This document shows, one piece after another, positions 1 to 64,000 of a stretch of 64,000 nt of DNA (positions within the stretch are counted from its first letter, which is position 1; the number at the start of each line of letters is the position of its first letter). The stretch covers positions 7,502 through 71,501 of the forward strand of contig CANRDL010000001.1 of NCBI GenBank assembly GCA_947629405.1, written 5' to 3'. Under the pieces are notes generated by a model. That model was given only the letters and a program-made list of their open reading frames with translations, made no database searches and was not told where the DNA came from. The stretch is from an uncultured Bacilli bacterium (GTDB lineage Bacteria > Bacillota_I > Bacilli_A > RF39 > UBA660). Made by a program: the position numbers and the translations under genes.

Positions 1-3000
1 CCCTGAAGAACATTTTACGATGAATGAAGATAATTTAATGGATATGGTAAATCAGCTGGGCAATGAAGAAAAGATTTTAAAAAATGTGCCAATATGTTTT
101 TCATTTATTAAAAGTTATATAACTGCTATGGTAGGAAAAAAGAAATATTGTGATGTTTTACTTCAAAATATAATATTACAACTTATTACATTTCACAGTT
201 ATGATAATTTAAAAATTGTCTTATTTACAAATAAAGAAAACTTATGGAAATATGAATATTTAAAAATATTACCTCATGCTTTTTCTGATGATAAACAAAT
301 TCGTTTTATAGCAGCATCAACCGATGAATATAAAGAAATTTGTTATAATTTGGAAAGAGTTTTACAAAAAAGAAAAGAAGAAAAAAATGATGCTATTTTA
401 TATAATCAACATTATTTAATAATAACGGACTCTTTTAAACAAATAAGGAATTTTGACTTTATTAAAAATTTATTGGAATTAAAAAAATATTATGGTTTTT
501 CAACTTTAATTATTAATGATAAATTAACTTCTTTACCAGATACTTGTCAGTCTTTTATTAATATCGGTGAACAGAATTGTGAAATATTATCAAATGAAAC
601 ATTAAATAATCGAAGAAAATTTGTAATTGATTTTAATAAAAGATATGATTTATATAAATTATCTAAAATTCTTGCTAATATTCCTATTGAATTTAATAAT
701 AATTCCGATGGAAAAATTCCCGACAAACTTGGTTTTTTAGAAATGTTTGATGTTGGTAAAGTAGAACAATTAAACATTTTAAATAGATGGAAGAAAAATT
801 CGCCAATGATGTCTTTGCAAGCACCAGTAGGTGTTGGTAAAAGTGGGGAAATTATTAGTCTTGATTTACATGAAAAATATCATGGACCTCACGGTTTAAT
901 AGCAGGTACGACAGGATCTGGTAAATCAGAATTTATTATAACTTATATTTTATCAATGGCTGTAAATTATCATCCCTATGAGGTTTCTTTTATATTAATT
1001 GATTACAAAGGTGGTGGACTAGCAGGAGCCTTTGAAAATAGTGGATTGAAATTACCTCATTTAGTAGGAACAATTACTAACTTAGAAGAAAATGAAATAA
1101 ACAGAAGTTTAGCATCAATTGAAAGTGAACTTAAAAGAAGACAAATATTATTTAATAAAGCGCGAGAAATATCTGGCGAAAGTACTATTGATATTTATAA
1201 GTATCAACAAATGTTTAGAGAAAAAGTTGTTGAAGAACCAATTTCTCATTTGTTTATTATTTCAGATGAATTTGCCGAATTAAAAAATCAACATCCGGAA
1301 TTTATGGAACAATTAATTCAAACTGCTCGAATAGGTCGTTCTTTAGGAGTTCATTTAATTTTAGCAACTCAAAAGCCTAGTGGAGTTGTCGATCCCCAAA
1401 TTTGGAGTAACACTCGTTTTAGAGTTTGTTTAAAAGTATCAGATAAATCAGATAGTAATGAAGTAATACAATGTTCTGATGCAGCTTATTTAAAACAAAC
1501 TGGTAGATTTTATCTTCAAGTTGGTTTAAATGAGATTTATGTTTTAGGACAATCTGCTTATACGGGTGGACAATATATTCCATCTGATAAAATTAAAAAA
1601 ACTATTGATTCTTCCATATTATTTATTGATAACATTGGTTATGTTAAAAAGAAAGTTGATACAGTAAAGAAAAATGTTAATCAAACGACAAATGGTGAAG
1701 AATTAATTAATGTTTTAAAATATTTAAATGAAGTTGCTAAACATGAAAATATTAATGTAAAACCTTTATGGTTACCAAAAATGCCTAGTAATATTAGAAT
1801 TGAAGAATTACAAGCAAAATATAATTACCAAAAAGAGAACTTTATATTAAATCCAATTGTCGGTGAATATGATGTACCTGATGAACAAAAACAATGTTTA
1901 CTAACTGTTCCGTTTTCCAAAGAAGGTAATGTTTTAATTTATGGTGCAGCTCAGTCAGGTAAAGAAAATTTTATTATGACTACTATTTATTCTTCAATGT
2001 TATATTATGATGCTAGTGAAGTTAATTATTATATTTTTGATTTTGGAGCGGAAATCTTAAAATGTTTTGAAAATTCTCCACTTGTTGGTGATATTATATA
2101 TGTAAACGACGAAGAAAAAATAAAAAACACCTTTAATATGATACAAAAAGCAATAAATGAAAGAAGAAAGTTATTTGCTCCATATGGTGGTAGTTATTAT
2201 AATTATTTAAAAAATACTAATCAAAAGATACCAGCAATTGTAATTATTATTAATGGCTATGATGCCTTTTATGAAACATATGAATCTTATGATGAAGATC
2301 TTTCAATGCTTGCAAGAGATTGTACTAAATATGGCATATATTTAATGATTACAACTATAAGTCCTAATGGAATTAGATTTAAATTAAAACAAAATTTTTC
2401 AAATATATATTGTTTACAACAAAATGATAGTGATGATTATTCATCAATTTTAGGTAATGTTAAAAATAAATTACCTGCTAAAATTTTTGGAAGAGGAATA
2501 ATAAAGTTAAATGATATTTATGAATTTCAAACTGCTTTAATAACTGAAAAAGATAATATTGTTCCATATGTAATTCAAAAATGTACTGAATTAAATAATA
2601 CTAGCACAATTAAAGCACCAAAAATACCAATACTTCCTGAAAAAGTTACTAATCAGGATATTATCCAAGAATTTAATAAAAATAATGAAGTTATCATTGG
2701 AATTGATAAAAATGATTTAGAAATTATTAAATATAATTTTATAAAAGAAAATATTAATATAATTACTACTAATGATGTTTCTTTAATTGAACCATTCATA
2801 AATCCATTTGTAAATCAAATTTTAGCTATGAATTACTCTAATGTTATATTAATTAATGCTGAGGAAATTTCATTAGATGATAACTTTAAAAAATATTACA
2901 AATATTATGATAATAATTTTAATAATATTTTTAATGATATATCTCAATATATTAAATCTAGTTATGAAAATTATAAAAGTAATGATTTTAATAAAGAAAT

Positions 3001-3370
3001 ATTTAAAGATGTTAAAAAAACTTTGTGCATAATTGTTGGTATAAAATCATTTTACAATAAATTAAGTGACGAAAATCAAAATAATTTTTCGAGTCTTTTT
3101 GAAAACATTTCTGACTTAGACATAATAAATTATATATTTATTGATAACATTGATAATATAAAATATTATGAATCAGAATCATGGTTTAAATCATCATGTA
3201 ATACTAATAATGGTATTTGGATTGGAAATGGGCTTGATGATCAATATACTTTAAAAATTTCAAAAAGAACTTCTGATGTAAAAAAAGAAGTAGCAAGTAG
3301 TTTTTGCTTTGTAGTAAAAAAAGGTATACCAATATTAGTTAAGTTTGTAGAAAAATTTGATATAAAATAA
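1..3370 (+). CDS. essC: Type VII secretion system FtsK/SpoIIIE-family ATPase EssC (YukB-like), 5'-partial; frame is open from the window edge
   Basis: Reading frame open from nt 2. Walker A motif GTTGSGKSEF plus degenerate second and third P-loops (AAQSGKENF, etc.) is typical of the three-ATPase-domain EssC C-terminus. The fragment is 1116+ aa and the N-terminal FHA/TM part is missing. Confidence 0.8.
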   Translation, partial: PEEHFTMNEDNLMDMVNQLGNEEKILKNVPICFSFIKSYITAMVGKKKYCDVLLQNIILQLITFHSYDNLKIVLFTNKENLWKYEYLKILPHAFSDDKQIRFIAASTDEYKEICYNLERVLQKRKEEKNDAILYNQHYLIITDSFKQIRNFDFIKNLLELKKYYGFSTLIINDKLTSLPDTCQSFINIGEQNCEILSNETLNNRRKFVIDFNKRYDLYKLSKILANIPIEFNNNSDGKIPDKLGFLEMFDVGKVEQLNILNRWKKNSPMMSLQAPVGVGKSGEIISLDLHEKYHGPHGLIAGTTGSGKSEFIITYILSMAVNYHPYEVSFILIDYKGGGLAGAFENSGLKLPHLVGTITNLEENEINRSLASIESELKRRQILFNKAREISGESTIDIYKYQQMFREKVVEEPISHLFIISDEFAELKNQHPEFMEQLIQTARIGRSLGVHLILATQKPSGVVDPQIWSNTRFRVCLKVSDKSDSNEVIQCSDAAYLKQTGRFYLQVGLNEIYVLGQSAYTGGQYIPSDKIKKTIDSSILFIDNIGYVKKKVDTVKKNVNQTTNGEELINVLKYLNEVAKHENINVKPLWLPKMPSNIRIEELQAKYNYQKENFILNPIVGEYDVPDEQKQCLLTVPFSKEGNVLIYGAAQSGKENFIMTTIYSSMLYYDASEVNYYIFDFGAEILKCFENSPLVGDIIYVNDEEKIKNTFNMIQKAINERRKLFAPYGGSYYNYLKNTNQKIPAIVIIINGYDAFYETYESYDEDLSMLARDCTKYGIYLMITTISPNGIRFKLKQNFSNIYCLQQNDSDDYSSILGNVKNKLPAKIFGRGIIKLNDIYEFQTALITEKDNIVPYVIQKCTELNNTSTIKAPKIPILPEKVTNQDIIQEFNKNNEVIIGIDKNDLEIIKYNFIKENINIITTNDVSLIEPFINPFVNQILAMNYSNVILINAEEISLDDNFKKYYKYYDNNFNNIFNDISQYIKSSYENYKSNDFNKEIFKDVKKTLCIIVGIKSFYNKLSDENQNNFSSLFENISDLDIINYIFIDNIDNIKYYESESWFKSSCNTNNGIWIGNGLDDQYTLKISKRTSDVKKEVASSFCFVVKKGIPILVKFVEKFDIK

Positions 3371-3498
3371 ATAAAATATTAACTAACTTGACGATAGTAA
3401 TGGTAAATGTTATCCTTATAAGTAATAATAAATAGTTTTTTAAAATAAAAAATTAATGTTACAACTTGATTTTTCTTATTAAGAAAGTAGTTGATCAA

Positions 3499-4257
3499 AT
3501 GAAAGAAATTAATAATTTACATAGAAATATAAATAATTTTGCGGAAGTTTATGATGAAATTAATACTACAATCAACGAATTAAAAAAAATTAATGAAAAA
3601 ACTTTTATGCAAAAAAGAAGATTATCCAAATTATTAAATCAAAAACAACAAATGGATGCGATTTTACCACAAATGTTAGAAGAAATGAAAAAAAATAATT
3701 CAGCCAATGGTTTTCAAGTACTTGATGATAATCAAATTAAATATCCAAGAATTGGTGGATTAAAATATTTAGTTAAAATAAATAGTAGGGGGTATATGTC
3801 AGAATCATTTGGTAATTATTTTAAACAACTTTTTGATAGTGGAAAATATGATATTCATATTCATAAAGGTCATAGTATGAATAAAGATAGTATATTAAAT
3901 AATGGCTTACATGTTAATGGGGTAAATATGATGGGTGGACATATAAATCTTGATAACACTACTAAAAAATGTAATTCTTTATTTGATTTTGTAAGTAAAT
4001 TAAAAAATGTTGATATTTATTCAGAAGGTTTTAAGCCAACAGATGGTGTTTACATAGTTGCCATTCCTAAGGGTTTAGATGAATCAAGTATATTAATTAA
4101 GGATAATATGAATGGTTTATCAATTGATCCTAAATATATTCTCGGTTTTGTTTTATCTATTAAAGGAGTAGTAGGAGAATTGGAAACAAGAACAGATAAT
4201 TTACAATATACTAGTCAAGAAAAAGATGAATATGATACAAATCACAGAACAAAATAA
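3499..4257 (+). CDS. Hypothetical protein immediately downstream of essC (candidate T7SS-associated protein or substrate). The ORF track begins at TTG 3466; the first ATG is at 3499.
   Basis: 253-263 aa ORF with a helical N-terminal ~90 aa and an unknown C-terminal domain. No recognisable WXG or LXG motif. The position after essC is where variable effectors normally sit. Confidence 0.5.
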   Translation: MKEINNLHRNINNFAEVYDEINTTINELKKINEKTFMQKRRLSKLLNQKQQMDAILPQMLEEMKKNNSANGFQVLDDNQIKYPRIGGLKYLVKINSRGYMSESFGNYFKQLFDSGKYDIHIHKGHSMNKDSILNNGLHVNGVNMMGGHINLDNTTKKCNSLFDFVSKLKNVDIYSEGFKPTDGVYIVAIPKGLDESSILIKDNMNGLSIDPKYILGFVLSIKGVVGELETRTDNLQYTSQEKDEYDTNHRTK

Positions 4258-4271
4258 AAATTGATATTGAA

Positions 4272-4312
4272 ATAAAAAGAAAATATTATTTTTTCATAAA
4301 TATTTTCTTTTT
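4272..4312 (+). terminator. Rho-independent terminator after the essC-downstream ORF
   Basis: Inverted repeat aaaagaaaatatt...aaatattttct followed by a T-run. Confidence 0.5.
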
Positions 4313-4363
4313 TTATTGTAGTTAATTTATAAAATTTGATATAATTTTTATAGGTGGTAACTA

Positions 4364-6925
4364 ATGAAAAATTTAATTTTAGTTGATGGAAATAATTTAT
4401 TATTTAGAAGTTATTATGCTACAGCCTATAGTGGCGGAAATTTGAAAAATTCTAAAGGATTTCCGACTAATGCTTTGTTTTCATTTATTTCGATGCTTAA
4501 TAAAATAAAACAAGAAGAAAATCCCCATTATATGGTAGTAGCTTTTGATAAAGGGAAAAGTTTTAGACATAAAGAATATAAAGAATATAAAGCAGGAAGA
4601 ATTTCTATGCCTGATGATTTACGATTACAATTTCCCGTTGCTAAACAAATAGTTTCTTTGATGGGTTTTTGTTGTTTAGAAATGGATAATTATGAGGCTG
4701 ATGATATAATTGGTACTTTTGCCAAATGTGATGAAGCAAATAATTTTCATACCACAATTATTTCTTCAGATCGTGATTTACTTCAATTAATTGATTCTTC
4801 AACAGAAATGAAACTTTTAAAGAAATCTGGATATATTAGATATAATGAACAAACTTTTAAAGAAGATTATAAAATTGATCCAATTAAAATTATTGATATG
4901 AAAGCCTTAGCGGGTGATTTATCTGATAATATTCCGGGAGTTTCCAAAATTGGAGAAAAAACTGCCTTAAAGCTTTTGCAAACATATAATGATTTAGATG
5001 GTATATATGAAAATATTGATAAGATAAAAGGAAAACAACAAGAAAGATTAATAGAAGATAAAGAAATGGCTTATTTTTCTAAAAAAATGGCTACTATTTA
5101 TACAAGTATTGATTTACCAATTAATTTTGAAGACACCAAAGTTACGGAAGGTAATGTTGAGCAATTAAATAAATTATATGAAGAATTAGAATTTTATTCT
5201 TATTTAAAAGAAAGTGATGAGGCCACTACAGAAGAAATTGATTATGAAATAGCATCTAGGGAAACTGATTTTAGCGATAGTGAATATTCAATATATATCG
5301 AATGTGACAAGGCTAATTATCATTATGCTAATATTGTCGGAATAGGAATTTCTTCGGCTAATAAAAATTATTATCTAAAAAAAGAAGATATTAATTTAAT
5401 TATACCCAAATTAATAAATAAAATTAAATATACTTATGATTTAAAAAAGAATATAATTTTACTTAAAAAATATAATATTAATCTTGATAATATAATTGAT
5501 GATTTAATGATTTCTACTTATTTACTTGAATATAATACTAAAGATGACATCGCCTATATTATGAATAATGATGATGTAAATATTGAATTTTATGATAAAT
5601 CTCTAAAAAATAATTTTGAAAATATTGAAAAAAATTGTGTTTTAAAATCAAGATATATATATGATTTTAAAAATAAATATCAAAAAGAATTAGAAGAAAA
5701 TGAATTAGCAAAATTATATAGAGAAGTAGAATTTCCTTTATGTAAAATTTTAGCTGAGATGGAACACAATGGTATTTATGTTGATAAAAATAAATTAAAA
5801 GAACAAAGTGAAGAAATAAATATTAAAATAGATATTTTATCTAAAGAAATTTATACTATGTGTGGGAAAGAATTTAATATTTCTTCGCCTAAACAGTTAG
5901 GGGATATTCTTTTTGAAACTTTAAATTTACCAGGTGGCAAGAAAAATAAAAGTGGAAGTTATAAAACAGATGTTAAAGTTTTGCATAAATTAGTTGGCGT
6001 TCATCCTGTAGTAGAAAAAATCTTATTATATCGAAATTTAAACAAATTATATACTACATATTTAGAAAGTCTTCCAAGTTATATTGATGAAAATGGATAT
6101 ATTCATACAATATATAAGCAAACTTTAACTCGTACTGGTCGTTTATCATCTGTTGATCCCAATTTGCAAAATATTCCGGTGCGGGATGAAATAGGAAGAA
6201 ATGTTAGAAAAGCTTTTTTACCAAGTGATGGAAATATTTTATTGGGAGCAGATTATTCACAAATTGAACTTAGATTACTTGCCCATATTAGTAATTCTAA
6301 AGAACTAATAGAATCATTTAATAACTCTTTAGATATTCATTCTAAAGTAGCCTCAGATGTTTTTTCTGTACCTTTAGAAGGAGTAACTAAAAAAATGCGA
6401 AGACAAGCTAAAGCCGTAATCTTTGGTATAGTTTATGGAATAAGTGGTTTTGGTTTATCTGAAAATTTAGATATTAATCCTAAAGAAGCGAAAGTTTTAA
6501 TAGATAAATATTTAGATTTATATCCAGATATAAAAACATATATGAAAAATATTGTAGAAAGTGCTAAAGAAAAAGGTTATGTTAGGACTTTATTTAACCG
6601 TAAAAGAACTATAGAAGAACTTAATAATCCGGCTTTTATGATAAGAAGTATGGGAGAGCGCATTGCCCTTAATACGCCAATTCAGGGAACTGGGGCAGAT
6701 ATTTTAAAAATAGCTATCATAAATATTGATAAAAAATTTAAAGAAGAAAATTTAAAAAGTAAAATGATTTTGCAAGTTCATGATGAATTAATATTTGATT
6801 GTGTTAAAAAAGAAGAAAAAATAGTGAGAAAAATTGTCCAAGAAGAAATGGAAAATGTCATTAAACTTTCTGTTCCTTTAAAAGTATCAGTTGATGAAGG
6901 GTCTTCTTGGTATGAACTTAAATAA
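4364..6925 (+). CDS. polA: DNA polymerase I
   Basis: 853 aa. 5'-3' exonuclease N-terminus (LILVDGNNLLFRSYYA), polymerase motifs (RRQAKAVIFGIVYG, QVHDELIF). RBS GGTGGT upstream. Confidence 0.93.
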   Translation: MKNLILVDGNNLLFRSYYATAYSGGNLKNSKGFPTNALFSFISMLNKIKQEENPHYMVVAFDKGKSFRHKEYKEYKAGRISMPDDLRLQFPVAKQIVSLMGFCCLEMDNYEADDIIGTFAKCDEANNFHTTIISSDRDLLQLIDSSTEMKLLKKSGYIRYNEQTFKEDYKIDPIKIIDMKALAGDLSDNIPGVSKIGEKTALKLLQTYNDLDGIYENIDKIKGKQQERLIEDKEMAYFSKKMATIYTSIDLPINFEDTKVTEGNVEQLNKLYEELEFYSYLKESDEATTEEIDYEIASRETDFSDSEYSIYIECDKANYHYANIVGIGISSANKNYYLKKEDINLIIPKLINKIKYTYDLKKNIILLKKYNINLDNIIDDLMISTYLLEYNTKDDIAYIMNNDDVNIEFYDKSLKNNFENIEKNCVLKSRYIYDFKNKYQKELEENELAKLYREVEFPLCKILAEMEHNGIYVDKNKLKEQSEEINIKIDILSKEIYTMCGKEFNISSPKQLGDILFETLNLPGGKKNKSGSYKTDVKVLHKLVGVHPVVEKILLYRNLNKLYTTYLESLPSYIDENGYIHTIYKQTLTRTGRLSSVDPNLQNIPVRDEIGRNVRKAFLPSDGNILLGADYSQIELRLLAHISNSKELIESFNNSLDIHSKVASDVFSVPLEGVTKKMRRQAKAVIFGIVYGISGFGLSENLDINPKEAKVLIDKYLDLYPDIKTYMKNIVESAKEKGYVRTLFNRKRTIEELNNPAFMIRSMGERIALNTPIQGTGADILKIAIINIDKKFKEENLKSKMILQVHDELIFDCVKKEEKIVRKIVQEEMENVIKLSVPLKVSVDEGSSWYELK

Positions 6926-6936
6926 AGGAGATTAAA

Positions 6937-7755
6937 ATGCCAGAAATTGCTGAAGTAGAAACAGTAAGAAGAACTTTAAAAAAGAAAATTTTAAATAAAA
7001 AGATTCAAGAAGTAAAAGTTTATTATGAAAAAATTATTCAAACTGATTTATCTAAATTTAAAAAAGATTTAGTAAACCAAAAATTTATTGATATAAAAAG
7101 AAAAGGTAAATGGTTAATTTTTGAAACTGAAAAATTTTATTTATTGTCTCATCTTCGTATGGAAGGGAAATATTATATTAAAGACAAAAAAGAACCATTA
7201 GAAAAACATGAACATATTGAATTTATTTTTGATGATAATATTTCTTTAAGATATCATGATACCAGAAAATTTGGTAGAATGATTCTTTGCCCAAAAAATG
7301 AATTAAATAATTTAAAAGAAATAAAAAAACAGGGTTTTGAACCAGGAGATAAAAATTTAACTGTAGAATATTTAAAAAATAAATTAAATAAAAATATACC
7401 TATTAAGACTTTACTTTTAGATCAGACAATTATCTCAGGCCTTGGCAATATTTATGCTAATGAAGTTTTATTTGCGGCTAAAATTAATCCTTTAAAACAC
7501 GGTAATGAATTAAAAGAAAAAGAAATTCAAAATATTATTACTTCATCCAAAAAAATTATTGATGAAGCTATTAAAATGGGTGGAACAACTATTAAAAGTT
7601 ATACTTCATCTTTAGGTGTTACGGGAAGATTTCAACAAAAGTTATGTGTTCATAAAAAAGAAGGCGAAAAGTGTCCAGTATGTCATTCGATAATTGAAAA
7701 AATAAAAATAGGGGGAAGAAGTACTTATTTTTGCCCAAAATGTCAAAAAAATTAG
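6937..7755 (+). CDS. mutM: Formamidopyrimidine-DNA glycosylase
   Basis: N-terminal MPEIAEVE (catalytic Pro2/Glu3) and C-terminal zinc finger CPVCHS...CPKCQ. Confidence 0.9.
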   Translation: MPEIAEVETVRRTLKKKILNKKIQEVKVYYEKIIQTDLSKFKKDLVNQKFIDIKRKGKWLIFETEKFYLLSHLRMEGKYYIKDKKEPLEKHEHIEFIFDDNISLRYHDTRKFGRMILCPKNELNNLKEIKKQGFEPGDKNLTVEYLKNKLNKNIPIKTLLLDQTIISGLGNIYANEVLFAAKINPLKHGNELKEKEIQNIITSSKKIIDEAIKMGGTTIKSYTSSLGVTGRFQQKLCVHKKEGEKCPVCHSIIEKIKIGGRSTYFCPKCQKN

Positions 7756-7806
7756 TTGTTATTTTAAAAATAATGATAATGTAACCCTTAGAGAAAGGAA
7801 AAATTT

Positions 7807-9039
7807 ATGAATACTTTAGAAAGATTTTTAAATTATGTTAAAATTTCTACTACTTCTAATTCTAATAGTCAAACAGCTCCTAGTACTTCTTGTCAAAAAG
7901 TATTAGCTAAATATTTGGTTAATGAATTAAAAAGTATTGGAGTTAATGATGTTTTTTATGATAATGAGCATTGTTATGTATATGCCTTATTAAAAGCAAA
8001 TGTCGAAGCGATGCCTATTGGTTTTATTTCTCATTTAGATACATCTCCAGATGCATTAGGAGAAAATATAAAGCCAATAATAACTAATAATTATGATGGA
8101 AAAGATATAAAATTAAATAATGATATAACTTTACAAACTAAAGTATATCCTGATTTAAAAAATCATATTGGCAAAACTTTAATAACATCTGATGGAACAA
8201 CTCTTTTAGGGGCTGATGATAAAGCCGGAATTACAGAAATAATGAATATGTTAGAATATTTTTGTCAAACTAATGAAAATCATGGTGATATTTATGTATG
8301 CTTTAGTCCTGATGAAGAAATAGGAAATAGTGTTAAATATTTTGATTTATCTAAATTTAATACTAGCTATGCTTATACTGTTGATGGATCTTTTGTAGGT
8401 GAAATATCTTATGAAAATTTTAATGCTGCCACAGCGGAAATAATAATCGATGGAGTATCATCTCATTGTGGGTATGCTAAAGGAATAATGGTAAATTCTT
8501 TGGATTTAGCCCATGAAATTCACAGTTGTATTCCAAATGAAACACCTTCAAATACAGAAGGTTATGAAGGTTTTTATCATTTAGAAAATCAAAATGGTAC
8601 AGTAACTAAAACAACAATGAGTTATCTTATTCGAGATTTTGATAAAGATAATTTTGAAAAAAGAAAAAATATGATACAAGAAATTGTTGATAGATTAAAT
8701 CAAAAATATAATAATTGCATTCATTTAAAGATTACTGATTCTTATTATAATATGAAAGAAAAAATAAAAAATGATATGCATATAGTAGAAATTGCTAAAA
8801 ATTCAACTAAAAATGTAAATGTGGAACCAGTTATCACAATTGCCAGAGGTGGGACAGACGGTGCCGAATTAAGTTATAAAGGTATTTTGTGTCCTAATTT
8901 GGGAACTGGCGGTCATAATTTTCATAGTATATATGAATATATTGCTTTAGAAGATATGGAAAAAGCTAGTGAAATTTTAATTGAAATAGTAAAATCTTAT
9001 GCTAAAGAAAAGGGGAAAATTAAAAGTAAAAATAAATAA
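7807..9039 (+). CDS. pepT: Peptidase T (tripeptide aminopeptidase, M20 family)
   Basis: 410 aa. The N-terminal MNTLERFLNYVKISTTS and M20 metal-binding regions match the PepT pattern. Confidence 0.8.
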   Translation: MNTLERFLNYVKISTTSNSNSQTAPSTSCQKVLAKYLVNELKSIGVNDVFYDNEHCYVYALLKANVEAMPIGFISHLDTSPDALGENIKPIITNNYDGKDIKLNNDITLQTKVYPDLKNHIGKTLITSDGTTLLGADDKAGITEIMNMLEYFCQTNENHGDIYVCFSPDEEIGNSVKYFDLSKFNTSYAYTVDGSFVGEISYENFNAATAEIIIDGVSSHCGYAKGIMVNSLDLAHEIHSCIPNETPSNTEGYEGFYHLENQNGTVTKTTMSYLIRDFDKDNFEKRKNMIQEIVDRLNQKYNNCIHLKITDSYYNMKEKIKNDMHIVEIAKNSTKNVNVEPVITIARGGTDGAELSYKGILCPNLGTGGHNFHSIYEYIALEDMEKASEILIEIVKSYAKEKGKIKSKNK

Positions 9040-9047
9040 ATTAATTC

Positions 9048-9080
9048 AAAAAAATTGAATTAATTTTTGTTTACAATATT
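9048..9080 (+). terminator. Rho-independent terminator after pepT
   Basis: Hairpin ttaattcaa-aaaaa-ttgaattaa followed by a T-run. Confidence 0.5.
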
Positions 9081-9166
9081 TTTCTAATATATTTGCATCC
9101 GAAAATTACAAATGATATACTAATTTTGTAAGATAATTATAAATTAACATTATATAAAAGAAAGAA

Positions 9167-9751
9167 GTGATAAATATGGCAAATTCAAAATTAATTGTAG
9201 TAGAGGGAGCCCAAGGAGTTGGAAAGACTGCTTATACTGATTTTTTAAGATACTATTTAGGTTATACTAATCTTTATAGATTATGTGGAACTGCCGATAG
9301 TACTAAAACTGGTTATCAAAAAGCAGTCACAATGTATGAAAATTTACTTGATTATATAAAAAGTTTAGAAAATACAAGCATTAATTTAGTTTTTGATCGG
9401 ACTTTTTTTACCGAAGAAAATTATTGTAGATTGGGTAAAAAAGAATATTCTTTTACCGATGAATATGAAAAATTATTAGAAAGATTTAGTAAATTAGATT
9501 TTGATATCTATTATATAACTTTATATTTAGAAGATGAACAAGTATTTACTAAAAGATTAGAAAGAGAAGGGAAAGCAGTATTTAAAAATTCTGAATATGG
9601 TACTGAAAATAGTATTATGCAACAGCGAGAATATTTAAAAATGGCCGAAGAGATAAAAGAAAAATATCCTAATATTAAAACTATAAATATAAAAACTGAT
9701 CAATATCAAAAAGCAGTTGAAGAAGAATTGCGAGAAAAAATAGGATTTTAA
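9167..9751 (+). CDS. P-loop NTPase, putative (deoxy)nucleoside/nucleotide kinase-like
   Basis: Walker A VVEGAQGVGKT near the N-terminus and a DRT motif reminiscent of the dNK/dTMP-kinase fold. 194 aa. Confidence 0.45.
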   Translation: MINMANSKLIVVEGAQGVGKTAYTDFLRYYLGYTNLYRLCGTADSTKTGYQKAVTMYENLLDYIKSLENTSINLVFDRTFFTEENYCRLGKKEYSFTDEYEKLLERFSKLDFDIYYITLYLEDEQVFTKRLEREGKAVFKNSEYGTENSIMQQREYLKMAEEIKEKYPNIKTINIKTDQYQKAVEEELREKIGF

Positions 9752-9768
9752 AATAAGAGAAATTTAAT

Positions 9769-11292
9769 ATGGAAAAAATAATAAGTTTTAAATATAACAA
9801 TTGTGAATATATTCTTTTTTACGATAAAGAATTAATATGTGGGAAGAATATAAATGGTAAATTAAGTTTTGATTTAACTCAAGATGAAAAGGATCTTGTT
9901 TTTTCTGTTTATTCAAAAGTAGTACCAACTGATAATTTAAAAAAACTTAGGAATGTCACTATTCATAAAAAAGTTTTTCAACATTTTTTTGATTTAACTA
10001 ATAGACTACATGTATTTTATGATGAATTTAACAATATTCCTAAATTAGAAGATTTTATAATTTTAAATAAATTATATAATAATCAAAAGCAATATTTTGA
10101 AAGTATAAAAAAAGATAAAAAAGCTTTAAAAGAAGAAAAAGATGCCAATTATATAAGAAGAAATGTAAGTGTTTATAAAAGAAATAAAAAAGAAAAAATT
10201 TGTGTTAATATTTTTCTATCATTATGCTTAATATATACAGGTTTCGTACATTTACAATGTGTTCCTAAGGTTGCTAATGTTATTCAAATAGAAACTGGTT
10301 TATATCAACAGTATGAGTCATTGAATGAAAATGATATAATTAATGCTATAAATAATAATCCTAATTTATCTAATGAAGAAAAAAAATATTTATCATCTTT
10401 TAATGATTTTTTCACTGATATGTTGCCATATTGGGATTACAGTGATTTAATGGATAGTTTATCAAAAATGACTATAAATTATACACCTGAAAGCGCTTCA
10501 AAAGTGAATGGTACTTGGGACCCAATATTTCGTCAAATATCAATTTATGAAAGTACTAAACTTACCAAAGATAATATAGGAACTTTAAGACATGAATTTT
10601 TTCATACAACTACCTCTAAAGCTGCTTCTTTGGGGATTACCATTGATGACGGATTTTATGAATTATTAAATAGAGTAATGGATGATGAATATAGTTATCT
10701 GAATTCTACATGTATAGAATATGATTATGGCTATAATTATATAGAAGAAATTGGATATATAATGCTAGATTTATTTGATAGTGAAACTTTAAAAGCGTAT
10801 CATGCCAAACCTAATTTACAAATGTTAATTGATAGCCTTATGAACATAATTCCAGATGAAGATATGGCTTATAATTTGCTTAATGATTTTAATGATTATT
10901 TTCTTGCTTGTAAAGGTTATTACGATATTGATAAAAAATTATTTGATTATAAATCAAAAGATGAGTTTTTTGAAAATATGTGTACATTAACTCCTTTATT
11001 AAAAGAAAATTTAAAAAAATATTGGGAACTTAAACATAGTAAAAGCATAAGTAGTGATCCGTTTATTTATTACTTATATAATAAATATGAGTATTATACA
11101 GATAGAATTATAAAAATAAATTGTAATAGTTATATTTCCTATTCAGAATTTGCTGATGGTGTAATTGCAAATTATAAACCTTGTATAAATCAAAGATTAT
11201 TTAATTCATATGACTTTAAGTTGTTAATTCCTTTAAAGGATGGTAGAACTGTTTCTTATATAGAAACTTATGATAAATCAATTACAAAATAA
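9769..11292 (+). CDS. Membrane-anchored putative zinc metalloprotease (gluzincin-like HEFFH...E)
   Basis: HEFFH motif with a Glu about 19-20 residues downstream (GFYE), matching thermolysin-type spacing. One predicted TM helix (ICVNIFLSLCLIYTGFVHL) precedes the HExxH domain. No family recognised. Confidence 0.45.
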   Translation: MEKIISFKYNNCEYILFYDKELICGKNINGKLSFDLTQDEKDLVFSVYSKVVPTDNLKKLRNVTIHKKVFQHFFDLTNRLHVFYDEFNNIPKLEDFIILNKLYNNQKQYFESIKKDKKALKEEKDANYIRRNVSVYKRNKKEKICVNIFLSLCLIYTGFVHLQCVPKVANVIQIETGLYQQYESLNENDIINAINNNPNLSNEEKKYLSSFNDFFTDMLPYWDYSDLMDSLSKMTINYTPESASKVNGTWDPIFRQISIYESTKLTKDNIGTLRHEFFHTTTSKAASLGITIDDGFYELLNRVMDDEYSYLNSTCIEYDYGYNYIEEIGYIMLDLFDSETLKAYHAKPNLQMLIDSLMNIIPDEDMAYNLLNDFNDYFLACKGYYDIDKKLFDYKSKDEFFENMCTLTPLLKENLKKYWELKHSKSISSDPFIYYLYNKYEYYTDRIIKINCNSYISYSEFADGVIANYKPCINQRLFNSYDFKLLIPLKDGRTVSYIETYDKSITK

Positions 11293-11441
11293 ATTAAGGG
11301 ATACTTATCTTGGGGGATAAACTTTACGAAATAAAAAGTAAATAATAAAATTATGTAAAGTATTAAATAATTATTAAATAAAAAAATAATATATATGATA
11401 TAATGTTTATAGAATATAAATTATAATTAGGAGGAAAATTT

Positions 11442-11990
11442 ATGTGGATTTATATAGTAATAGCTATAGTTGTATTAATTTTAATATATGTTTTAGTAAC
11501 ATATAATAGTTTAATAAAAATTAAAAATAAGGTAGAGGAAGCATTTTCAACAATGGATGTTTATCTAAAGAAAAGATGGGATTTAATTCCTAATATTATC
11601 GAAACTGTAAAAGGTTATGCCAAACATGAAAATGAAACATTAAAAGAAGTTATAAATTTAAGAAATACTGCTTATGAAAAAATGAACAATAATGATAAAG
11701 TTGAACTTAATAATAAATTATCTCAAAGTATAAATAATTTAATGGCATTATCGGAATCATATCCAAATCTTAAAGCTAATGAAAATTTTAAAGATTTAAG
11801 TAATCAATTAGCTAAAGTAGAAGAAGACATTGCTAATTCTCGAAAATATTATAATGGTTCAGTTAGAATTATGAATGATAAACTTCAAATGTTTCCAAGT
11901 AATATTGTTGGTAAAATTTTAGGTTTTAAAGTTCAAAAAATGTTTGAAGCCAGTGAAAAAGAAAGAGAAAATGTTAAAGTTGAATTTTAA
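11442..11990 (+). CDS. lemA: LemA family protein
   Basis: N-terminal TM plus conserved LemA-type sequence (KRWDLIPNIIETVKGYAKHE...). Confidence 0.85.
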   Translation: MWIYIVIAIVVLILIYVLVTYNSLIKIKNKVEEAFSTMDVYLKKRWDLIPNIIETVKGYAKHENETLKEVINLRNTAYEKMNNNDKVELNNKLSQSINNLMALSESYPNLKANENFKDLSNQLAKVEEDIANSRKYYNGSVRIMNDKLQMFPSNIVGKILGFKVQKMFEASEKERENVKVEF

Positions 11991-12002
11991 TTGGAGAAAT
12001 AT

Positions 12003-13997
12003 ATGAAAAAATTATTAAAAAAAATAGTTACTTTTTTAGTGATTATTTTTACTTTTATATTTATTTATCCTGATAATGTCTCTGCTACAACTATAAAACC
12101 AAGTCAAGATAGCAGATATAATTCTTATGAATATGTAATTGATAGTTATGATATAGATATTAAAGTAAATGAAAATAATACTTTTGATATTACGGAAACT
12201 ATCGTTGCTTATTTTAATCAACCTAAACATGGTATTTATCGAAATATTCCTTTAAAAAATACCATTAAAAGGTTAGATGGTACTACTTCAACTAATAGAG
12301 CTAAAATCACTAATGTTAAAGTAAGTGAAGAGGCTAGTGCATCAAAGTCAATGGGAGAATATAGTTTGCAGATTGGTTCTGAAGATAAAACAATAACTAA
12401 AGAACATGCCTATAAAATTAGTTATAATTATGATATAGGAAAAGATCCAGTTAAAGACTATGATGAACTATATTATAATATTATTGGTGATGAATGGGAT
12501 ACAGTAATTGGAAATGTAACATTTAAAATAACGATGCCCAAAGAATTTGATTCTAGTAAATTAGGATTTTCATCAGGCCTAAAAGGCTCAACTAATAATG
12601 AAAATATTACTTATAATGTTTCTGATAAAGTTATTGAAGGAAGCTATGATGCAATATTATCGCCTGGTGAAGCTTTAACAGTTAGAACAGAATTAGAAGA
12701 AGGTTATTTTGTTGGAGCAGGACATACTTTAAAAATAGGTGATTATTTAATTTATCTTGTTCCAATATTGTTTTTAGCGATTGCCATTTTGTTATGGCAT
12801 AAATATGGTAAAGATAATCAAGTTATTGAAACTGTAGAATTTTATCCACCGGAAGGACTAAATAGTTTAGAAGTAGGATTTTTATATAAAGGTTATGCTA
12901 ATAATACTGATGTTACTTCATTACTAATTTATCTTGCTAATAAAAAATATATAAAAATTGTTGAAACTGAAAAGAAAAGCTTATTTTCTAATAAGAAAGA
13001 TTTTAAAATTATTAAATTAAAAGACTATGATGGTGACAATAAAGAAGAAAAATTATTTTTAAAAGGCTTATTTAAAAATAAGTCTTCCTCAAAATCAAGT
13101 CATTTGAAAAATAAAATGCATGAGGGCAATGATACTTCAGAAGGAATTAGTGAAGTCACATCATCCGATTTATATGATAAATTTTATATTACAATGGAAA
13201 CAATAATTGATAATATTAATGATAAAAAAAGTAAAATTTTTGAAATAAAAAATGCAAGTAAATCATCTTATATTAAATTAATGATTTTTTTAACTTTCTT
13301 GATAATAACGATACCGCCTATATTATCATATGGTAATACTGATGAATTAATATTAGTTTTATTATTTCCAAGTTTTGGGTTTACTTTTTTATTTTTGGCA
13401 TTAATAGGTGGAGAAACAAATATGTCACACGTTAACAAAAAGTCTTCTTTAGTGATAACAAAAATATTTTATATAATATCTGGTTTATTTGCTTTACTCC
13501 CTGGAATCTTTTTCCTATTACCTGCTTTGTTACAAGAAAAATTATATTTAATAGGTTATTTGGTAGGATTAGGGTGTATACTAGGCTTACTTATTTGTCA
13601 TAAATATTTACCAAAAAGAACTCCATATGGTAATGAAATGTTAGGAAAAATAAGAGGCTTTAGAAATTTTTTAAAAACTGCCGAAAAAGATCGTTTAGAA
13701 GCTATGGTTATGCAAGATCCATCTTATTTTTATAATATTCTTCCTTATACTTATGTTTTAGGTGTTTCTGATAAATGGATTAAAAAATTTGAAACTATAT
13801 CATTACAGGCTCCTACTTGGTATGATAATCCTAATAATTTCAATATAACAGTATTTGAGAACTTTATAAATAATACTATGACATCTGCTCAAAATGTTAT
13901 GTCTTCTAGTCCAACTAATTCATCAAGTGGAAGTGGCTTTTCTGGTGGCGGGTCATCTGGAGGTGGCTCCGGCGGCGGAGGCGGAGGTTCTTGGTAA
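12003..13997 (+). CDS. DUF2207-family membrane protein (LemA partner) with a Gly/Ser-rich C-terminal tail
   Basis: Signal/TM N-terminus, multiple TM helices mid-protein, and a C-terminal SSGSGFSGGGSSGGGSGGGGGGSW tail characteristic of DUF2207 proteins. Immediately follows lemA. Start ATG 12003; the track's 11991 start is a TTG read-through. Confidence 0.75.
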   Translation: MKKLLKKIVTFLVIIFTFIFIYPDNVSATTIKPSQDSRYNSYEYVIDSYDIDIKVNENNTFDITETIVAYFNQPKHGIYRNIPLKNTIKRLDGTTSTNRAKITNVKVSEEASASKSMGEYSLQIGSEDKTITKEHAYKISYNYDIGKDPVKDYDELYYNIIGDEWDTVIGNVTFKITMPKEFDSSKLGFSSGLKGSTNNENITYNVSDKVIEGSYDAILSPGEALTVRTELEEGYFVGAGHTLKIGDYLIYLVPILFLAIAILLWHKYGKDNQVIETVEFYPPEGLNSLEVGFLYKGYANNTDVTSLLIYLANKKYIKIVETEKKSLFSNKKDFKIIKLKDYDGDNKEEKLFLKGLFKNKSSSKSSHLKNKMHEGNDTSEGISEVTSSDLYDKFYITMETIIDNINDKKSKIFEIKNASKSSYIKLMIFLTFLIITIPPILSYGNTDELILVLLFPSFGFTFLFLALIGGETNMSHVNKKSSLVITKIFYIISGLFALLPGIFFLLPALLQEKLYLIGYLVGLGCILGLLICHKYLPKRTPYGNEMLGKIRGFRNFLKTAEKDRLEAMVMQDPSYFYNILPYTYVLGVSDKWIKKFETISLQAPTWYDNPNNFNITVFENFINNTMTSAQNVMSSSPTNSSSGSGFSGGGSSGGGSGGGGGGSW

Positions 13998-14065
13998 TTT
14001 CTAAAAGAATTTTATTCATTATGACTATTCATTTTTAATTATTTGTTATATAATACAAATACAAA

Positions 14066-14539
14066 ATGAAGGTGATAAATTTGCTGGAAGGATACAAATC
14101 TTTTAACAAAGATCATATTAATAGTTATGGAAGAAAATTTGAAGAAGATAAAATTTATGAATCGAAAGATGGATTTTATTTTAGCACTAATTTTGAAGAT
14201 ACACTAAGATATTTCGATGGTCATAATGAAGATATTTCTGTTGCTAAAGTTTTGTCTTTAAAATCTGAGAAAAAAATTATTAAAATAGAAGATGTATATT
14301 ATGGTTATTATGATAACTATATTACTAATTATTTAAAAATAATAAAATTTTTAGATAGAAATGATATTTATCATATTATTTGTAAATCAATAGATAATAT
14401 TGATAAAATAAAGAGAATTATTCAAGGATTAAAGTTAACTAATGAAGAAATAGAGTGGATTTTAAAAAATGTAGATAAATATCATTATAATTCTATAGAA
14501 AAAAGTATTAATTTTTATCAAAAAAGATTAAAAAGATAA
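14066..14539 (+). CDS. Hypothetical protein (157 aa)
   Basis: ORF only. A possible alternative TTG start at 14082 lies behind an AAGGTGA RBS. Confidence 0.4.
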   Translation: MKVINLLEGYKSFNKDHINSYGRKFEEDKIYESKDGFYFSTNFEDTLRYFDGHNEDISVAKVLSLKSEKKIIKIEDVYYGYYDNYITNYLKIIKFLDRNDIYHIICKSIDNIDKIKRIIQGLKLTNEEIEWILKNVDKYHYNSIEKSINFYQKRLKR

Positions 14540-14614
14540 CAATAAAAATACAACTAAAAACAAATTACTTTTCATAATTTGTTTTTTTTGTTATACTTTA
14601 TTTATGGTGATAAT

Positions 14615-16135
14615 ATGAAAAAAGTACTGACAATAGTATTAGATGGTTTTGGAATTAGAGAAGATGAACATGGTAATGCTATTAAAAATGCTCATACTCC
14701 TAATTTCGATAAATTATATAGTAGTTATCCCCATTCTTTATTGGAAGCAAGTGGAGAAGCGGTTGGTCTTCCCAATGGTCAATTTGGAAATAGCGAAGTT
14801 GGACATTCTACAATTGGGGCTGGACATAAATTAACGCAAAGACTTTTAGAAGTTACTGATTATTTAAAAACAGATGAAATTTTTGAAAATGAAAATTTTA
14901 AAGAAATGATAAATTATGCTAAAAATAATGATTCAAATATTCATTTAATTGGTTTAGCATCTAATGGTGGAGTGCATAGTGATATTCGTTTTTTTGAAAA
15001 AATATTATCGAAATTAAAGAAAATTAATATGAAAAAAATATATTTACATTTAATTACTGATGGTAGGGATACTTATACTAAATCAGCTCCTGTATTTGTT
15101 AAATATATTAATAATGCTATTGAAAAACATGGTATTGGTAAAATAGCAACTGTATGTGGAAGATACTATGCAATGGATAGAGATAATAAATGGGATAGAA
15201 CTAAATTATACTATGATGCAATTACTTACGGAAAAGGTATGAGTACTCGTAATTTAGATGATACAATCAAACAATATTATGAAAAGGGCATTACTGATGA
15301 ATTTTTACCACCAATTATTGTCGATAAAAATGGTGTTATTGAAGATCGTGATTGTATATTTTGGTTAAATTTCCGCAATGATAGAGCGAAACAAATTTTA
15401 ATGTCATTTGCAAATAAAGATTTTCATAATTATCCTCAAAAGCGAATGGATAATTATATCTTATCTTTATATGAAATTTCTAAAAATATTAAAACTCATT
15501 ATTTAATTGAAGAAAATTTAAGCGAAAATCCTTTAGGCATATATCTATCTAAATTAGGTTTAACACAAGCAAGAATTGCTGAAACGGAAAAATATGCTCA
15601 TGTTACCTTTTTCTTTGATGCACAAAAAGATCTTGATTTAGTTGGTTGTGACAAATATTTAGTACCATCGCCTAAGGTATCTACATATGATTTAAAACCA
15701 GAAATGAGTGCTTTTGAGGTAAAAGATAAAGTATTAGAGTGTTTAGATAAAGATTATGATTTCATATTAGTTAACTTTGCAAACTGTGATATGGTTGGAC
15801 ACACTGGTAATATGCAAGCAACCATCAAGGCCGTAGAAGCTGTTGATAAATGTTTAGGAGAAATTGTGGAAGGAGCTAAAAATAATTTTTATAAAATATT
15901 TTTACTAGCCGATCATGGAAATGCTGATTATATGCTAAATGATAAAAATGTAAAAATAACAACCCATTCATGTTCCAAAGTTCCTTTTATAATAACTGAT
16001 AAAAAAGTAAAATTAATTGATGGAACTTTATGTAATGTCGCACCGACAATTTTAAAATATATGGATATTGCCTTACCTAAAGAAATGGAAGAAACTGGGG
16101 ATTTATTCTATAATAAAGAGGAGAGTAGTATATGA
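14615..16135 (+). CDS. gpmI: 2,3-bisphosphoglycerate-independent phosphoglycerate mutase
   Basis: MKKVLTIVLDGFGIR, HSDIRF and ADHGNA motifs of iPGM. The start is at ATG 14615; the track ORF extends upstream artefactually. Confidence 0.9.
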   Translation: MKKVLTIVLDGFGIREDEHGNAIKNAHTPNFDKLYSSYPHSLLEASGEAVGLPNGQFGNSEVGHSTIGAGHKLTQRLLEVTDYLKTDEIFENENFKEMINYAKNNDSNIHLIGLASNGGVHSDIRFFEKILSKLKKINMKKIYLHLITDGRDTYTKSAPVFVKYINNAIEKHGIGKIATVCGRYYAMDRDNKWDRTKLYYDAITYGKGMSTRNLDDTIKQYYEKGITDEFLPPIIVDKNGVIEDRDCIFWLNFRNDRAKQILMSFANKDFHNYPQKRMDNYILSLYEISKNIKTHYLIEENLSENPLGIYLSKLGLTQARIAETEKYAHVTFFFDAQKDLDLVGCDKYLVPSPKVSTYDLKPEMSAFEVKDKVLECLDKDYDFILVNFANCDMVGHTGNMQATIKAVEAVDKCLGEIVEGAKNNFYKIFLLADHGNADYMLNDKNVKITTHSCSKVPFIITDKKVKLIDGTLCNVAPTILKYMDIALPKEMEETGDLFYNKEESSI

Positions 16136-16908
16136 AAAAACAAATAAAAAAAGAAAATAAAAAAAATAAACCAAAATTAGAAATAAAAAATTTATTTAAT
16201 TATTTAACTTTAATTTTTGTTGGTTTAGCAATAATAGCTGTAATATTTTTAATAATATTTTCTATTATTAACAAAAATAGTTTAAAAAAGGAAAAAAATC
16301 AAGAAGTTAAAGTTAGTGATGCTACTAAATTTAAAAATGATTATGAAAATCTTAATAACAAAACAAACGATAATAATCAAAAATATCCTGAAGTATCAAT
16401 TAGTGATGATAATGTTGTTAAGTATACTTCTTATAAAGAAATTAATAGTATTTTAGATAATAAAAAAACTGCTGTTATCTATTTTGGCTTCAAAGAATGT
16501 CCATGGTGTAGAAATGCTGTTCCTGTTCTTTTACAAGCAGTATCATCTACGGGATTAGATAAATTATATTATTTAGATATTAAAAATGATCGAAATGAAC
16601 TAAAGAAAGAAAATGGTCAAATTAAAACAGTAAAAGAAGGAAAAGAAGATTATAATAAATTAGTAAGTCGACTTTCCGATAAATTAGATGTGTATGAAGG
16701 GCTTGAAGATAATACTATTAAAAGAATATATGCTCCAACTGTTATGTTTATAAAAAATGGTGAAGTTGTAAGTATTCATACCTCAACAGTTGAAAGTCAA
16801 AAAGATCCTTATAATATTTTAGATAAAAATCAAAGAAAAGAGTTATATGAAATTTATAAAAAGGCAATTTTAGACATCCTTGATTCTAGTTGTGATGAGG
16901 CATGTTAA
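16132..16908 (+). CDS. Membrane-anchored thioredoxin-like protein (CPWC active-site motif)
   Basis: N-terminal TM helix and FKECPWCRNAV thioredoxin-fold motif. ATGA overlap with the gpmI stop. Confidence 0.55.
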   Translation: MKKQIKKENKKNKPKLEIKNLFNYLTLIFVGLAIIAVIFLIIFSIINKNSLKKEKNQEVKVSDATKFKNDYENLNNKTNDNNQKYPEVSISDDNVVKYTSYKEINSILDNKKTAVIYFGFKECPWCRNAVPVLLQAVSSTGLDKLYYLDIKNDRNELKKENGQIKTVKEGKEDYNKLVSRLSDKLDVYEGLEDNTIKRIYAPTVMFIKNGEVVSIHTSTVESQKDPYNILDKNQRKELYEIYKKAILDILDSSCDEAC

Positions 16909-17046
16909 AAAAAATTGTCTTTTTTTTGACAAACTATTTACATAAATTATTGTAATGAAAAAAAATAATGATATAATTATAATTGTAAGAATCGTAGATG
17001 ATATGACGATTGCTTTATGTATAAATAAATTTAGGAGGGTGTAAAA

Positions 17047-18444
17047 ATGTCAAAAGACAAACAAACAGAAAGAGAAGAAAGAACAATATTTATCGTTTTA
17101 GCAATTATATTACTTATTGCCATTGGTATTATTGTTACTTGGTATTTTACAAGGAATAAAGAGGATAAAAAATTAAAGGATAAAAAGAAACCAGAAACAA
17201 AAGAAGTAGTAAAAAAAGAAGATGATACAACTGAAGAAATTGCTTATGTAGAACCAGAAGTTGTTCAAACAGTAGCAACTACTGAAGAAACAAAAGTAGA
17301 AATTCCTGCTCCAGTAATAACTTATGGTAGTGAAATTAATTCATTACTTAAACAATATCAAAATGGTATTGATTTAAGTACTACTAATGTAAATTTAGAT
17401 GATTTTAAAAATGATGTAACAGCTGAAGATTACCAAGGTAATAATGTTACTGTAGAAACTTTAATCGTTGCATACATGATTGATGGAAGTCAATGGAATA
17501 TTACAAACGAGCCAAATATCCAAATTACTGCTAGCATAGACAAAATTGTAATTTCATATAAAGCTACAGATAATGATGGTAGAGTAACTACAAAAACTAT
17601 AGTGCTTGATGTTAATAATAATATAGCAAATTTACAAATTACTAATGAAAATAAGCAATTAAAACAAGAAAAAGGTCAATATAGTTTAATTATTGATCAA
17701 AATGAAAAACTTGAATTATCATTTTATTCAAATAATATTAAAGAAACATCAATTGATAATAAAAATATAAATCAAAGTGATCAAGAAACTTCTTATATTG
17801 AAGATGTAATAGTTAAAGTAGATGAAAATGATAGTAATGCAGGAACAGTTACTTATAGTAAAAGTGTAAAAGATCTTGATGAAACATTAACTATTAATGT
17901 TAATAATCAAATACTTACTATAAATATTACAAAAGTTGGTATAAATGAATTAAAGATAGATTCAAAACCTGTTACTATAAAAGAAGATGGAACAATAGAA
18001 GAAATAACAGCTGAAGGTACCACAATAGGAATTGAATTAACTTTAACAGATGAAACATCTAATATGAAATTGATTAAAGATAATGAAGAAATAGCTGCAG
18101 AAAAAGAACAAAATAAATATAAGATATCTGATATACAATTAAATGAAGGACAAAATAAATTTGAAATTGTAGTTGAAAATCAAGGAATTAAAAAAGAATA
18201 TACTTTTATAGTTACTTATAATAATCCTAGTCCATCAAGTATGTCTGCAATAAATCTAGAAACAAATTTTGGAAATGAGATTATATCTTTAAAATCTAAT
18301 AAAGATATGGAAGAACCAAAAGAAGAAATTAAAGAAGAAATTGATGAATGTGAAACTAATACTGAAGAAGAAAAAGTAGAAGAAACAGAGTTAGATCAAA
18401 ATACAGAATTAGAAGATACAATCAATTCTTTAGAAAATGAATAG
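17047..18444 (+). CDS. Hypothetical surface/membrane protein, Thr/Glu-rich
   Basis: N-terminal TM (IFIVLAIILLIAIGIIVTWYF), beta-rich middle region and an acidic C-terminus. No family recognised. Confidence 0.45.
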   Translation: MSKDKQTEREERTIFIVLAIILLIAIGIIVTWYFTRNKEDKKLKDKKKPETKEVVKKEDDTTEEIAYVEPEVVQTVATTEETKVEIPAPVITYGSEINSLLKQYQNGIDLSTTNVNLDDFKNDVTAEDYQGNNVTVETLIVAYMIDGSQWNITNEPNIQITASIDKIVISYKATDNDGRVTTKTIVLDVNNNIANLQITNENKQLKQEKGQYSLIIDQNEKLELSFYSNNIKETSIDNKNINQSDQETSYIEDVIVKVDENDSNAGTVTYSKSVKDLDETLTINVNNQILTINITKVGINELKIDSKPVTIKEDGTIEEITAEGTTIGIELTLTDETSNMKLIKDNEEIAAEKEQNKYKISDIQLNEGQNKFEIVVENQGIKKEYTFIVTYNNPSPSSMSAINLETNFGNEIISLKSNKDMEEPKEEIKEEIDECETNTEEEKVEETELDQNTELEDTINSLENE

Positions 18445-18447
18445 AAA

Positions 18448-18476
18448 TTTAAGCACATTAGTGCTTTTTTTCTTGT
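18448..18476 (+). terminator. Rho-independent terminator
   Basis: Hairpin aagcacattagtgctt followed by a T-run. Confidence 0.55.
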
Positions 18477-18528
18477 TTTAAAAGTTTATTTACATTATAA
18501 TAATTATTAGTAATGAGGATGTGGTAAC

Positions 18529-19806
18529 ATGAAAACTATTACACTTTTACCAGCTGATATATATACAGTTTATAATAAAACTGTTTTAACTAAAGTTGAT
18601 AAAGATAATTTGATAAGTTTATATCAACCAATAATTGGACATACAGCGGTAAGCCTTTATTTAACTTTATGGCGTGATTTAGATAAATTAGAAATTATTT
18701 CTAAAGATTTTACACATCATCATTTAATGACTATATTAAAAATAAGCTTAGATGAAATAAAAATGGCTCGCGAAGTTTTGGAGTCAGTTGGATTAATAAA
18801 AACATATTTAAAAAAAGGACCAATTAATAATTATGTTTATGAATTATATTCTCCTTTAAGCAGTTATGAATTTTTTAATCATCCGATATTAAATGTAGTA
18901 CTTTATAATAATATTGGTAAAATTGAATATGAAAATTTAAAAAAATTATATAAAAATGTAAGTATTAATTTAAAAGATTATGAAGATATAAGCAAGACAT
19001 TAGATAGCACTTTTAAATCAAGTAGTAATATTAATTTTGATAGTAATGGTATTAAAGAAAAAAATGTTTCTAAAATCAATATTAAAAAAGGGTTGGATTT
19101 TGATTTAATTATTTCTTCTTTACCTAAAGGAGTAATTAATGATAAGACTTTTAATAAAAAAACTAAAGAACTTATTAATAATTTAGCTTTTGTATATAAT
19201 TTAGATTCATTAAAAATGAGTGAATTAATTCGTACAGTTTTAAATGAAAATGGTATAATTAATAAAGAAGCGTTAAGAAAAAGTGCTCGTAATTATTATC
19301 AATATAATAACTCATCATCTTTGCCAACTTTAATTTATCGAAAACAACCAGAATATTTAAAAAATCCTGATGGTGATGAAACTAAAAGAGGAAAAATATT
19401 ATATGTTTTTGAAAATACTTCACCATATGATTTTTTAAAAAATAAATATAAAGGTGCTCTTCCTACTAATAGAGATAAAAAACTTTTAGAAACTTTAGTT
19501 ATCGATCTTGATCTTAAACCAGCCGTAGTTAATGTATTAATAGATTATGTTTTAAAAATAAATAATAATAAATTATCTACTGCTTATGTAGAGACAATTG
19601 CTGGTCAATGGAAAAGATTAGGTTTAGAAACGGCTGCTGATGCTATGGAAGTAGCTGAAAAAGAACATAAAAAAATTAATAAAAAATTAAATACTAAAAA
19701 AACTGTTACTAAAAAACCTGTATGGTTTGATAGTGAAATTGAAAAAGAAGAAGCCTCTGACGAAGAAATAAAAGAAATGGAAGAATTATTAAAAGATTAT
19801 AGGTGA
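18529..19806 (+). CDS. dnaB: Replication initiation/membrane attachment protein (DnaB/DnaD-domain, Bacillus-sense DnaB)
   Basis: Located immediately upstream of dnaI, as in the Firmicutes dnaB-dnaI operon. DnaD-like C-terminal region (YVETIAGQWKRLGLETAADAME). Confidence 0.65.
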   Translation: MKTITLLPADIYTVYNKTVLTKVDKDNLISLYQPIIGHTAVSLYLTLWRDLDKLEIISKDFTHHHLMTILKISLDEIKMAREVLESVGLIKTYLKKGPINNYVYELYSPLSSYEFFNHPILNVVLYNNIGKIEYENLKKLYKNVSINLKDYEDISKTLDSTFKSSSNINFDSNGIKEKNVSKINIKKGLDFDLIISSLPKGVINDKTFNKKTKELINNLAFVYNLDSLKMSELIRTVLNENGIINKEALRKSARNYYQYNNSSSLPTLIYRKQPEYLKNPDGDETKRGKILYVFENTSPYDFLKNKYKGALPTNRDKKLLETLVIDLDLKPAVVNVLIDYVLKINNNKLSTAYVETIAGQWKRLGLETAADAMEVAEKEHKKINKKLNTKKTVTKKPVWFDSEIEKEEASDEEIKEMEELLKDYR

Positions 19807-19810
19807 TATA

Positions 19811-20722
19811 ATGGAAAAATATAAAAAATTATATAAAATTGATGATAAAACTATCCAAGCTAATTTAATAAAAGAATTAGCGGAAGCTAAAAAAGATAAA
19901 AATTTTGTTGCGCTTTTAAATAAATTAAACATTTCTGATAAATTAGCTTGTAATTATACTTCAAAATTAGAAAAAACTAATTGTGAACTTCAAAATTGTA
20001 AAAATTGTAAATCTTTATCAGCTTGTAAAAATTCTGTTACAGGTTTTGTCTATTATCCTAAAGTTTTAAATGATAAATTAACTTTTGAATATCGAGCATG
20101 TAGTTATAAAAAGAAAAATATATTAAAGAAAAAAGAAGAGGAAGAAAAAAGAAATACATTTCCTAAAGAAATATTAAATGCTTCTTTTAAAGATGTGGAT
20201 ATTTCTGATAAAAAAAGAGCTAAAGTCATTAAATTTTTAAAAAATTTTTTAGATAATTATAATAAAGGTTATCAAAAAGGTTTATTCTTACATGGAAATT
20301 TTGGTTGTGGTAAATCTTATTTAATTGCCTGTATGATTAATGAATTAAAGAAAAAAGATGTAGATGTTTACATGATGTATTTTCAAACGATGTTAACCAA
20401 TTTAAAAAAGGCCATGGAAGAAAATACATTTAATGAACTCTTTAGTGAAATTATTAATACAGATGTTTTAGTAATTGATGATTTAGGAGCAGAAAGTATA
20501 ACTTCCTGGGGGAGAGATGAAATTCTTGGTAATATTTTACAATACCGAATGGATAATAAATTATCTACTTTTATAACTTCAAATTTAAATATGGAAGAGT
20601 TAGAAGAACATTTATCTTTTTCTAATTTTAAAAGTGATGTTGTTAAAGCGAGAAGAATAATAGAAAGAATTAAACAATTAATGGTCGATATGGAAATGAT
20701 TAGTTTTAATAGAAGAAATTGA
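19811..20722 (+). CDS. dnaI: Primosomal protein DnaI (helicase loader)
   Basis: AAA+ Walker A LHGNFGCGKSYL, Walker B VLVIDDLGAE, and an N-terminal Cys-rich zinc-binding region. Confidence 0.85.
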   Translation: MEKYKKLYKIDDKTIQANLIKELAEAKKDKNFVALLNKLNISDKLACNYTSKLEKTNCELQNCKNCKSLSACKNSVTGFVYYPKVLNDKLTFEYRACSYKKKNILKKKEEEEKRNTFPKEILNASFKDVDISDKKRAKVIKFLKNFLDNYNKGYQKGLFLHGNFGCGKSYLIACMINELKKKDVDVYMMYFQTMLTNLKKAMEENTFNELFSEIINTDVLVIDDLGAESITSWGRDEILGNILQYRMDNKLSTFITSNLNMEELEEHLSFSNFKSDVVKARRIIERIKQLMVDMEMISFNRRN

Positions 20723-20789
20723 CGAGAAAAAAATAAAATGTTAAAATAGTAATGTAAATATTTGATTAGGACAAGATTAATATTTTTAA

Positions 20790-20960
20790 ATTTAAAGAGA
20801 GTTAGTGGTTGGTGAAAACTAATAATTTATAATATTGATTACTACCTATGATTAGGGGATTAATAATCCTTCGGTTAAAACCGTTATATTAATTAAGATA
20901 AACCATGGGATGGTACCGTGTTATTAACACTCCTATATTAAAGGAGTGTTTTGTTTTTTA
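20790..20960 (+). promoter_or_regulatory. T-box riboswitch leader (Thr specifier ACC/ACU) with intrinsic terminator
   Basis: Stem I AGAGA-like element (aaagagagttagtggttggtg), specifier-loop region gattACUACCuatg, conserved T-box sequence aaaccatgggatggtaccgtg, and terminator hairpin aacactcc...ggagtgtt followed by TTGTTTTTT. Confidence 0.8.
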
Positions 20961-20970
20961 AAGGAGTAGT

Positions 20971-21453
20971 ATGAAAAGTAATTGCATTACCATAATGAAA
21001 TTTTTAAACCAATTTTATGGAATATGTGGTGATAAAACCAGATTTATGCTTCATAAAGATGTTATTAATCACTACGATGGTTTAGAAGTTGCCAATAAGG
21101 AAGATGAAAATTTTTATGAAGATTTGGCTTGTGGCAAAATTATTAAAGTCATTGATTCTAATAAAGAAATAATATATTATAAAATTGAAAGATCATTATT
21201 AGATAATATATGTTATGAAGAAGATTCTAATAATTCATATATGGATAATTTTAATGATGTTAGTCAATATATTAATATAAGTAGAAATGAATTAAAACAA
21301 ATGAGATTATATGAACTTGTTTCTTTAAGAAAAAAATTGCTTAATGATCAAAGAAAATCCAGTGGAGTTTTTGATAATACAATAAGAAATATAAAAAGAG
21401 AGTTACAATATCGAAAACAACATAAAAATAGAAAAGGAGAATATTATGATTAA
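20971..21453 (+). CDS. Hypothetical 160-aa protein encoded between the Thr T-box and thrS
   Basis: RBS AAGGAG 4 nt upstream of the ATG. The ORF overlaps the thrS start by 8 nt. No recognisable domain; it is not TGS-like. Confidence 0.5.
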   Translation: MKSNCITIMKFLNQFYGICGDKTRFMLHKDVINHYDGLEVANKEDENFYEDLACGKIIKVIDSNKEIIYYKIERSLLDNICYEEDSNNSYMDNFNDVSQYINISRNELKQMRLYELVSLRKKLLNDQRKSSGVFDNTIRNIKRELQYRKQHKNRKGEYYD

Positions 21454-23203
21454 TATAAAAGAAGATAAAAAATTAAATACTTTAAATCATTCATGTGCCC
21501 ATTTGCTTGCTCAAGCGGTAAAACATTTATATCCGCAAGCTAAATTTTGGGTCGGACCAGTAATTGAAGAAGGATTTTATTATGACATCGATTTAGGAGA
21601 TAAAGTTATTAAAGACGAAGATTTACCTAAAATAGAAAAAGAAATGAAAAAAATAGCTAAAGATGGAAAGAGAATAGTTCGTCATGAACTTACTAAAAAG
21701 GAAGCTTTAGAAAAATTTAAAGATGATGAATATAAATTAGATTTAATATCGCGTATGGATGAAAATGAACAGGTTATATCTTGTTATACTCAAGGAGATT
21801 TTACTGATTTATGTCGTGGTCCCCATGTTGAAACAGTTAAGTTATTAAAACATTTTAAATTACTTAAGTTTAGTGGTGCTTATTGGAAAAATGATGCCAA
21901 AAATAAAATGCTTCAAAGAATATATGGTGTATGTTTTGAAAATGATGAAGATTTACAAAACTATTTACAAGAACTAGAAGAAAGAAAACAAAGAGATCAT
22001 CGAAAAATTGGTAAAGATCAAGAATTATTTATGACTCATGAACTGGTTGGGTCCGGAATGCCTTTATGGTTACCAAATGGGGCAATTATTCGAAAACAAC
22101 TAGAAAATTATATCTATGAAAAAGAACAAAAATTAGGTTATAAACATGTGTATACACCTTGCGTTGGAACAACTAATTTATATAAAACATCTGGGCATTG
22201 GGATCATTACAAAGAAAATATGTTTCCGGAAATGAAAGTGGATGATGAAGAATTTGTTTTAAGACCTATGAATTGTCCTCATCATATGTTAGTTTACAAA
22301 AATAAATTGCACTCTTATCGAGATTTGCCGGTAAGAATAGGAGAATTTGCTACTGACTTTCGATATGAAGCATCAGGAGCAGTAAAAGGTTTAGAAAGAG
22401 TCAGATGTATGTGTCAAAATGATGCACATTTATTTGTAACTCCTGAACAAATTGGCGACGAATTTAAAAAAGTTGTTAAATTAATTTTAGATGTTTATGA
22501 AGATTTTGGCTTAAAAAATTATAAATTTAGATTATCTTTAAGAGATCCAAGTGATAAAGAAAAATATTTTGATGACGATAAGATGTGGAATGAAGCGGAA
22601 GCAAAATTAAGAGAAGTTTTAAATGAATTAAATATTGATTATTTTGAAGCAATTGGTGAAGCAGCCTTTTATGGTCCAAAATTAGATGTTGAAGTTAAAC
22701 CAGCAGTAGGACCAGATGTTACATTATCAACTTGTCAATTAGACTTTTTACTTCCAAGAAAATTTGAATTAACTTATATAGATAATAATGGTCAAAAACA
22801 AACACCAGTAGTTTTACATCGAGCTATATTTGGAACATTCGATAGATTTACAGCATTTTTAATTGAAGAAACTAAAGGAGCATTTCCAGTTTGGCTTTCA
22901 CCTATTCAAGTAAATATTATTCCTGTTAACAATACTTATCATTTAGAGTATGCCGAGGAAATTTTTAAATTACTTAATGATAAAAATATTAGAGTAGAAC
23001 TTGATAGTCGTGAGGAAAAACTTGGTTATAAAATGCGCGAGAGTCAAACAAGAAAAATTCCTTATACTCTAATTTTGGGTGACAAAGAAAAAGAAAATCA
23101 GGAAATTAGTTATCGTAAATTTGGAAGTAATGAAACTACAACTTTAAAAATTGCTGATTTTATCGATATGATTTTAAATAAAATTACAAACAAAGAAAAT
23201 TAA
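21446..23203 (+). CDS. thrS: Threonine--tRNA ligase, short form lacking the N-terminal TGS (N1) domain
   Basis: Begins at the N2/second-additional-domain HSCAHLLAQA motif. Class II motifs and anticodon-binding domain are present. 585 aa versus ~640 aa for a canonical ThrRS. Confidence 0.9.
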   Translation: MINIKEDKKLNTLNHSCAHLLAQAVKHLYPQAKFWVGPVIEEGFYYDIDLGDKVIKDEDLPKIEKEMKKIAKDGKRIVRHELTKKEALEKFKDDEYKLDLISRMDENEQVISCYTQGDFTDLCRGPHVETVKLLKHFKLLKFSGAYWKNDAKNKMLQRIYGVCFENDEDLQNYLQELEERKQRDHRKIGKDQELFMTHELVGSGMPLWLPNGAIIRKQLENYIYEKEQKLGYKHVYTPCVGTTNLYKTSGHWDHYKENMFPEMKVDDEEFVLRPMNCPHHMLVYKNKLHSYRDLPVRIGEFATDFRYEASGAVKGLERVRCMCQNDAHLFVTPEQIGDEFKKVVKLILDVYEDFGLKNYKFRLSLRDPSDKEKYFDDDKMWNEAEAKLREVLNELNIDYFEAIGEAAFYGPKLDVEVKPAVGPDVTLSTCQLDFLLPRKFELTYIDNNGQKQTPVVLHRAIFGTFDRFTAFLIEETKGAFPVWLSPIQVNIIPVNNTYHLEYAEEIFKLLNDKNIRVELDSREEKLGYKMRESQTRKIPYTLILGDKEKENQEISYRKFGSNETTTLKIADFIDMILNKITNKEN

Positions 23204-23204
23204 A

Positions 23205-23235
23205 AAATGACTTAATTGCAAGTCATTTTTTTAGT
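23205..23235. terminator. Bidirectional rho-independent terminator between convergent thrS and the cysteine desulfurase gene
   Basis: aatgacttaattgcaagtcatt hairpin flanked by A/T runs on both strands. Confidence 0.6.
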
Positions 23236-24395
23236 TCATTTAATTTATTATAAACTTCATCAAAATAAATTAGGAATTTTTTTACTTCTTCATTCGTAGT
23301 TAGATAAGATAAAGATATTCTTAATGTTGATGCCGCTCTTTTAGTATCGTTATAAACTGCTAAGACTGCTTTACTTTCATTGCCTTTAGTACAAGCAGTA
23401 GTAGTTGATATATATACATCTTTTTCTTCTAATGCATGAACAAAAGTTTCCGATTTTATAGAAAACAAACTAATATTTAATATATGTGGTATTGAATATT
23501 TTGTTTGATTTATTTTAATATCATTATAATTATATAAATGAGAAACTATTTTATCATTAAGTTTTTTCACATATTCTTCTTTTTTAGTTAAGTCTTTTAA
23601 GGCAAGTCTTAAAGCTTTGGAAAAAGATACTATTAATGGAAGAGGAGGAGTTCCTGGTACTAAATTATCAAAATTATCACTTCCATATAACATAGGAGTT
23701 AATTTAATATTTTCTTTTTTATAAAGCATTCCAATACCTTTTGGACCATAAATTTTATGAGCAGTTGCTGTACCTAAATCGACATCATTAAAATTTACAG
23801 GAACCTTTCCTAAAGCTTGAGTAAAGTCACTGTGAAAAATAGTATTTTTATTTTCTTTTTTAATAATTTGTCTAATTGTTTTTAAAGGTTGTCTAATTCC
23901 CATTTCCGAATTAACCGCACATATTGATACTAATATGGTATTATTATTCACTTTGTTTTTTAAATCATCAAAATCTATTACCCCTTCAACTGTATTATTA
24001 ACATAAATAATTTTATTTCCTAAACTTTCTAAATATTTACATATTTCATAAATACTTGGATGTTCTAATTTAGAAACAATAATTTCACCTGTTTTATTTA
24101 AGGCTTTAATGGAAGAAATTAAAGCAATATTATTGGCTTCAGTTGCTCCTGAAGTAAAGATAAAATCTTTAGTTTCTATATTTAAAAGATCAGCCATTTG
24201 TTTTTTGGCACTAATCATTAATTCTTTTGATTTTGTTCCTAAACTATGCAAAGAATTAACATTACCAATAAAATTTTTACTAGTTTTTAAATATGAATCT
24301 AAAACTTCGTGAAGGACAGGAGTAGTAGCAGAATAATCTAAATAAATCATAATTATCACCATAAAAATTATAGCAAAAAAAAACCCTAAAGACAA
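23223..24395 (-). CDS. Cysteine desulfurase (class V aminotransferase, NifS/IscS-like)
   Basis: PLP-lysine region TATAHKIYGPKGIGMLY and the overall class-V fold pattern. Confidence 0.8.
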   Translation of the reverse strand: MSLGFFFAIIFMVIIMIYLDYSATTPVLHEVLDSYLKTSKNFIGNVNSLHSLGTKSKELMISAKKQMADLLNIETKDFIFTSGATEANNIALISSIKALNKTGEIIVSKLEHPSIYEICKYLESLGNKIIYVNNTVEGVIDFDDLKNKVNNNTILVSICAVNSEMGIRQPLKTIRQIIKKENKNTIFHSDFTQALGKVPVNFNDVDLGTATAHKIYGPKGIGMLYKKENIKLTPMLYGSDNFDNLVPGTPPLPLIVSFSKALRLALKDLTKKEEYVKKLNDKIVSHLYNYNDIKINQTKYSIPHILNISLFSIKSETFVHALEEKDVYISTTTACTKGNESKAVLAVYNDTKRAASTLRISLSYLTTNEEVKKFLIYFDEVYNKLNELKK

Positions 24396-24501
24396 TCCTA
24401 TCTTTTGACAAATAATTTACATTTTATTAGGGAATTGTACTAAATAATAAAATGAATATGATATAATTAATGTAGATTATACTAGATAATAAGGTGATAA
24501 A

Positions 24502-25920
24502 ATGAAAAAATACTTTTATTTTTATGAAAATAATGCTAAACAATTAGAAGTTAGATATTTAGTTAATGAAAAAGATGGCCCAAGAGTTGAGAAAATGTTT
24601 GCTGATACATTATATAAATTAAAATCCTTTAATGATGTATTACCTTTAATATATCAAGGAAATTTTGATTTATTTCTAAATACAAAAGATAGTGATTTTC
24701 TCATGTATGGAAAAAAGAAACCATTTAAAGAATTGTCATTAGAAGATTTAGATTTATATTTAAAAAATATTGTTTATGGAAAAGAAAATAACCAAAATCT
24801 AATTTTAGATTTTGAATCTAAGGATGTTGAAGTATGTATTGAACCAACTCCTAGAATTTTATCATTTTTTGAAATTAATGATTTATCTAAAGGAATAATA
24901 AATGCTAAAATTATTCCAGTAAAAGAATTTTTGAATAAGAAAGAAAATGATGCAATAGAAAATGAAACTAAAAAGTCTAATAAAAAATCAAATTTATCTA
25001 GTGCTCAAAAAGTTATTTTAGTTATTACAGCCTCAACATCTTTAATTACAGCTGCTAAAGCGTTAACTAAATCAATTAGTAATATTAGTGAATATCAAAC
25101 AAATATTTCTATTAGTGAAACTAAAGAAACATTAACAGAAGGACAAACAAAAGATAGAGAAACCATTGAAGCTGAAGAAAAACTAAAAGATAAAAATTTA
25201 TATGAATTTTATGATAATTTACCTTTAGAAAATGCTCCAATAATTGTGGATAATCAAGAAATTTTAACGCAAGAAAATCCCATCTTTGAAAATGTCTTTG
25301 ATGAAGAAAAAAATAAAATATATCAAAATGTTTTAGCAAATTATGGAAATATTATTAATAATTATGCTACTACTTATGGGGTAGATCCCAATTTAATGGC
25401 GGCAATTATTACCCAAGAAAGTTTGGGAATACCAAGTAGAGAATTTAATGAGTTAGGCTCTATTGGTTTATGTCAAATTCAAAATATTAATTTGGGTGAA
25501 GTAAAACATGCCTATAATACTATCACGCAACAAAATGATTTTTATGAAGTAAAATTAGAAAATATTCAAAATGATGAAGAAAATATTCGTTGTGGAACTA
25601 TAATGATGGCTGGATTTTTAGAACATTTTGATGGAAATATTGTTATGGCCCTACAAGCGTATAATTACGGGGAAAATAAAGTAGATGAAATGTTAACTAT
25701 GTATGCAAATGATACAGGAAAAACCAAAGAACAGATAATTTCTGATTATAATGATTATGGTTGGCTTTCTTATAGAGATCAAAATTATGGTAATTATAGA
25801 TATGTCGAAGATGTTTTATCGGCATTGGAACCCGATACTATTTTGAATGTTAATGTAAAAAATAAAAATAGTTCATTAAGTATTTCTTCAAGTTATGAAA
25901 AAAGTAATAGAATGTTATAA
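24502..25920 (+). CDS. Lytic transglycosylase (SLT-domain) protein with an N-terminal unknown region and a TM segment
   Basis: SLT catalytic region ...TQESLGIPSREFNELGSIGLCQIQ... and AYNYG motif. TM VILVITASTSLITAA. Confidence 0.6.
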   Translation: MKKYFYFYENNAKQLEVRYLVNEKDGPRVEKMFADTLYKLKSFNDVLPLIYQGNFDLFLNTKDSDFLMYGKKKPFKELSLEDLDLYLKNIVYGKENNQNLILDFESKDVEVCIEPTPRILSFFEINDLSKGIINAKIIPVKEFLNKKENDAIENETKKSNKKSNLSSAQKVILVITASTSLITAAKALTKSISNISEYQTNISISETKETLTEGQTKDRETIEAEEKLKDKNLYEFYDNLPLENAPIIVDNQEILTQENPIFENVFDEEKNKIYQNVLANYGNIINNYATTYGVDPNLMAAIITQESLGIPSREFNELGSIGLCQIQNINLGEVKHAYNTITQQNDFYEVKLENIQNDEENIRCGTIMMAGFLEHFDGNIVMALQAYNYGENKVDEMLTMYANDTGKTKEQIISDYNDYGWLSYRDQNYGNYRYVEDVLSALEPDTILNVNVKNKNSSLSISSSYEKSNRML

Positions 25921-25994
25921 AATAAAACAAATACTTGAAAAAAGAATACTTTTGTAGTATTCTTTTTAAGTGCGAAAAGAATAGAGGTATAAGT

Positions 25995-27806
25995 ATGAAA
26001 AAAATAATAAATATTGCTGTTGTGGCGCATGTTGATGCGGGAAAATCAACTTTAGTAGATGCTTTACTTAAACAAAATGGTGTATTTAGAGAAAATGAAC
26101 AAGTAGTAGACTGTGTTATGGACTCTAATACTTTAGAAAGAGAAAGAGGAATAACAATTACCGCTAAAAATTGTGCCATTGAATATAAAGATTATAAAAT
26201 TAATATTGTAGATACTCCAGGTCATGCAGATTTTTCATCGGAAATTGAGCGTATTATTAAAACTGTAGACAGTGTTATTTTATTAGTAGATTCAGCCGAA
26301 GGACCCATGCCCCAGACAAGATTTGTTTTAAAAGAAGCTTTAAAAAATAATTTAAAACCTATTTTATTTATTAATAAAATTGATAAAAAAGATGCTCGTC
26401 CTCAAGAAGTTGTAGATATGTGTTTTGATTTATTTTTAGAACTTGGTGCAACTGATGAACAATTGGATTTTAAAATTATTTATGGTATTGCTAAACAAGG
26501 TATTTGTACAACTGATTTAAATCAAGAAGGAAAAGATATATCACCACTTCTTGAAACAATTATAAAAGAAGTAAAACCTTTTGAAGGTTCCGTTGAAGAT
26601 AAATTGCAATTACAAATTTCTAATTTAGATTATGATGATTATATTGGTAGATTGGGAATTGGAAGAGTAAATAAGGGTAAAATTAAATCTGGAGAATTAG
26701 TTTCCCTAAGTAGAAATAATGGTGAAAAAGCATCATTCAAAGTAACTAAGTTATTTATTAATGAAGGTATTAAACGACTTGAAGTAAAAGAAGCTTATTA
26801 TGGTGATTTAGTAACTGTTGCTGGTTGTAACGAAATATCAATTGGAGATACTATTTGTGAAAATGGAACATACGATCCTCTTCCGCCAATTGAAATTGAG
26901 AAACCAACTCTATCTATGAATTTTATGGTTAATTCATCGCCATTTGCTGGAAAATGTAAACAATCAAAATTTTTAACTTCCAGACATATAAAAGAAAGAT
27001 TAGAAAGAGAACTTTGGACAAATGTCGGTTTAGAAGTTGAAGAATTAGAAAGTAATGATGGTTTTAAAGTTTCGGGAAGAGGAGAACTTCATTTATCTAT
27101 TTTACTGGAAAATATGCGAAGAGAAGGTTATGAATTAAATGTATCTAAACCTGAAGTTATTTTTAAAGAAATAGATGGAACAAAATGCGAACCATTTGAA
27201 AAAGTAATTATTAATACTCCAGATGAATTTTCTGGAACAATTATTAGTGATTTAAATGATCGAAAAGCGATGTTACAATCTGTCTCAAATGATGAAGAAG
27301 GATATACTAAATTAGAGTTTTTAGCACCAACTAGAGGCTTAATTGGTTATCGAAATTCTTTTATAACTAATACCAAAGGTGAAGGTATTATGGTTAGAAG
27401 TTTTGATTCTTATAAACCTTATGCTGGAGAAATTAGTGGTCGAAAAAATGGCGTTTTAGTATCTATGGTCGATGGTACAACTTATGGTTATTCTTTATTT
27501 AATTTAAGTGATCGGGGAGAATTATTAGTTGAGCCATCAACTGATGTTTATATTGGTATGATTGTTGGAATTAATAACCGCGAGAATGACTTAGATGTTA
27601 ATCCTTGTAAAAATAAAAATTTAACTAATACAAGATCTTCCAGTGCTGATGAAGCAATTGTGTTAAATAAACCTCGTACTTTTACTTTAGAAGAAGCATT
27701 AGAATTTATTGAAAATGACGAATATATTGAAATAACACCAGATGCTATTAGACTTCGTAAAAAAATTCTTGATCCTAAAGAAAGATATAAATTAAATAGA
27801 AAATAA
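25995..27806 (+). CDS. typA: Translational GTPase TypA/BipA
   Basis: AHVDAGKST, DTPGHADF and NKIDK GTPase motifs. Start ATG 25995 with an AGAGG RBS; the track start is an upstream read-through. Confidence 0.92.
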   Translation: MKKIINIAVVAHVDAGKSTLVDALLKQNGVFRENEQVVDCVMDSNTLERERGITITAKNCAIEYKDYKINIVDTPGHADFSSEIERIIKTVDSVILLVDSAEGPMPQTRFVLKEALKNNLKPILFINKIDKKDARPQEVVDMCFDLFLELGATDEQLDFKIIYGIAKQGICTTDLNQEGKDISPLLETIIKEVKPFEGSVEDKLQLQISNLDYDDYIGRLGIGRVNKGKIKSGELVSLSRNNGEKASFKVTKLFINEGIKRLEVKEAYYGDLVTVAGCNEISIGDTICENGTYDPLPPIEIEKPTLSMNFMVNSSPFAGKCKQSKFLTSRHIKERLERELWTNVGLEVEELESNDGFKVSGRGELHLSILLENMRREGYELNVSKPEVIFKEIDGTKCEPFEKVIINTPDEFSGTIISDLNDRKAMLQSVSNDEEGYTKLEFLAPTRGLIGYRNSFITNTKGEGIMVRSFDSYKPYAGEISGRKNGVLVSMVDGTTYGYSLFNLSDRGELLVEPSTDVYIGMIVGINNRENDLDVNPCKNKNLTNTRSSSADEAIVLNKPRTFTLEEALEFIENDEYIEITPDAIRLRKKILDPKERYKLNRK

Positions 27807-27867
27807 AAGTGGTTTTATCAACAACTTTTATTTTTTTTGTTATAATATAGTTGAAAGGAATGATTAT

Positions 27868-30039
27868 ATGTATGCCGAAGTCATAATAGAATATAATTCT
27901 AAACATATCGATAAAACTTTTACATATAAAATTCCTAGTAGATTGAATATTAAACCAGGGATGAAAGTAAAGGTGCCCTTTGGTAAAAATACTATAAATG
28001 GTTTTGTTTTAAATATAAAAAATGATAGTAATTTAGCTAATATTAGAGAAATTATCGATATTATTGATTCTGAACTTATTTTAAATGAAGAATTAATTAA
28101 AGTGGGAATATATTTGAAAGATAAAACTTTGTGTTCACTAACGACAGCTTTTCAAACAATGCTTCCATCCTCTTTTAAAATAGATAAAAATAAAGATTAT
28201 TCTAAATATATTTCTTATGTTATTTTAAATAATGATGAAAAATTTATAAAAGATTATATAAACAATAATCAAAGATATGCAAAACAAATTGCTATTTTAA
28301 AAAGATTAATGAAAGATAAAAAAGTTAAAAAAGAAGAAATTAATTCCAGTTCCTTAAATACATTGTTAAAAAAAGAATTAGTTAAAATTGAAAAAGAAGA
28401 AGTATATAGAATTAATATAAAAAATGAACTAAAAAATGATGTTAAATTAACTAAAGAACAAGAAAATGTCTATTTAAATATAAAAAATGATTTTAATAAA
28501 GAAAAAGTTTTTTTATTACATGGCGTAACCGGAAGTGGGAAGACAGAAATTTATTTTAAATTAATTAAAGATGTAATTAATTTAGGTAAAACAGCTATTT
28601 TATTAGTACCAGAAATTAGTTTAACTACCCAAATTTTAGATAGATGTTATAAAGTATTTGGTGGTGATGTTGCTGTTCTTCACAGCGGTCTTTCTAACAG
28701 TGAAAAATATAATGAATATCAAAAAATATTAAGAAAAGAAGTAAATTTAGTTGTCGGAACTAGAAGTGCTATTTTTGCGCCTCTTATAAATTTGGGAATT
28801 ATTATCATTGATGAGGAACATTCTGAAAATTATAAACAAGATTCTAATCCTAGATATAATGCTATAGACATTGCTAAATATCGAGCTCATTTAAATAATA
28901 TTCCTTTATTATTAGCATCAGCAACCCCCTCATTAGAATCAGCAGCCAGAGCTTATAAAGGAGTTTATAAATTATTAACTTTAAAAAATCGCATAGGTAC
29001 ATCTGTTTTACCTAAAGTTGAAATTGTTGATATGCAAAAAGAGGCTAAAAAAAGAAATTTAATATTTAGCGAAAAATTATCTAATAAAATTTTAGAAAAA
29101 TTAAATAAAAAAGAACAAATAATTCTTCTTTTAAATAGACGGGGTTATTCTACATTTGTAACTTGTCAAAATTGTGGTTATACATATAAATGTCCTAATT
29201 GTGATATAACCCTTACATATCATAAAACATCTAATAGTTTGCGTTGTCACTACTGTGAATATAATAAGAAATTAGATAGTATATGTCCTAAATGTCATGA
29301 AGATGCTTTAAGTTATTTAGGTTTAGGTACAGAAAAACTAGAAATGGAAATTAAAAAGAAATTTCCAATGGCCAGAGTAGTAAGAATGGATGTTGATACA
29401 ACTCGTAGAAAAAATGCGACGGCCAATATTATAAATGATTTTGCTAATTATAAATATGATATTTTACTGGGAACACAGATGATAACCAAAGGATTTGATT
29501 TTCCTCTTGTTACTTTAGTTGGCATTATTAATGCCGATACTTCATTAAATATTCCTGATTTTCGAAGTGGAGAAAGAACATTTTCGCAACTTTTGCAAGC
29601 ATCTGGAAGAGCGGGAAGAAAAGATAAAATTGGAGAGGTAATAATTCAAACATATAATAAAGATAACTATGCCATCTTAAATGTTTTAAAAAATGATTAT
29701 ATTAATTTTTTTAAAGAAGAAATGAAAATAAGAAAAACTTTAAAGTATCCACCATATGTTTATTTAACATTAATAAAAATTAAAAGTACAGACTATAATT
29801 TAGCTTTAAACAATGCTATTAAGACTTCTAAATTTTTAAAAAGTAATTTATCTAATGTAATTATTTTAGGACCATCACCAGCATCATTATTTCGAACTAA
29901 TAATCAATATCGCTTTCAAATATTATTAAAATATAAAGATGAAGAAATAATAAAAAACACTTTAAAAAAATTAGATGAAATATTTTTAAATATTAAAAAT
30001 GTATCAATAGAAATAGATATTGACCCTTTATATACTTAA
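27868..30039 (+). CDS. priA: Primosomal protein N' (replication restart helicase PriA)
   Basis: Walker A GVTGSGKTE, DEEH box, and Cys4 zinc-binding region CQNCGY...CPNC...CHYC...CPKC. Confidence 0.9.
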   Translation: MYAEVIIEYNSKHIDKTFTYKIPSRLNIKPGMKVKVPFGKNTINGFVLNIKNDSNLANIREIIDIIDSELILNEELIKVGIYLKDKTLCSLTTAFQTMLPSSFKIDKNKDYSKYISYVILNNDEKFIKDYINNNQRYAKQIAILKRLMKDKKVKKEEINSSSLNTLLKKELVKIEKEEVYRINIKNELKNDVKLTKEQENVYLNIKNDFNKEKVFLLHGVTGSGKTEIYFKLIKDVINLGKTAILLVPEISLTTQILDRCYKVFGGDVAVLHSGLSNSEKYNEYQKILRKEVNLVVGTRSAIFAPLINLGIIIIDEEHSENYKQDSNPRYNAIDIAKYRAHLNNIPLLLASATPSLESAARAYKGVYKLLTLKNRIGTSVLPKVEIVDMQKEAKKRNLIFSEKLSNKILEKLNKKEQIILLLNRRGYSTFVTCQNCGYTYKCPNCDITLTYHKTSNSLRCHYCEYNKKLDSICPKCHEDALSYLGLGTEKLEMEIKKKFPMARVVRMDVDTTRRKNATANIINDFANYKYDILLGTQMITKGFDFPLVTLVGIINADTSLNIPDFRSGERTFSQLLQASGRAGRKDKIGEVIIQTYNKDNYAILNVLKNDYINFFKEEMKIRKTLKYPPYVYLTLIKIKSTDYNLALNNAIKTSKFLKSNLSNVIILGPSPASLFRTNNQYRFQILLKYKDEEIIKNTLKKLDEIFLNIKNVSIEIDIDPLYT

Positions 30040-30074
30040 AATTATTTGCTATAATTAATTTATATGGTGATATT

Positions 30075-31322
30075 ATGATTAATTTTTTAAAAACTACTAG
30101 TAATTGTGGTGTAAATGATTTTTGCACCGATATTGGTGTTAAAAAAACATTTAAATATTTTGGATATTTATTATTTTTTCTAAAAATAGTTATTCCTTTA
30201 TTAATAATTGTAATGGCAACAATTGACCTATTTAAAGCTATTACAGCTCCCTCACCAGATGAAGAGTTTAAAAAATCTATTTTTTCTATTATAAAAAGAA
30301 TAGTTGCTGGGCTATTAATCTTTTTTGCGCCAACAATTATTTATTTTGTAATTGATTCAATATATAGTTTTCAAAAAATTCAAGATTGTGCAAGTTGTTT
30401 ATTTAAACCTTTTAATTGTGATTTATCAAAGATAGAAAAATGTGAAATAAAAGTAAAAGAGATAAAAATTGATAATTGTAAATCTGGTAGTTTAGAATTA
30501 ACACAAGGTGATTTTCAAAAATTATATCCTATATTTACACCTGCTGATGCTAATAATACTTCTATTAAATGGAAAACAAATAAAAAAAGTATTGTTAGTG
30601 TTGATCAACTTGGTTATATTACTGCTAAAAAGAAAGGTAATGTTACTATTACGGTATCACTAAAAAATGATCCTTCCATCAAAGCAAAATGTAAAATTAA
30701 AGTATCTGATAGACCAAAATATGATAGTAAAGGTGATGAGTCTTCATCAAGTGGTGTAACATCATCCAAAGTAGGTAATTATACTTATTATAATCAATGT
30801 TCTGCTGAGTATAAAGGAACTGGAGCTTTTTGTAATAGTGATCCGTGTAGTGTCGGATGTGGAGCATTTGCTTTGACGATGGTTATTGCTAATTTATCTA
30901 AACCAAATGTTACACCTAGCGATGTTATGGAATGGTTGTGTAATAATGGTCATTATGGTGGTGCTATGGGAGAAGATTTCTTTGATACTACAAAAGCTAA
31001 ATCCAAAAATTTACAGGCGCATTATAACTTAAAAACAACCAATATTAATGGTGGTACAGGTTATCCTTCAGCTAAAACATTGAAAAAGATGGGTAATAAA
31101 TTAAAAAAAGGTGAAATGCTTATTTGTTTAGTACCATATCATTTTATTGTATTAGCTGGAGATTCAGCAGGGAATGTAACTGTTTTAGATCCAGGAAATG
31201 TTTTTAATAATAAAACATATACATCAGTAGAAAGTGCTTATAAAGCAGTATATAATTTTTGGTATCAAAAAAATGGTAATCAATATTCAGGCTCAGTTTG
31301 GTCTTATAAAAAAGCTAATTAA
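30075..31322 (+). CDS. Membrane-anchored Big_2 (Ig-like) plus C39-like cysteine peptidase domain protein
   Basis: N-terminal TM helices. Big_2-like stretch (SIVSVDQLGYITAKKKGNVTITVS). C39_2-like catalytic Cys (CGAFALTMVIANL) and His (YHFIVLAGD). Confidence 0.55.
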   Translation: MINFLKTTSNCGVNDFCTDIGVKKTFKYFGYLLFFLKIVIPLLIIVMATIDLFKAITAPSPDEEFKKSIFSIIKRIVAGLLIFFAPTIIYFVIDSIYSFQKIQDCASCLFKPFNCDLSKIEKCEIKVKEIKIDNCKSGSLELTQGDFQKLYPIFTPADANNTSIKWKTNKKSIVSVDQLGYITAKKKGNVTITVSLKNDPSIKAKCKIKVSDRPKYDSKGDESSSSGVTSSKVGNYTYYNQCSAEYKGTGAFCNSDPCSVGCGAFALTMVIANLSKPNVTPSDVMEWLCNNGHYGGAMGEDFFDTTKAKSKNLQAHYNLKTTNINGGTGYPSAKTLKKMGNKLKKGEMLICLVPYHFIVLAGDSAGNVTVLDPGNVFNNKTYTSVESAYKAVYNFWYQKNGNQYSGSVWSYKKAN

Positions 31323-31334
31323 GGAGGAAAGTAA

Positions 31335-32267
31335 ATGAAAAACTTAAAGGTATTATTTATGGGAACACCAGAATTTAGTGTTAATGTTTTAAATAGTTTG
31401 ATAGAAAATTGTGATGTCGTTGCAGTTATATCTCAACCAGATAAAGTAGTGGGTAGAAAACATAAAATAGAATTTTCTCCTATTAAAAAAGTGGCCGTAA
31501 ATAATAATATAAAATTATTACAACCAGTCAAAATAAAAGATATTTATGAAGATATCAAAAAAATTGATTTTGATATTATAATTACATGTGCTTATGGGCA
31601 AATAATACCTAAAAAAATATTGGATTTACCAGAGCTTGGTTGTATTAATGTTCATGCTTCTTTACTTCCTGAACTAAGAGGTGGGGCACCTATTCATCAT
31701 GCTATAATAGATGGTTATAAAAAAACGGGCATAACTATTATGTATATGGATGAAAAAATGGATACGGGTGATATTATTGCCAGTGAAGAAATCGAAATAA
31801 CTGATGATATGAATATGGGAATTTTACATGATAAATTATCTGCGATGGGAGCTTCTTTATTAATTAATACTTTACCAAAAATAATGGATAATACTAATTT
31901 CAGATTAAAACAAGATGATGAATTTGCCACATATGCTAAAATTATAAAAAGAGAAGATGAACATTTAGACTTTCATAAAAAAGCTCGAGAAATTTTTAAT
32001 AGAGTACGAGGACTTTATCCCAATCCTTTATCATTTATGATTGTAAATGGAGAAGAAATAAAAGTTTTAGAATGTACTTATGAAATATGTAAAACTAAAA
32101 ATATTTCAGTTATTGATTCTATTAGTAAAGATAGTATAAATATTAGTTGTGATGATGGAATTATAAAAATTACGAAAATTAAACCCGCTGGTAAAAAAGA
32201 AATGTTAGTTAGAGATTATTTAAATGGAATAAAAAAAGAAACATTAATTGGAAAAGAGGTTCAATAA
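31335..32267 (+). CDS. fmt: Methionyl-tRNA formyltransferase
   Basis: N-terminal MGTPEFSV and catalytic HASLLPELRGGAPI motif. Confidence 0.9.
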   Translation: MKNLKVLFMGTPEFSVNVLNSLIENCDVVAVISQPDKVVGRKHKIEFSPIKKVAVNNNIKLLQPVKIKDIYEDIKKIDFDIIITCAYGQIIPKKILDLPELGCINVHASLLPELRGGAPIHHAIIDGYKKTGITIMYMDEKMDTGDIIASEEIEITDDMNMGILHDKLSAMGASLLINTLPKIMDNTNFRLKQDDEFATYAKIIKREDEHLDFHKKAREIFNRVRGLYPNPLSFMIVNGEEIKVLECTYEICKTKNISVIDSISKDSINISCDDGIIKITKIKPAGKKEMLVRDYLNGIKKETLIGKEVQ

Positions 32268-32911
32268 TGAAAAAGAATGATGATAATATCATAAAAAAAA
32301 TGTGGAAAACTGAAAGAGGTAGAGCAATTATAAAATTATCTATTTATTTAATCTTTATTATTTTAGTAATAATATTTGTTAATATTGCTTCTTCTATGAA
32401 TAAGATAATAAAAGATACTAAAATTGTAGAAGATGCCGCTCCTACGATTCAAGAAATGAAAGATAATTTACTTAAAAATAATTATAAATATACCTATACA
32501 ATAACTAAAGATGCCAAAAAGACAGTTTATAGTGGAGAAAAACTAAAAAAAGAAGAAGTTGGTACTAAAGAAAATGAAATAGAAACAATAAAATATTATG
32601 TTAATGATGTTGCCTATTATCAACTAAAAATGGGTGAAAAAATCGAAATAAATAATTTATATGATGGGTTTAATATTAATATGATGGATAGTGAATTTAT
32701 CTTAAATCTTATTAAAGATAAATCTACTTTGATAAATCAAAATAAAAAATTAAAAGAGTATTCCTATGAATTTACATATGAAGACAAAAACATTGAAATT
32801 TCATTATTGGCATCAAAAGATGTTATTAAAGAAATTAATATTTTATATGATAATATAGAATATAACTTAAAATATTCAAATATTGGCAAAATAACAGAAT
32901 TAGATATATAA
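32267..32911 (+). CDS. Hypothetical membrane protein (214 aa)
   Basis: Single N-terminal TM. The start overlaps the fmt stop (ATGA). Confidence 0.45.
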   Translation: MKKNDDNIIKKMWKTERGRAIIKLSIYLIFIILVIIFVNIASSMNKIIKDTKIVEDAAPTIQEMKDNLLKNNYKYTYTITKDAKKTVYSGEKLKKEEVGTKENEIETIKYYVNDVAYYQLKMGEKIEINNLYDGFNINMMDSEFILNLIKDKSTLINQNKKLKEYSYEFTYEDKNIEISLLASKDVIKEINILYDNIEYNLKYSNIGKITELDI

Positions 32912-33248
32912 AAACTTAGTATTATTTTTATATATTAGTTATACAGCAAAATACTATTTTAATTATTATTTAAAATAATTTTATTTGACAAAAAAACAAT
33001 ATTATATTAACATAGCTATTTATAAAATAAATATTTTTTAATAATGATTATGATAAATCCAAATTAGATATAATTCAAAATGGGATTAATTTATTTGAAA
33101 AAAGAAAAAAAATCACAAATCAATGATAACTCACAGTTTAATGATGAATATTATAATTCTAAAAAAGAAATATTAAATTTAATTGAAAAAATTAAAAGGA
33201 AGGTAAATTAAATTTCTTTATTTTGCCAATATTTTTTGGGGGTAAAAA

Positions 33249-34187
33249 ATGTTAAATGAAGAAACAAAAAATGAAATTAGGAATTTAATTGATTCTTATG
33301 GTATTAAAAAATGGGATCAAAATTTTTTAGATAAAATAAGTGAAATTGTTAATAATGATGATTATTTTGATAATTGTATTTCTATAATAAAAGATAATCA
33401 TATTAAATGTCCTATGGAAACAGATTATAGAAATACAATATATGAAAATAGTAATTTAATTGAAAAATTTATCGTTTGTACATGTAAAAGTTTAAAAAAA
33501 AATTTAAATTTAAAATATAATGATAAAAATCATCATTTACAAAATAAAAGTGATTTTATAACTCAAAATTTTCTTTTAATATTTTTATATTTACATGAGT
33601 GTTCACATGTTAAACAAAGTTTATATGCTTATAAGGATAAATCTGAATATGATCAAATTAATTCTATATATTATCGATTTAGAGTTTTGGAGTACCGTAG
33701 TATTTTTGATGACCAATATTTTTCAAAAATAAAAAGGATTATACGACAAAGAAACTATCATAATCATCATGATGATTATTTTTATGAAAGAAATGCTGAT
33801 ATAGAATCTTTAAAAGAATTAATGGCGATTTATGATAATAATTTTTTCAAAGATGCTATTGATATTAATTATATAAAAAAATTAATAAGTTATTTGTCAT
33901 TAGCTTATTATAAAGGTTATGAAAAAAAAGGGAATAAAATTATTTCACCATTTGAAAAAACTCTTAAATATTGTTTTTTTCCACCGGAAAATTTTAATTT
34001 TCAAAATTTACCATTTGAAATAATATTTGAACACGGTTTTCCTATAACTTTTAACGAATATCAAGAAATATTTAAAAGTACTAAAATTTTTCAAAATAAT
34101 TATTATAAACGTTTTGAAAATTTCAAAAATGTTGATCAGGATTATCATAATATTAATAAAAAGATAAAATCTTTAAATCAGAAATGA
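33249..34187 (+). CDS. HExxH-motif protein, paralog 1 (putative metallopeptidase-like; family unknown)
   Basis: 312 aa. LHECSHVKQ motif. Conserved C-terminal NFNFQNLPFEIIFEHGFPITFNEYQEIFKSTKIF. Confidence 0.5.
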   Translation: MLNEETKNEIRNLIDSYGIKKWDQNFLDKISEIVNNDDYFDNCISIIKDNHIKCPMETDYRNTIYENSNLIEKFIVCTCKSLKKNLNLKYNDKNHHLQNKSDFITQNFLLIFLYLHECSHVKQSLYAYKDKSEYDQINSIYYRFRVLEYRSIFDDQYFSKIKRIIRQRNYHNHHDDYFYERNADIESLKELMAIYDNNFFKDAIDINYIKKLISYLSLAYYKGYEKKGNKIISPFEKTLKYCFFPPENFNFQNLPFEIIFEHGFPITFNEYQEIFKSTKIFQNNYYKRFENFKNVDQDYHNINKKIKSLNQK

Positions 34188-34371
34188 AATAATTGACAAA
34201 AAAATAAAAATATACTAGTATATATAAAAAAATCAAATACATCGAGAGAAAATTTTATCTGCTAATGAGGTTATTATAATTTTAAAGAAGAAATATTATA
34301 TTTAATTGAAAAATTAAAAGGAAGGTAAATCAATTTTCTTTTGTTTTGCCAATATTTTTTGGGGGTAAAAA

Positions 34372-35289
34372 ATGTTAAATGAAGAAACAAAAAATGAAAT
34401 TAGGAATTTAATTGATTCTTATGGTATTAAAAAATGGGATCAAAAATTTTTAAATAAATTAAGTGAAATTGTTAATAATGATGATTATTTTGATAATTGC
34501 ATTTCTATGATAAAAGATAATCATATTAAATGTCCTATGAAAACAACTATTGAAAATATAATATATGAAAATAATAAGTTAATTGAAGAAATGATTATTT
34601 GGACATGTAAATATTTAAAAAAAGATTTAAACTTAAAAGATAATGATAAATATCATCATTTACAAAATAAAAATGATTTTATAACTCAAAATTTTCTTTT
34701 AATATTTGCGTATTTACATGAATGTTCACATGTTAAACAAAATTTATGTGCATTGAATAATAAATCAGAATATAGTCAAATTAATTCTATATATTATCGT
34801 TTTTATAATTTTGATTCTCAAAATTTTTCAAAAATAAAAACATTTATAAGACGAAGAAACTATCATACATATCATGCTGATTATTTTTATGAAAGAAATG
34901 CTTATATAGAATCTTTAAAAGAATTAATGGGAATTTATGATAATAATTTTTTCAAAGATGAAATTGATTATAATTATATAAAAAAATTAATAAGTCATAT
35001 GTCATTAATTTATTATACAGGTTATGAAAAAAAAGGTAATAAAATTATTTCACCATTTGAAAAAACTCTTAAATATAGTTTGTTCCCACCTGAAAATTTT
35101 AATTTTCAAAATTTACCATTTGAAGTAATATTTGAACATGGTTTTCCTATAACTTTTAATGAATATCAAGAAATATTTAAAAGTACTAAAATTTTTAAAA
35201 AAGATTATAAACTTTTTGAAAATTTCAATAATATTGTTTCGGATTATCATAATATTAATAAAAAAATAAAATCTTTAAATAGAAAATAA
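34372..35289 (+). CDS. HExxH-motif protein, paralog 2
   Basis: 305 aa. Same N-terminus (MLNEETKNEIRNLIDSYGIKKWDQ) and the same LHECSHVKQ motif as paralog 1. Confidence 0.5.
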   Translation: MLNEETKNEIRNLIDSYGIKKWDQKFLNKLSEIVNNDDYFDNCISMIKDNHIKCPMKTTIENIIYENNKLIEEMIIWTCKYLKKDLNLKDNDKYHHLQNKNDFITQNFLLIFAYLHECSHVKQNLCALNNKSEYSQINSIYYRFYNFDSQNFSKIKTFIRRRNYHTYHADYFYERNAYIESLKELMGIYDNNFFKDEIDYNYIKKLISHMSLIYYTGYEKKGNKIISPFEKTLKYSLFPPENFNFQNLPFEVIFEHGFPITFNEYQEIFKSTKIFKKDYKLFENFNNIVSDYHNINKKIKSLNRK

Positions 35290-35364
35290 AGAGTAAATAA
35301 AATTATTGGCAAATAATTTAAGTTATGTTATAATGATTTTATAAAAAAAGGCCATGATTAAGAA

Positions 35365-35560
35365 GTAGTAATAAGAGATTTATTTAAAGAGAGTCTATGG
35401 TTGGTGGAAATAGATAATAATATCTTATGAATTCGTCTTAGGAGCTTTATAAACAAAATTTATAACGGTGACGCGTTATAGTCATTAAGGTGTATATTTA
35501 TATACATAAATTAAGGTGGTACCACGTAGACACACGTCCTTATAGGATGTGTTTTTTTAA
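35365..35560 (+). promoter_or_regulatory. T-box riboswitch leader (Phe specifier UUC) with terminator
   Basis: aaagagagtctatggttggtggaaa stem-I element, specifier region atgaaUUCgtc, T-box sequence aaattaaggtggtaccacg, and terminator acacacgtcc...ggatgtgt followed by TTTTTTT. Confidence 0.8.
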
Positions 35561-35579
35561 ATTTTAAGGAGGAATATAA

Positions 35580-36623
35580 ATGGATAATTTAGAAAATATT
35601 TTAAGTGAGTTAGAAAAACAAATAGCTGATGTAAAAAATATTAATGAAGTAAATAATTTAAAAATTGAATATTTAGGAAAAAAAGGTAAAATAGGAAGTT
35701 TATCTTCCATAATCAAAACTTTACCAGTAGAAGAGAAAAAAGAATTTGGTAAAAAATTAAACGATTTAAAAATGAAAGCTACGGATATAATTAATGAAAA
35801 AGAAAATAAAATTAATGAAGATATCCTAAATGATAAATTGAAAAATGAAAGTATTGATATAACTTTACCAGCTACTAAAATTCCTATGGGTGTTTCTAAC
35901 ATACTAGAAAGAATTGTGGAAGAAATAGAAGAACTTTTAATTTCTATGGGATATGATGTAGTTGATGGTCCTGAAATTGAAGAAGATAAATATAATTTTG
36001 AACTTTTAAATATTCCTAAAGGACATCCAGCAAGAGATGCTCAAGATACTTTTTATATAAAAGATGAAGAAATACTTTTGCGTAGTCAAACATCTCCTGT
36101 TCAGGCTCGGGTAATGCTTGAAAATGAAGGGAAAAATCCTATAAGAATGATTTGTCCAGGTAAAACTTATCGAAGAGATGACGATGATGCTACTCATTCT
36201 CATCAATTTATGCAAATAGAAGGATTACTTGTTGATAAAGATATTTCATTATCTGATTTAAAAGGTACAATTGATGAAATAGTAAAAAAATTATTTGGTG
36301 AAGATTGTGTAACTCGTTTTAGACCAAGTTATTATCAGTTTACAGAACCATCTGTTGAAGTAGATATTAGTTGTTTTAAATGTAAGGGAAGTGGCTGCAA
36401 TATCTGTAAAAATACCGGTTGGATTACAGTAGCTGGTGCGGGAATAGTTCATCCTAATGTTTTAAAAAATTGTGGTTATGATCCTAATGTTTGGTCAGGA
36501 TTTGCTTTTGGTTTTGGAGCAGAAAGACTTGCTATGCTTAAATATGGAATTAATGATATTAGAGCATTTTATACTACCGATTTAAGAGAACTTGAAAGAT
36601 TTTCAAGAAAGGATAGTGAATAA
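35580..36623 (+). CDS. pheS: Phenylalanine--tRNA ligase alpha subunit
   Basis: Class II motifs (FRPSYYQFTEPS, GAGIVHPNVL). RBS AAGGAGG. Confidence 0.93.
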   Translation: MDNLENILSELEKQIADVKNINEVNNLKIEYLGKKGKIGSLSSIIKTLPVEEKKEFGKKLNDLKMKATDIINEKENKINEDILNDKLKNESIDITLPATKIPMGVSNILERIVEEIEELLISMGYDVVDGPEIEEDKYNFELLNIPKGHPARDAQDTFYIKDEEILLRSQTSPVQARVMLENEGKNPIRMICPGKTYRRDDDDATHSHQFMQIEGLLVDKDISLSDLKGTIDEIVKKLFGEDCVTRFRPSYYQFTEPSVEVDISCFKCKGSGCNICKNTGWITVAGAGIVHPNVLKNCGYDPNVWSGFAFGFGAERLAMLKYGINDIRAFYTTDLRELERFSRKDSE

Positions 36624-36624
36624 T

Positions 36625-38997
36625 ATGATTAGTTTAGAATGGGTAAAAGATTATATTGATATTGAAAATGAAGATTTAAAAGAATTAGCTGTAAAAATTA
36701 CGAAAGCGGGAATTAATGTTGAAAAAGTTATCTCTAATCATATTAATAATTTAGTTATTGGTAAAGTTTTAGAGTGTGTGCCGCATCCAGATTCTGATCA
36801 TTTAAATGTTTGTAAAGTAGATGTGGGTAATGAAATATTACAAATTGTCTGTGGTGCTCCTAATGTTCGAAAAGATTTAAAAGTTATTGTTTCAAGAGTA
36901 GGAGCAATACTTCCTGGCGATTTTGAAATCAAAAAAAGCGTAATAAGAGGAGTAGAATCAAATGGTATGATGTGTGCCTTATACGAATTAGGTTTAGAAG
37001 AAAAAACGGAAGAAACTTATCGTAAAGGAATTCATGAATTAGATAATGATGCTCCAATTGGTGTTGATCCTTTAAAATATTTAGGTTTAGATAATACTTT
37101 ATATGAATTGGATATTCATAAGCATCGTAATAATGATTGTTATTATCATATTGGTTTTGCTTATGAAATTGGCGCAATTATTAATAAGAAAGTAAAATTA
37201 CCAGATGATTCTTATACTGAAATTTCTGATTCAATTAAAGATCATTTTAAATTACAAGTTAATACTTCAAAATGTCCTTATTTTTTAGCTAAAATGGTAA
37301 AAAATATAACTATAAAAGAATCTCCTGATTTTATTAAAAAAAGATTAATTGCTGCTGGAATGCGACCAATTAATAATGTTGTAGATATTTCCAATTATGT
37401 TATGTTGGAATATGGTCAACCAACTCATTTTTATGATTTTGATAAAATTGGTGATCATTTAATTGTTAGAGATGCCAAAGAAAATGAAAAAATTATAACT
37501 TTAGATGAAAAAGAAAGAATTTTATCAAAAGACGATATTGTAATTGCTAATGATAAAGAAGCATTATGTATTGCTGGAGTTATGGGTGGTTTAAATTCCG
37601 AAGTTACTGATGATACTAAAAATATTTTAATTGAAAGTGCTATATTTGAGGCTACTTCTATTAGATACACTTCAACTAAACTTAACTTAAAAAGTGAAGC
37701 ATCTATTAGATACAGCAAAGGTTTAAATTATGAATATACAAAAAAAGCTATTAATAGGGCTTGTCATTTATTAGAAAAATATGCTGATGCTACTATTTTA
37801 TCTGATATTGTTTCTTATGATGATGTCGATAAAACTAAAAAAATTGTAAAATTTAAAGCTGAAGAAATAAATAAAATGTTAGGAATTAAAATAAATAATG
37901 ATGATATTAAATTAGAACTTAATAGATTAGATTTTAAATTTAATTTTAAAAATGATGTATTTGAAGTCGAAATACCAAATAGAAGATTAGATATTGATCC
38001 AAATATTAATGATATTGCTGAAGAAATTGGCAGATTATATGGTTATCATAATTTAAAATCAACATTACCTAAAACAGAAATAAGAAAAGGTAAATATGTC
38101 GGTGATGTTAAATTTAGAAAGATGATTTCTAAAAGATTAAGATCCCTTGGTTTAAATGAATGTAAAACTTATACTTTAACATCTCCTGAAATGGCAAGTA
38201 AGTTTCGATATGATGATAAGAAAAATATTGTTTTAAATAAACCTATGAGTGTAGATAAATCAGTTATTAGAACTACTTTGATTCCTTCATTATTAAATGT
38301 TTTTGAATATAATAAAACAAGAAAAGTAGACGATGTACTTATTTATGAAATAAGTAAAACTTATGATGATGCTTACAATGAAGATACTAAAATTGCTATA
38401 TTAATGCAAGGTAATTATCTAATAAATAAATGGCAAAATACTAAAATCGCTGTTGATTTTTACTTAATAAAAGGAATAGTGGAGGATTTATTAAATTATT
38501 TAGGACTTGCAAATAGATATTCATTTGAAGTTGGTAATATTACTGATTTACATCCAGGTATTAGTGCTGAAATTATTTTAGATAAAGAAAAAATAGGTAT
38601 TATAGGAAGAGTTCATCCTAAACTTAAAAAAGATAATATTTTTGTCGTTGAACTTTCAATGAATAAATTAATGAAAAATATTAAACCAATAAAATACATT
38701 GAAGCATCAAAATATCCAGAAATAAAAAAAGATTTAGCATTTATTGTTAAAAAAGATGTCCAATCTAAAGATATCATGACGCAAATAAAGAAATCTGGTG
38801 GAAGATTACTTACTAATATTGATATCTTTGATGTTTATGTAGGTGAAAATATTGCATCAGATGAAAAATCAATTGCTTATTCTCTTACTTTTAATGATCC
38901 GACAAGAACTTTATCTGATGATGAAGTAATGGAAGTATTTAATAAAATTATTAAAGATGTAGAAGAAAAATGTAAAGCTAAACTTCGCGATAAATAA
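36625..38997 (+). CDS. pheT: Phenylalanine--tRNA ligase beta subunit
   Basis: Start MISLEWVKDYIDI immediately after the pheS stop. tRNA-binding, B3/B4 and B5 domains are present. The track's 36592 start is a TTG read-through. Confidence 0.92.
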   Translation: MISLEWVKDYIDIENEDLKELAVKITKAGINVEKVISNHINNLVIGKVLECVPHPDSDHLNVCKVDVGNEILQIVCGAPNVRKDLKVIVSRVGAILPGDFEIKKSVIRGVESNGMMCALYELGLEEKTEETYRKGIHELDNDAPIGVDPLKYLGLDNTLYELDIHKHRNNDCYYHIGFAYEIGAIINKKVKLPDDSYTEISDSIKDHFKLQVNTSKCPYFLAKMVKNITIKESPDFIKKRLIAAGMRPINNVVDISNYVMLEYGQPTHFYDFDKIGDHLIVRDAKENEKIITLDEKERILSKDDIVIANDKEALCIAGVMGGLNSEVTDDTKNILIESAIFEATSIRYTSTKLNLKSEASIRYSKGLNYEYTKKAINRACHLLEKYADATILSDIVSYDDVDKTKKIVKFKAEEINKMLGIKINNDDIKLELNRLDFKFNFKNDVFEVEIPNRRLDIDPNINDIAEEIGRLYGYHNLKSTLPKTEIRKGKYVGDVKFRKMISKRLRSLGLNECKTYTLTSPEMASKFRYDDKKNIVLNKPMSVDKSVIRTTLIPSLLNVFEYNKTRKVDDVLIYEISKTYDDAYNEDTKIAILMQGNYLINKWQNTKIAVDFYLIKGIVEDLLNYLGLANRYSFEVGNITDLHPGISAEIILDKEKIGIIGRVHPKLKKDNIFVVELSMNKLMKNIKPIKYIEASKYPEIKKDLAFIVKKDVQSKDIMTQIKKSGGRLLTNIDIFDVYVGENIASDEKSIAYSLTFNDPTRTLSDDEVMEVFNKIIKDVEEKCKAKLRDK

Positions 38998-39152
38998 AAT
39001 TTTTTATTAAACTTTGTAGTTAAATGAAAGAATAATTTAAAAACTTGGTTTTAGAAATATTTTGGCAAACCAATTAAATGTGTAATTTGACAAAATTATA
39101 AACAAAATCTTAATTTTATGTTATAATGAAAATATAGAATAGGATGTGTTTT

Positions 39153-39929
39153 ATGAAAGATGTTAATTTACTAATAAATAATAATGTTAATGTTAAAAAA
39201 AGTTTAGAAATATTTGAAAACATGCAAACCTATGATGAAATTTTATTAGAATTTTTAAATACTGTTGATGATAAAATTTCTAAAATAAAAACTTATAAAG
39301 AAATAGGGGATATGGCAAATTATGCTATTCAATCTCATTCTTTAAAAAGTGATGCTCGTACTTTTGGATTTGAAAAACTTGCTGAAATTGCTTATCAACA
39401 TGAAATGGCTGGTAAAGCAAATGATATTTATTTTGTTACAGAACATTTTGACGAATTTATGAAAGAAGCAATGTTTATTTCTAACTTAGTAAAACAATAT
39501 TTTGGTAAAACACCTGTAACAGTTTCTAATAATCAAACACAAGTTAATAATATAACTAATAATACAATCTTAGTAGTTGATGACTCTACTATAATAGTTT
39601 CCTATATTGAAAAAATGTTAGGTAAAGAATATAATGTAAAAATAGCTAATGATGGTGAAGAAGCTTTAAATATTATAAAAAATGATTCTGATAATATTGT
39701 AGCTATGTTACTTGATTTAAATATGCCTAATGTTGATGGTTATCAAGTACTTGAATATTTTAAAGAAACTAATTTATTTAAGAAAATACCTGTTGCAATT
39801 ATTACGGGAGAAGATTCTAAAGATTCAATTAATAAAGTATTTAAATATCCAATTACTGATGTTTTAGCAAAACCGTTTAATGAATCTAGAATTAAAGAAA
39901 TAATAAATAAGATGTTAAATTTTAAATAA
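39153..39929 (+). CDS. Hpt-domain plus CheY-like receiver (REC) domain phosphorelay protein; no cognate kinase adjacent
   Basis: Hpt motif HSLKSDARTFGF. REC with LVVDDS, phospho-acceptor LLDLNMP and K in LAKPF. Confidence 0.7.
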   Translation: MKDVNLLINNNVNVKKSLEIFENMQTYDEILLEFLNTVDDKISKIKTYKEIGDMANYAIQSHSLKSDARTFGFEKLAEIAYQHEMAGKANDIYFVTEHFDEFMKEAMFISNLVKQYFGKTPVTVSNNQTQVNNITNNTILVVDDSTIIVSYIEKMLGKEYNVKIANDGEEALNIIKNDSDNIVAMLLDLNMPNVDGYQVLEYFKETNLFKKIPVAIITGEDSKDSINKVFKYPITDVLAKPFNESRIKEIINKMLNFK

Positions 39930-39936
39930 TAAAAAT

Positions 39937-39961
39937 AAAGCATTAATTGCTTTATTTTTTT
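39937..39961. terminator. Bidirectional terminator between the Hpt-REC gene and the convergent sigma gene
   Basis: aaagcattaattgcttt hairpin followed by a T-run. Confidence 0.55.
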
Positions 39962-40022
39962 AATATTTAGAAATATTTAAAAAAGATATTAAAATTAGTC
40001 AATTATAATAGAGTAGGAAAAA

Positions 40023-43000
40023 TTAAGCTACTTTTTGTAATTTTACTTCTTTTAATTTTTTATATTCTGAAATTATTAATTTCATAGCTTGCAATCTAAT
40101 TTTTTCGACATCATGTTTAGTTAAATTATAAAATTTAGCAATTTTTGTAATATTAAATCCACATAGATAAAGTATAATAATCCTATATTGATTACCTGTC
40201 AATTTATTTTTCATTACATCAAGTATTTTTTGAGATTCTTCTTTACACTCATCTAGCAAACTTTCATTAAACCATATTAGTGTTAAAGTTAATGCTTTTT
40301 CTTCATAATAATAAATAAGGGTATCTAACATCTTTAATAAACTATTTTTAGAATTACAATTTTTTTCAATTGCATCAATTGTATCATTTTTAAAAAAATT
40401 AATTTGATCTAATCTTTTTACTTGTTCTATTGATAAATTATTATTAGTATAGCGGTCATTTTGATCTTTTAACCATCCATTTAATTCGATAATTTTATTA
40501 TTAGAAGTATCTTTTGTAATATTTAAATTTCCATTATTATTATAATATTTTTGCGCTGTATTATAATTTTTTTCCCATAAACGTAAATCCCATATCATAC
40601 CAATTTGTTCCAACTTATAAATTCTATTTTTACTTAATTTATTTTGTTTATATAAATATCTTTGTAATTTAATCCATTGTCCTAATTTTACTCCATTTAT
40701 TATGTAATTATTAGGGATTAATAAATTTCCATTTTTTCTATAATAATCTTGAGCTAATTTAAATTTTTCATTCCATTTATCTTCTTGAAAACGGGTAGTA
40801 TTGTTATTATATTTATGTCTATTTGCTTGTTCTTTAGTTAATACCCAAACCATTCCTATTTTATTTAATTTTTCAATTCTTCTTTCACTTAGTTGATTTT
40901 TTCTATATAATTTTCTTTGTCTGAATATCCAATAACCTAATTTAATTCCATTAACTTCATAACCGTAAGGAACTAATAAATTTTTATGTTCTTTATAATA
41001 ATTTTGAGCTAATTTATATTTTTCATTCCATTGTTCTTCCAATATATTTATTTTTGGTTTCTTTTTATTTTTTCTATTATATTGCTCTTTAGGTACTACC
41101 CAAACCATTTTTATTTTATTTAATTTATCAATTTTTTCTTTACTTAATAAGTTTTTTCTATAGTATTGTCTTTGTCTTACTATCCAATAACCTAAATTTA
41201 CTTCATTTACTACATAATTTTTAGGAATTAATAAATTTTTATGTTCTTTGTAATACTCTTCAGCTAGTTTATATTTTTCATTCCATTGTTCTTCTATTTT
41301 ATTTATTTTTGGTTTCTTTTTATGATTTCTATAATATAGCTCTCTAGGTACTACCCAAACCATTTTTATTTTATTTAATTTATCAATTTTTTCTTTACTT
41401 AATAAGTTTTTTATATAGAATCGTCTTTGATTAGAAATCCATTGTCCTAAATTTATGCCATTAACTACATAACTATAAGGAATTAATAAATCTTTGTGCT
41501 CTTTGTAATACTCTTCAGCTAATTTATATTTTTCTTCCCACATTTTTTGTAATTTTGGATTTTTTCTTTTGTGGTGACTATTTCTATTATATAGTTCTTT
41601 TGGTACTACCCAAACCATTTTTATTTTATTTAATTTATTAATTCTTTCTTCGCTTAATTTATTGTTTTTGTAATTTTGTCTTTGCAATGCTATCCAATTA
41701 CCTAAATTAACTCCATGAATTACATAACTTTTAGGTATTAATAAATTTTTATGTTTATTATAATACTCTTCGGCTAATTTATATTTTTCATTCCATTTGT
41801 CTTCAAGAGAAACTCTAACTTTTTTACTATCTTTATTAATATTATTATTTTGAGTATGACTAATTATTGGTGTTTTAGATTGTGTTATATTGTTTGCTAA
41901 TTTAATATCCAATTCATCTTTTAATTTTTTTAGCATTTGATATATTCTTTGTTGTTCATTTTGAGATGGATTTTCTATACTAAATAAACTATATTCTTCT
42001 TCATTAAAAAGTGCTATTACTTCCTTACTAACCATTTTTTTATCATAGTTTGTATATTTTAAAAAATTTCGAAGATTTTTAAATATATTTTCATCTTTTG
42101 TATTTTGTTGATTCATTTTTTCAGTTTTCAAATAGTTATTATTTGAAAAATTTTTAAGTTTTCTTAAAGCTTTAGCTTCTATTTGTCGTATACGTTCACG
42201 AGTAACATTAAATTTTTTTCCTACTTCTTCTAAAGAACGCTTTATACCATCTTTTAATCCAAAACGTAATTCTATAACAGTTTTTTCGTTTTCATTTAAA
42301 TATTGTATTGCTTCTTTTATTTGAGATATAAGAAGAGAATTAGTAGCATATTCTTCTGGATTAATAGTATTTTTATCTTCTATAAACATTTTTAAATCAG
42401 CATCATTGTCATCTCCAACTGGATTTTCTAATGACACTGTATTTTGACTAATTTCTATTATATTATTAATATAAGAAATGCTTTTATTGGCTTTTTTAGC
42501 AATTTCTTCTATTGTTGGTTCACGATTGAGTTCAATAATTAATTGTTTTTTTAAAGAAGCTATTTTTTCTATACTTTTAATTTTATTAGTTGGTATACGA
42601 ATTGTTCGCGCTTGTTTTTGTAATGCACTTGTTATAGCTTGTCTTATCCACCAAGTAGCATATGTGGAGAATTTAAATCCTTTGGTATAATCAAATTTAT
42701 CTATTGCTTTTATTAATCCAGCATTACCTTCTTGAACTAAATCTAGAAAGGATAAACCACGATTTCTATATTTTTTAGCAATAGATACAACTAATCGTAA
42801 ATTTGCTTCAGAAAATTTTTTTCGCGCAATTTTGTTTCCTTCCGCTATTTGTTTTGCTAATATTTGTTCTTCTTCTAAAGTTAATAAAGGTATACGACTT
42901 ATTTCCTGTAAATATATCTTTTCTGGATCATATTGATCAAAATTTATTTCTTCTATTTCTTCTTTCTCTTCAATATCAATATTATTAATTGAACAATAAA

Positions 43001-43274
43001 CTTCTAGTAAAGATATTGCAAAGTCATTATTAAATATTTTCTCTAATTCATTTTTTTTAATAAAATCTATATTTTTATCTACAACTATTTTTAAGATATT
43101 ATTTAATTTAGTATTATAAGTTAATAGGGATATTATACTTTCAATATCTTGCAATGAATTTTCAAATTTCAAACAAAATTCTATAAAAAACCTATAACTA
43201 TGTTTATAATCTAATGGTTCCACTAAGTTTTCATTAAAAAATTCAGTTATTTTTTGAAAATCATTTACTTTCAT
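40023..43274 (-). CDS. RpoD-like sigma-70 factor (regions 1.2 to 4.2) fused to seven HA (helicase-associated)-type repeats and a second C-terminal sigma region-4-like HTH
   Basis: Region 1.2 [21 protein letters not shown]. Region 2 [50 protein letters not shown]. Region 4.2 [24 protein letters not shown]. Then 7 repeats [47 protein letters not shown]. The C-terminus [43 protein letters not shown] is an HTH. Confidence 0.75.
40390..41810 (-). repeat. In-frame ~258-nt tandem direct repeats (5 to 7 copies) encoding the HA-type modules
   Basis: Near-identical blocks such as ccaaaccatttttattttatttaatttatcaattttttctttacttaataagtttttt recur at ~41100, ~41350 and ~41600. Confidence 0.85.
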
Positions 43275-43421
43275 AATAATCCCTTATTTCATATATTTTA
43301 ATTTCTTTAGAAATCCATTAAAATATCAACATATTATAACAGATTATTTTAATATTGCCAATTTTTTGTCAAATTATGGTTTTATTAAATTTTCAAATAA
43401 AAAAATAAAGAATTAATTGTT

Positions 43422-44513
43422 TTATTTTTCATGTCTAGAAATATTTAATATTATTCCAACTGAAGCCATAGAAACAAGTAATGAAGAACCACCATAAGAT
43501 AAAAAGGGAAGAGTAACTCCTGTTACAGGAATTAATCCAACAACAACCATTAAATTAAGCAAGGCTTGTAAAACAATACCAAAAGATAAACCAAATGCTA
43601 AATATTTGGAAAAATTATCTGGGGCTTTTAAAGAGATTTTTATCATTCGATAAAAAATAAAACCAAAAAAGAAAGTAACAATTAAAACTCCCAAAAAACC
43701 AAATTCTTCGGAAATAATTGAAAAAATAAAATCGGTTTGGGGTTCGGGAAGATAAAAATGTTTTTGTCGAGAATTTAAAAATCCTTGGCCTAAAAGACCA
43801 CCAGGTCCAATTGCATATAAGGATTGAATTATTTGAAAGCCACTTCCCAGTGGATCATTCCAAGGATTAATAAATGAAACAATTCTTTTTAGACGATATG
43901 GAGCAGCAATAATTAATGCTATTATGCCGACAAGACCAAATATTCCTGCTTTTATAAAAAAAGAAATATTAACTCCTGAGATAAATAAAACAACTATTAA
44001 AGTAGCAACCATTACCATACCTGTTCCAAAATCAGGTTCTAGCATAATTAAACCAAAAAAAGCTAAAATTACTAATAAAATAGGTAATACTCCTTTTTTT
44101 ATACTTCTGATATCTTTACTATTATTAGCAAGATATTTAGAAACAAAAATTATTAAAGCAATTTTTGTGGCTTCACTAGGTTGAATACCTAAAGGACCAA
44201 TACCAAACCAACTTCTAGCGCCATTACGAACTTTTCCAATACCAGGTATTAAAACAAGAATTAATAATATAAAACAAATAAGCAAAAGTAAATTAGATTT
44301 TTTTTGATAAAAATTATAATCTATTTTTGAAATAAATATCATTAAAAAGATACCAATTATAAAAAAGACAGTTTGGGATTTAACATATTTAAAAGGATCA
44401 TTAAATTTATATTCGGCCCAAATATAGCTTGAAGAATAAATCATAATTATTCCAAATATAATCATGGCTATAACGGCTATGAAAAGAAGTATATCAAATG
44501 ATTTATTTTTCAT
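43422..44513 (-). CDS. ftsW: SEDS-family peptidoglycan glycosyltransferase FtsW/RodA
   Basis: About ten TM helices. SEDS motifs (GSGF...GPGG, PLPFLSYGGSSL). Confidence 0.85.
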   Translation of the reverse strand: MKNKSFDILLFIAVIAMIIFGIIMIYSSSYIWAEYKFNDPFKYVKSQTVFFIIGIFLMIFISKIDYNFYQKKSNLLLLICFILLILVLIPGIGKVRNGARSWFGIGPLGIQPSEATKIALIIFVSKYLANNSKDIRSIKKGVLPILLVILAFFGLIMLEPDFGTGMVMVATLIVVLFISGVNISFFIKAGIFGLVGIIALIIAAPYRLKRIVSFINPWNDPLGSGFQIIQSLYAIGPGGLLGQGFLNSRQKHFYLPEPQTDFIFSIISEEFGFLGVLIVTFFFGFIFYRMIKISLKAPDNFSKYLAFGLSFGIVLQALLNLMVVVGLIPVTGVTLPFLSYGGSSLLVSMASVGIILNISRHEK

Positions 44514-44573
44514 AATATTTCCCCCTTATAAATTTTATTATTAATCCATAAAAAAAATCACTAAACAGTGATT

Positions 44574-45566
44574 TTATAACCAAACTCCATAAGTGATTGC
44601 CAACATTGCAAGTAAGAAACCTACTATCCAAAATACTTTTACAATGTCAACTTCAGCCCAACCAAGTTGTTCAAAATGATGATGGATTGGCGCCATCTTA
44701 AATACTTTTCTATGAAACTTCCTAATAGCAATTATTTGAATAATAGAACTTAATGCTTCAACTACAAATACACCACCAATTAATATTAATGAAACTTCAT
44801 GGCGAGTAATAATAGCAACTGTAGCAATTGCAGCACCTAATGCCATAGAACCAGTGTCACCCATGAATACTCGAGCTGGATGAGTATTAAACATTAAGAA
44901 TCCTAATACAGATCCAATTAGGACAAAGCAAAATATTGCAACTTCCATATTTCCTTCCATCCATTTAGTATTCCAAGCAATTAAGCCAAAAGCAAATAGG
45001 GCAATAGCACTAAGCCCTCCAGCTAAGCCATCTAAACCATCTGTTAAATTTACAGCATTGGTCGTTCCTACTAATACAATAAGGATAAATAAACCAAAGA
45101 ATGGTCCTAAAGGAATAGATAAATTTAAAAAACTTATTTCTAATGTTGAACTGCCACCATGTTTCATAAATATAAAGAAAAATATTGAAGCAATAATAGT
45201 TTGAATAATTAATTTTAACCAAATTGAAAACCCTTTATTATTATGATATTTAATTTTTAAAAAATCATCAATAAAGCCAAGTAGGGCATAAGCTAAAAAT
45301 ACTATTAATACTATAGATAAATTTGAACTTATTCCTATACTACCTCTCAAATATAAAAATATTAAGGTAATAATAGTAGGAATTATAAATATTATACCAC
45401 CAATAGTCGGTGTCCCTTCTTTAACTAAATGTCTTTTTCCAATAGTTTTGCTAACGTTTTGTCGAATATTAAACTTCTTTAAAAAGGGAATAAAGATAAT
45501 ACCACAAATTAAAGCAAGAATAAAACCGATCATTATAGCTAATGTCGCTTTTGTAATTATTAGCAT
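44574..45566 (-). CDS. mraY: Phospho-N-acetylmuramoyl-pentapeptide transferase
   Basis: MraY motifs NAVNLTDGLDGLA, MGDTGS and PIHHHFE. Confidence 0.92.
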   Translation of the reverse strand: MLIITKATLAIMIGFILALICGIIFIPFLKKFNIRQNVSKTIGKRHLVKEGTPTIGGIIFIIPTIITLIFLYLRGSIGISSNLSIVLIVFLAYALLGFIDDFLKIKYHNNKGFSIWLKLIIQTIIASIFFFIFMKHGGSSTLEISFLNLSIPLGPFFGLFILIVLVGTTNAVNLTDGLDGLAGGLSAIALFAFGLIAWNTKWMEGNMEVAIFCFVLIGSVLGFLMFNTHPARVFMGDTGSMALGAAIATVAIITRHEVSLILIGGVFVVEALSSIIQIIAIRKFHRKVFKMAPIHHHFEQLGWAEVDIVKVFWIVGFLLAMLAITYGVWL

Positions 45567-45650
45567 GATTTCACCTCTTTAATATCTATATTATACTATA
45601 TATTTAATTTCTTTTTTTCTTAAAATACTATTTATTTACATTTATTTACA

Positions 45651-47543
45651 TTAATTTAATAATATTTTAACTATAGAATTAATAGGAGCTAAATTATTTT
45701 CTATAGGACTTTGATAAACAACAGTATTTCCGCTACCAGAAAATTCTACTTTAAAATCTTTTAGTAATTTTAAAGCTTCATCTTTGGTTTTTCCGGTAAC
45801 ATCAGGAACTTTTATATATTTTACATCGTTCCAGTTGTATTCTTTTTCGATGCCTTTTTTACTTTCTTTAATATTCATTATTTTTATTAAATCTTTAAAT
45901 ATAGATCCCGCAATAGGGGCAGAGACAACCCCTCCATATTGGGTAACCCCTTTTGGGTTATCTACAGCCACATATAAAACTACTTTAGGATTATCAGCAG
46001 GAGCAAATCCAATAAATGATAAAATGTAGTTTCCAACCATATAAGCTCCATTAGAAACTTTTTGGGCAGTTCCCGTTTTTCCGCCAATTCGATAATTTTC
46101 AATATAAGCACCACGACCACTACCATGAGCAACAACATTTTCTAGAGCATAACGAACTAATTTTGCTGTTTTTTTACTAATAACTTTGCCTCTACTCACC
46201 GGAGTATTTTCTTTAATAATATTAGAAGAAGTAGAAAAAGATTTTGTAATATAGGGTTTGTATAATGTTCCACCATTAACAATTGAAGATACGGCTGTTA
46301 TTTGTTGAATAGGGGTTACGCTTATTCCTTGACCAAATGCCGTTGTGGCTAATTCCAAATCGGTTACTTTGTTTAAATTAAATAATATTCCATTTTCTTC
46401 GCCATTTAAATCAACTCCAGTTTTATTCCCAAATCCAAATTTATTTATATAGGAAAATAAAGTTTTTTTACCGAGCTTTAATCCTAGATTTACAAATCCT
46501 GGATTGCAGGAATTTTCTACTACTTCTAAATAACTTTGATCACCATGTCCGCCAGCTTTCCAGCATTTTATACGTGCTCCGTTTATTGTAACACCACCAG
46601 TATCAGTATATCGATCTTTAAATAAATTTACTTTATTTTCTTCAATTGCGGCAGTTAAAGTAATAATTTTAAAAGTAGATCCTGGTTCGTAAGTCATAAA
46701 TATTGGTAAATTTCTATTGATAATTTCTGTAGAGTAATTTTGATAATTATTAGGATTGAAAGAAGGACGAGATCCCATACCTAAAATTTCTCCAGTATTA
46801 GGATCCATAGCCATAATTAATGCATGATCAGGATTATATTTTTCTACTACATTAGTTAATTCTCTTTCAATTGATTTTTGAATTTCTAAATCAATTGTCA
46901 GATTGACATCAATTCCATTTTGCGGTTGAACATATACTTCAGAAAGTTCTAATTTTTTTCCTTTTCCGTCAGAAAAATATTTAATCGCGCCATCTTTACC
47001 CGTTAAATATTTATTATATTCAAGTTCTAACCCTGATAAACCTTGATTATCTATTCCAACATATCCTAAAGTATGAGCAAGTAATTCTTTGTATGGATAA
47101 TATCTTTTTGATTCTTTTACTAAATAGACGCCGTCGTATTCTAATTTATCAATTTGTTGTGCTACATCATAACTAAGTTTTCTTCCTTCGGGATGAACTC
47201 TTTCAATTGATGTTTTTTTATAGACATGTTTTTGCATTTCTTTAACTGAAACATTTAATATTTCGGCTAATTTTTTACTAACTTCTTTTTTATTTTTAAT
47301 TTGATTGGGAATAAGTACTAGAGAAGTAGTTGTAATATTATCTGCTAAAACTTTTCCGTTTCGATCATAAATTTTACCTCGTTCAGCAGCAATTGGTAAA
47401 TTACGCCCCCATAAACTAGATGATAGTTTATTTAATTTTTTATAATCTATGACTTGAATATAAAAAACTTTTAAAATAATTATAATTAAAAATAATATAG
47501 TAATTATAAACACGAATCTTATTCTAGTAGATTGCTTTTTCAT
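45651..47543 (-). CDS. Class B penicillin-binding protein (PBP2B/FtsI-type transpeptidase) with a C-terminal PASTA domain
   Basis: Transpeptidase motifs STFK, SCN and KTGT. PASTA-like tail VPDVTGKTKDEALKLLKD. Confidence 0.88.
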   Translation of the reverse strand: MKKQSTRIRFVFIITILFLIIIILKVFYIQVIDYKKLNKLSSSLWGRNLPIAAERGKIYDRNGKVLADNITTTSLVLIPNQIKNKKEVSKKLAEILNVSVKEMQKHVYKKTSIERVHPEGRKLSYDVAQQIDKLEYDGVYLVKESKRYYPYKELLAHTLGYVGIDNQGLSGLELEYNKYLTGKDGAIKYFSDGKGKKLELSEVYVQPQNGIDVNLTIDLEIQKSIERELTNVVEKYNPDHALIMAMDPNTGEILGMGSRPSFNPNNYQNYSTEIINRNLPIFMTYEPGSTFKIITLTAAIEENKVNLFKDRYTDTGGVTINGARIKCWKAGGHGDQSYLEVVENSCNPGFVNLGLKLGKKTLFSYINKFGFGNKTGVDLNGEENGILFNLNKVTDLELATTAFGQGISVTPIQQITAVSSIVNGGTLYKPYITKSFSTSSNIIKENTPVSRGKVISKKTAKLVRYALENVVAHGSGRGAYIENYRIGGKTGTAQKVSNGAYMVGNYILSFIGFAPADNPKVVLYVAVDNPKGVTQYGGVVSAPIAGSIFKDLIKIMNIKESKKGIEKEYNWNDVKYIKVPDVTGKTKDEALKLLKDFKVEFSGSGNTVVYQSPIENNLAPINSIVKILLN

Positions 47544-47688
47544 ATTTGTTTATCCTTTCAATAATTTATATGAAAAATTACAATCAATTATTTAATTAAA
47601 CCAAAATTTATTGTATAATAAATATAGTTAAGAAGATTTTAATTATAATAAATTATTAATTATAGTATAATTAAGTAGGTGATAAGAA

Positions 47689-48771
47689 TTGAAATATATT
47701 ATTTCGGCTGGTGGTACTGGGGGACATATATATCCCGCTTTAGCAATTATTGAAGAAATTAAAAAAAATGATCCAAAAGCTGATATTTTATATATTGGCA
47801 CTCATAATCGAATGGAAGCTACATTAATTCCAAAAAGAAAAATAAAATATGAAGCTTTAAAAATATATGGTCTTTCTAAAACTAATATAATAAGAGATTT
47901 TAAAAATGTTTTTTTAATTTTCAAAGCTATGAATAAATGTCGAAAAATTTTTAGTGATTTTAAACCAGACATAGTTATTGGAGCAGGTGGCTATGTAACT
48001 TACCCAGTTATAAAAGTTGCCACAAGTTTAAAAATTAAAACAATAATTCATGAACAAAATTCTATTCCTGGAAAAACTAATAAAGCACTTTCTAAAAAAG
48101 TAGATAAAGTTTTAACTTCATTTCGTGATTCCGAAAAATATTTTGAAACTAAAAATATAATTTATACTGGAAATCCATGTGCCGATAAAGCTAAAAATAT
48201 AAAACCAGCTAAAAAGGAAAACTTTGGTTTATCTAAAAATAAAAAGCTAGTTTTATTTACATCTGGCTCTTTAGGTTCGGAGACAGTTAATAAAAGATGT
48301 TTAGAATATTTAAAAAATGCTGGAACAAAAAATTATGAAATTTTATATGTAAGTGGTACACTTTTTTATGAAGAAATGATTAAAAATAATACTTTTCCTA
48401 AAAATGTCAAAATTGTTCCATTTATTGATAATTTAACTTCAGTTATGAAAATTACAGATCTTTTTATAACTAGGGCAGGAGCATCTACTATTAGTGAAAT
48501 AATTGCTTTAAATATTCCCGCTATTTTTATTCCATCTCCATATGTAGCTAATAATCATCAATATTATAATGCTAAGTCTTTAGTAGATAAAAAATGTGGA
48601 AAAATTATTGAAGAAAAAGATTTGACAACTAAAAATTTAAATAGTGAAATAGATGCTATGCTTAATGATACAGATAAATTAAAACGAATCAAAAATAACT
48701 TAAAAAAAGAAGAAATAAATAATAGTAGTACAAAAATTTATAAAGTAATACAAGAGTTAATTAAAAGGTGA
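47689..48771 (+). CDS. murG: UDP-GlcNAc:lipid I GlcNAc transferase MurG (TTG start)
   Basis: GGTGGHIYPA N-terminal motif. GT28 fold. RBS AGGTGA 7 nt before the TTG. Confidence 0.9.
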   Translation: MKYIISAGGTGGHIYPALAIIEEIKKNDPKADILYIGTHNRMEATLIPKRKIKYEALKIYGLSKTNIIRDFKNVFLIFKAMNKCRKIFSDFKPDIVIGAGGYVTYPVIKVATSLKIKTIIHEQNSIPGKTNKALSKKVDKVLTSFRDSEKYFETKNIIYTGNPCADKAKNIKPAKKENFGLSKNKKLVLFTSGSLGSETVNKRCLEYLKNAGTKNYEILYVSGTLFYEEMIKNNTFPKNVKIVPFIDNLTSVMKITDLFITRAGASTISEIIALNIPAIFIPSPYVANNHQYYNAKSLVDKKCGKIIEEKDLTTKNLNSEIDAMLNDTDKLKRIKNNLKKEEINNSSTKIYKVIQELIKR

Positions 48772-48777
48772 TAAAAA

Positions 48778-49488
48778 GTGGTAAAAAAGACTAAAAAAGT
48801 AAAAAGAAAAAAATTAAGCTTAAAAAAAGTTATATTACTTTTATTATTCTTATATTTAATTATAAGTCTTTTTTGCTATTGTTTTAATTTGAGAATAAAA
48901 AATATATACATTACTGGTAATAATTTAGTTACTGATAATGAAATTATTCAAGCGGCTAAAATTAAAGATTATCCTTCAATTTTTAAAACTAATTCTTTTA
49001 TTTTAAAGAAAAGAATAAAAAAAATAAATCTTATTAAAGATGTGGAAATAAGAAAGAATTTATATGGAAAACTTACTATTAAAATTAAAGAAAATAAAGT
49101 TCTTTTTAAAGAAGAAAATAGTCAAAAATTAGTTTTGGAAACTGGAGAAAAAATTGAAGATAGGGACTTTTTAGGTATTCCAACATTAATATCGTCACTT
49201 GATGATAATTTAAATGATAAGCTAATTAAAGGTCTTAAAAATATATCTAGAGATAATTTATCTTTAATTTCCGAAATAGAATATGTACCAGCGACATCTG
49301 GAGAAGTAAAAATCGATAAAGAAAGATTTTTAGCTTATATGAATGACGGCAATAAAGTTTATTTTAATATTCTTAATATTAAAAATTTAAATTTATATCC
49401 AAAAATAAATTCATCTTTAGAAAATGAAAAAGGATATATAAATTTAGATTCATCAAACAGTGAAAATTTTGTATTTACACCATTTTAG
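48778..49488 (+). CDS. ftsQ: Cell division protein FtsQ/DivIB-like (GTG start)
   Basis: Basic N-terminus plus TM, with a POTRA-like region (KNIYITGNNLVTDNEI...). Located after murG. Confidence 0.7.
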   Translation: MVKKTKKVKRKKLSLKKVILLLLFLYLIISLFCYCFNLRIKNIYITGNNLVTDNEIIQAAKIKDYPSIFKTNSFILKKRIKKINLIKDVEIRKNLYGKLTIKIKENKVLFKEENSQKLVLETGEKIEDRDFLGIPTLISSLDDNLNDKLIKGLKNISRDNLSLISEIEYVPATSGEVKIDKERFLAYMNDGNKVYFNILNIKNLNLYPKINSSLENEKGYINLDSSNSENFVFTPF

Positions 49489-49500
49489 GAGTGATGAATT

Positions 49501-50109
49501 ATGAATTATAAAAAAATACAGGATGAGATTTTAAATAATCAAGATTTATCAAATAAGAAAAAATTATTACTTCACAGTTGCTGTGCCCCTTGTTCTTCCC
49601 ATGTAATAACTTATTTAAAAGATTACTTTGATATTACAATTTATTATTATAATCCTAATATTGAACCTAAAGAAGAGTATGAAAAAAGGAAAAAGGAACA
49701 AATAAAATTAATAAATATCTTAAAAGATGAAGGATTTAAAATTGATTATATAGATTGTCACTATGAAAATGAAGAATTTTTAAAGTCATCTATAGGATTA
49801 GAAAAAGAGCCAGAGGGTGGAGCAAGATGTTTTAAATGTTTTTATTTACGACTTTTAAAAACAGCCAAAAAAGCTAAAGAACTAAATTATGATTTTTTTG
49901 GAACAACTTTGACCGTTTCACCACATAAGAATACTAATAAAATAAATGAAATTGGTCTTTCTTTAGAAAAAGAATACAATATTAAATTTTTGATATCCGA
50001 TTTTAAAAAAGAAGATGGCTATAAAAAAAGTATTATGCTTTCTAAAAAATATAACTTATATCGTCAAAATTATTGTGGATGTCATTTTGCTAATAACATT
50101 GAAGAATGA
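49501..50109 (+). CDS. queH: Epoxyqueuosine reductase QueH (DUF208)
   Basis: LLHSCCAPCSSHV Cys cluster, C-terminal CGCHFA, and a ~200-aa length typical of QueH. Confidence 0.7.
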   Translation: MNYKKIQDEILNNQDLSNKKKLLLHSCCAPCSSHVITYLKDYFDITIYYYNPNIEPKEEYEKRKKEQIKLINILKDEGFKIDYIDCHYENEEFLKSSIGLEKEPEGGARCFKCFYLRLLKTAKKAKELNYDFFGTTLTVSPHKNTNKINEIGLSLEKEYNIKFLISDFKKEDGYKKSIMLSKKYNLYRQNYCGCHFANNIEE

Positions 50110-50186
50110 GTTTTTACTCATTTTTTTTATTAAAAAAAGGAAATCTTAAAAAAATATTGTACATATAAGTGAAAGGAGGTTAATTT

Positions 50187-50840
50187 ATAAAAAAATATAT
50201 TTTTTTAAGTATTATATTAGTTGCAATAATTGGATTAATTTTTTTTATAAATACTAATGATGTCGAATCTGATACAAAGTCTATAACTAAAGTTGAAGAA
50301 AAAGTAGAAAAAGAGTCAAATACAAAATTTTATGTAGATATTAAAGGTTATGTAAATAATCCTGGGGTTTATAAAGTAAATAATAATATGATAGTTAATG
50401 ATGTTATAAATTTAGCTGGTGGTATTAAAAATAATGGAACAACTTTAAATATTAATTTAAGTAAAAAACTAGAAAGTGAAATGGTAATTATCATTAGAAG
50501 TAAATCTGAATTAAAAAATGAGTTAAATGATAATCATACTTGTTCATCAGATGATGTTGATTATACAACTTGTTTAAAAAATAATAAAAATGTCTCAATA
50601 ATTTCTACAGATAATAAATCTAGTACTAATTCATCTGATAAGGAATCTTCTATTATTAATATTAATACAGCAACATTAGATGAATTAATGACTTTAGATT
50701 CAATCGGTAATGCCAAAGCTCAAGCGATAATTAAGTATAGAGAAGAAAATGGTAATTTTCAAACTATTGAAGATATTAAAAATGTATCAGGAATAGGGGA
50801 TACTTTATTTGCTAAAATTAAAAATAAAATTACTGTCTAA
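50187..50840 (+). CDS. comEA: Competence protein ComEA (SLBB plus helix-hairpin-helix). No canonical in-frame start codon; ATA at 50187 follows the RBS.
   Basis: TM segment, SLBB motif FYVDIKGYVNNPGVYKV, and C-terminal HhH INTATLDELMTLDSIGNAKAQAII. AGGAGG at 50175-50180. A stop lies at 50181. The first in-frame ATG is only at 50388, inside the domain. Confidence 0.7.
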   Translation: MKKYIFLSIILVAIIGLIFFINTNDVESDTKSITKVEEKVEKESNTKFYVDIKGYVNNPGVYKVNNNMIVNDVINLAGGIKNNGTTLNINLSKKLESEMVIIIRSKSELKNELNDNHTCSSDDVDYTTCLKNNKNVSIISTDNKSSTNSSDKESSIININTATLDELMTLDSIGNAKAQAIIKYREENGNFQTIEDIKNVSGIGDTLFAKIKNKITV

Positions 50841-52857
50841 TATATCCATTATTTGGCTAATATTATTTATATTAATTTGGATTTTATTTAACATTTTTTT
50901 TGATAAAGAACAAGTAATAAAGGAAAATTATTTTATTGGTAATGTAGTAGATTATAAAATAAGTGAAGAAAAAATAACATTAGAAGTCAAAAATAAAAAG
51001 AAAATTATGGCTTATTATACTTTTAAAAATAATAAAATAAAAAAATATTTTATTGAAAATATAAAATATGGAACAAAAATAAAACTTTATGGCCAATTTG
51101 AATCACCTTCCCAAAATACTATACCTAACACTTTTAATTATAAACATTATTTAAAAAGTAAAAATATTTATAATATTATAAAAGTTAAAAAAATAGAAAT
51201 AATTAATAATAAAATAAATATATTTTATAATCTTAAAAATATTATAAATAAAAGAATAAATACTATTGATAAAAATGGATATTTAAAGACTTTTATAACT
51301 GGTAGCAAAGAAGGAGTAGATAAAACCGTTATAACTTCCTATCAAAAAAATGGAATATCTCATTTATTTGCTATATCGGGAATGCATATAACTTTATTAT
51401 CAAGTATGATATTAATTTTTCTTAAAAAATTAAATTTTAATGAAGTTATTACATATTTAATAATTTTTGTTTTTCTGATATTTTATGCTTTTTTAACTTC
51501 ATTTACACCATCAATTATAAGAGCTTTAAGTGTTTATATTTTATTTAGTTTAAATAAAATATTTAATTTAAATATTAAAAATATAACATTATTTTTATTA
51601 GCAATTTTTATTATATTATTATTTAATTATAGATTAATTTATAGCATTTCCTTTTTATACTCTTCTATAACAAGTTTCGGTTTAATATTAAGTTCTAATA
51701 TTTTAAAAAGTGGGGGATATTTTTTTAAAATATTAAAAGTTTCATTGGTAGCATTTTTATATAGTTTGCCAATAACTGTTTTAAATTTTTATGAAATTAA
51801 TTTATTATCTATTATTTATAATCTTTTATTTGTTCCATTAATAACTATTATTGTTTATCCTTTATCATTAATTTGTTTTATTTTTCCTATTTTTCTAAAA
51901 TTATTTAATATATTAATTATTAATGTCGAAAAAATATCTTTATTATTTGCTAATATTAAAATTTTTAATTTAACTTTTCCAAAATTCAATGTCATTTTAT
52001 TAATAATATATTATCCTTTAGTTTATTATTTATTTAATTTAAAAAGAATAAAATTTTTAATTTATATTATATTTTTGTTTTGTTTTATAAAATTAATACC
52101 TTATTTAAACATTAATAGTTATGTTTATATGTTAGATGTATCTCAAGGAGATTGTTTTGTTATTCAAGATAAATTTAATAAAAAAAATATAATGATTGAT
52201 ACAGGCGGCAGTTATAATGAATATTTAAAGGATAATATTATAACTTTTTTAAAAAGCAAAGGAATAAATAAAATAGATTTTCTTATCTTAACACATGGCG
52301 ATTATGATCATATGGGATATGCTGAATATTTTGTTAAACAAATAAAAGTTAAGAATGTTATATTTAACATTGATGAATATAATAATTTAGAATTAAAGTT
52401 AATTAAAGTATTAAAAAGTAAAAAAATATCTTATTATAAAAATGTTGAACAATATGATAAATTTCAATTTTTAAATACAAAATTATATGATAATGAAAAT
52501 GATAATTCCAATGTGATTTATTTTAATTATGAAAATTATAAATTTTTATTTATGGGTGATGCTAGTATAAACAAAGAAGAAGATTTATTAGAAAAATATA
52601 ATTTAAAAAATATTGATTTTTTAAAAGTTGGTCATCATGGATCAGATACTTCAACAAGTTTAAAATTTATAAATACTATTAATCCTAAATATTCTTTAAT
52701 TTCCGTAGGGAAAAATAATAAATATGGTCATCCAAAAAAATCAGTTTTAAATAATTTATCAAATTCACAAATATATCGAACTGATTTAGCTGGTAGCGTA
52801 GAAATTAAATTAAATAAAAAAGGTTATAAAATATATCTTTGTAATGATTTTAATTAA
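50809..52857 (+). CDS. comEC: Competence protein ComEC/Rec2 (DNA internalisation channel with a metallo-beta-lactamase domain)
   Basis: Polytopic membrane core plus a C-terminal MBL motif (LILTHGDYDHMG; HHGSD). TTG start overlapping the comEA end. Confidence 0.85.
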   Translation: MLKLKIKLLSNISIIWLILFILIWILFNIFFDKEQVIKENYFIGNVVDYKISEEKITLEVKNKKKIMAYYTFKNNKIKKYFIENIKYGTKIKLYGQFESPSQNTIPNTFNYKHYLKSKNIYNIIKVKKIEIINNKINIFYNLKNIINKRINTIDKNGYLKTFITGSKEGVDKTVITSYQKNGISHLFAISGMHITLLSSMILIFLKKLNFNEVITYLIIFVFLIFYAFLTSFTPSIIRALSVYILFSLNKIFNLNIKNITLFLLAIFIILLFNYRLIYSISFLYSSITSFGLILSSNILKSGGYFFKILKVSLVAFLYSLPITVLNFYEINLLSIIYNLLFVPLITIIVYPLSLICFIFPIFLKLFNILIINVEKISLLFANIKIFNLTFPKFNVILLIIYYPLVYYLFNLKRIKFLIYIIFLFCFIKLIPYLNINSYVYMLDVSQGDCFVIQDKFNKKNIMIDTGGSYNEYLKDNIITFLKSKGINKIDFLILTHGDYDHMGYAEYFVKQIKVKNVIFNIDEYNNLELKLIKVLKSKKISYYKNVEQYDKFQFLNTKLYDNENDNSNVIYFNYENYKFLFMGDASINKEEDLLEKYNLKNIDFLKVGHHGSDTSTSLKFINTINPKYSLISVGKNNKYGHPKKSVLNNLSNSQIYRTDLAGSVEIKLNKKGYKIYLCNDFN

Positions 52858-53692
52858 TTATATTTGAAAGTAATTGTTCTACTTTCAATTTATTATTTAT
52901 GTTATATAATATTCCCATATCGATAGTAATAGTTTTTGAAAATAGAGGAATTTCATATAATAAATTGTTATTTAATTCGTTAATTACAAATTCTTTAATT
53001 AAGAAACCATTAGCATATCCATTAATAATAATTGGACAAATGTTATCATGATCATAAACTTTTATTTTATTAACTGAAATATTAGAATTACGAATATAAT
53101 CATCATATATCGCATTAAGTCTTTTATTTTCTAGCATAACTAACGGCTTATCACTTATCTTATCATCTTTTGAATTAGACACAAATATTAAGTGTAATTC
53201 ACCCAATTTTTTAAATTTTATATTATCATTAAATTGATAATTTAATGGCTCTAAAATATATGCAAAATCAATTAAATTATTGGATAATTGATTATTTAAC
53301 AAATCAAAATCTTCAGCATTTATAAAGTTAACATTTTTATTACTTTTTAAAATCTTATCAATTTTATTTTCATTAATAAGATAATTTAAAATAGATTTAT
53401 TTACTGCTATTTTAATAGTATTATTATTAATAAGTTTGGAAAAATCATTTTCAGCCTTAATAATGTTATTTATTTCACTAGAAATAAGTCTATATAATTC
53501 GTTACCTTCATGAGTTAATATTACACCTTTATTTTTCCTAACAAATAATTTGGTATTCATTTGATCTTCCATTGTTTTTAACATTCTACTTATCGCTGGT
53601 TGACTAATGTTTAATTCATTCGCTGCTTTAGTTATATTTTTATTTTTGGCTATAACATAAAAAACTTTATAGTATTCAAAATTAATATTCAT
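52850..53692 (-). CDS. LysR-family transcriptional regulator
   Basis: N-terminal wHTH FYVIAKNKNITKAANELNISQPAISRMLKTMEDQMNTKLF plus a substrate-binding-domain-length C-terminus. Confidence 0.8.
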   Translation of the reverse strand: MNINFEYYKVFYVIAKNKNITKAANELNISQPAISRMLKTMEDQMNTKLFVRKNKGVILTHEGNELYRLISSEINNIIKAENDFSKLINNNTIKIAVNKSILNYLINENKIDKILKSNKNVNFINAEDFDLLNNQLSNNLIDFAYILEPLNYQFNDNIKFKKLGELHLIFVSNSKDDKISDKPLVMLENKRLNAIYDDYIRNSNISVNKIKVYDHDNICPIIINGYANGFLIKEFVINELNNNLLYEIPLFSKTITIDMGILYNINNKLKVEQLLSNIIN

Positions 53693-53808
53693 TCTCCATC
53701 ACCTATCAATATTATATCATAACAAAATGTTATGTCAAATATAAAGAATAGGTATTTTACAAATGGCAAGTCAAAATATATAATATAGGTCAAGAAAAGG
53801 GGATATAT

Positions 53809-54126
53809 ATGAAAAATGAAAATTTATATAATACTAATACATTAATGAACATTAAGAATCGAAAAGTTATTATATATTTAGCAAAACAAGTTATTCAATT
53901 AAACTATACTTGTAATAACATAGTACCAAATGAAAAGTTTCAAAGAGCAATAGCAATGTTTACAAATAGAAATGAAGATTTTGAGACAATAAAGCAAATT
54001 ATAGATTGGCATGTTCAAAATGAGAGAACAAGATACATTGAACATTTAAAAAGAAAAAGGAAATACGAAAAAGTAAAAAACAAACATAATCAAAACAAAA
54101 CATTACCAAAGAAGAAAGTTGCCTAA
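53809..54126 (+). CDS. Hypothetical small protein with a strongly basic C-terminus
   Basis: 105 aa. KRKRKYEKVKNKHNQNKTLPKKKVA tail. Diverges from the LysR gene. Confidence 0.4.
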   Translation: MKNENLYNTNTLMNIKNRKVIIYLAKQVIQLNYTCNNIVPNEKFQRAIAMFTNRNEDFETIKQIIDWHVQNERTRYIEHLKRKRKYEKVKNKHNQNKTLPKKKVA

Positions 54127-54148
54127 ATAAAGTTAGGGGGAAAATAAA

Positions 54149-54988
54149 ATGAATAAAGAAAATACACATTATAGTCCAATATCAGTGATCGATGGTGTAC
54201 AAATTATGATAAATAGATATCCTGAACATACAGATTTTTCATATGAAATGTATAAAAAATTTAGAGATACTTCATTCGAAAAAAAATATTATGATTTTGA
54301 TAAATATAGAAATATACGTGAATTGGAAAGAGCTGCATCAAGTTTTATATTTGTGAAGTCATATTATAAGAATAACAATGAATTAGAAGATTGTTGTTTA
54401 GGTAGTAAAGCCATGGACGATTGGGAAAAAAGAGACTTTACTAACGATTATAGAATAAGATATGTTGGTAATCAACATGGAATAGTACCCACAATACCTT
54501 ATAAATTTGTTTCAAAAATAGCAAAAATGTATAGAGAATTTCGTTATTATAACTATAAGGATTATTATGCTTTAGGGTATTATCCAAAAGAAAAAATAAT
54601 TTTTTACGAAAAAATGATTTTTGGTGAGAATTGGGGTTGGGTTGATTTGGAAGATGAATCTCATTATATTAAGAATCGAAAACTAGAACATCTTCCAAAA
54701 GAATCAGAATTACATATAACAGATGAAAAATTCTTATTTCCAACAATTATAGATGATAAATTAGAACTTGAAACTTACAACGTTTATCAAGCTGAAACTT
54801 TAGAAGGAACAAAAATAAATGTTATAAAATATAATGATAAATGGTTTAGACTTGAACCTGTAGTATGGAAAAAAATCGGAAATGACTTAGTTTGTACTAA
54901 TATTCTTTTTGAATCGCCAATTCATATGAAAAATGATTATGTAAAAAGCAATGATATTCAGTCATTTGAAGATACATTTCTAAAGTAG
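54149..54988 (+). CDS. Hypothetical protein (279 aa)
   Basis: ORF with a GGGG RBS. No recognised domain. Confidence 0.45.
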   Translation: MNKENTHYSPISVIDGVQIMINRYPEHTDFSYEMYKKFRDTSFEKKYYDFDKYRNIRELERAASSFIFVKSYYKNNNELEDCCLGSKAMDDWEKRDFTNDYRIRYVGNQHGIVPTIPYKFVSKIAKMYREFRYYNYKDYYALGYYPKEKIIFYEKMIFGENWGWVDLEDESHYIKNRKLEHLPKESELHITDEKFLFPTIIDDKLELETYNVYQAETLEGTKINVIKYNDKWFRLEPVVWKKIGNDLVCTNILFESPIHMKNDYVKSNDIQSFEDTFLK

Positions 54989-55054
54989 TATATTGATAAT
55001 GTTTTTACTAGAGATTTATTTAAAAATGTTGATTACAATTTAATAAATAATAAA

Positions 55055-55234
55055 ATGATATTAAGCATAGATGAAGAGATTGATACAAAATTAAAAGAAA
55101 TAGAAAAATTAAAACAAATGAAAGATAATTTAATCTTACAACAACAAAGTGAAGAACATATCATTGATACCGCACATAGAAAATTATTTGAGAAAGATCA
55201 TAAAGAACAAGTAATTACTAAATTACATAAATAG
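55055..55234 (+). CDS. Possible small coiled-coil protein (59 aa), not in the ORF track
   Basis: MILSIDEEIDTKLKEIEKLKQMKDNLILQQQSEEHIIDTAHRKLFEKDHKEQVITKLHK. It fills an otherwise unexplained 270-bp gap. Confidence 0.25.
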   Translation: MILSIDEEIDTKLKEIEKLKQMKDNLILQQQSEEHIIDTAHRKLFEKDHKEQVITKLHK

Positions 55235-55258
55235 TATATACGAAGGGAATGTTGAAAA

Positions 55259-56002
55259 ATGGATCGTTATACAGATAAAAAAATTACTTCAATTGCTATT
55301 CAATTAGAAAAATTAGGAATTGAATTTATACATTTTTATAAATATGATTTTGCAAGCAATTATATTGGAAAAGAATCTGGAGTACAAATTGATTGGTTTT
55401 TTCAAAATAGTATATTATTTACAAAATCTATTCATAAATTTCCTGATGAATTAAATATAGAAGAATTTGTTTCTATATATAAGGATAATTTATTATCAAA
55501 ACAAGAAGCTGAATATTTCTATAATTTTGGTTGTGAAATATATAATGATGGTAATTGTTCTTGTATCAGTGGTTGTAATAACATTAGTGATTATTATTAT
55601 GGTAGATTTTCACCTAAATATAAGGATTTTAAAAATGATTTTGCAGTACCAATAGCAGTGAGAAAAGTTGATACTAATAGTAATTTTGCCAATTCTTTAT
55701 TACCAATTTTATTTGGAAAAAGGATAGTATTAGAAGATTGCTCAGTAGACTTGTGTTACTTTGAAAATGTAAATTTGGTAATTCCTATTGAAAAATATTT
55801 TAAAAAAAGTATGAATATATATAATTTTAAAAAATGTGATAAATATAAAGAAGGAACATGGTCACTTGATGATTTAATAGGATATATAAAAATTAAAAAA
55901 AATAGTGAACAAAATCATATCAATGATATTACACACAATAATATAATGGATATTTTAGAAAAAGAAGAATCTGATGCAAAGTTTAAAACAATACATAAAT
56001 AG
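55259..56002 (+). CDS. Hypothetical protein (247 aa)
   Basis: ORF with no recognised domain. Cys cluster CSCISGC. Confidence 0.4.
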   Translation: MDRYTDKKITSIAIQLEKLGIEFIHFYKYDFASNYIGKESGVQIDWFFQNSILFTKSIHKFPDELNIEEFVSIYKDNLLSKQEAEYFYNFGCEIYNDGNCSCISGCNNISDYYYGRFSPKYKDFKNDFAVPIAVRKVDTNSNFANSLLPILFGKRIVLEDCSVDLCYFENVNLVIPIEKYFKKSMNIYNFKKCDKYKEGTWSLDDLIGYIKIKKNSEQNHINDITHNNIMDILEKEESDAKFKTIHK

Positions 56003-56022
56003 TGATATAATTGCTATGGTAG

Positions 56023-56637
56023 GTGTTTATGAGAAGTAAAACTATTTTAATAAATAATTCTAATGATTATAATAACTTTTTAAGTAAAATTAATATATAT
56101 AAGAGTATTTTATACTATAATACTCTTTTTGTGGTTAAAAATAACATTAATGATAATATGATAAATTATATAATAAATGCCTTAAATATAAAAAATCGTA
56201 AAACAAGAATTACATACATATATGATATTTCATGTAAATTAATTGATGATAATAATAAAAATATTAATGTGTGTGGCTTTAAAAATAATAAATGCTATGT
56301 ACAAAGAAAAATAAAAAATGGTAAATGCAATGGTTGTTGTAGAAAATGTTTGTATCAAACAAAAAAAGGATGTTCTACTAAAAATCTTACTTGTAAATTG
56401 TTTAATTGCTCCGAGGTAAGAAAACGATATAAAGTGGTAGAATATAGCGATTTAAAATTATTGAAAGTATTAAGTTTAAAAAATCAAATAATTATAAAAT
56501 CAGACTATTTTTCAAAAAGAGAAGATGTATTAAAAGATTTATACTCTTACACTTTAACTTATTCAACTTTGAGAATTGTTTACAGATTAACAAAGAATTT
56601 TGTTAAATTTAACAGAAAAAAGAAAGATAGCAATTAA
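56023..56637 (+). CDS. Hypothetical Cys-rich protein (10 Cys within ~50 aa)
   Basis: CGFKNNKCYVQRKIKNGKCNGCCRKCLYQTKKGCSTKNLTCKLFNCSEV, likely a metal-binding module. Confidence 0.4.
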   Translation: MFMRSKTILINNSNDYNNFLSKINIYKSILYYNTLFVVKNNINDNMINYIINALNIKNRKTRITYIYDISCKLIDDNNKNINVCGFKNNKCYVQRKIKNGKCNGCCRKCLYQTKKGCSTKNLTCKLFNCSEVRKRYKVVEYSDLKLLKVLSLKNQIIIKSDYFSKREDVLKDLYSYTLTYSTLRIVYRLTKNFVKFNRKKKDSN

Positions 56638-56685
56638 TGTATGGTATAATTATACATAGGATAATGAAACTTATATTATTGAAAA

Positions 56686-58389
56686 GTGGTGATAATAATG
56701 AGTATGGATCAAAAAAATCAAATAATTGAAGATTATATAAATAATATTTCGAGTCAAGTTAATAGTCGATATAATGGATTAATAAATAATGATATAATAT
56801 CTCGTGCTTTAATAATGTTTAAAGATTCTTCTAAAGATTTGAAAACAGAGATTATTCCCAAGATAAATGAATATATGTTAGAAATTGTAACAAATTATCT
56901 TAAAGCTAAAGAAAAAGAACAAACAAATATAATGCTTAAAAATATTGAAAAAAATATAAATTCAGATTTTTTTATAGAAATGTTAAAAAGAAATTGGGAA
57001 AAGACACATAATATTCAATTATTGAGCAAATTAATTGGTGAATTATATATTCATCATATTATAAATAAAGACAGTTATGGGTTTGAAAATTATATGAACC
57101 ATATTGAAAAACTATATTTACAATATAATAATAAACAAATATCTCCCAAGCAATTCGAATTTCAAAGAGCTAAACTAATTTCAATGATAATAGGAATGAA
57201 AATGGGGATAGATTTAAATAAAAAAATATCAGTTGAAGATATAGAAAGAGTCAAAAATCATTTTTTACAAGAATATATTTCTAATGGCTATGTATCCCAT
57301 TCATTTCCTGATGCTTACTATGAGTCAATAATGAAAAATGGATTAATTTCTTCAACTAAATTAAGAAATGACAAACCATTGGAAATTCAAGAAATTCAGG
57401 ATATATTTATGAAAAAAGGTGTTGTTGCACCAATGGGAGGATATCCTTATTATGGTGGCTCTGGAATATATTATGAGCAGGAGTTTACGAAAATGTTTTG
57501 GCATTCTATAGATTCTCCTGAATGGTTTAAATGGTTTACTTCATCTGATCATTTTACAACTTATCATAATAATATAGAAACATCTCCATATATCTTAAGA
57601 AGTGAAAAAGATTGTAGAAGGAATATCGATGATTTATGTAGAAATGCTGAATTAGATGATAATGATACAAAAAAAGTAGTAAATTTTTATCAAAAACAAT
57701 ATGCTAAATTTATGTCGCCAAAATTAAATGTTGCTCTAATTTCCAAAAAAACAGTTGGAAAAGATAACATCCGAGAAGCAGTTCCTCAGAATATGGATTT
57801 ATTTAGTACAATAAGTTATGTTTTAAATGATGGGGCACATCAATATAGCGAACATAAAGGAAATGTTTATAATGGAGTTATTCCTCCTACAGAATTAAAT
57901 ATTTCTGTTATACCGAATGCTTCAATATATATTAAATCTGATAACTATAGTAGAGAAACAAAAGAACATTTGACAAACCCAGATAGTAATTTAGCATTTT
58001 TACAAATTGCTGAAGAAAACAAAAATAGATTAGTTTCTTCTATGCCTTCAAAAATAGAAAAAGCCGAAAGTGAAATTATGCGAAAAAAAAATCCACCTTT
58101 TAATTTTAGAAATGAAACAATAAGTGAAACTAATCCTACTTTTTCAAAGAATAATAATTTTGAAAAAAGAAGTTCTAATGAAATACAAATAGCAAATCAA
58201 ATCAAACAAAAAAATCAAATGATAAAAAAACAAAAACTACAACTTAATAGGCCTAAAGTTTTAACTAAATCTAATTTAAGTGGTAGTTCAACTGGAAACA
58301 AAGGATTTATTAATAGTATTACATTATCATTAATAGTTATTTTTATATTAGGAACATTGTTTGTAGTTTACATGTTAATTAGGAGATAA
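56686..58389 (+). CDS. Hypothetical 567-aa protein with a C-terminal tail-anchor TM helix
   Basis: C-terminal SITLSLIVIFILGTLFVVYMLIRR. The rest is soluble with no recognised domain. Confidence 0.45.
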   Translation: MVIIMSMDQKNQIIEDYINNISSQVNSRYNGLINNDIISRALIMFKDSSKDLKTEIIPKINEYMLEIVTNYLKAKEKEQTNIMLKNIEKNINSDFFIEMLKRNWEKTHNIQLLSKLIGELYIHHIINKDSYGFENYMNHIEKLYLQYNNKQISPKQFEFQRAKLISMIIGMKMGIDLNKKISVEDIERVKNHFLQEYISNGYVSHSFPDAYYESIMKNGLISSTKLRNDKPLEIQEIQDIFMKKGVVAPMGGYPYYGGSGIYYEQEFTKMFWHSIDSPEWFKWFTSSDHFTTYHNNIETSPYILRSEKDCRRNIDDLCRNAELDDNDTKKVVNFYQKQYAKFMSPKLNVALISKKTVGKDNIREAVPQNMDLFSTISYVLNDGAHQYSEHKGNVYNGVIPPTELNISVIPNASIYIKSDNYSRETKEHLTNPDSNLAFLQIAEENKNRLVSSMPSKIEKAESEIMRKKNPPFNFRNETISETNPTFSKNNNFEKRSSNEIQIANQIKQKNQMIKKQKLQLNRPKVLTKSNLSGSSTGNKGFINSITLSLIVIFILGTLFVVYMLIRR

Positions 58390-58394
58390 TTGAT

Positions 58395-58811
58395 ATGAAT
58401 GAAAATATAATAGATGAATATTTAGATAAAGAAAAATCTTATAAACGATTAAAAGAAGAATTTGAGACACATAAAAAATTAATTATAGCTTATGATTTAG
58501 ATAGTACGGTTTTTGATTATCATAATACAGGGGCTTCGTATGAAATGGTTAAAAATTTGATTAGAAAATATAAAAAATATGCTTATTTTATAGTTTTTAC
58601 TTCATCTGAACAAGACAGATATGATGAAATAAAATCAATTCTACAAAAAGAAAATTTACCATTTAATTCTATTAATGAGGACGCTCCATTTATTCCATTT
58701 AAAGGTAGAAAAGTTTATTACAATATTTTATTAGATGATCGAGCCGGTTTAAATCAAACATATAATGAATTATTAAGATTATATAATGAAGTAATTATAA
58801 ATCTAAAATAA
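58395..58811 (+). CDS. Small HAD-superfamily phosphatase-like protein (5'(3')-deoxyribonucleotidase-like)
   Basis: N-terminal motif I IIAYDLDSTVF (DxDxT) and a C-terminal LLDDRAG acidic motif. 138 aa. Confidence 0.5.
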   Translation: MNENIIDEYLDKEKSYKRLKEEFETHKKLIIAYDLDSTVFDYHNTGASYEMVKNLIRKYKKYAYFIVFTSSEQDRYDEIKSILQKENLPFNSINEDAPFIPFKGRKVYYNILLDDRAGLNQTYNELLRLYNEVIINLK

Positions 58812-58830
58812 TAATTAAGGATAGGATAAC

Positions 58831-59427
58831 ATGGATAATTTAAATATGAAGATATTAAAATCTCATGCTGAAATAGATAAAATAAATGTTGATATTAATA
58901 ATAAAATGTTTAATTTTATTACAAAAGCAAATGAATTAGTAGAGCTATCGGATTATGATTATCAAATAGAAAAAACATTAATGCTTAATAAAATATCATT
59001 AAAAGGATATATGTTAGCTTCTGATTGTTGTATTCAATTAGCTGAGAATAATATAACTGATTATTCAATAGATGCACTTAAAAATTATTTAAATCAATAT
59101 GAAAAATCATTTAACACTGATTGTTCTAAATATTTATTAGCTCTTTCTTTATATGAATTAATAGAAGATATTGAAAAACTAGTTGATTCAAAAATTAATT
59201 TAGAAATTAATGAATTAAGTAATATAATATCTAATATAAATGATATAAAAAATAATAATATAGATGAATATGAAAATTTATATTATAATTTTAAAACTCA
59301 ATTAAAAAATTATTTTAAGAATAAGTTAAATGAAAAATCTTATAATATATATGTACAAATGTTAAATGATATTTTTAATTTTTATGTAAATGGATATCCT
59401 AATATCCCCGAAGAGTATTTAAATTAG
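58831..59427 (+). CDS. Hypothetical protein (198 aa)
   Basis: ORF only. Confidence 0.4.
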   Translation: MDNLNMKILKSHAEIDKINVDINNKMFNFITKANELVELSDYDYQIEKTLMLNKISLKGYMLASDCCIQLAENNITDYSIDALKNYLNQYEKSFNTDCSKYLLALSLYELIEDIEKLVDSKINLEINELSNIISNINDIKNNNIDEYENLYYNFKTQLKNYFKNKLNEKSYNIYVQMLNDIFNFYVNGYPNIPEEYLN

Positions 59428-59529
59428 AAATAATTATGTTAGGCACAATAATTATAAAATATTTAAAATAATTCATAAAATAAAATAACATTATATAATG
59501 TTTTATATAGATTTTAGAATAATATTTTC

Positions 59530-59563
59530 TAAAAAAAAAGATACAAAATTGTATCTTTTTTAA
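59530..59563. terminator. Bidirectional terminator between the hypothetical cluster and the convergent ponA
   Basis: aaaaaaaaagatacaaaattgtatctttttt hairpin. Confidence 0.6.
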
Positions 59564-62214
59564 TTTGAAATATTAACTTCAACACTTAAAGGTACATTGC
59601 CACATTCTTCTCCAGAATTATAAATAATTATTTGGGTACTTAATGATGTCTTTTTTGGATCAGGATAAGCATGTGGACAAGTTAATTTATTTCCTAAATT
59701 GTCGTAGAAAATTGGTGTTAAAGTAGTCACATCAAAACCTACTGGTAAACTTAATGTTTTAGTACTTGGATCATAGTGAGAAGAACTAAATGATAAACTA
59801 AAGGCAATACTTTCTTTAACAGATGTTACTTTAATTGTAGTAGTAACACCATTTACTGAGAAGGTATAAGTACCATTTTTAGTAGGCGTATAAGTTATAG
59901 ATGTCGATGTTGTTGTACCAACAGTTTGAGAAGAACCAGATGGATCAGTTACGGTAACTGTATAACCTGCAGCTGAACTTCCAGAAGTAATACCACCATA
60001 TTTTAAATATTCATTATAAAAACTATTAGCAAATTTTCCATAAAGTTTATTAAAATAATCTCTTGTTGATTTAACATCAGAAACTTCAGCAGAAGAAGAT
60101 GCTTCTGTCCATGATATAGTAATTTTACCATTACTCTCTGATGCTTTAACATCTTCAGGGATTAATGTTTCATCGGATGATTCATATTTTGTTACTTCAG
60201 TTGGTGCCGTACCTTTTTTAAACCATTCAGTACCAGATGTACCTTTTGATAGGGGAATAGAATTAAGAGCATATTGGGCTCTTTCAACGCTAGATGGGAT
60301 ATTAAATTTAGAACCAGTATTTAGGATTTGACTACCAATAATTTGGGCAATTTTTTTTCTAATATTACCACCTGAATTAATAGTTAAATATAATCCTTTT
60401 GAAACATCACTATAACCATACCAAATAGATGCTGAATAATCTTGTGAAAAAATATTAGCCCAGCTATCCATTACAGCAGATGAAGGTAATCCATATTTTT
60501 TACGAGCATTACTATCAATTGTAGATGTACCAGTTTTTCCGGCAAGTTCTGTTCCATTAGCATTTATTCTTCCATAAAGGTTTTTATCAGTAACGGCATA
60601 ATGTAATATATCAGTTAACAAGAATGCAGTTGAATCACTCATTGCTTGTTTTTTATTTATTTTAGTATCAACTTCTTTTTTAGTTTCACGATAGACAATC
60701 TTAGTATAAGAATAAGGCTCAATATAAGTACCACCTCTTGCTAAGGTTGCATAAGCTGCTGACATTTCCAGAGGAGATGAACCAGTATAACCACCAATAG
60801 CTGCTGATTCATATAAATTATCACCATAGTGTAAACCAACATTATGAACAAATTCCGCGATTTTATCTTTATCTACTTGTTGGAAAGCTTGAATAGCTGG
60901 AATGTTACGACTGGTTGATAGGGCAGTTCGCATATTCATCATTCCTCTAAAACCACCTTCAGCATTTTTTAAGCTTTGACCATTAGAATAAGCGTAAGGT
61001 AAATCGAAGAAGTAAGTAGCAGGAGATGCATCATTATATTCTATTAATGGACCATAAGCAAAGAATGGTTTAGCCGCAGAACCAGGCATTCGGGAAATCA
61101 TTGTCGCATAATTATATTGACGCTCACCAACACGATTTCTACCAGCGCCAATGGCAACAATTGAGCCATCTTTAACAGAAGTAATAGCAATTCCGTTTTG
61201 AACAACATCATTTGGGAATTTTACTAATTCACCATTCATTATAGAATTCATAACTTTTTGTTTATCAGTATCCATTGTAGAATATATTAACATCGGAACA
61301 TTGTATGGATTATTACCAGTTTTATCAATTATTTCTTCAACAACAGTATCAACAAATGCTTGATATTCATTGTTACTTTTAACTTCAGATTTCGGTAATA
61401 ATAAACTTTCAACTGAAACACTATTAGCTAATTTTTGTTGTTCTTTGGTAATGTATCCATGTTTATACATTAAGTTTAAAACCGTTGCTCTTCTTTTAGT
61501 GGCAGCCTCAGGATTAGAATAAGGATTATAAGCATTTGGTGCTTGAAACATTCCCGCTATAAGAGCTGCTTCTGATAAAGTTAAATCACTGATACTTTTT
61601 CCAAAATAAGTTTGACTGGCTTGTTCAACACCATAAGCACCGTTTCCTAAAAAAGGAGCATTTACATAAAATTCAATAATTTCTTCTTTAGTATAGTTAC
61701 TTTCAACTTTAAATACAGCCATATAAATATCTGTAAATTTTCTAATAATACCTTTAATTCCAGTAGATGTAGTAGAAGTAAAAGTATTTTTTACTACTTG
61801 CATTGTTAAAGTTGATGCCCCACCAGCTGAAGTATTACCAGAAATTTGACCAACGGCCGCTTTCATAAATCTGGCAATATCAAATCCGTTATGTTGATAA
61901 AATCTTGAATCTTCAGTAGCAATAATTGCATCTACTAATACATTAGGAAGATCTTCGTAATTAACTAGTTCTCTTTTTTCAGTTCCTAAACGAGCTATTT
62001 CATTGCCTTTAGATTCATAAATAATCGACATCTCTTTATTATATAGAGCATTCTTAGAAAATTTAGGGGCCGAAACAACTATATAAATTATAAATATTAT
62101 TCCTAATAAAAGGAAAAATATCATTATACTTATTAATATTATTAATAATATATGTTTCTTTTCTGATTTATTTTTTTGTTTTTTGGTCTTATTTTTTTTA
62201 GCCATTTTAAACAC
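59560..62214 (-). CDS. ponA: Class A penicillin-binding protein (bifunctional glycosyltransferase/transpeptidase, PBP1A-like) with a C-terminal Ser/Thr-rich Ig-like extension
   Basis: GT51 motif EDSRFYQHNGFD. Transpeptidase SAAK and KTGT motifs. Overlaps the recU stop, the conserved recU-ponA arrangement. Confidence 0.9.
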   Translation of the reverse strand: MFKMAKKNKTKKQKNKSEKKHILLIILISIMIFFLLLGIIFIIYIVVSAPKFSKNALYNKEMSIIYESKGNEIARLGTEKRELVNYEDLPNVLVDAIIATEDSRFYQHNGFDIARFMKAAVGQISGNTSAGGASTLTMQVVKNTFTSTTSTGIKGIIRKFTDIYMAVFKVESNYTKEEIIEFYVNAPFLGNGAYGVEQASQTYFGKSISDLTLSEAALIAGMFQAPNAYNPYSNPEAATKRRATVLNLMYKHGYITKEQQKLANSVSVESLLLPKSEVKSNNEYQAFVDTVVEEIIDKTGNNPYNVPMLIYSTMDTDKQKVMNSIMNGELVKFPNDVVQNGIAITSVKDGSIVAIGAGRNRVGERQYNYATMISRMPGSAAKPFFAYGPLIEYNDASPATYFFDLPYAYSNGQSLKNAEGGFRGMMNMRTALSTSRNIPAIQAFQQVDKDKIAEFVHNVGLHYGDNLYESAAIGGYTGSSPLEMSAAYATLARGGTYIEPYSYTKIVYRETKKEVDTKINKKQAMSDSTAFLLTDILHYAVTDKNLYGRINANGTELAGKTGTSTIDSNARKKYGLPSSAVMDSWANIFSQDYSASIWYGYSDVSKGLYLTINSGGNIRKKIAQIIGSQILNTGSKFNIPSSVERAQYALNSIPLSKGTSGTEWFKKGTAPTEVTKYESSDETLIPEDVKASESNGKITISWTEASSSAEVSDVKSTRDYFNKLYGKFANSFYNEYLKYGGITSGSSAAGYTVTVTDPSGSSQTVGTTTSTSITYTPTKNGTYTFSVNGVTTTIKVTSVKESIAFSLSFSSSHYDPSTKTLSLPVGFDVTTLTPIFYDNLGNKLTCPHAYPDPKKTSLSTQIIIYNSGEECGNVPLSVEVNISN

Positions 62215-62782
62215 TCTCCTTAAAATATACTTCCTTAACTATTTTTAAATAGTCTAGGGGAGGATTATATCCCTCATTTATTCTTTTACATTCTTTTTCT
62301 ATAAAATTAAATGGTATTGATTTTCGTTTATTTGACTCTATGAATGTTATTAATTTTTTACCATCTAATAAATAATAATTATAGTTCATTTTGATTATTA
62401 AAAAAGTTATCCCGCCATGATTTATAATTTTTTTCATATGTTCAATTTGATGGGGATGAACATTACTTAAGGGAAAAGAAGTTTTATTATTAGTAACTTT
62501 GGCATCAAAATCAATATATTTTCCTTTGTAAAGTCCATTATAATCTAAAGTAGATTTACTTTCAAAATAACCATCTTTAATTATTTGTTTATTATTGTGA
62601 TATAAAACTTTTGTTATTCCAATTGGCGTTGGTTTTTTATAAATAACAGCGATATCATTATCAAGATAATATTTATTACTATCATTTATTAATTTTTCCA
62701 AATCCATACCTCGATTTTTATGAGATATTTCCTTTTTATAGTCTTTTTTAATATTATTTGGATATAACACACATATCACCAA
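62207..62782 (-). CDS. recU: Holliday junction resolvase RecU
   Basis: RecU-type core (YDFDAK...; ITFLIIKMNYNYYLL), located upstream of and overlapping ponA. Confidence 0.8.
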   Translation of the reverse strand: MVICVLYPNNIKKDYKKEISHKNRGMDLEKLINDSNKYYLDNDIAVIYKKPTPIGITKVLYHNNKQIIKDGYFESKSTLDYNGLYKGKYIDFDAKVTNNKTSFPLSNVHPHQIEHMKKIINHGGITFLIIKMNYNYYLLDGKKLITFIESNKRKSIPFNFIEKECKRINEGYNPPLDYLKIVKEVYFKESV

Positions 62783-62917
62783 ATTAATTATATAATATAT
62801 TTTTAAAATTTAAAATATGTTTTTTTAATATTTTGTAAAAAAATTGAAAAGCTTTGTCGATACTAATGAAAGCAAATTTAATCTATGTTACATTGTAAGT
62901 AAGAAAAGAGGAAAAAA

Positions 62918-63025
62918 TGATAAGAATAGATTTTTTAATTTCTAAAATGATTGAAGATATTGAAATGTCATCAATAAAATTATCTACAGTAAATATAAAT
63001 AAAAAAATCAAAAAAAATAAATAGA
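62918..63025 (+). CDS. Possible 35-aa small ORF in the recU/yqfC intergenic region
   Basis: Strong RBS AAGAGGAAAAA-ATG. MIRIDFLISKMIEDIEMSSIKLSTVNINKKIKKNK. No homology assessable. Confidence 0.2.
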
Positions 63026-63061
63026 GTATTTTTATTTTTTTTAATGTCATATAATTATTAG

Positions 63062-63328
63062 GTGATTAATTTGAATGCATTTGAAAATTTAAAAACATTT
63101 TTATATGATCAAAAATATTTCATATCTATTTATAATAACAATATTCATGTAAATGCTTATCTTGATATAATTAATTTTACCAATGAATTAATTTCTTTAA
63201 AATTTGATGGGTTTTACCTAGAAATTCATGGAAAAAATTTAAAAATTGTCAATATGCAAGAAGGAGAGCTTGTTATTAATGGTAAATTTAATAACATAAA
63301 TTTTATAGATGAGAAACATAATAAATGA
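63062..63328 (+). CDS. yqfC: YqfC-family (sporulation-associated) small protein
   Basis: 88 aa, with the pattern ...IHGKNLKIVNMQEGELVINGKFNNINF typical of YqfC. Ends with TGA. Confidence 0.65.
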   Translation: MINLNAFENLKTFLYDQKYFISIYNNNIHVNAYLDIINFTNELISLKFDGFYLEIHGKNLKIVNMQEGELVINGKFNNINFIDEKHNK

Positions 63329-64000
63329 TACAAAACATGAAAAAATAAATATAATAGTTTATGAAAAAGATTATAATTACTTCATTAATTTTCTTATTAA
63401 AAATCATATTAATTACCAAAATTTAAAAATTAATGATAATAAAATAATTTTAACAATTTTAAAAGAAGATTTAAAAAAAATAAATAAATTATTTAAATGT
63501 GAAATTAAGTCATCTTTAGGCATTTATAAAATTAAAGATAGTATTTTAAAAAATAAAATTTTTTTACTTAGTATTATCGAAGGAATAATATTATTATTTA
63601 TATTATCTAATATTATTATTTCCATTAAAGTCTATTCTAGTGATAAAAATATTAGGAATTTAATTATAAATGAACTTGATAATTATGGAATAAAAAGATT
63701 AACATTTGATAAATCATATGAAGAAAAAGAAAAAATAAAAAAAGATATTCTAGAAAAACATGAAGATACCTTAGAGTGGTTAGAGTTTGAAAGAAAAGGT
63801 ATGAATTTAATAATTCATGTTGAAAAAAGAATTATCAAAAAAGAACAGAATAAAGATAATAAATATTGTAACATAGTTGCCACGAAAGACGGACTAATTA
63901 AAAATGTAAAAGCAGAAGTAGGAATGAAAGTAAAAGATATAAATGATTATGTAAAAAAGGGCGATATAATTATAAGTGGAGAAATAAAGAAAGATGAAGA
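63309..64000 (+). CDS. yqfD: YqfD-family (stage IV sporulation-like) protein, 3'-partial; runs off the window end
   Basis: ATG 63309 overlaps the yqfC end. N-terminal soluble segment, TM (IFLLSIIEGIILLFILSNIIISI), then LEWLEFERKGMNLIIHVEKR...KGDIIISGEI, which is YqfD-like. Confidence 0.6.
   Translation, partial: MRNIINDTKHEKINIIVYEKDYNYFINFLIKNHINYQNLKINDNKIILTILKEDLKKINKLFKCEIKSSLGIYKIKDSILKNKIFLLSIIEGIILLFILSNIIISIKVYSSDKNIRNLIINELDNYGIKRLTFDKSYEEKEKIKKDILEKHEDTLEWLEFERKGMNLIIHVEKRIIKKEQNKDNKYCNIVATKDGLIKNVKAEVGMKVKDINDYVKKGDIIISGEIKKDE

Follow-up and report, generated by a model that had tools for sequence, protein, structure and literature searches.

The duplicated gene that lies directly upstream of pheST in this uncultured bacterium, here called gene B, is carried by a genuine tandem chromosomal cassette and appears to be a strain-variable representative of a new family of putative zinc metallohydrolases, a reading to which we assign a probability of about 60%. 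The host is an uncultured 24%-GC gut Bacilli lineage, and the cassette consists of a promoter, the remnant of a second gene (gene A) and gene B. All coordinates refer to the window, i.e. the whole 64,000-nucleotide stretch of DNA that was analysed.

A tandem cassette upstream of pheST

The pheST promoter and T-box are directly preceded by two head-to-tail units of ~1.1-1.2 kb. In each of them a sigma-70-like promoter is followed by a decayed 3' remnant of gene A, then by a GGGGG ribosome-binding site and finally by gene B. The features of the region are as follows:

32985-33013, + strand: promoter-like element of unit 1, TTGACA-17-TAACAT (promoter scan); true left end of the repeat
33046-33211, + strand: decayed remnant of gene A in unit 1, of which a 44-codon ORF remains (33080-33211; alignment with L004, L002, L005 and L009)
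33238-33242, + strand: GGGGG ribosome-binding site of c1, 6 nt 5' of the ATG and conserved in all strains
33249-34187, + strand: gene B copy 1 (c1), 312 aa, with H116-E-C-S-H120-V-K-Q123 and E180-R-N-A-D184 (ORF list, family alignment)
34193-34221, + strand: promoter-like element of unit 2, TTGACA-17-TAGTAT, following c1 and near-identical to the promoter upstream of L004 gene A
34236-34328, + strand: unit 2 remnant of gene A, reduced by heavy deletion, with its terminal TAA at 34326-34328 and a 1-nt deletion with respect to unit 1
34361-34365, + strand: GGGGG ribosome-binding site of c2 (sequence, unit alignment)
34372-35289, + strand: gene B copy 2 (c2), 305 aa, with HECSHVKQ kept and ERNAY as the Glu motif (ORF list, family alignment)
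35306-35334, + strand: pheST promoter, TTGGCA-17-TATAAT with an upstream TG, an 11/12 match and the best of the region
35345-35544, + strand: pheST T-box leader (Rfam RF00230, 120.5 bits, E 2.7e-27)

The initial annotation had described a tandem duplication of an HExxH-protein gene upstream of the pheST T-box, and this description is borne out by alignments, ORFs and Rfam: the units form a head-to-tail direct repeat, their unique junction was also seen independently, and a direct-repeat search gave start-to-start spacings of 1123, 1105 and 1102 nt. Mean column identity was 92% in a MAFFT alignment of the units, and c1 and c2 are 89.7% identical in coding DNA (codon alignment) and 79% identical in protein (E 4e-175). 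As had been noted, their N-termini agree, the first 24 residues being MLNEETKNEIRNLIDSYGIKKWDQ in both, and LHECSHVKQ is present in both. The divergent middle was also found again, at codons 46-90 and 106-180 (79-84% DNA identity, with an 18-nt indel). The almost identical C-terminal ~70 residues were recovered in part, since codons 211-285 show 93-96% DNA identity and the last ~35 codons only 86-89%.

About 100 nt 5' of each ATG are common to both units (33149-33248 and 34272-34371) and end in ...TTTTGCCAATATTTTTTGGGGGTAAAAAATG. This stretch, previously described as a shared leader, aligns to the 3' end of gene A and is the 3' tail of that pseudogenised gene plus the ribosome-binding site; a structured RNA or riboswitch was rejected, as the sequence had no Rfam match and no significant fold (folding z -0.57 and -1.09). 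An ar15 sRNA match inside c2 (35063-35146) was likewise dismissed as chance, its 26.8 bits being below the gathering score of 40. The repeat starts at 32985-33013, because a promoter-related element precedes unit 1 there; the direct repeat pairs 32982-33014 with 34190-34222 at 79% identity, and the unit 1 element has a conserved counterpart in front of gene A in L002, L005, L009 and L004. A sigma-70-like TTGACA had been reported after each copy: it does follow c1, whereas the element after c2 is TTGGCA and is the pheS promoter, which lies outside the duplication and marks its right boundary. Around ATTG(A/G)CAAA the cassette promoter resembles the pheS promoter, over a short, AT-rich sequence that is a possible duplication junction. 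Downstream, a terminator-like hairpin accompanies the T-box leader (35532-35552, terminator scan) and pheS begins at 35580.

The window derives from a metagenome-assembled genome, and other assemblies have single genes of either the c1 type or the c2 type, which would fit an assembly artefact that joined the alleles of two strains. This is, however, extremely improbable. Contig L017, from another sample, equals window positions 32158-34398 at 99.96% identity and runs through c1 and the unique inter-copy spacer into c2; as an independent contig that crosses the junction between c1 and unit 2, it indicates that the duplication is not an artefact. In addition, contig L001, from a third sample, equals positions 34344-36639 and continues from the same repeat into pheS. 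Both contigs end inside the identical repeat, with an overlap of 55 nt, as expected when a k-mer assembler breaks at a true repeat. The spacer between the copies also has its own promoter and a distinct remnant of gene A.

Copy number and rapid evolution of gene B

An HMM scan of all fetched loci found two copies of gene B only in the window. A single copy occupies the same site in L002, L003, L005-L009 and the more distant L014, and L004 has a single gene B directly upstream of T-box-pheST on a contig that ends 113 nt upstream of gene A. A difference in copy number between related genomes, which the initial annotation had proposed to look for, was therefore confirmed. The gene B of L002 is c1-type at all distinguishing sites up to ~33987 (c1 coordinate) and c2-type from 34020, i.e. 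a chimera produced by a single crossover within a 32-nt identical stretch; each part matches the window at 100% identity, although the flanks of L002 reach only 97%. Such a clean chimera indicates that copy number changes by recombination, and a crossover between c1 and c2 reduces two copies to one. The duplication is ordinary and its mechanism is textbook: the head-to-tail repeat, the one-copy crossover derivative and the polymorphism in copy number are all shared with ordinary tandem duplication and recombinational collapse. It differs from that scheme in that each unit has its own promoter and pseudogene remnant, and from a fresh amplification in that the copies are old or imported (~10% divergent).

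In the window the neighbours of gene B are fmt, a gene for a 214-aa membrane protein and pheST, and L014 keeps the order of fmt (72% amino acid identity), a 218-aa gene (60%) and gene B (32%). Gene B is thus a long-standing resident downstream of fmt and the membrane-protein gene. The gene that usually adjoins fmt is def; gene B was rejected as a divergent peptide deformylase, its product being helical, ~300 aa long and devoid of EGC or GxGxAAxQ motifs. A scan of a genome collection for relatives of gene B returned one MAG, and a scan of JGI metagenomes returned none.

The two copies have a dS of 0.15 and differ by ~10% in DNA, against a between-strain background of ~3%. In 13 of 15 gene B pairs dN/dS was 0.58-0.78, and the lowest values, 0.41 (c1-L002) and 0.35 (c2-L005), come from near-identical pairs with few substitutions; the values for pheS, fmt and the 214-aa gene were 0.02-0.24. 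Relaxed constraint could likewise give a dN/dS near 0.7. Conserved ends, a variable centre and a dN/dS of ~0.7 were also found between single-copy orthologues, so that fast evolution is a property of the gene and not a consequence of its duplication. Together with the dS of the copies, this speaks against the recent duplication followed by diversification that had been proposed.

If gene B were dispensable and drifting towards loss like gene A, the duplication would be neutral and its dN/dS would reflect relaxed constraint only, a reading that we regard as very unlikely. The overall dN/dS of ~0.7 would suit it, as would the very rare and patchy occurrence of the family and the substitution, unique to c2, at a conserved motif position. 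Gene A, moreover, is intact in L004 (207 aa), partly decayed in L002, L005 and L009, and pseudogenised to varying degree in all strains except one. Gene B, in contrast, retains ORFs with indels in multiples of three in all strains, and an intact ~305-codon frame in all nine close homologues save one truncated fragment. None of the ~94 substitutions that separate c1 from c2 introduced a stop, and the two indels preserve the frame; ~9% of random codons are expected to be stops in a 24%-GC genome (calculated from base composition). Furthermore, codons 91-125, the motif segment, are under strong constraint (pN/pS 0.06-0.48 in 6 of 7 pairs; the seventh, c2-L009, has zero synonymous changes and an undefined pN/pS), and the gene persists at the same site down to 32% identity.

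The gene B protein evolves quickly and, in our preferred reading, its alleles are exchanged between strains by homologous recombination. Between the window and L004 the alleles are 9-11% apart against a genome background of 1-3%, yet two strains with 3% divergence elsewhere share alleles that are 100% identical. This contrast could also mean that gene B serves in conflict at the strain level, for instance as a protease directed against phages or mobile elements, or as an effector or immunity-type factor. Its variable regions would in that case follow a target that itself varies, and diversifying selection would account for the duplication, the allele exchange and the fast evolution. The polymorphic copy number, the presence of gene A relatives in phage-like faecal contigs and a pN/pS of 1.3-2.6 at codons 46-90, in paralogue and orthologue pairs, agree with this idea, which we nevertheless consider unlikely. 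The pN/pS values above 1 come from 0-4 synonymous changes each and are not significant, and gene A, which is decaying, is not needed; a conserved partnership of genes A and B was rejected because the other family contexts lack A, which is itself in decay at this locus. The six family contexts examined were all bacterial chromosomal, with ordinary neighbourhoods, and no partner gene of gene B was conserved across them, nor did any conserved neighbour point to a substrate. Gene B itself had no phage or plasmid match, and the search for known anti-phage defence gave no PADLOC match and no conserved neighbour. The suggestion of an immunity or effector family thus gained nothing from PADLOC, partner genes, phages or plasmids.

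An HExxH family with a gluzincin-like arrangement

A profile search of 1.84 billion representatives retrieved 37 remote relatives of gene B at E <= 1e-3, from metagenome assemblies; a word-indexed homologue search with wide alignment recovered almost nothing new. In the resulting 38-sequence alignment, whose members are at 20-33% identity, the most conserved residues are HExxHxxQ and, 42-64 residues further on, E-x-x-A-[N/D]. H120 and Q123 are invariant, as are E180 and A183 (38/38 each); H116 and E117 are each found in 37 of the 38, the exceptions being RExxH in P0038 and HQxxH in P0026, and position 184 is N or D in 35. Across the family the downstream motif reads E-[RYH]-x-A-[NDH], c2 being the sole member in which Tyr occupies the conserved N/D position. 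The spacing between the second His and the Glu is most often 49 residues, and in known gluzincins 24-64 residues are inserted between the two (PMC3267712). Conservation of HExxH and a downstream Glu at gluzincin spacing were hence both found, and the early caution that HExxH might be coincidental no longer applies, as the motif, whose loss in homologues had been named there as a point against it, is retained in remote relatives together with an invariant E180.

At the level of sequence, HExxH and the downstream Glu match the gluzincin arrangement, and E180 is the candidate third ligand. H116 and H120, on the HExxH helix, and E180, on the E-x-x-A-[N/D] helix, would bind the metal, and E117 would serve as the general base. 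We infer that gene B encodes a gluzincin-type zinc metallohydrolase, most likely a peptidase, an assignment in which metal binding, peptidase activity and any substrate are all putative.

An AlphaFold model of c1 built from the 38 sequences reached a pLDDT of 85.6 and a pTM of 0.89; an earlier model built on nine close homologues (pLDDT 35) was discarded. The model comprises a three-stranded sheet (45-66), a helix (68-85), the long HExxH helix (103-129) and a helix (178-194) that starts with E180, and this predicted order of elements is zincin-like. Foldseek returned no significant match in the PDB (best E 0.33, all TM-scores < 0.25), and in BFVD only weak 'Peptidase' and 'SprT-like' entries (probability 0.28-0.69, E >= 0.6). 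In a hydropathy scan, which is not a dedicated predictor, no transmembrane or signal-like segment was detected (maximum 19-residue Kyte-Doolittle mean 1.03), and the N-terminal 25 residues had a mean hydropathy of -1.3; the gene B protein is accordingly soluble and cytoplasmic. The surface-family pattern raised by the initial annotation is unlikely for a protein without a hydrophobic N-terminus or transmembrane segment.

No curated family matches the protein, as had been said from the sequence alone. Single-sequence searches against Pfam, NCBIfam, PHROGs, PADLOC and the PDB gave only noise, and single scans of the 38 members (Pfam, PHROGs, NCBIfam) gave no recurrent family, none being matched by more than 1 of the 38. 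The best peptidase-like Pfam matches among these members were DUF4344 (E 0.019), M91 (0.16) and M48 (0.24). The family profile gave only chance phosphatase matches among PDB sequences, and three remote members searched singly against the PDB gave nothing relevant.

The closest likeness is to the gluzincins of the neprilysin type (M13; HExxH ... GENIAD) and the Ste24/HtpX type (M48; HExxH ... ExxAD), in which HExxH also lies on a long helix, with a small sheet before it, and the invariant Glu follows on another helix in E-x-x-A-[N/D], here 42-64 residues downstream. Nevertheless, the gene B protein has no detectable sequence or fold similarity to them, it is soluble and ~270-310 aa long, in contrast to the membrane-anchored or much larger enzymes of M48 and M13, and its family, unlike M13 and M48, has an invariant Gln at +3 from the second His. 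To our knowledge the Gln of HExxHxxQ is a feature of no established zincin family, and we know of no counterpart of the C-terminal motifs ISPxExT and EHGLPI.

ImmA/IrrE regulatory proteases (M78) resemble the gene B protein in being small, cytoplasmic and of the HExxH type, with a Glu-x-x-Ala-Asn-like motif further downstream; they are often fast-evolving and strain-variable, and have a cognate HTH repressor adjacent, usually on a prophage or mobile element. Gene B differs on each of the following points: a family HMM check gave no PF06114 match in any of the 38 members and no PHROG match recurred, the spacer from His to Glu is about twice as long, the gene was not found on phages or plasmids, and no HTH gene lies beside it in the window or in the other contexts, except a MerR gene downstream in L014. 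Membership of Wss1/SprT fared no better, with no significant match in profile scans or Foldseek. SprT-like proteins are among the weak top matches in the viral Foldseek library because a sheet and an HExxH helix are common to both, but these matches are not significant (E >= 0.6, TM <= 0.33). In addition, the third His of HExxHxxxxxH is missing: VKQSLYAY follows H120, no His occurs within 10 residues after it, none is conserved there in the family, and a distant Glu is found instead.

The lack of any fold or sequence link to a zincin leaves room for a protein that is not a hydrolase, in which the His, Glu and Gln residues bind a metal or a ligand in a structural or regulatory role, within a novel all-helical fold whose motif is convergent. 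The Gln, which is not known from established zincin families, and the loss of E117 or H116 in some members agree with this reading, which we find doubtful: the residues most conserved at 20-33% identity are precisely HExxH and E-x-x-A-[N/D], at gluzincin spacing, and the model places them on two helices preceded by a small sheet, an arrangement also seen in zincins.

Significance for the family and the host lineage

In the predicted fold, residues 46-90 form the variable region of the sheet and its backing helix, and residues 125-180 the helices after the putative active site. In the most far-reaching reading, which we hold to be rather improbable, gene B would found a new family with a zincin-like fold and act as a strain-level conflict gene that encodes a cytoplasmic metalloprotease. 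These two regions would co-evolve with a variable target such as a phage or mobile-element protein, and divergent alleles would be maintained, with recombination swapping them between strains and at times setting them side by side in tandem.

The findings have no bearing on any long-standing open question. The locus is a tidy example of a hypervariable, recombining gene within a conserved housekeeping neighbourhood, and it offers a natural experiment, since one genome carries two divergent alleles, a sister strain has a recombinant chimera and c2 is altered at a motif position. The practical gain is in annotation, where the 38-sequence alignment could serve as the basis of a Pfam-style model. 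If the metallohydrolase assignment holds, gene B would add to the gluzincin-type enzymes a small, uncatalogued family whose fold has no detectable solved relative.

Tandem arrangement and anatomy of the units

The region upstream of the pheST operon carries two copies of gene B, c1 and c2, each encoding a protein with an HExxH motif. The two units are alignable over ~1.1 kb with a mean column identity of 92% (MAFFT), and a repeat search gave spacings of 1123, 1105 and 1102 nt between them. Their coding sequences are 89.7% identical (codon alignment) and their proteins 79% identical (E 4e-175). As the initial annotation had described, both proteins begin with the same 24 residues and contain LHECSHVKQ, and both units share a stretch upstream of the gene, in fact ~100 nt long, ending GGGGGTAAAAAATG. 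The divergent centre that it reported is also present; the conserved C-terminal part corresponds to codons 211-285, and the last ~35 codons are less alike (86-89%).

Features of the tandem units and of the pheST leader
32985: promoter-like element of unit 1, TTGACA-17-TAACAT
33080-33211 (within 33046-33211): gene A remnant before c1, ORF of 44 codons
33249-34187, same strand as c2: c1, gene B copy 1, ORF of 312 aa
34193: promoter-like element of unit 2, TTGACA-17-TAGTAT
about 34236-34328: gene A remnant before c2, even shorter and frameshifted
34372-35289, same strand as c1: c2, gene B copy 2, ORF of 305 aa
35306: pheST promoter after c2, TTGGCA-17-TATAAT
35345-35544: T-box leader (RF00230, 120.5 bits)
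35580: pheS

The tandem arrangement of c1 and c2 is real. L017, a contig from a different sample, matches window 32158-34398 at 99.96% and runs from the fmt operon through c1 and the unique inter-copy spacer into 27 nt of c2, and L001, from a third sample, matches 34344-36639 and spans the shared leader, c2, the T-box and pheS. The end of L017 and the start of L001 overlap by 55 nt and both fall inside a stretch identical between the units, as expected of a k-mer assembler at a true repeat.

The inter-copy spacer and the region upstream of c1 were aligned with the corresponding sequences of four related loci. In this alignment the shared stretch, previously regarded as a leader, proved to be the 3' end of gene A, a protein-coding gene that lies upstream of gene B. 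The stretch has no Rfam match, and its RNA folding is not significant (z -0.57 and -1.09). Gene A is intact only in locus L004, where its 207-aa product carries three to four GLDVSxYAKPEFxxxQM repeats; the ORF is shortened to 95 codons in L005, 73 in L009 and 71 in L002. Since a promoter-like element stands at the start of each unit, the unit consists of promoter, gene A remnant, GGGGG ribosome-binding site and gene B, in that order. Of the TTGACA elements that had been placed after each copy, the one after c1 (34193) is present, and the element after c2 is the TTGGCA of the pheST promoter.

Gene A is pseudogenised to differing degrees across strains of the clade. Its intact product (L004:114-737) is part of a large uncharacterised family with at least 249 members, some of which are fused to DUF7666 or DUF6908. 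Three human-faecal 'Bacteriophage sp.' records without annotation contain the repeat as well. Within the c2 coding sequence, a sub-threshold Rfam match to the alphaproteobacterial sRNA ar15 (35063-35146; 26.8 bits, gathering score 40) was taken as chance. The window has a G+C content of 23.8% and its nearest genome record is a rabbit-gut MAG.

Exchange and divergence of gene B among strains

Copy number differs between relatives: a HMM scan of all loci found two copies in the window alone, and every related locus fetched has one gene B copy directly upstream of the T-box-pheST operon. Gene B of L002 is c1-type at all copy-distinguishing sites up to ~33987 (c1 coordinates) and c2-type from 34020, a chimera produced by one crossover within a 32-nt identical stretch, which exactly matches the collapse of a two-copy locus. 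Both of its parts are 100% identical to the window (33249-34019 and 35100-35289 against L002:10001-10936) despite flanks of only 97.0-97.1% identity (~5 kb on each side), which points to a recent exchange of the cassette between strains.

The duplication itself, which had been proposed to be recent, is not a fresh one. c1 and c2 differ by a dS of 0.15 and a dN of 0.10 (between strains, pheS, fmt and the 214-aa gene preceding gene B have a dS of 0.045-0.16), and gene B of L004 is 91% identical to c2 and 88.6% to c1 (codon alignment; 87.5% by blastn) in a background 97.4-98.8% identical to the window. Given this divergence, which in L004 exceeds the background, the copies are old paralogues, or alleles of different lineages stacked at one locus.

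Gene B dN/dS was 0.58-0.78 in 13 of 15 pairs, paralogous and orthologous alike, compared with 0.02-0.24 for flanking genes; lower values (0.41, c1-L002; 0.35, c2-L005) came from near-identical pairs with few substitutions. The frame stays open through all substitutions and both indels; at a genomic G+C content of 24%, this speaks for selection acting on the protein. In codons 91-125, the HExxH segment, pN/pS was 0.06-0.48 in six of seven pairs, the ratio being undefined in the seventh (c2-L009), with zero synonymous changes. Codons 46-90 gave values of 1.3-2.6, which are suggestive only, as they come from 0-4 synonymous changes per pair. Conserved ends with a variable centre are a property of gene B across the clade and not, as the initial annotation suggested, a result of the duplication.

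From ~100 nt ahead of the ATG to codon 45 (33149-33385), the DNA is 96-100% identical in all strains compared (L002, L004, L005 and L009, the last with flanks only 77-89% identical), with a pS of 0.05-0.10. Recombination or nucleotide-level constraint could possibly account for this; no RNA structure was detected.

Several observations concern the neighbouring genes. The 214-aa protein (32267-32911) matches no Pfam family and has a single hydrophobic segment, at its N-terminus; its gene overlaps the fmt stop codon, so that the two genes are probably transcribed together. The 214-aa gene always lies immediately upstream of gene B, as in L002, L003 and L005-L009, and is 60% identical in the distant L014; the L004 contig starts only 113 nt upstream of gene A, and its upstream neighbours lie outside the contig. 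The fmt product (31335-32267) is 70% identical to that of the MAG L009 (L009:8004-8933; dS 0.92, dN 0.21), where the adjacent 214-aa protein is 89% identical and pheS has a dN of 0.033; in one lineage the fmt region seems to have been replaced by a divergent allele. Between priA and fmt, a position occupied by def in many Firmicutes, lies a gene (30075-31322) for a predicted 415-aa membrane protein that combines a Big_2 domain with a C-terminal region rich in Cys. In addition, the mechanical pheT ORF starts at TTG 36592, overlapping pheS; the ATG at ~36625 (MISLEWVKDY), from which relatives are called, is the likelier start.

The gene B family and its predicted fold

Only seven close relatives, each belonging to this lineage, emerged when 5.8 billion proteins were searched with a word index. 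A HMMER profile search of 1.84 billion representatives gave 37 proteins with E <= 1e-3: 36 are remote members (126-306 aa) and the other is a close relative. In the 38-sequence alignment (c1 numbering), H120, Q123, E180, A183, T238 and G263 are invariant and H116, E117, Y141, Y170 and Y224 near-invariant, giving the signature HExxHxxQ, 42-64 residues, E-[RYH]-x-A-[NDH]; two members depart from the motif (P0026, HQxxH; P0038, RExxH). M13 and M48 enzymes have Glu-helix motifs resembling E-x-x-A-D/N, and the gene B motif is similar to these. The Glu 42-64 residues downstream of HExxH reproduces the arrangement of known gluzincins, in which the insertion between the two is 24-64 residues (PMC3267712). 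Only c2, one of the 38, has Tyr at the N/D position (ERNAY; c2 residue 178, position 184 in c1 numbering), and its activity may have been altered or lost.

An AlphaFold2 model built from this alignment (pLDDT 85.6, pTM 0.89) predicts two N-terminal helices, a three-stranded sheet (45-66), a helix (68-85), a long helix (103-129) with HExxH at its centre, two further helices, a helix (178-194) beginning at E180, and, towards the C terminus, a helical region that includes a small hairpin around the ISPxExT motif. The order of these predicted elements is zincin-like. Foldseek found nothing significant in the PDB (best E 0.33, TM below 0.25) or in BFVD, where the weak top matches included 'Peptidase' and 'SprT-like' (probability 0.28-0.69). 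The protein has no hydrophobic N-terminus or transmembrane segment.

Metagenome assemblies were the sole source of the 18 family members sampled (10 by cluster look-up, 8 by contig look-up, two in both), and none of the 10 with clusters looked up had an annotated name. A role as a conflict gene is possible, but genomic context lends it no support: the contexts examined are ordinary Firmicute chromosomal neighbourhoods with no common partner gene (Lon, MutS, NusB, exonuclease VII and SpoIVB; Tad pilus genes and YebC; GNAT acetyltransferase, AAA ATPase and short-chain dehydrogenase; DnaJ; M20 peptidase). Gene B had no match in phage and plasmid collections or with PADLOC. One remote member, 32% identical, has kept the location seen in the window, following fmt (72%) and the membrane-protein gene (60%), which indicates long vertical residence with rapid divergence.

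The locus holds a true tandem duplication, polymorphic among strains, of a cassette with its own promoter, and the duplication itself is ordinary. The functional gene of the cassette, hypervariable with respect to its housekeeping surroundings and reshuffled by homologous recombination, encodes a soluble protein whose rare, uncatalogued family is most probably one of gluzincin-type zinc metallohydrolases.

Follow-up and report, generated by a model that had tools for sequence, protein, structure and literature searches.

A SigA-like sigma factor that continues into an array of HA domains and a sigma4-like C-terminal domain in an uncultured gut Bacillota bacterium

Introduction

By textbook accounts, sigma factors determine which promoters a bacterium uses, and we know of no group 1 or group 2 sigma that carries a C-terminal DNA-binding array or a second domain 4. 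A gene of an uncultured gut Bacillota bacterium of very low GC content (24%) raises the question of whether promoter recognition may be built differently in some lineages, as it encodes a sigma-70 family protein that runs on into helicase-associated (HA) domains. Is this fusion genuine, to which class of sigma does the protein belong, and what could its tail do? The gene was analysed within a stretch of 64,000 nucleotides, the whole of which is referred to below as the window.

Gene and domain architecture

The window protein is encoded by a single unbroken open reading frame of 1083 aa on the minus strand. Its start lies 147 bp downstream of ftsW (43422-44513), on the strand that also carries mraY and pbp2B, as described in an earlier note made from the letters of the DNA; the locus belongs to the core chromosome and is bounded by ftsW and pheST. 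The following features were recognised:

40023..43274, minus strand: sigma-70 family protein with HA array and sigma4-like C-terminal domain (whole ORF, 1083 aa and stop)
43333..43361, minus strand: promoter-like TTGGCA-17-TATAAT with TG extended -10 (11/12 matches, a consensus match only; ~55 bp upstream of the ATG)
43281-43285: AAGGG ribosome-binding site
42921..43274, minus strand: acidic family-specific N-terminal domain, aa 1-118, in the place of region 1.1, with no Pfam match
42831..42920, minus strand: sigma region 1.2, aa 119-148 (Pfam PF00140, Sigma70_r1_2, E 1.2e-11)
42603..42809, minus strand: sigma region 2, aa 156-224 (Pfam PF04542, E 4.6e-23, and alignment; 2.4 motif canonical)
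42348..42572, minus strand: sigma region 3, aa 235-309 (Pfam PF04539, E 8.8e-17, and alignment; 3.0 motif altered)
42153..42311, minus strand: sigma region 4, aa 322-374 (Pfam PF04545, E 3.3e-17, and alignment; 4.2 helix as in canonical SigA)
41808..42119, minus strand: linker, aa 386-489, without detectable family
40578..41807, minus strand: five tandem 85-aa HA units (aa 490-559, 575-644, 660-729, 745-814 and 830-899)
40386..40577, minus strand: sixth, degenerate HA unit, aa ~898-963 (one of six Pfam stretches; local HMM 30 bits)
40026..40385, minus strand: C-terminal domain, aa 964-1083, with a core (aa ~1009-1075, window 40050-40250) that resembles the helix-turn-helix (HTH) of sigma domain 4
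39931..39959, minus strand: terminator-like hairpin in a U-rich stretch (-10.9 kcal/mol, z -3.4, 2/200 shuffles as good)

Membership in the sigma-70 family follows from PF04542 (region 2) and PF04545 (region 4), both above their gathering scores, and the 1.2-2-3-4 core of the protein is intact. The Pfam run proposed in the earlier note returned Sigma70_r1_2, r2, r3 and r4 along with HA (PF03457, E 7.4e-100), and the motifs quoted there were found in the protein. The first ~480 aa are not, as described there, a complete primary sigma: regions 1.2 to 4 cover only aa 119-385, preceded by the acidic domain (aa 1-118) without any region 1.1 and followed by the linker (aa 386-489). The latter had no significant Pfam match and was rejected as a third, degenerate sigma4 (hhalign against region 4, probability 0.7%). 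A linker motif common by eye to P0138 and L010 was seen in a three-sequence alignment that is too weak for use.

HA repeats account for most of the tail. PF03457 scored 327.7 bits (gathering score 28.4) in six stretches, and the modules previously counted as seven, each of ~86 aa, are indeed HA repeats but number six: five tandem units of 85 aa, counted from aa 494, 579, 664, 749 and 834, and a degenerate one that reaches 30 bits versus ~130 for the others. The repeat is visible at the DNA level with a period of 255 bp (4.3 copies, 80% matches), and the fold of the HA unit agrees with the solved HA domain 2KTA. Each of the five tandem units has a net charge of +6 to +8; they are joined by disordered, basic 15-aa linkers (three at +4 to +5, the fourth at +2), and the net charge across aa 490-963 is ~+50. 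Basic charge on its own is weak evidence, since a GC content of 24% enriches K and N throughout the genome and explains part of this composition. DNA binding by HA is reported by Mills 2013, cited in PMC12191111. Other fusion partners of the domain include PLD nucleases and TniQ; no helicase domain was found on the window protein with Pfam.

The C-terminal domain is predicted to adopt a sigma4/LuxR-type HTH fold at aa ~1009-1075, in a model of overall pLDDT 60 derived from a four-sequence alignment. Comparison with sigma domain 4 by hhalign gave a probability of 42% (E 2.6e-4), and neither Sigma70_r4 nor r4_2 of Pfam matched. As the -35-contacting RERIRQ of region 4.2 is replaced by KHDVEK, the domain may not bind DNA the sigma4 way. 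Of the second region-4-like HTH proposed earlier, the predicted fold is supported, and not the profile membership or the -35-contact residues.

The promoter-like site, a strong one of sigma-A type, is identical in the orthologue locus L003. The hairpin at 39931..39959 lies 3' of the stop codon, between the sigma gene and a convergent Hpt-REC gene, and was overlooked by the rule-based terminator scan because its stem is AT-rich. A candidate terminator between ftsW and the sigma gene found no support (hairpin of -3 kcal/mol, z 0.18, no better than shuffled sequence). Transcription from the gene's own promoter and read-through from ftsW are both possible, so that the gene may or may not be wired into the division operon as the earlier note suggested.

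Orthologues and the sigma+HA family

An orthologous ORF of 1082-1083 aa, 95-96% identical and in the same synteny, occurs in several independent ENA assemblies and samples. Against the 96% identical orthologue from L003, pN/pS was 0.2-0.39 in five of six segments; the ratio is absent for the linker, which holds no synonymous difference. The N-terminal domain, sigma core, HA units and C-terminal domain are under purifying selection. Between strains the window protein shares 95.9% of its amino acids, versus 98-100% for flanking housekeeping genes.

An exhaustive HMMER search revealed six more sigma+HA clusters (P0121, P0123, P0138, P0141, P0176 and P0181), with 42-50% identity in the sigma core and 2 to 20 HA units, the highest number being that of P0121. 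In relatives of 38-50% identity the fusion junction is found at differing distances from region 4; relatives have between 0 and 20 HA copies, and an extra sigma4-like HTH is often present in the family. The order of the HA and sigma parts is reversed in L010. Free-standing proteins composed of HA and the C-terminal domain (HA+CTD), or of HA only, are encoded beside sigma-HA genes; P0122, from the related genome L009, is of the former type. A GTDB scan returned no close relative of the window protein, and all members of the sigma+HA family come from a handful of uncultured gut lineages of low GC content. The window organism, which is abundant in ENA ERZ27249118, is placed approximately, in the Bacillota, by its EssC, T-box and sporulation-type genes.

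L005, which comes from the same sample as L003 and has a coverage of 219 versus 218, encodes P0123 and a paralogue of 388 aa. From the shared sample and coverage the two appear to be one genome, in which the window-type protein apparently co-occurs with at least two further paralogues.

Comparison with canonical SigA

The recognition helices of regions 2.4 (-10) and 4.2 (-35) align as the same as those of canonical SigA. Other parts have changed: the canonical RTIRIPVHMVETINK of region 3.0 is altered, the near-invariant motif IP-VHM-ETINK of this region being aligned with TNKIKSIEK, and the C-terminal tail HPSRS of SigA is NFSNNN in the window protein. Compared with SigA, the protein has lost region 1.1, the VHM..ETINK motif of region 3.0 and the conserved C-terminal tail. 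In place of region 1.1 stands the acidic domain (net charge -13, pI 4.4), which can be aligned with P0121, P0123, P0138, P0175, P0235, P0160 and the 388-aa paralogue. It gave no PF03979 match, whereas canonical relatives do, and a divergent region 1.1 was ruled out (hhalign probability 0.2%). The protein scored 362.9 bits with the RpoD equivalog NF006666 (cut-off 572) and 312 with TIGR02393 (cut-off 354), reaching neither. Its identity to canonical SigA is 56%, versus 74-90% among canonical SigAs, and in the tree its long branch falls outside the SigAs, which cluster tightly. The window gene is flanked by ftsW and the Hpt-REC gene and is not adjoined by dnaG, the usual neighbour of sigA in Bacillota.

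A canonical dnaG-sigA pair, with region 1.1 in its sigA, was identified in the related genome L009, ~10 kb from the gene for a 2157-aa family member and near the P0121 and P0122 genes; canonical pairs are also present in L022-L029. From the related genome we infer a canonical sigA for the window's own genome. Two candidates for that gene were discarded: P0144 is on a 1.9-kb Logan contig, and P0339 belongs to another organism. The relatives of P0144 are MAGs of a Bacilli bacterium, 'Ca. Faecisoma' and Acholeplasma sp.; the N-terminus of the sister genome's sigA is ~60% identical to P0144, used as reference SigA.

Interpretation and rival explanations

The window protein is probably a SigA-derived alternative sigma, similar to those of group 2, with a polycationic multivalent DNA-binding tail, and we also think it likely that it belongs to a family of paralogues that is lineage-specific and evolves fast. 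Regions 1.2 to 4 are close to those of a primary sigma, as in group 2; coexistence with a canonical sigA was seen for one relative only.

The fusion of sigma, HA array and sigma4-like end is genuine and no assembly chimera. The repetitive HA arrays (255-bp period, 80% identity) could mislead assemblers, and several sigma entries in databases (P0004-P0007) are plain assembly duplications; still, the chance that a chimeric assembly or a frameshift has joined separate sigma and HA genes, or that the gene is a decaying pseudogene, is next to nil, given the recurrence of the 1082-1083-aa ORF in several independent assemblies and samples, the differing distances of the junction from region 4 in relatives of 38-50% identity, and the purifying selection described above. 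The conserved promoter-like site, the ribosome-binding site and the terminator-like hairpin 3' of the stop likewise speak against an artefact. It is very improbable that the protein serves as the organism's housekeeping (group 1) sigma with the HA array as an extension, or as its only sigma, as the earlier note had considered, because it did not pass the tests for a primary sigma. RpoD is its best NCBIfam model, regions 2.4 and 4.2 are identical to SigA, the 64-kb window holds no second sigma, and a canonical sigA was seen in a relative only; these points are outweighed by the missed RpoD cut-off (363 versus 572), the absence of region 1.1, the loss both of the C-terminal tail and of the motif that is nearly invariant in region 3.0, the long branch with 56% identity to SigA, the non-adjacent dnaG and a divergence between strains (95.9% aa) faster than that of flanking housekeeping genes (98-100%). 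At least three paralogues at the same coverage in the same sample, and the canonical dnaG-sigA pair of the related genome, point in the same direction. A part in a mobile element, phage or anti-phage system, such as an MzaA-like defence sigma, is highly improbable. MzaA models do match (NCBIfam 273 bits, PADLOC 180 bits), HA is found in defence nucleases and the gene evolves faster than its neighbours, yet the match covers the generic sigma core only and falls far below the cut-off of NF041931 (273 versus 800). With ftsW and the Hpt-REC gene as neighbours, and neither Mza partners nor mobile-element genes near this ftsW-pheST locus of the core chromosome, MzaA membership was ruled out; so was a phage origin of the HA tail, HA arrays being almost absent from phages (one weak match in 50,697 phage records).

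Another rival is a regulatory tail, which would fold back on, or compete with, the protein's own domain 4 or the beta-flap and keep the factor inactive until a signal arrives, in the manner of C-terminal extensions of the ECF41/42 type, or recruit partners, free HA proteins included. We regard it as rather unlikely. A sigma4 fold devoid of -35-contact residues would suit a mimic, the acidic N-terminal domain could pair with the basic tail, and the free HA+CTD and HA-only proteins adjoining sigma-HA genes hint at HA-HA or CTD-polymerase interactions. On the other hand, neither a signal-sensing domain nor a partner resembling an anti-sigma was found, HA is a domain described as binding DNA and elsewhere joined to enzymes that act on DNA, and a copy number of 0 to 20 would be odd for a fold-back inhibitor.

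If the protein is an alternative sigma with a DNA-binding tail, its core would bind core RNA polymerase and read SigA-like -35/-10 promoters, while the tail would exit sigma4 at the -35 element as a flexible 'beads-on-a-string' polycation and make multivalent contacts with DNA upstream or nearby. A second, more specific contact with DNA, or one with polymerase, could come from the sigma4-like HTH at the end of the tail. The holoenzyme would thereby be anchored or concentrated on DNA and biased to a subset of promoters, and HA copy number (0-20 in relatives) might set the reach. The extra nucleic-acid tether suggested in the earlier note fits the basic HA units, their disordered basic linkers and the DNA binding reported for HA (Mills 2013, cited in PMC12191111). 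A bolder proposal, which we offer tentatively and consider doubtful, is that these are sigmas with built-in, length-tunable multivalent DNA anchoring, in which the HA array would bind upstream DNA, and the second sigma4 would either recognise a -35-like element at a distance or dock on another polymerase; a bipartite 'sigma + tethered reader', and not -35/-10 alone, would in that case determine promoter choice, with the adjacent free HA+sigma4 proteins as competitors or co-factors.

Literature searches for sigma+HA gave no characterised fusion of HA to sigma-70 and no other counterpart, in keeping with the earlier statement that no characterised sigma-70 with an HA array is known. A SigA-like core joined to 2-20 HA units, often along with a further sigma4-like HTH, would represent a novel means of linking promoter recognition to additional DNA contacts, and the family would also place the poorly understood HA domain in a functional setting other than helicases and nucleases. 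Although these gut Bacillota are uncultured, their proteins are small enough to be studied by heterologous biochemistry.

Comparison with known systems

HA arrays are found on SNF2/DEAD helicases, such as BVU_0683 of B. vulgatus (PDB 2KTA) and a Ruminococcus MAG protein in L001 (Helicase_C and 11 HA), from which the window protein differs in having no helicase domain: its array sits on a sigma factor, with a sigma4-like HTH at the end. Sigmas with fused C-terminal regulatory extensions, SnoaL-like or TPR, are represented by ECF41 and ECF42 (PMC3426412, PMC7826278). These share with the window protein a C-terminal fusion after region 4 in a sigma-70 family protein; they possess regions 2 and 4 only, whereas the core of the window protein, similar to SigA, also has regions 1.2 and 3, and the extension consists of an HA array and sigma4.

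In the RNA-guided transcription complex of dCas12f-sigmaE, a sigma is brought to DNA by an added targeting module (PMC12259091), and P0117, a Lachnospiraceae RpoD, has an AKP-rich histone-H1-like N-terminal extension, so that polycationic sigma extensions occur in other gut Bacillota too. By analogy, the window protein would resemble both in that its sigma is linked to a further element which binds DNA and adds to promoter recognition. The modules are unrelated, that of the window protein being covalently fused at the C-terminus, and the functional analogy is solely one that we infer.

Among the closest known systems are the non-essential group 2 sigmas (such as RpoS, HrdA-D of Streptomyces and SigB-E of cyanobacteria), which are likewise primary-derived, keep regions 1.2, 2, 3 and 4, have near-canonical -10/-35 helices and coexist with a canonical primary sigma, as seen here in a related genome. 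Unlike them, the window protein has a private acidic N-terminal domain and a C-terminal extension of ~700 aa made up of HA units and a second sigma4-like domain.

Architecture of the sigma-HA protein

In the protein encoded by the window gene, the sigma core is intact and its recognition helices resemble those of SigA. Six basic helicase-associated (HA) units follow, joined by linkers that are flexible and likewise basic, and a domain of sigma4 fold ends the chain. All four sigma regions and HA were matched by Pfam, in agreement with the domain content read in the earlier note; the position of the gene, starting 147 bp past ftsW (43422-44513) on the strand of mraY and pbp2B, was also confirmed.

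Features of the window gene and protein
40023-43274 (-): sigma-HA ORF, 1083 aa, single, no interruption
aa 1-118: acidic N-terminal domain
aa 119-148: Sigma70_r1_2 (Pfam)
aa 156-224: Sigma70_r2 (Pfam)
aa 235-309: Sigma70_r3 (Pfam)
aa 322-374: Sigma70_r4 (Pfam)
aa 386-489: linker
six stretches: HA domain PF03457 (Pfam, E 7.4e-100)
aa 964-1083: C-terminal domain

Five tandem HA units of 85 aa start at aa 494, 579, 664, 749 and 834, and the underlying DNA has a period of 255 bp (4.3 copies, 80% matches; Tandem Repeats Finder). The sixth unit (approximately aa 898-963) is degenerate, scoring 30 bits vs about 130 for the others with a local HMM. Since motif scan, Tandem Repeats Finder and local HMM were concordant, the seven repeats reported earlier are corrected to six. 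Net charge is +6 to +8 for each regular unit and +2 for the degenerate one; three of the four inter-HA linkers are at +4 to +5, the fourth at +2, and the N-terminal domain is at -13. According to Mills et al. 2013 (cited in PMC12191111), HA is a DNA-binding domain; it also occurs in fusion with helicases, PLD nucleases and TniQ. The region 4.2 residues contacting -35 DNA are not conserved in the sigma4-like C-terminal domain. Another polycationic appendage on a sigma factor from gut Bacillota was seen in P0117, a 654-aa RpoD of a Lachnospiraceae MAG, in which about 250 aa of histone H1-like AKP/KKAA repeats extend the N-terminus of a canonical RpoD.

The fusion is genuine. Three cluster representatives in a large protein database, all from ENA metagenome assemblies, are 95-96% identical to the window protein (1082-1083 aa, Pfam architecture unchanged), and one of them maps to the 84-kb contig L003, where the pbp2B-mraY-ftsW-sigma synteny of the window recurs. 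Between the window gene and L003, pN/pS (Nei-Gojobori) was 0.2-0.39 for each of the N-terminal domain, sigma core, HA units and C-terminal domain; the linker had zero synonymous differences and hence no ratio. Given these independent copies, the low pN/pS and an identical promoter region and ribosome-binding site, a chimeric join or pseudogene is very unlikely. The window and L003 versions of the protein share 95.9% identity, compared with 98-100% for the flanking genes (99-100% for PBP2B, MraY, FtsW, MurG, PheS and PheT), and the gene thus evolves noticeably faster than its neighbours.

Relation to the primary sigma factor

The earlier note had considered an extended housekeeping sigma, a reading that the sequence comparisons do not support. 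RpoD is the top-ranking NCBIfam model, but at 363 bits vs a cut-off of 572; region 1.1 was not found by Pfam, and the N-terminal domain bears no relation to that region by hhalign (probability 0.2%). In the core alignment, canonical SigA proteins of Bacillota are 74-90% identical among themselves; the window protein shares 56% identity with these and 42-52% with its own paralogues, and it and the paralogues all sit on long branches. Regions 2.4 (TWWIRQAIT) and 4.2 (17 residues) are canonical. The near-invariant region 3.0 motif VHMVETINK is replaced by TNKIKSIEK and the HPSRSK tail is lost.

A conventional sigA beside dnaG, as sought following the earlier note, was found in a relative: in the NCBI MAG GCA_947627995.1 (contig L009) the genes for P0121 and P0122 are some 10 kb away from a canonical dnaG-sigA pair, whose 361-aa SigA has region 1.1. 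No second sigma is present within the 64-kb window. Contig L005, from the same sample as L003 (coverage 219 vs 218), carries two further paralogues. We infer from the relative that the window protein probably coexists with a canonical SigA in its own genome.

Relatives and modular composition

An exhaustive HMMER search over 1.84 billion representatives, followed by Pfam, identified six further sigma-70 and HA fusions, 38-50% identical to the window protein over matched stretches.

Sigma-HA relatives
P0121: 2157 aa, 20 HA units
P0123: 731 aa, 3 HA units
P0138: 932 aa, 3 HA units
P0141: 467 aa, 2 HA units
P0176: 707 aa, 2 HA units
P0181: 735 aa, 2 HA units

The family-specific N-terminal domain is common to all seven proteins (alignment A1) and also occurs in HA-less sigma paralogues (L005:6578-7744, 388 aa; P0175, P0235, P0160). 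Contexts of the family genes vary, each being core chromosome: recA-sigma388-P0123-merR, leuS-sigma568-P0121-P0122-proS, dnaJ-fragment-P0176-HA/sigma-P0181 and truB-P0160.

Directly 3' of the P0121 gene, P0122 (L004 16479-20639 / L009 2306-6466) encodes 1386 aa with 17 HA units and a sigma4-like C-terminal domain but no sigma core. The window-type C-terminal domain terminates P0121, P0123, the 568-aa paralogue and this HA-only protein alike (hhalign probability 97.7%); the HA array with its sigma4-like end therefore exists as an independent module that became attached to a sigma paralogue. Two shuffled relatives adjoin two sigma-HA genes on contig L010 (9461-9982 and 12164-13612). One, of 173 aa, is a sigma1.2-2.1 fragment with one HA unit, joined at the point of likeness between sigma 'AKKY' and HA 'AKKYYE'; the other, of 483 aa, has the reverse order, two N-terminal HA units and then a degenerate sigma. 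Separately, database 'sigma factors' of 600-700 aa (P0004-P0007) that raised the top scores of the initial search are tandem duplications of normal SigA sequence and probably assembly artefacts.

Genomic surroundings and expression signals

The window comes from the core chromosome of a Bacillota organism with 24% GC and carries genes for EssC, PolA, ThrS, TypA, PriA, PheST with a T-box leader, MurG, FtsQ and ComEC. The T-box leader (35345-35544, +; Rfam RF00230, 120.5 bits), immediately 5' of pheS-pheT, is ordinary for Bacillota and supports the taxonomic placement. The window opens with EssC, a type VII secretion ATPase of the Firmicutes type (20-3370, +; TIGR03928, 904 bits), its N-terminus apparently cut by the window edge. 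Four ORFs of 465-668 aa (9769-11292, 11991-13997, 17047-18444 and 56686-58389, +) had no NCBIfam match at E 1e-10 and two of about 310 aa (33249-34187 and 34372-35289, +) no Pfam match; all six count as uncharacterised proteins of the lineage. In L003, the 96%-related strain, the Hpt-REC gene and pheT have about 3.7 kb between them (14178-17752) that the window lacks at 38998-39143. This DNA contains genes for a hybrid histidine kinase and an acyltransferase, plus a 322-aa ORF, and the window Hpt-REC protein (39144-39929) is thereby left with no adjoining kinase. Several low-coverage assemblies of the organism (murG-bearing ENA contigs L016-L019) end 237 bp upstream of murG, in the region between the divergent murG and pbp2B, on the side of pbp2B.

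The 147-bp spacer between ftsW and the sigma-HA gene contains a promoter-like TTGGCA-17-(TG)TATAAT (11/12 match, about 55 bp 5' of the ATG) and an AAGGG ribosome-binding site, both identical in L003. The hairpin 3' of ftsW folds no more stably than shuffled controls (-3 kcal/mol, z 0.18), and the one 3' of the sigma-HA stop codon folds well (-10.9 kcal/mol, z -3.4). The gene likely has its own SigA-type promoter; read-through from ftsW may also occur, and wiring into the division operon, suggested in the earlier note, is a conjecture.

Proposed mechanism and comparison with known systems

A holoenzyme formed with the window sigma would read SigA-like promoters, the extended -10 contact probably being absent. 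From sigma4 at -35 the tail would extend to bind upstream or neighbouring DNA multivalently, and the terminal HTH may contribute a specific contact to DNA, or one to the polymerase. We consider an alternative sigma with a DNA-binding tail rather probable, with the weight mostly on the descriptive part; the tethering step by itself is put forward more tentatively, at somewhat under even chances. Alternatively, the tail might autoinhibit the sigma, or it might recruit partners.

Defence-system and phage origins of the protein were both tested and rejected. In the literature we found no paper connecting sigma factors with HA. The closest known systems are of four kinds. Group 2 sigmas have a similar core but lack such a tail; in helicase-HA proteins the HA repeat is shared and the partner domain differs. 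With ECF41/42 the common principle is the C-terminal extension, core and extension both being different; sigma factors that an added DNA-binding module delivers are alike in concept.

Follow-up and report, generated by a model that had tools for sequence, protein, structure and literature searches.

Tandem arrays of the HA domain (Pfam PF03457) have been described in Bacteroides vulgatus BVU_0683 and in HA-repeat proteins of gut Firmicutes. The array analysed here belongs to the same family and shares its tandem habit, with homologues carrying 5-13 HA domains per protein, its predicted three-helix fold and its conserved W...LG.W...QR...L...IGM.W pattern. In the known systems HA domains occur alone or are joined to helicase domains (PF00270, PF00271, PF04851), PLD or DUF559-like nucleases or TniQ, whereas the partner in the present protein is an RpoD-like sigma factor. 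C-terminal extensions are themselves familiar among sigma factors, as in ECF41 (SnoaL-like), ECF42 (TPR), the CorE-type proteins and SigI with its C-terminal domain. As in the present protein, the extra C-terminal domain is thought to modulate activity or targeting, but these proteins are group 4 (ECF) or SigI-type factors with a single sensory or regulatory domain each, in contrast to the combination seen here of a full RpoD-like sigma, a putative nucleic-acid-binding repeat array and a second region-4-like helix-turn-helix (HTH). Relative to the group 1/2 sigma-70 proteins (RpoD/SigA and paralogues), the protein shares regions 1.2-4, a core 50-57% identical to Firmicute RpoD and visible canonical motifs of regions 2.4 and 4.2, yet it differs in carrying approximately 700 extra C-terminal residues, in lacking a Pfam region 1.1 and in scoring below every NCBIfam RpoD cutoff. 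The MzaA protein of the MZA anti-phage system (NF041931, PDLC02203) is likewise a long member of the sigma-70 family, with 726 aa and an additional non-sigma portion, although in MzaA this portion is N-terminal and is not HA. A reading of the present gene as MzaA or as part of a defence system was rejected, as its 272.9 bits fall short of the cutoff of 800, the PADLOC match covers the sigma core only and defence genes are absent nearby. Our literature search found no paper describing a sigma factor together with an HA domain, and among the 120 best HA homologues a single protein had the same sigma-HA architecture. The feature that sets this locus apart is the fusion of an HA array to a sigma factor, not the repeat as such.

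The gene lies within the window, the 64,000-nucleotide stretch of DNA that was analysed, between ftsW and a response-regulator gene, with mraY and pheT also as neighbours, and its product is identical to NCBI protein P0374, encoded on a 135.8-kb contig. From the N-terminus, the protein is assembled from an acidic domain, an RpoD-like sigma-70 (regions 1.2-4), a linker, six HA domains and a tail that resembles sigma region 4 (Table 1). Regions 1.2, 2, 3 and 4 are each recognized by Pfam (PF00140, PF04542, PF04539 and PF04545), while region 1.1 (PF03979) gave no match and is replaced by the acidic domain, which derives from a different sequence family. This domain shares 38% identity with the P0198 N-terminus, has matches in P0238 and P0240 as well, and is specific to this sigma subfamily. 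The NCBIfam RpoD models PRK09210 / NF006666 and TIGR02393 score 362.9 bits (cutoff 572) and 312.3 bits (cutoff 354), respectively, and no sigma of the sigma-HA set reaches the RpoD equivalog cutoff. In Firmicutes the housekeeping sigma is encoded in a dnaG-sigA operon, and dnaG is not adjacent to the sigma-HA gene. This gene is more likely to be an RpoD-like paralogue encoding an alternative sigma than to encode the housekeeping factor. The two promoter-like sites upstream, TTGACA-18-AATAAT and TTGGCA-17-(TG)TATAAT, each match the consensus at 11 of 12 positions, with the total of such matches in the ftsW-sigma intergenic region not above that of shuffled controls. No terminator-like sites were found around the gene, and no second sigma gene or second HA gene is present within the window.

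Table 1. Coordinates of the sigma-HA gene and its parts (window numbering).
Feature	Residues	Position	Strand	Remarks
Whole gene	1083 aa	40023..43274	(-)	ORF; Pfam Sigma70_r1_2, r2, r3, r4 and HA x6
Two overlapping sigma-70-type promoter-like sites, ftsW-sigma intergenic region		43333..43372	(-)	Consensus matches only
Acidic N-terminal domain	1-118	42921..43274	(-)	Net charge -13, pI 4.4
Sigma-70 core, regions 1.2, 2, 3 and 4	119-385	42120..42920	(-)	Pfam, all above cutoff
Linker from sigma region 4 to first HA domain	386-493	41796..42119	(-)	No family match
HA unit 1	494-578	41541..41795	(-)	63-aa HA core and 22-aa basic linker
HA unit 2	579-663	41286..41540	(-)	41338-41418 matches the unit-3 conversion tract
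HA unit 3	664-748	41031..41285	(-)	Polymorphic gene-conversion tract 41083-41163 (gene nt 2112-2192)
HA unit 4	749-833	40776..41030	(-)	
HA unit 5	834-899	40578..40775	(-)	No long linker after it
HA unit 6	900-962	40389..40577	(-)	Degenerate; most similar to the terminal units of P0198 and P0238
C-terminal domain	963-1083	40026..40388	(-)	Last ~70 aa resemble sigma region 4 / LuxR-type helix-turn-helix

An earlier reading made from the sequence alone had reported in-frame direct repeats of about 258 nt inside a sigma gene. Their presence and location are confirmed on the minus strand of this sigma-70 family gene, with the period corrected to 255 nt (85 codons): TRF returned a tandem repeat at 40713-41804 (period 255, 4.3 copies, 80% matches, score 1189), and a repeat search placed five in-frame copies at exact 255-nt spacing. 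A sixth unit, degenerate in sequence, follows them. What these units encode is a tandem array of Pfam HA domains: the family model, named 'helicase-associated', matches six stretches of the protein, scoring 327.7 bits where the cutoff is 28.4. The sequence-only reading had not identified this domain, nor had it singled out the fusion to a sigma factor as notable. PDB 2KTA, annotated 'Putative helicase', also showed weak sequence similarity to the HA units (E=0.004). An AlphaFold2 (AF2) model of three units, built from a 72-sequence alignment, predicted three helices per unit with a core pLDDT of 95-98. The linkers, in contrast, had a pLDDT of 54-68, and the pTM of 0.45 indicated no fixed packing between domains, suggesting that the HA units are arranged as beads on a string and that the 22-residue basic linkers after units 1-4 are probably flexible. 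A Foldseek search with this model gave no meaningful match and did not recover 2KTA, probably owing to the arbitrary way in which the model orients the units to one another. The array as a whole has a net charge of +54 and a pI of 9.9, although AT-rich genomes raise the pI across the proteome, which accounts for part of this high value. No Rfam family is present in the repeat region, and an overlapping structured RNA was rejected as the source of the nucleotide conservation.

The tail beyond the array looks like a second sigma region 4. In a single-sequence AF2 model, residues ~1011-1082 were predicted with a pLDDT of 60-87, and the small-domain matches returned by Foldseek, although weak (E-values 0.2-1), were mostly to sigma region 4, with an rmsd of 1.3-3.3 A over ~60 residues and with 3vfz, 2h27, 6onu, 3hug and 3vep in the list. 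The tail aligned to positions 104-161 (region 4) of the NCBIfam sigma70-ECF model, at an E-value of 0.007 and a score of 16 bits that falls below the cutoff of 42.9. Pfam returned no region 4 match to the tail, only a sub-threshold HamA, and BLASTP gave no alignment with the protein's own region 4. On these predictions, the last ~70 residues resemble sigma region 4 or a LuxR-type HTH. The same tail is conserved in P0238, P0240, P0250 and the third ORF of L006.

Related sigma-HA fusions were found with 2, 2, 3, 3, 7 and 20 HA domains. One of these, P0240, consists of a sigma, three HA domains and the same type of tail, and adjoins another RpoD-like sigma. P0240 was recovered at a coverage of 219x compared with 217.6x for P0002, an allele of the sigma-HA gene that lies on another contig from the same sample, and at least one sigma paralogue is very probably present in the same genome as the sigma-HA gene. 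When the GTDB r232 representatives and JGI metagenomes were searched with the HA array and tail as query, only HA-only proteins were retrieved, at 26-38% identity, and neither collection held a close relative of the species.

The reading that we consider likely is that this protein is an RpoD-like sigma factor joined to an HA array in which the similarity of the units stems mostly from codon bias, with occasional gene conversion, and that the array would serve as a DNA tether for RNA polymerase. Its very basic HA domains would provide the sigma factor, and with it the RNA polymerase holoenzyme, with additional, polyvalent contacts to DNA beyond the -10 and -35 elements. Such contacts could tether or target polymerase in a genome whose AT-richness places -10-like sequences everywhere, and the length of the array would set their avidity or reach. 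The strongest competing explanation assigns the array a role other than DNA tethering, either as a scaffold that binds proteins or RNA or as an anti-sigma-like, autoinhibitory appendage through which array and tail jointly control the sigma core in cis. Such a role is suggested by the resemblance of the tail to sigma region 4, a frequent target of anti-sigma factors and activators, by the potential for the acidic N-terminal domain and the basic array to interact intramolecularly, and by the HA-only proteins encoded beside sigma-HA genes in L022, L006 and L028, which hint at HA-HA partnerships. It is nonetheless unlikely: the HA domain recurs on enzymes that act on DNA, namely those with helicase domains, the nucleases and the Tn7 target selector TniQ, which fits nucleic-acid binding, and the absence of fixed inter-domain packing in the AF2 model also argues against it. 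Moreover, the first HA-domain structure, from Bacteroides vulgatus, is said in the title of the NMR paper by Mills et al. (2013; reference 64 of PMC12191111) to be one that 'indicates domain binding to DNA'.

The similarity of the repeat units at the nucleotide level was then weighed against the composition of the genome. Long shared stretches are indeed present, with units 2 and 3 sharing an exact run of 68 nt (41345-41412 = 41090-41157) and unit 1 contributing a 37-nt run (41602-41638) common to both. The units are not, as first described, nearly identical, since pairwise alignment gave 70-87% nucleotide and 50-78% amino-acid identity, and synonymous divergence between units (dS 0.21-0.79) is well above that between strains (0.057). 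The window has a GC content of 23.8% and uses two-fold codons ~86-88% one way, which means that chance codon identity at shared residues already reaches ~65-70%. Identity in excess of this codon-bias expectation was significant only for u2-u3 (z=3.9), u1-u4 (3.4) and u3-u4 (2.9), with u2-u3 the one pair to surpass it clearly. The claim that the repeats are conserved beyond what the protein requires thus holds for these three pairs and fails for the remaining seven, which fit the codon-bias expectation. The nucleotide likeness of the units is accordingly mostly a product of strong AT codon bias, supplemented by occasional gene conversion between units. Between strains, the array is under purifying selection (dN 0.0225, dS 0.0815).

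The clearest trace of exchange between units is an 81-nt tract in unit 3, which holds 13-15 of the differences between alleles against an expectation of ~2 (Poisson P~4e-8). The version of the tract carried by the window and by L005 is a copy of unit 2, with exact identity over 68 nt and 85 nt, respectively, whereas the longest exact run between units 2 and 3 in L001 and L024 is 17 nt. The grouping of strains by the unit-3 tract contradicts their grouping by the rest of the gene. The clustered differences, the copying of unit 2 in some strains and the discordant grouping together bear out the earlier suggestion of ongoing homogenisation by recombination, and demonstrate gene conversion between units with one tract still polymorphic among strains. 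For the discordant tract itself, gene conversion is not fully separable from allelic recombination between strains.

Exchange between units raises the question of whether copy number varies between strains, making the array a contingency-like module that expands and contracts by slipped-strand mispairing or unequal recombination of near-identical units, as the sequence-only reading had proposed. Consistent with such a module, inter-unit exchange demonstrably took place, adjacent units share the exact runs of 68 nt and 85 nt described above, homologues range widely in the number of HA domains, and a segmental duplication in the relative L006 includes an exact repeat of 262 nt. However, all seven distinct alleles, which differ by ~2.5% at the nucleotide level and were taken from independent assemblies (ENA SPAdes contigs from different samples, Logan contigs and one NCBI contig), carry six units, and no 5- or 7-unit variant turned up among the 5.8 billion protein clusters searched. 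Copy number in this species is therefore fixed at six among these seven alleles, a small sample that speaks against variation between strains; an invariant copy number is also what the sequence-only reading had named as refuting its model. The units have, in addition, diverged much further than true contingency repeats, which are nearly identical, and a period of 255 nt exceeds the reach of polymerase slippage. A contingency locus is not supported, with neither near-identical units nor copy-number polymorphism observed in the seven alleles, and we regard a copy-number-variable module as quite improbable. Least probable by far is an assembly artefact, in which short-read assemblers would have collapsed or mis-joined a true array of more, or more alike, units, a concern that draws on how assemblers generally handle tandem repeats and on all sequences compared being metagenome assemblies save one NCBI contig of unstated type; against it, the units are 13-30% different, independent assemblies agree on gene length and on six units with unit-specific differences kept, the longest exact repeat in the gene is only 68 nt and the reading frame is unbroken across 1083 codons.

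Over longer evolutionary distances the number of units does change, and the data support variation from 2 to 20 HA domains among paralogous and orthologous sigma-HA fusions. The pattern of similarity differs along the array, as internal units are most similar to units within their own protein and last units match across proteins. Unit 6, which is degenerate but conserved in its position, reaches only 35% with its best match inside its own protein compared with 42% to P0198_u7, the last unit of P0198, which in turn matches its P0238 counterpart at 60%. The arrays may have grown by tandem duplication of the 85-codon unit, with internal units gained, lost and homogenised in each lineage and the end unit staying put.

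A natural variant separates the two halves of the protein. The allele of L024/L025/L026 lacks gene nt 1394-1431, a 38-nt deletion whose site in the window (41844-41881) falls within the linker, and the resulting frameshift yields a separate 466-aa sigma and a 553-aa HA protein. Either the sigma-HA fusion is dispensable or this allele is a pseudogene. Together with the polymorphic conversion tract, the split allele offers ready-made comparisons for functional tests.

Viewed as a copy-number-variable repeat, the locus is mostly ordinary, consisting of a known domain, a similarity that largely reflects codon bias and a copy number that is stable in the available strains. Its possible significance resides in the fusion. 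We suggest only tentatively that sigma-HA fusions form an undescribed class of RpoD-like sigma factors in very AT-rich uncultured Firmicutes, in which a fast-evolving set of 2-20 HA modules and a second, region-4-like HTH might direct the polymerase to features of the DNA other than the -10 and -35 elements, with array length and conversion between units retuning its selectivity for promoters or chromosome regions from one paralogue or lineage to another. If the array does tether RNA polymerase to DNA, it would represent a new way to add promoter or locus specificity, one that would matter most where AT-rich genomes have -10-like hexamers everywhere, and the poorly understood HA domain would gain a testable function.

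The 1083-codon open reading frame at 40023-43274 (-) encloses the entire stretch in which in-frame repeats had been noticed. Pfam recognizes sigma-70 regions 1.2, 2, 3 and 4, followed by six copies of the HA domain ('helicase associated domain', PF03457), which score 327.7 bits where the cutoff is 28.4. Each 85-residue unit consists of a 63-residue HA core and a 22-residue basic linker. An AlphaFold2 model of units u2-u4, built on a 72-sequence alignment, has a mean pLDDT of 91.1, with three helices per core (95-98), linkers at 54-68 and a pTM of 0.45; from the confident cores, low-scoring linkers and pTM, the modeled units look like beads strung on flexible linkers, each independent of the others. 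The array carries a net charge of +54 (pI 9.9) and is under purifying selection between strains (dN 0.0225, dS 0.0815); residues 1-118 form an acidic N-terminal part (charge -13). By sequence, the nearest solved structure is 2KTA (E=0.004), which bears the annotation 'Putative helicase'. The first HA-domain structure, Bacteroides vulgatus BVU_0683, is described as DNA-binding in the title of its report (Mills et al. 2013; reference 64 of PMC12191111). A 121-residue tail follows u6; a moderately confident model built from the single sequence (pLDDT 60-87) folds its last ~70 residues into a helix-turn-helix. Foldseek E-values for this model are weak (0.2-1), with small-domain matches mostly to sigma region 4 (3vfz, 2h27, 6onu, 3hug, 3vep; rmsd 1.3-3.3 Å); the tail matches NCBIfam ECF region 4 at a sub-threshold E=0.007, and BLASTP gave no match between the tail and region 4 of the same protein.

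Tandem Repeats Finder resolves the array as 4.3 copies with a period of 255 nt (80% matches, score 1189), and a repeat search recovers five copies spaced by exactly 255 nt. The sequence-only reading was correct as to the position and frame of the repeats within the sigma gene, although successive units are 255 nt (85 codons) apart rather than ~258 nt. Unit borders were set after translation, anchored on a conserved tryptophan.

Features of the sigma-HA gene and its surroundings (window positions)
Feature	Position	Strand	Location or detail
u1	41541-41795	-	aa 494-578
u2	41286-41540	-	aa 579-663
u3	41031-41285	-	aa 664-748
u4	40776-41030	-	aa 749-833
u5	40578-40775	-	aa 834-899
u6, degenerate	40389-40577	-	aa 900-962
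Tandem Repeats Finder array	40713-41804		
68-nt exact run, u2 copy	41345-41412		
68-nt exact run, u3 copy	41090-41157		
37-nt exact run, u1 copy	41602-41638		
81-nt polymorphic tract	41083-41163		u3, gene nt 2112-2192
38-nt deletion site	41844-41881		linker before array, gene nt 1394-1431
EssC gene	20-3370	+	TIGR03928, 904 bits
T-box leader	35345-35544	+	RF00230, 120.5 bits
Probable pheS	35580-36623		directly before pheT
Response-regulator gene	39144-39929	+	261 aa

Pairwise identity between units is 70-87% at the nucleotide level, highest for u2-u3 (87.1%), and 50-78% at the amino-acid level. The units are therefore not nearly identical as had been claimed: Nei-Gojobori dS between them ranges from 0.21 (u2-u3) to 0.79, compared with a whole-gene dS of 0.057 between strains, indicating that they are old relative to strain divergence. 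Long shared stretches do exist, with an exact run of 68 nt common to u2 and u3 and a 37-nt run that u1 shares with both. The GC content of the window is 23.8%, and two-fold degenerate codons in its 37 long ORFs are used one way in ~86-88% of cases, so that same-residue pairs would share a codon ~65-70% of the time by chance. An excess over this expectation is confined to three pairs: u2-u3, where 56 codons are identical and 43.6 were expected (z=3.9), u1-u4 (z=3.4) and u3-u4 (z=2.9). The remaining seven pairs are consistent with codon bias alone. The repeat observation is real but was overstated.

Support for homogenization of the HA units by gene conversion comes from comparison of strains. 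Between the window and the homologous contig L001 there are 82 differences, of which 13-14, depending on the alignment, lie within a single 81-nt tract of u3 where ~2 would be expected (Poisson P~4e-8). In the window and contig L005 this tract copies the corresponding part of u2, giving exact u2-u3 runs of 68 nt and 85 nt, whereas in L001 and L024 there are 13-15 differing sites in it and no exact u2-u3 run is longer than 17 nt. Gene-wide, 30 informative sites place the window with L024 and L001 with L005, while the 12 informative sites within the tract place the window with L005 and L001 with L024. This discordant grouping, together with the copying of u2, indicates that at least one inter-repeat conversion made one of the two haplotypes, followed either by recurrent conversion or by spread through allelic recombination. 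This polymorphism supports the suggestion of ongoing homogenization by recombination, but not that of a change in copy number.

Copy number, by comparison, is constant within the species. Full-length relatives recovered by protein searches fall into only three 90%-identity clusters (95-96% identity), whose members represent seven distinct alleles (the window protein, identical to NCBI protein P0374; P0001; P0002; P0003; P0373; P0375; and one split allele, P0372 + P0371). These alleles derive from three origins (ENA assemblies, Logan and NCBI) and at least eight samples. Six units are present in 7/7 alleles at a gene-wide nucleotide divergence of ~2.5%, and no 5- or 7-unit form occurs among them, so that the predicted variation between strains is not supported by this small sample, in which the invariance named beforehand as its refutation is what is seen. 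Collapse of the array by assemblers, also raised beforehand, is argued against by the concordance of independent assemblies and by the 13-30% divergence between units. In the split allele (L024 1452-4662, L025 and L026), a 38-nt deletion shifts the frame and yields a 466-aa sigma without HA domains and a separate 553-aa HA-array ORF; a further 3 nt are missing from linker 3 in this allele.

Further sigma-HA fusions came from an exhaustive search, run without profiles, of 1.84 billion representative proteins and from subsequent Pfam scans. They stem from several unrelated metagenome studies and carry from 2 to 20 HA domains: P0238 (2157 aa, 20 domains), P0198 (923 aa, 7), P0240 (731 aa, 3), P0250 (932 aa, 3), P0283 (707 aa, 2) and P0288 (735 aa, 2). 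Copy number is thus highly variable over long evolutionary distances, where the earlier suggestion of copy-number change is supported, even though it is constant within this species. The acidic N-domain of the window protein is common to P0198, P0238 and P0240, and its tail motif to P0238, P0240 and P0250. Internal HA units are closest to units within their own protein, while the last, degenerate unit is best matched in other proteins (P0198 u7 with P0238 u20, 60%; window u6 with P0198 u7, 42%), a sequence pattern that is the usual signature of interior turnover with a conserved edge.

Several loci bear related arrangements. In L006 (8001-12307; 21.8% GC, a spore-former-like relative), two HA ORFs, each beginning with LKKTRNDLWNEKYKIAKKYY, lie downstream of the P0198 sigma-HA7 gene. 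One is a copy of that gene's 3' end, with a 262-nt exact repeat, and the other terminates in the HTH-like tail; this looks like a recent segmental duplication with the architecture split over three ORFs. At two more loci, sigma-HA genes stand among additional sigma paralogues and HA-only genes. L022 (4267-16639) encodes a 568-aa sigma, then sigma-HA20 and HA17, and L028 (3461-9910), after dnaK-dnaJ, encodes HA, sigma-HA2, HA and sigma-HA2. The best HA-only homologues, P0121-P0124 (10-13 HA domains), contain an embedded ~150-aa segment with weak DUF559 / PvuRts1I-like (Vsr-type endonuclease) matches, suggesting that HA arrays may flank a nuclease.

The window consists of ordinary Firmicute chromosomal sequence (EssC, PolA, ThrS, TypA, PriA, ComEC, PBP1A), with no second sigma or HA gene within its 64 kb. 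The sigma core shares 50-57% identity with RpoD proteins of Firmicutes. The window protein reaches no NCBIfam RpoD equivalog cutoff (best score 362.9 versus 572), Pfam region 1.1 was not found in it, and its gene is flanked by ftsW/mraY and a response-regulator gene, with dnaG not adjacent. P0240, with a homologous N-domain, a sigma core, three HA domains and the same tail type, lies after recA in L023 (sample ERZ27249118, NODE_580, 219x coverage), and the contig bearing P0002, an allele of the window gene, has 217.6x coverage in the same sample. Given the shared sample and near-equal coverage, P0240 very probably represents a paralogue carried by the same genome. Directly upstream of P0240 is a further RpoD-like sigma (388 aa; L023 4769-8196 for the pair), and none of these sigmas passes the RpoD cutoff. 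Taken together, the missed cutoffs, lack of region 1.1, non-adjacent dnaG and probable paralogue lead us to lean towards an alternative RpoD-like paralogue rather than the housekeeping sigma.

Elsewhere in the window, EssC is a Firmicute-type type VII secretion ATPase scoring above cutoff, and a T-box leader (Rfam) lies upstream of the probable pheS. The response-regulator gene is convergent with the sigma-HA gene, and its N-terminal half was judged by eye to hold a putative Hpt phosphotransfer domain (HSLKSDARTFG motif); for the 258-aa L001 counterpart, precomputed Pfam gives Response_reg only. In L001 (9359-13752), the response regulator and pheT are separated by genes for a hybrid histidine kinase and an acyltransferase and by a 322-aa gene; the shorter contigs L002-L005 have at least the kinase. 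All three genes are absent from the window (38997-40023) and L024, and the strains therefore differ by an indel beside the sigma gene.

HA arrays are known with helicase domains, nucleases or TniQ, or as HA-only proteins, and only 1/120 of the best HA homologues has a sigma partner. Full-text literature searches for a sigma factor plus an HA domain returned nothing relevant, and MzaA matches the window protein through the sigma core alone, below the MzaA cutoff. C-terminal extensions on sigma factors are known in ECF groups and SigI; these are single sensory or regulatory domains and are not known to be repeat arrays on an RpoD-like core. For the protein described here, the analysis establishes the domain composition, flexible basic linkers, charge and purifying selection on the array, and also that the overall architecture is conserved. 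We propose that the HA array and tail would supply the holoenzyme with polyvalent, mainly electrostatic DNA contacts; alternatively, they may be a protein-binding or autoinhibitory appendage. If they do contact DNA, the added contacts would tether or direct the holoenzyme in a 24% GC genome rich in -10-like hexamers, with array length setting reach or avidity. The sigma-HA-HTH architecture, with its putative function, is of more interest than the repeat copy number.

Follow-up and report, generated by a model that had tools for sequence, protein, structure and literature searches.

We examined a block of co-directional genes in a 64,000-nucleotide stretch of DNA from an uncultured Bacilli bacterium (hereafter the window), and find that it is a lysR-controlled cargo operon of Tn4451-type integrative mobilisable elements (IMEs) of uncultured gut Bacilli. 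The window keeps the cargo only, without the mobility genes. The comparisons below establish this mobile-element origin, together with a conserved regulatory unit, a modular architecture and the intact active site of a HAD phosphatase. Our best guess at the role of the operon is that it is an accessory conflict module built on NAD/ADP-ribose. Weak but consistent clues point to such chemistry for the block proteins, and we put the probability of this reading, an NAD/ADP-ribose conflict module carried as cargo by a Tn4451-type IME, at roughly 0.4.

Organization of the gene block

All the ORFs listed earlier were recovered at the positions given for them, in the same direction and with gaps of 5–66 nt. 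The co-directional run of seven or eight genes in the original prediction therefore stands as to ORFs, spacing and direction, with the number of genes now seven. The candidate eighth gene, a 59-aa ORF (55055–55234) taken for a coiled-coil peptide, represents the C-terminal end of g2 (279 aa), split off by a TGG to TAG nonsense codon. This ORF (the former 'g3') lies in the g2 frame, lacks a ribosome-binding site and is separated from g2 only by the in-frame TAG at 54986–54988. The codon is TGG (Trp) in relatives (FLKWYIDN in the related loci L010 and L024, compared with FLK*YIDN here), and g2 plus g3 form a single ORF of 331–376 aa in L010, L024 and L120. The same stop recurs in three independent metagenome contigs, which excludes an assembly error. 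In this genome, g2 (54149..55234, plus strand, including the former g3) is accordingly either truncated or a pseudogene.

The first gene, g1 (105 aa; 53809..54126, plus strand), is a stand-alone copy of an N-terminal domain of ∼50–75 aa (NTD), which g6-type proteins also carry; a basic tail follows, with 14 K/R among the last 34 residues. Its residues 13–60 match the N-termini of the proteins in the g6 slot of L010 (E 7e-7), L024 (a 450-aa protein, E 1e-5) and L120 (a 702-aa protein, E 1e-10). It is 83–85% identical in L010, L024 and L120; g1 to g3 are missing from L009. The g4 gene (247 aa, 7 Cys; 55259..56002, plus strand) is intact here and broken in three relatives: L009 has TAA in place of GAA, L010 has a frameshift, and in L120 the gene is fragmented. 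Its last ∼36 residues resemble the g2/g3 C-terminus (residues 212–247 against 341–376 of L024 g2, E 2e-8). The broken genes, g2 here and g4 elsewhere, indicate that selection does not act on all parts of the block.

The block is lodged between comEC and ponA in this genome, with the 3′ end of lysR overlapping that of comEC by 8 bp. The strong bidirectional terminator proposed for the far end is present between g8 and ponA as an A9-GATACAA-AA-TTGTATC-T6 hairpin (59534..59561; folding z −3.6), common to the operon and the convergent ponA. Because runs of A and T flank the hairpin, termination is possible both ways; a consensus scan missed it because its stem is AT-rich.

Pfam, NCBIfam, PADLOC, PDB sequence and Foldseek searches gave no significant match for any block protein except g7. 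No family matches were obtained for g1, g2 and g4, and most block proteins belong to no described family, in agreement with the earlier description of the genes as uncharacterised. The block is neither a set of scattered housekeeping genes nor a universal part of the core genome. The suggestion of a defence island fared less well, as PADLOC matched the block to no known defence system, and nothing suggests a cryptic biosynthetic cluster.

A lysR-controlled operon carried by mobile elements

The divergent lysR gene (280 aa; 52850..53692, minus strand) encodes the expected regulator, with a PF00126 HTH_1 domain at E 3.6e-18 and LysR_substrate at only E 0.11. It belongs to the module and is not a chromosomal neighbour; homologues (59–74% identity) adjoin the same operon in L009, L010, L024, L026 and L120, where the flanks differ. 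The divergent control region (53693..53808) holds two promoters and a dyad. A promoter scan placed the lysR promoter on the minus strand (TTGACA-16-TATAAT, 53738..53711) and the operon promoter on the plus strand (TTTACA-17-TATAAT, 53756–53784), both of consensus type. The dyad, ATAAC-N5-GTTAT, is of the T-N11-A type and lies at 53719–53733, between the −35 and −10 elements of the lysR promoter. The control region is near-invariant in six copies of the element, though the LysR proteins diverge from that of the window to the extent just given; the dyad is exact in four of the six and differs by one base in L009 and L120. This conserved dyad within the lysR promoter is the probable binding site of the LysR protein, which probably controls the divergent operon.

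In other gut Bacilli MAGs, lysR, the control region and the operon lie between a Mob_Pre relaxase gene and a large serine recombinase gene. In L010, L024–L026 and L120/L121, Mob_Pre is on one side, and HTH_3, HTH_36 and a serine recombinase with DUF4368 are on the other; L120 also has a TnpV homologue, and L009 carries Mob_Pre and HTH_3. The window contains no homologue of these mobility genes. The block is missing beside recU-ponA in 80 related loci, 28 of which have at least 7 kb downstream of ponA. It was therefore rightly called accessory, since it is absent there and moves with lysR and its control region in mobile elements.

Among IMEs that combine a serine recombinase with a MobV relaxase, the reference is Tn4451 (PMC5704250). 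The block's intact relatives resemble the Tn4451/Tn4453 family of Clostridium perfringens and C. difficile in their serine recombinase (Resolvase, Recombinase, Zn ribbon and DUF4368), in the Mob_Pre/MobV relaxase around the cargo and, in L120, in the TnpV homologue. The cargo of Tn4451/Tn4453 is catP or catD, whereas that of the relatives is a LysR-controlled operon of undescribed proteins, and the block-bearing elements are about twice as long. Unlike Tn4451/Tn4453, the window copy has lost all mobility genes.

Constant genes of the module

The Cys-rich protein g5 (202–204 aa; 56023..56637, plus strand; 56029 and 202 aa according to gene callers) is encoded in every module copy examined. Its 10 Cys, correctly predicted for the 204-aa form, are all at residues 71–129. 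None of its 525 homologues has a Pfam domain. In L024 and L026, these ∼200 aa make up the N-terminal part of a larger, 623-aa protein that also has a GH10 domain, and a 62%-identical homologue is solitary in a core-genome context (L117).

The last gene of the module in every copy examined is g8 (198 aa; 58831..59427, plus strand), which encodes a helical protein with no PDB or Pfam match and with 706 homologues lacking Pfam domains. It adjoins every tail-bearing protein of the g6 slot that was examined except P0088, and was not found beside any tail-less g6 homologue. Adjacency of g8 thus tracks the g6-type membrane tail.

These patterns bear on the possibility that the block is decaying cargo without joint function, a mosaic of unrelated lineage-specific genes that is IME-borne, stranded and in part dead, and whose co-directionality reflects element layout and not a shared pathway. 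The nonsense codon in g2, the broken g4 of L009, L010 and L120, the lack of g1–g3 in L009, the solitary core-genome occurrence of g5 homologues and of a protein with the NTD and tail of g6 around another centre (NTD-X-tail), and the free swapping of that centre are all as this reading expects. Mosaic content, the g2 and g4 breakages and the g6 centre swaps also leave the single co-functional multi-gene system of the original prediction unsubstantiated. Decay alone accounts poorly, however, for a lysR control region conserved more than the proteins, for g5, g7 and g8 that are intact at 75–93% identity in all copies that carry them, for a g6+g8 pair kept down to 35–45% identity in distant genomes outside IMEs, and for the retention of every g7 catalytic residue. 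We consider it somewhat unlikely.

A HAD phosphatase whose phage homologues lie in NARP1-type operons

The g7 gene (138 aa; 58395..58811, plus strand) encodes a capless HAD-superfamily phosphatase of the phrog_1238 family (E 1.2e-19). The DxDxT motif recognized earlier is accompanied by all other HAD motifs, the active site is intact, and D34, D36, T38, K106, D114 and D115 do not vary among homologues from bacteria and phages; no evidence specific to the deoxynucleotidases that g7 was said to resemble was found. The structure closest to g7 is 2obb (E 1.3e-4), itself uncharacterised. The protein is 82–93% identical in L009, L010, L012, L021 and L120, and is present in all module copies except L024–L026. 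In L120 it follows a protein with a different centre, and so is not tied to the g6 core.

All five phages inspected (Phass-1, Bacillus phage BCPG3, the crAss-like DAC15 and cr111_1, and Vibrio phage VPT02; four lineages) encode g7 homologues within NARP1-type NAD+ reconstitution operons, between or beside Prs-like and Nampt-like genes. This gene pair is the NARP1 signature (10.1101/2024.02.11.579819). NAPRTase domains were confirmed; the Prs-like genes had no Pfam match at 1e-5, bar one below-threshold Pribosyltran, so that NARP1 identity rests on depositor annotation and the Nampt partner. Genes found inserted in NARP1 operons are known to encode enzymes that turn ADPR derivatives into ADPR. 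The phage g7 homologues occupy the same kind of position, in or beside the Prs-like (Adps) and Nampt-like (Namat) pair, as the phosphatase Adpp of NARP1-AP (Osterman et al., bioRxiv 10.64898/2026.01.28.702374), and g7 is, like Adpp, a phosphatase by prediction. Adpp is a Macro-domain protein homologous to Poa1p, whereas g7 is a capless HAD, a type of partner not mentioned in the NARP1 literature examined; and Adps and Namat, both part of NARP1-AP, are missing from the window. The plasmid-borne g7 homologues of Bacillus and Paenibacillus do not adjoin Nampt genes. A g7 homologue on a Paenibacillus plasmid has RtcB encoded nearby, and the Vibrio phage copy has an RNA ligase gene in its vicinity. 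The nucleotide-modification flavour originally attributed to the block gains some indirect support from this NARP1 context and from the ART-like signal in g6 described below.

The same context raises the possibility of IME counter-defence, with g7 resembling the NARP1-associated feeder enzymes of phages and acting with g6 to neutralise NAD/ADPR-based immunity on entry. Besides the position of the phage homologues, the known genes inserted in NARP1 operons are anti-defence enzymes on ADPR derivatives, and the operon adjoins the relaxase gene in intact elements. Neither Adps nor Namat accompanies g7 in any bacterial copy, however, and a LysR-controlled, membrane-anchored enzyme would be atypical as an early-entry anti-defence factor, and we regard this possibility as unlikely.

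A modular, tail-anchored protein with weak similarity to ADP-ribosyltransferases

The g6 protein (563–567 aa; 56686..58389, plus strand; 56698 and 563 aa according to gene callers) consists of the NTD (nt 56698–56928), a family core (about nt 56935–58077) and a membrane tail. Tail anchoring, proposed earlier for the 567-aa protein, is borne out by a single C-terminal TM helix (nt 58324–58380, residues 547–565 of the 567-aa ORF; Kyte–Doolittle 2.84), with no other hydrophobic segment. The tail also contains a basic amphipathic helix. From the basic stretch that precedes the TM helix, g6 is predicted to be a cytoplasmic enzyme held at the inner face of the membrane by its C-terminal helix. The core is a conserved, undescribed family of ∼380 residues with large helical insertions, preceded by a helical domain; the 89 g6 homologues and the 251 clusters obtained at 50% identity all lack Pfam domains. 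Across the g6 slot the NTD and tail are constant and the centres differ (g6 core, GH10-like, HipA_C-like or unknown), with replacement by unrelated domains in L024 and L120. The centre of P0088 is HipA_C-like at E 2.4e-5, below the Pfam cut-off.

Foldseek found no match below E 0.07 for the AlphaFold model of g6 (pLDDT 87). Among the weak matches in PDB and BFVD, ART-fold proteins (DarT1, KptA/Tpt1, PARP13 and a PARP catalytic domain) were the only recurrent functional class, and they dominate the named matches. In hhalign, a wide family profile matched KptA over 49 columns only, with a probability of 59%, P 9.5e-5 and a score of 37.0, compared with 13.4 for the reversed alignment, at most 18.2 in 30 shuffles and 17.0 for a HAD control; a narrow profile gave a probability of 1.5%. 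The family's most conserved motif, GYxFHSF..GL (aromatic-H-S-F, ∼11 residues, G-L), aligns with the LYHGT..GL strand–helix of the Tpt1/KptA NAD-binding lobe, and the ART-like β–α segment corresponds to nt 57286–57438. The positions that would complete an H-Y-E triad, GIYYE and E385, are not conserved across the wider family, in which a complete catalytic triad or tetrad is not identifiable. The g6 core resembles ADP-ribosyltransferase-fold enzymes with sub-threshold similarity, and has no significant full-domain match to Tpt1/KptA or to other ART-fold NAD+ users (DarT, PARP catalytic domains, RES/aRES).

Constant ends with swappable enzymatic centres, the HipA_C-like centre of P0088 and the ART-like signal could also mean that the NTD-X-tail proteins serve as interchangeable toxins (ART-like, HipA-like kinase, glycosidase) for competition or abortive infection, with g8 as immunity protein or chaperone. 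Firmicutes polymorphic toxins (LXG, type VII secretion) likewise combine a constant helical N-terminal module with exchangeable enzymatic domains and small helical proteins encoded nearby. In the block, however, the variable domain is central and not C-terminal, the C-terminal membrane anchor is constant, and the enzyme is predicted to be cytoplasmic. Moreover, g8 does not co-vary with the enzymatic domain, remaining 75–87% identical while the centre changes wholly, unlike a cognate immunity protein, and P0088 has no g8-type neighbour. We found no signal peptide, recognisable secretion domain, or LXG or WXG match in the block proteins, and saw no secretion genes; we think a toxin role improbable. 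RNA repair or modification, in which g6 would act like Tpt1/KptA on 2′-phosphorylated RNA and g7, like the HAD domain of T4 polynucleotide kinase-phosphatase, as a phosphatase that heals ends, takes KptA as the best profile match of g6 and the RtcB and RNA ligase neighbours of g7 homologues in its favour, but is very improbable given that only KptA residues 101–151 align, leaving its N-terminal RNA-binding lobe (LRH motif) without a counterpart in g6, that membrane anchoring is odd for such an enzyme and that the block has no ligase or kinase.

In the NAD/ADP-ribose conflict module that we favour, the persisting parts would be g5, the modular g6 anchored at the inner face of the membrane, the HAD phosphatase g7 and the helical g8. 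We suggest that g6 belongs to the ADP-ribosyltransferase superfamily and uses NAD+, that g7 may take phosphate off a phosphorylated, presumably ADP-ribose-type product and that g8 may act with the membrane tail of g6; the whole would serve for defence or counter-defence in conflicts with phages or other mobile elements. The g6-core and g7 genes are neighbours in both orders: g6 comes first in the window, L009 and L010, and g7 comes first in L012 and L021.

Organization of the block

Between comEC and the convergent ponA-recU genes (52.8-59.6 kb), the block consists of a minus-strand LysR-type gene (52850-53692; HTH_1, E = 3.6e-18; LysR_substrate weak, E = 0.11, 12 bits) and a plus-strand run of ORFs separated by spacers of 5-66 nt: g1 (53809-54126), g2 (54149-54988), 'g3' (55055-55234), g4 (55259-56002), g5 (56023-56637), g6 (56686-58389), g7 (58395-58811) and g8 (58831-59427). 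The divergent LysR regulator of the original prediction was recovered, as were the basic tail of g1, the 10 Cys of g5 (within residues 71-129), the single C-terminal transmembrane (TM) helix of g6, the DxDxT motif of the 138-aa g7 and the bidirectional terminator. The last is a hairpin (A9-GATACAA-AA-TTGTATC-T6, 59534-59561) in the 132-bp spacer between g8 and ponA-recU; with A and T runs on its two sides, it is predicted to terminate both operons. At the other end, the comEC and lysR coding regions are convergent and their 3' ends overlap by 8 bp (52850-52857), so that the left edge of the acquired block is the exact end of comEC.

The expected run of seven or eight ORFs stood as a layout, except for 'g3'. 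This 59-aa ORF, which had been considered a possible coiled-coil peptide gene, is rejected as such: it is in the same frame as g2 and lacks a ribosome-binding site, and the sole break between the two is the TAG at 54986-54988 that ends g2, where relatives have TGG. g2 and 'g3' are therefore a single gene with a nonsense mutation, 'g3' being the C-terminal piece of g2. The TAG-bearing g2 sequence is identical in three independent metagenome assemblies. Stop-codon reassignment was also rejected, because the copies carry lesions of different kinds (TGG to TAG, GAA to TAA, a frameshift), with the appearance of ordinary mutations.

LysR and its control region

The 116-bp lysR-g1 intergenic region contains divergent near-consensus promoters (promoter scan; 12 of 12 matches for lysR, 11 of 12 for the operon) and a perfect dyad, ATAACAAAATGTTAT (ATAAC-N5-GTTAT, a T-N11-A box), at 53719-53733, between the -35 and -10 elements of the lysR promoter. 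The region, with both promoters and the dyad, is almost identical across six copies, whose LysR proteins are 59-74% identical to that of the window. In L009, a homologous locus without g1-g3, the same control region sits immediately 5' of g4. Such conservation is direct evidence, at the sequence level, that LysR and the operon belong to one regulated unit, in which LysR would bind the ATAAC-N5-GTTAT dyad and would answer to an inducing signal.

Mobile-element origin

The full unit recurs in L010 (lysR and g1-g8) and in L120/121 (all eight positions); L009 carries a partial unit, lysR with g4-g8, and L024-26 a variant. All relatives are metagenome-assembled genomes from human, rabbit, rumen and chicken samples, which carry the labels Bacilli bacterium, Erysipelotrichaceae bacterium, Clostridium sp. 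CAG:417 or Candidatus Faecimonas. The unit is flanked by mobile-element genes, and not by comEC or ponA, at each of the loci L009, L010, L024-26 and L120/121. A Mob_Pre relaxase gene (PF01076, MobV/TnpZ-like) lies upstream of lysR in L009, L010, L024-26 and L120, and downstream of g8 the relatives have an HTH_3 repressor-like gene, a gene for an HTH_36 protein and a 533-535-aa serine recombinase (Resolvase, Recombinase, Zn ribbon and DUF4368 domains). This TnpX-like large serine recombinase adjoins the homologous operon in L010, L024-26 and L120/121, and L120 additionally has TnpV. The same gene set characterizes elements of the type of Tn4451, the reference integrative mobilisable element (IME) for the combination of serine recombinase and MobV relaxase (PMC5704250). 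The left flank is also shared between L024-26 and L120/121: in each it is a hybrid histidine kinase gene, which points to insertion at a common site.

No homologue of the relatives' recombinase, Mob_Pre or other mobility proteins was found in the 64-kb window (tblastn), and the window thus carries the cargo only, with no complete element. Among 80 metagenomic loci with a related PonA (42-54% identity), 28 of which extend at least 7 kb downstream of ponA, 76 keep recU-ponA, and none has block genes, lysR or comEC nearby. No close sister genome for an empty-site comparison was found, the best PonA in the metagenome collection being 54% identical. A compositional island signal was rejected: the block, with 0.17-0.26 GC, resembles the remainder of the window (about 23% overall), as is expected where donor and recipient are similar organisms. 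From the mobile flanks elsewhere, the lack of mobility genes here and the absence at the 80 loci, we conclude that the block is horizontally acquired, stranded cargo; we consider an origin as mobile cargo highly probable, and the original view that the block is accessory is borne out by the same flanks and absences. Even on a conservative reading, it is a clear case of IME cargo stranded in a chromosome, with decay already begun.

Gene content is mosaic

g5 and g8 are present in every copy and g7 in all except L024-26. L009 lacks g1 and g2, which the window, L010, L024-26 and L120 all have, g2 being disrupted in the window copy. g4 is intact in the window, interrupted by GAA to TAA in L009, frameshifted in L010 and fragmented in L120. 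These g4 homologues (L009 8437-9306, L010 8551-9304, L120 7266-7972) come from three independent relatives and carry three different lesions, all in the first ~70 codons; their C-terminal ~180-200 codons are open and 73-84% identical to the window copy, a pattern that could mean either plain decay or that a shorter product is favoured by selection.

The g6 slot has in all copies a constant ~75-aa helical N-terminal domain (NTD) and a constant C-terminal tail (an FxxRSQSEIxIAxQIKxKN motif, a Lys-rich KPKVKTLT, a Ser-rich linker and the TM helix). The window, L009 and L010 have the g6 core as the centre of this protein, L024 has an unrelated 250-aa domain there and L120 yet another; database homologues have further centres, GH10-like in the proteins P0083 and P0087 and HipA_C-like in P0088 (Pfam E = 2.4e-5, below the cut-off). 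The NTD also occurs as a free-standing copy, g1. The C-terminus of g2 is similar to the last 36 residues of g4, and in L024 g5 is joined to a GH10 domain. The block is thus a recombining set of modules; a fixed eight-gene machine does not fit copies that lack g1-g3 (L009) or have an exchanged g6 centre.

g8 follows the membrane tail

Across loci, g8 lies directly 3' of every TM-tailed g6-slot protein, with the exception of the solitary P0088, and it is absent beside all tail-less g6 homologues (L012, L013, L019-23), an association that is a lead rather than a statistic because the loci are phylogenetically non-independent. The pair of tailed g6 core and g8 is also adjacent outside IMEs, down to 35-48% identity (L004, L008, L011, L014-18). 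g8 is 75-87% identical beside three unrelated centres, those of the window g6, the L024 450-aa protein and the L120 702-aa protein. Together these comparisons suggest that the partner of g8 is the tail rather than the enzymatic centre. A cognate immunity role for g8 is disfavoured on the same grounds: in polymorphic toxins immunity co-varies with the toxin domain, whereas g8 does not co-vary with the centre and its association follows the tail. An absolute tail-g8 rule was likewise rejected, since P0088 has the tail and no g8.

P0088 (L029-L031, 10001-11446) is very common (189 member sequences) and consists of the NTD, the HipA_C-like centre and the tail, alone among conserved housekeeping genes (gpsA, lspA, rluD and a sigma factor); the NTD-X-tail architecture is therefore not confined to mobile elements. 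In the distant genome of L004, the gene after the g6-g8 pair (10091-10879) gave a borderline match to CYTH, the triphosphate tunnel metalloenzyme domain (E = 1.8e-4, 21.8 bits against a cut-off of 23.2), another nucleotide-related neighbour.

Distant homologues of g8 and g5 gave no significant Pfam match, and tblastn found no g8 on plasmids. The Cys pattern of g5 may resemble that of CxxCxxCC/YkgJ-type metal-binding domains, a resemblance for which hmmscan gave no support.

Local similarity of the g6 core to ADP-ribosyltransferases

Homology searches used single sequences, family members one by one, and profiles. g1, g2, g4, g5, g6 and g8 gave nothing significant in Pfam, NCBIfam, PHROGs, PADLOC or PDB sequences. 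Exhaustive HMM searching placed the g6 core in a family of 251 clusters at 50% identity; Pfam searches with 29, 41 and 10 g6 family members, multidomain ones included, gave nothing significant, nor did PDB sequence and profile searches with g6 (A1, A3), g8 (A5), the L024 450-aa protein and P0083. No match to g6 was found in phages (tblastn).

The AlphaFold model of g6 is confident, with a pLDDT of 87 over the full length and 80 over the core. In Foldseek searches, neither the full length nor the trimmed core had a PDB hit with E < 0.07, and the core had none in BFVD. One functional class recurs among the weak hits in both databases, NAD+ users of the ADP-ribosyltransferase (ART) fold: DarT1, many KptA/Tpt1 proteins, PARP13, a phage PARP catalytic domain, phage DarT and a phage RNA 2'-phosphotransferase.

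We then compared a 41-member wide g6 alignment with E. coli KptA and five phage homologues by profile-profile alignment (hhalign). The wide profile matched with a probability of 59% (P = 9.5e-5, score 37.0, 49 columns), against 1.5% for a narrow g6 profile; the reversed alignment scored 13.4, 30 column-shuffled alignments at most 18.2 and an unrelated HAD alignment 17.0. The aligned stretch (g6 197-247, KptA 101-151) covers the LYHGT...GL strand-helix of the NAD-binding lobe and includes the most conserved residues of the g6 family, H201, F203 and G215, of which H201 is nearly invariant in the 41 diverse members. As judged by these profiles, the similarity to KptA is real but local. The invariance of Y258 and H386, and the near-invariance of E385, are confined to the close subfamily; in the wide alignment, in which divergent members may be misaligned, the three are unconserved. 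Hence no full catalytic signature (H-Y-E, R-S-E or the Tpt1 R-H-R-R) emerges for g6, and an H-Y-E triad for the whole family is disfavoured. On balance we lean towards an ART fold for the g6 core.

A HAD phosphatase with phage homologues beside NARP1-type genes

g7, a capless HAD protein, gave the sole significant match among the ORFs in Pfam, PHROGs, NCBIfam and PADLOC, to phrog_1238, a family mislabelled 'phosphoheptose isomerase' in RefSeq phage records. With this one exception none of g1-g8 matched a known family, which upholds the idea of an undescribed multi-gene module. HAD motifs I (DxDxT), III (K) and IV (DD) are present, with S/T at the motif II position, and D34, D36, T38, K106, D114 and D115 are invariant in eight bacterial and phage sequences. 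The g7 profile matched the HAD-like structure 2obb (E = 1.3e-4), and the nearest solved relatives are uncharacterised structural-genomics proteins. Between element copies g7 is unusually conserved, at 82-93% identity against 56-79% for g6.

In all five phages inspected (Phass-1, Bacillus phage BCPG3 of the Herelleviridae, Vibrio phage VPT02 of the Demerecviridae and the crAss-like DAC15 and cr111_1), the g7 homologue lies between or beside a gene annotated as ribose-phosphate pyrophosphokinase (Prs) and a Nampt-like gene. The Nampt-like partners have confirmed NAPRTase domains; the Prs-like genes are below Pfam significance. phrog_1238 genes (L032 4007-4426, L033 4001-4393, L034 3483-3911, L035 3486-3878 and L036 3471-3902) thus occur in NARP1-type operons of variable gene order in five phages of four unrelated lineages. 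The signature of NARP1 is the Adps-Namat pair, which rebuilds NAD+ from ADP-ribose (ADPR) and nicotinamide (10.1101/2024.02.11.579819). The genes so far described as inserted in such operons encode enzymes that yield ADPR from its derivatives: the Macro-domain phosphatase Adpp, which converts ADPR-1''P to ADPR (10.64898/2026.01.28.702374), and the glycosidase RyDEP, which converts cADPR to ADPR (10.64898/2026.05.28.727677); none of the three papers mentions a HAD-type partner. The phage g7 homologues match the position of these feeder enzymes, but the window g7 does not: no Prs-like (Adps) or Nampt-like (Namat) gene occurs in the block or in any bacterial copy. By analogy with the NARP1-inserted genes acting on ADPR derivatives, the probable substrate of g7 is a phosphorylated ADP-ribose or a similar ribose phosphate, from which it would remove the phosphate.

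A strict tie of g7 to the g6 core was rejected, as L120 has g7 with a different centre. Plasmid-borne g7 homologues have no adjoining Nampt gene. One, on the large Paenibacillus peoriae plasmid pPlas1 (L128, 4989-5411; 50% identity), lies ~1.2 kb from a gene for the RNA ligase RtcB (6579-7997), which hints that the family may act also in RNA-end or nucleotide repair.

A candidate NAD+/ADP-ribose conflict module

The block is the cargo operon of an IME, now stranded, with its LysR control unit conserved; it encodes a modular tail-anchored protein, a HAD phosphatase with intact motifs and two ubiquitous partners, g5 and g8. This cargo is a candidate conflict module. g6 would use NAD+ as an ART-superfamily enzyme at the inner membrane face, g7 would process the phosphorylated ADPR-type product and g8 would act on the membrane tail; the module would serve the host or the IME in conflict with phages or other elements. 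An ART-type reaction with an ADPR-phosphate phosphatase as the second step has precedents in the Tpt1-Poa1 and RES-Adpp pairs. To this combined explanation, IME cargo with an NAD/ADPR conflict module, we assign a probability of about 0.4, the functional evidence being circumstantial and parts of the block visibly decaying.

A more specific alternative, which we think unlikely, is a new kind of mobile-element conflict system in which LysR gates exchangeable enzymes on a shared membrane-tail scaffold, with g5 and g8 as dedicated partners. The exchangeable enzymes would be a highly divergent NAD+-using ART, a HipA-like kinase and a glycosidase-like domain, and g7 would represent a third, undescribed class of ADPR-phosphate phosphatase, recruited by phages into NARP1 operons. 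The suggestions of a defence system and of a biosynthetic cluster gained no support: none of the eight ORFs matched PADLOC-DB at E 0.1, and Pfam and NCBIfam revealed no core biosynthetic enzyme or transporter.

The conflict reading, if true, would give a first functional context to g5 (525 hits), g8 (706 hits) and the g6 core, families of very common but uncultured gut Bacilli. It would also document a cassette-like mode in which enzymatic domains are exchanged while the N-terminal module and the membrane anchor on either side stay fixed, and tie a new HAD-type enzyme to the NAD+/ADP-ribose arms race of bacteria, phages and mobile elements. Two leads lend themselves to direct tests: the ART-like g6 family and, with published NARP1, aRES and Thoeris assays, the HAD-type partner in NARP1 operons.

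Divergent members of the g6 family

Two kinds of unusual g6 homologue were seen. P0082 (676 aa) has a long C-terminal extension and Trp at many positions where all others have Gly or Asn (for example YWWKWIYYDH against YGGSGIYYEH); the Trp pattern has the look of an artefact of the source record, from sequencing or from the translation table. In P0026 and P0042 (857-869 aa), a ~280-residue N-terminal extension replaces the usual NTD; it has no Pfam match and contains an HExxH-like VIHEAAHS, and could be a fused metallopeptidase-like domain.
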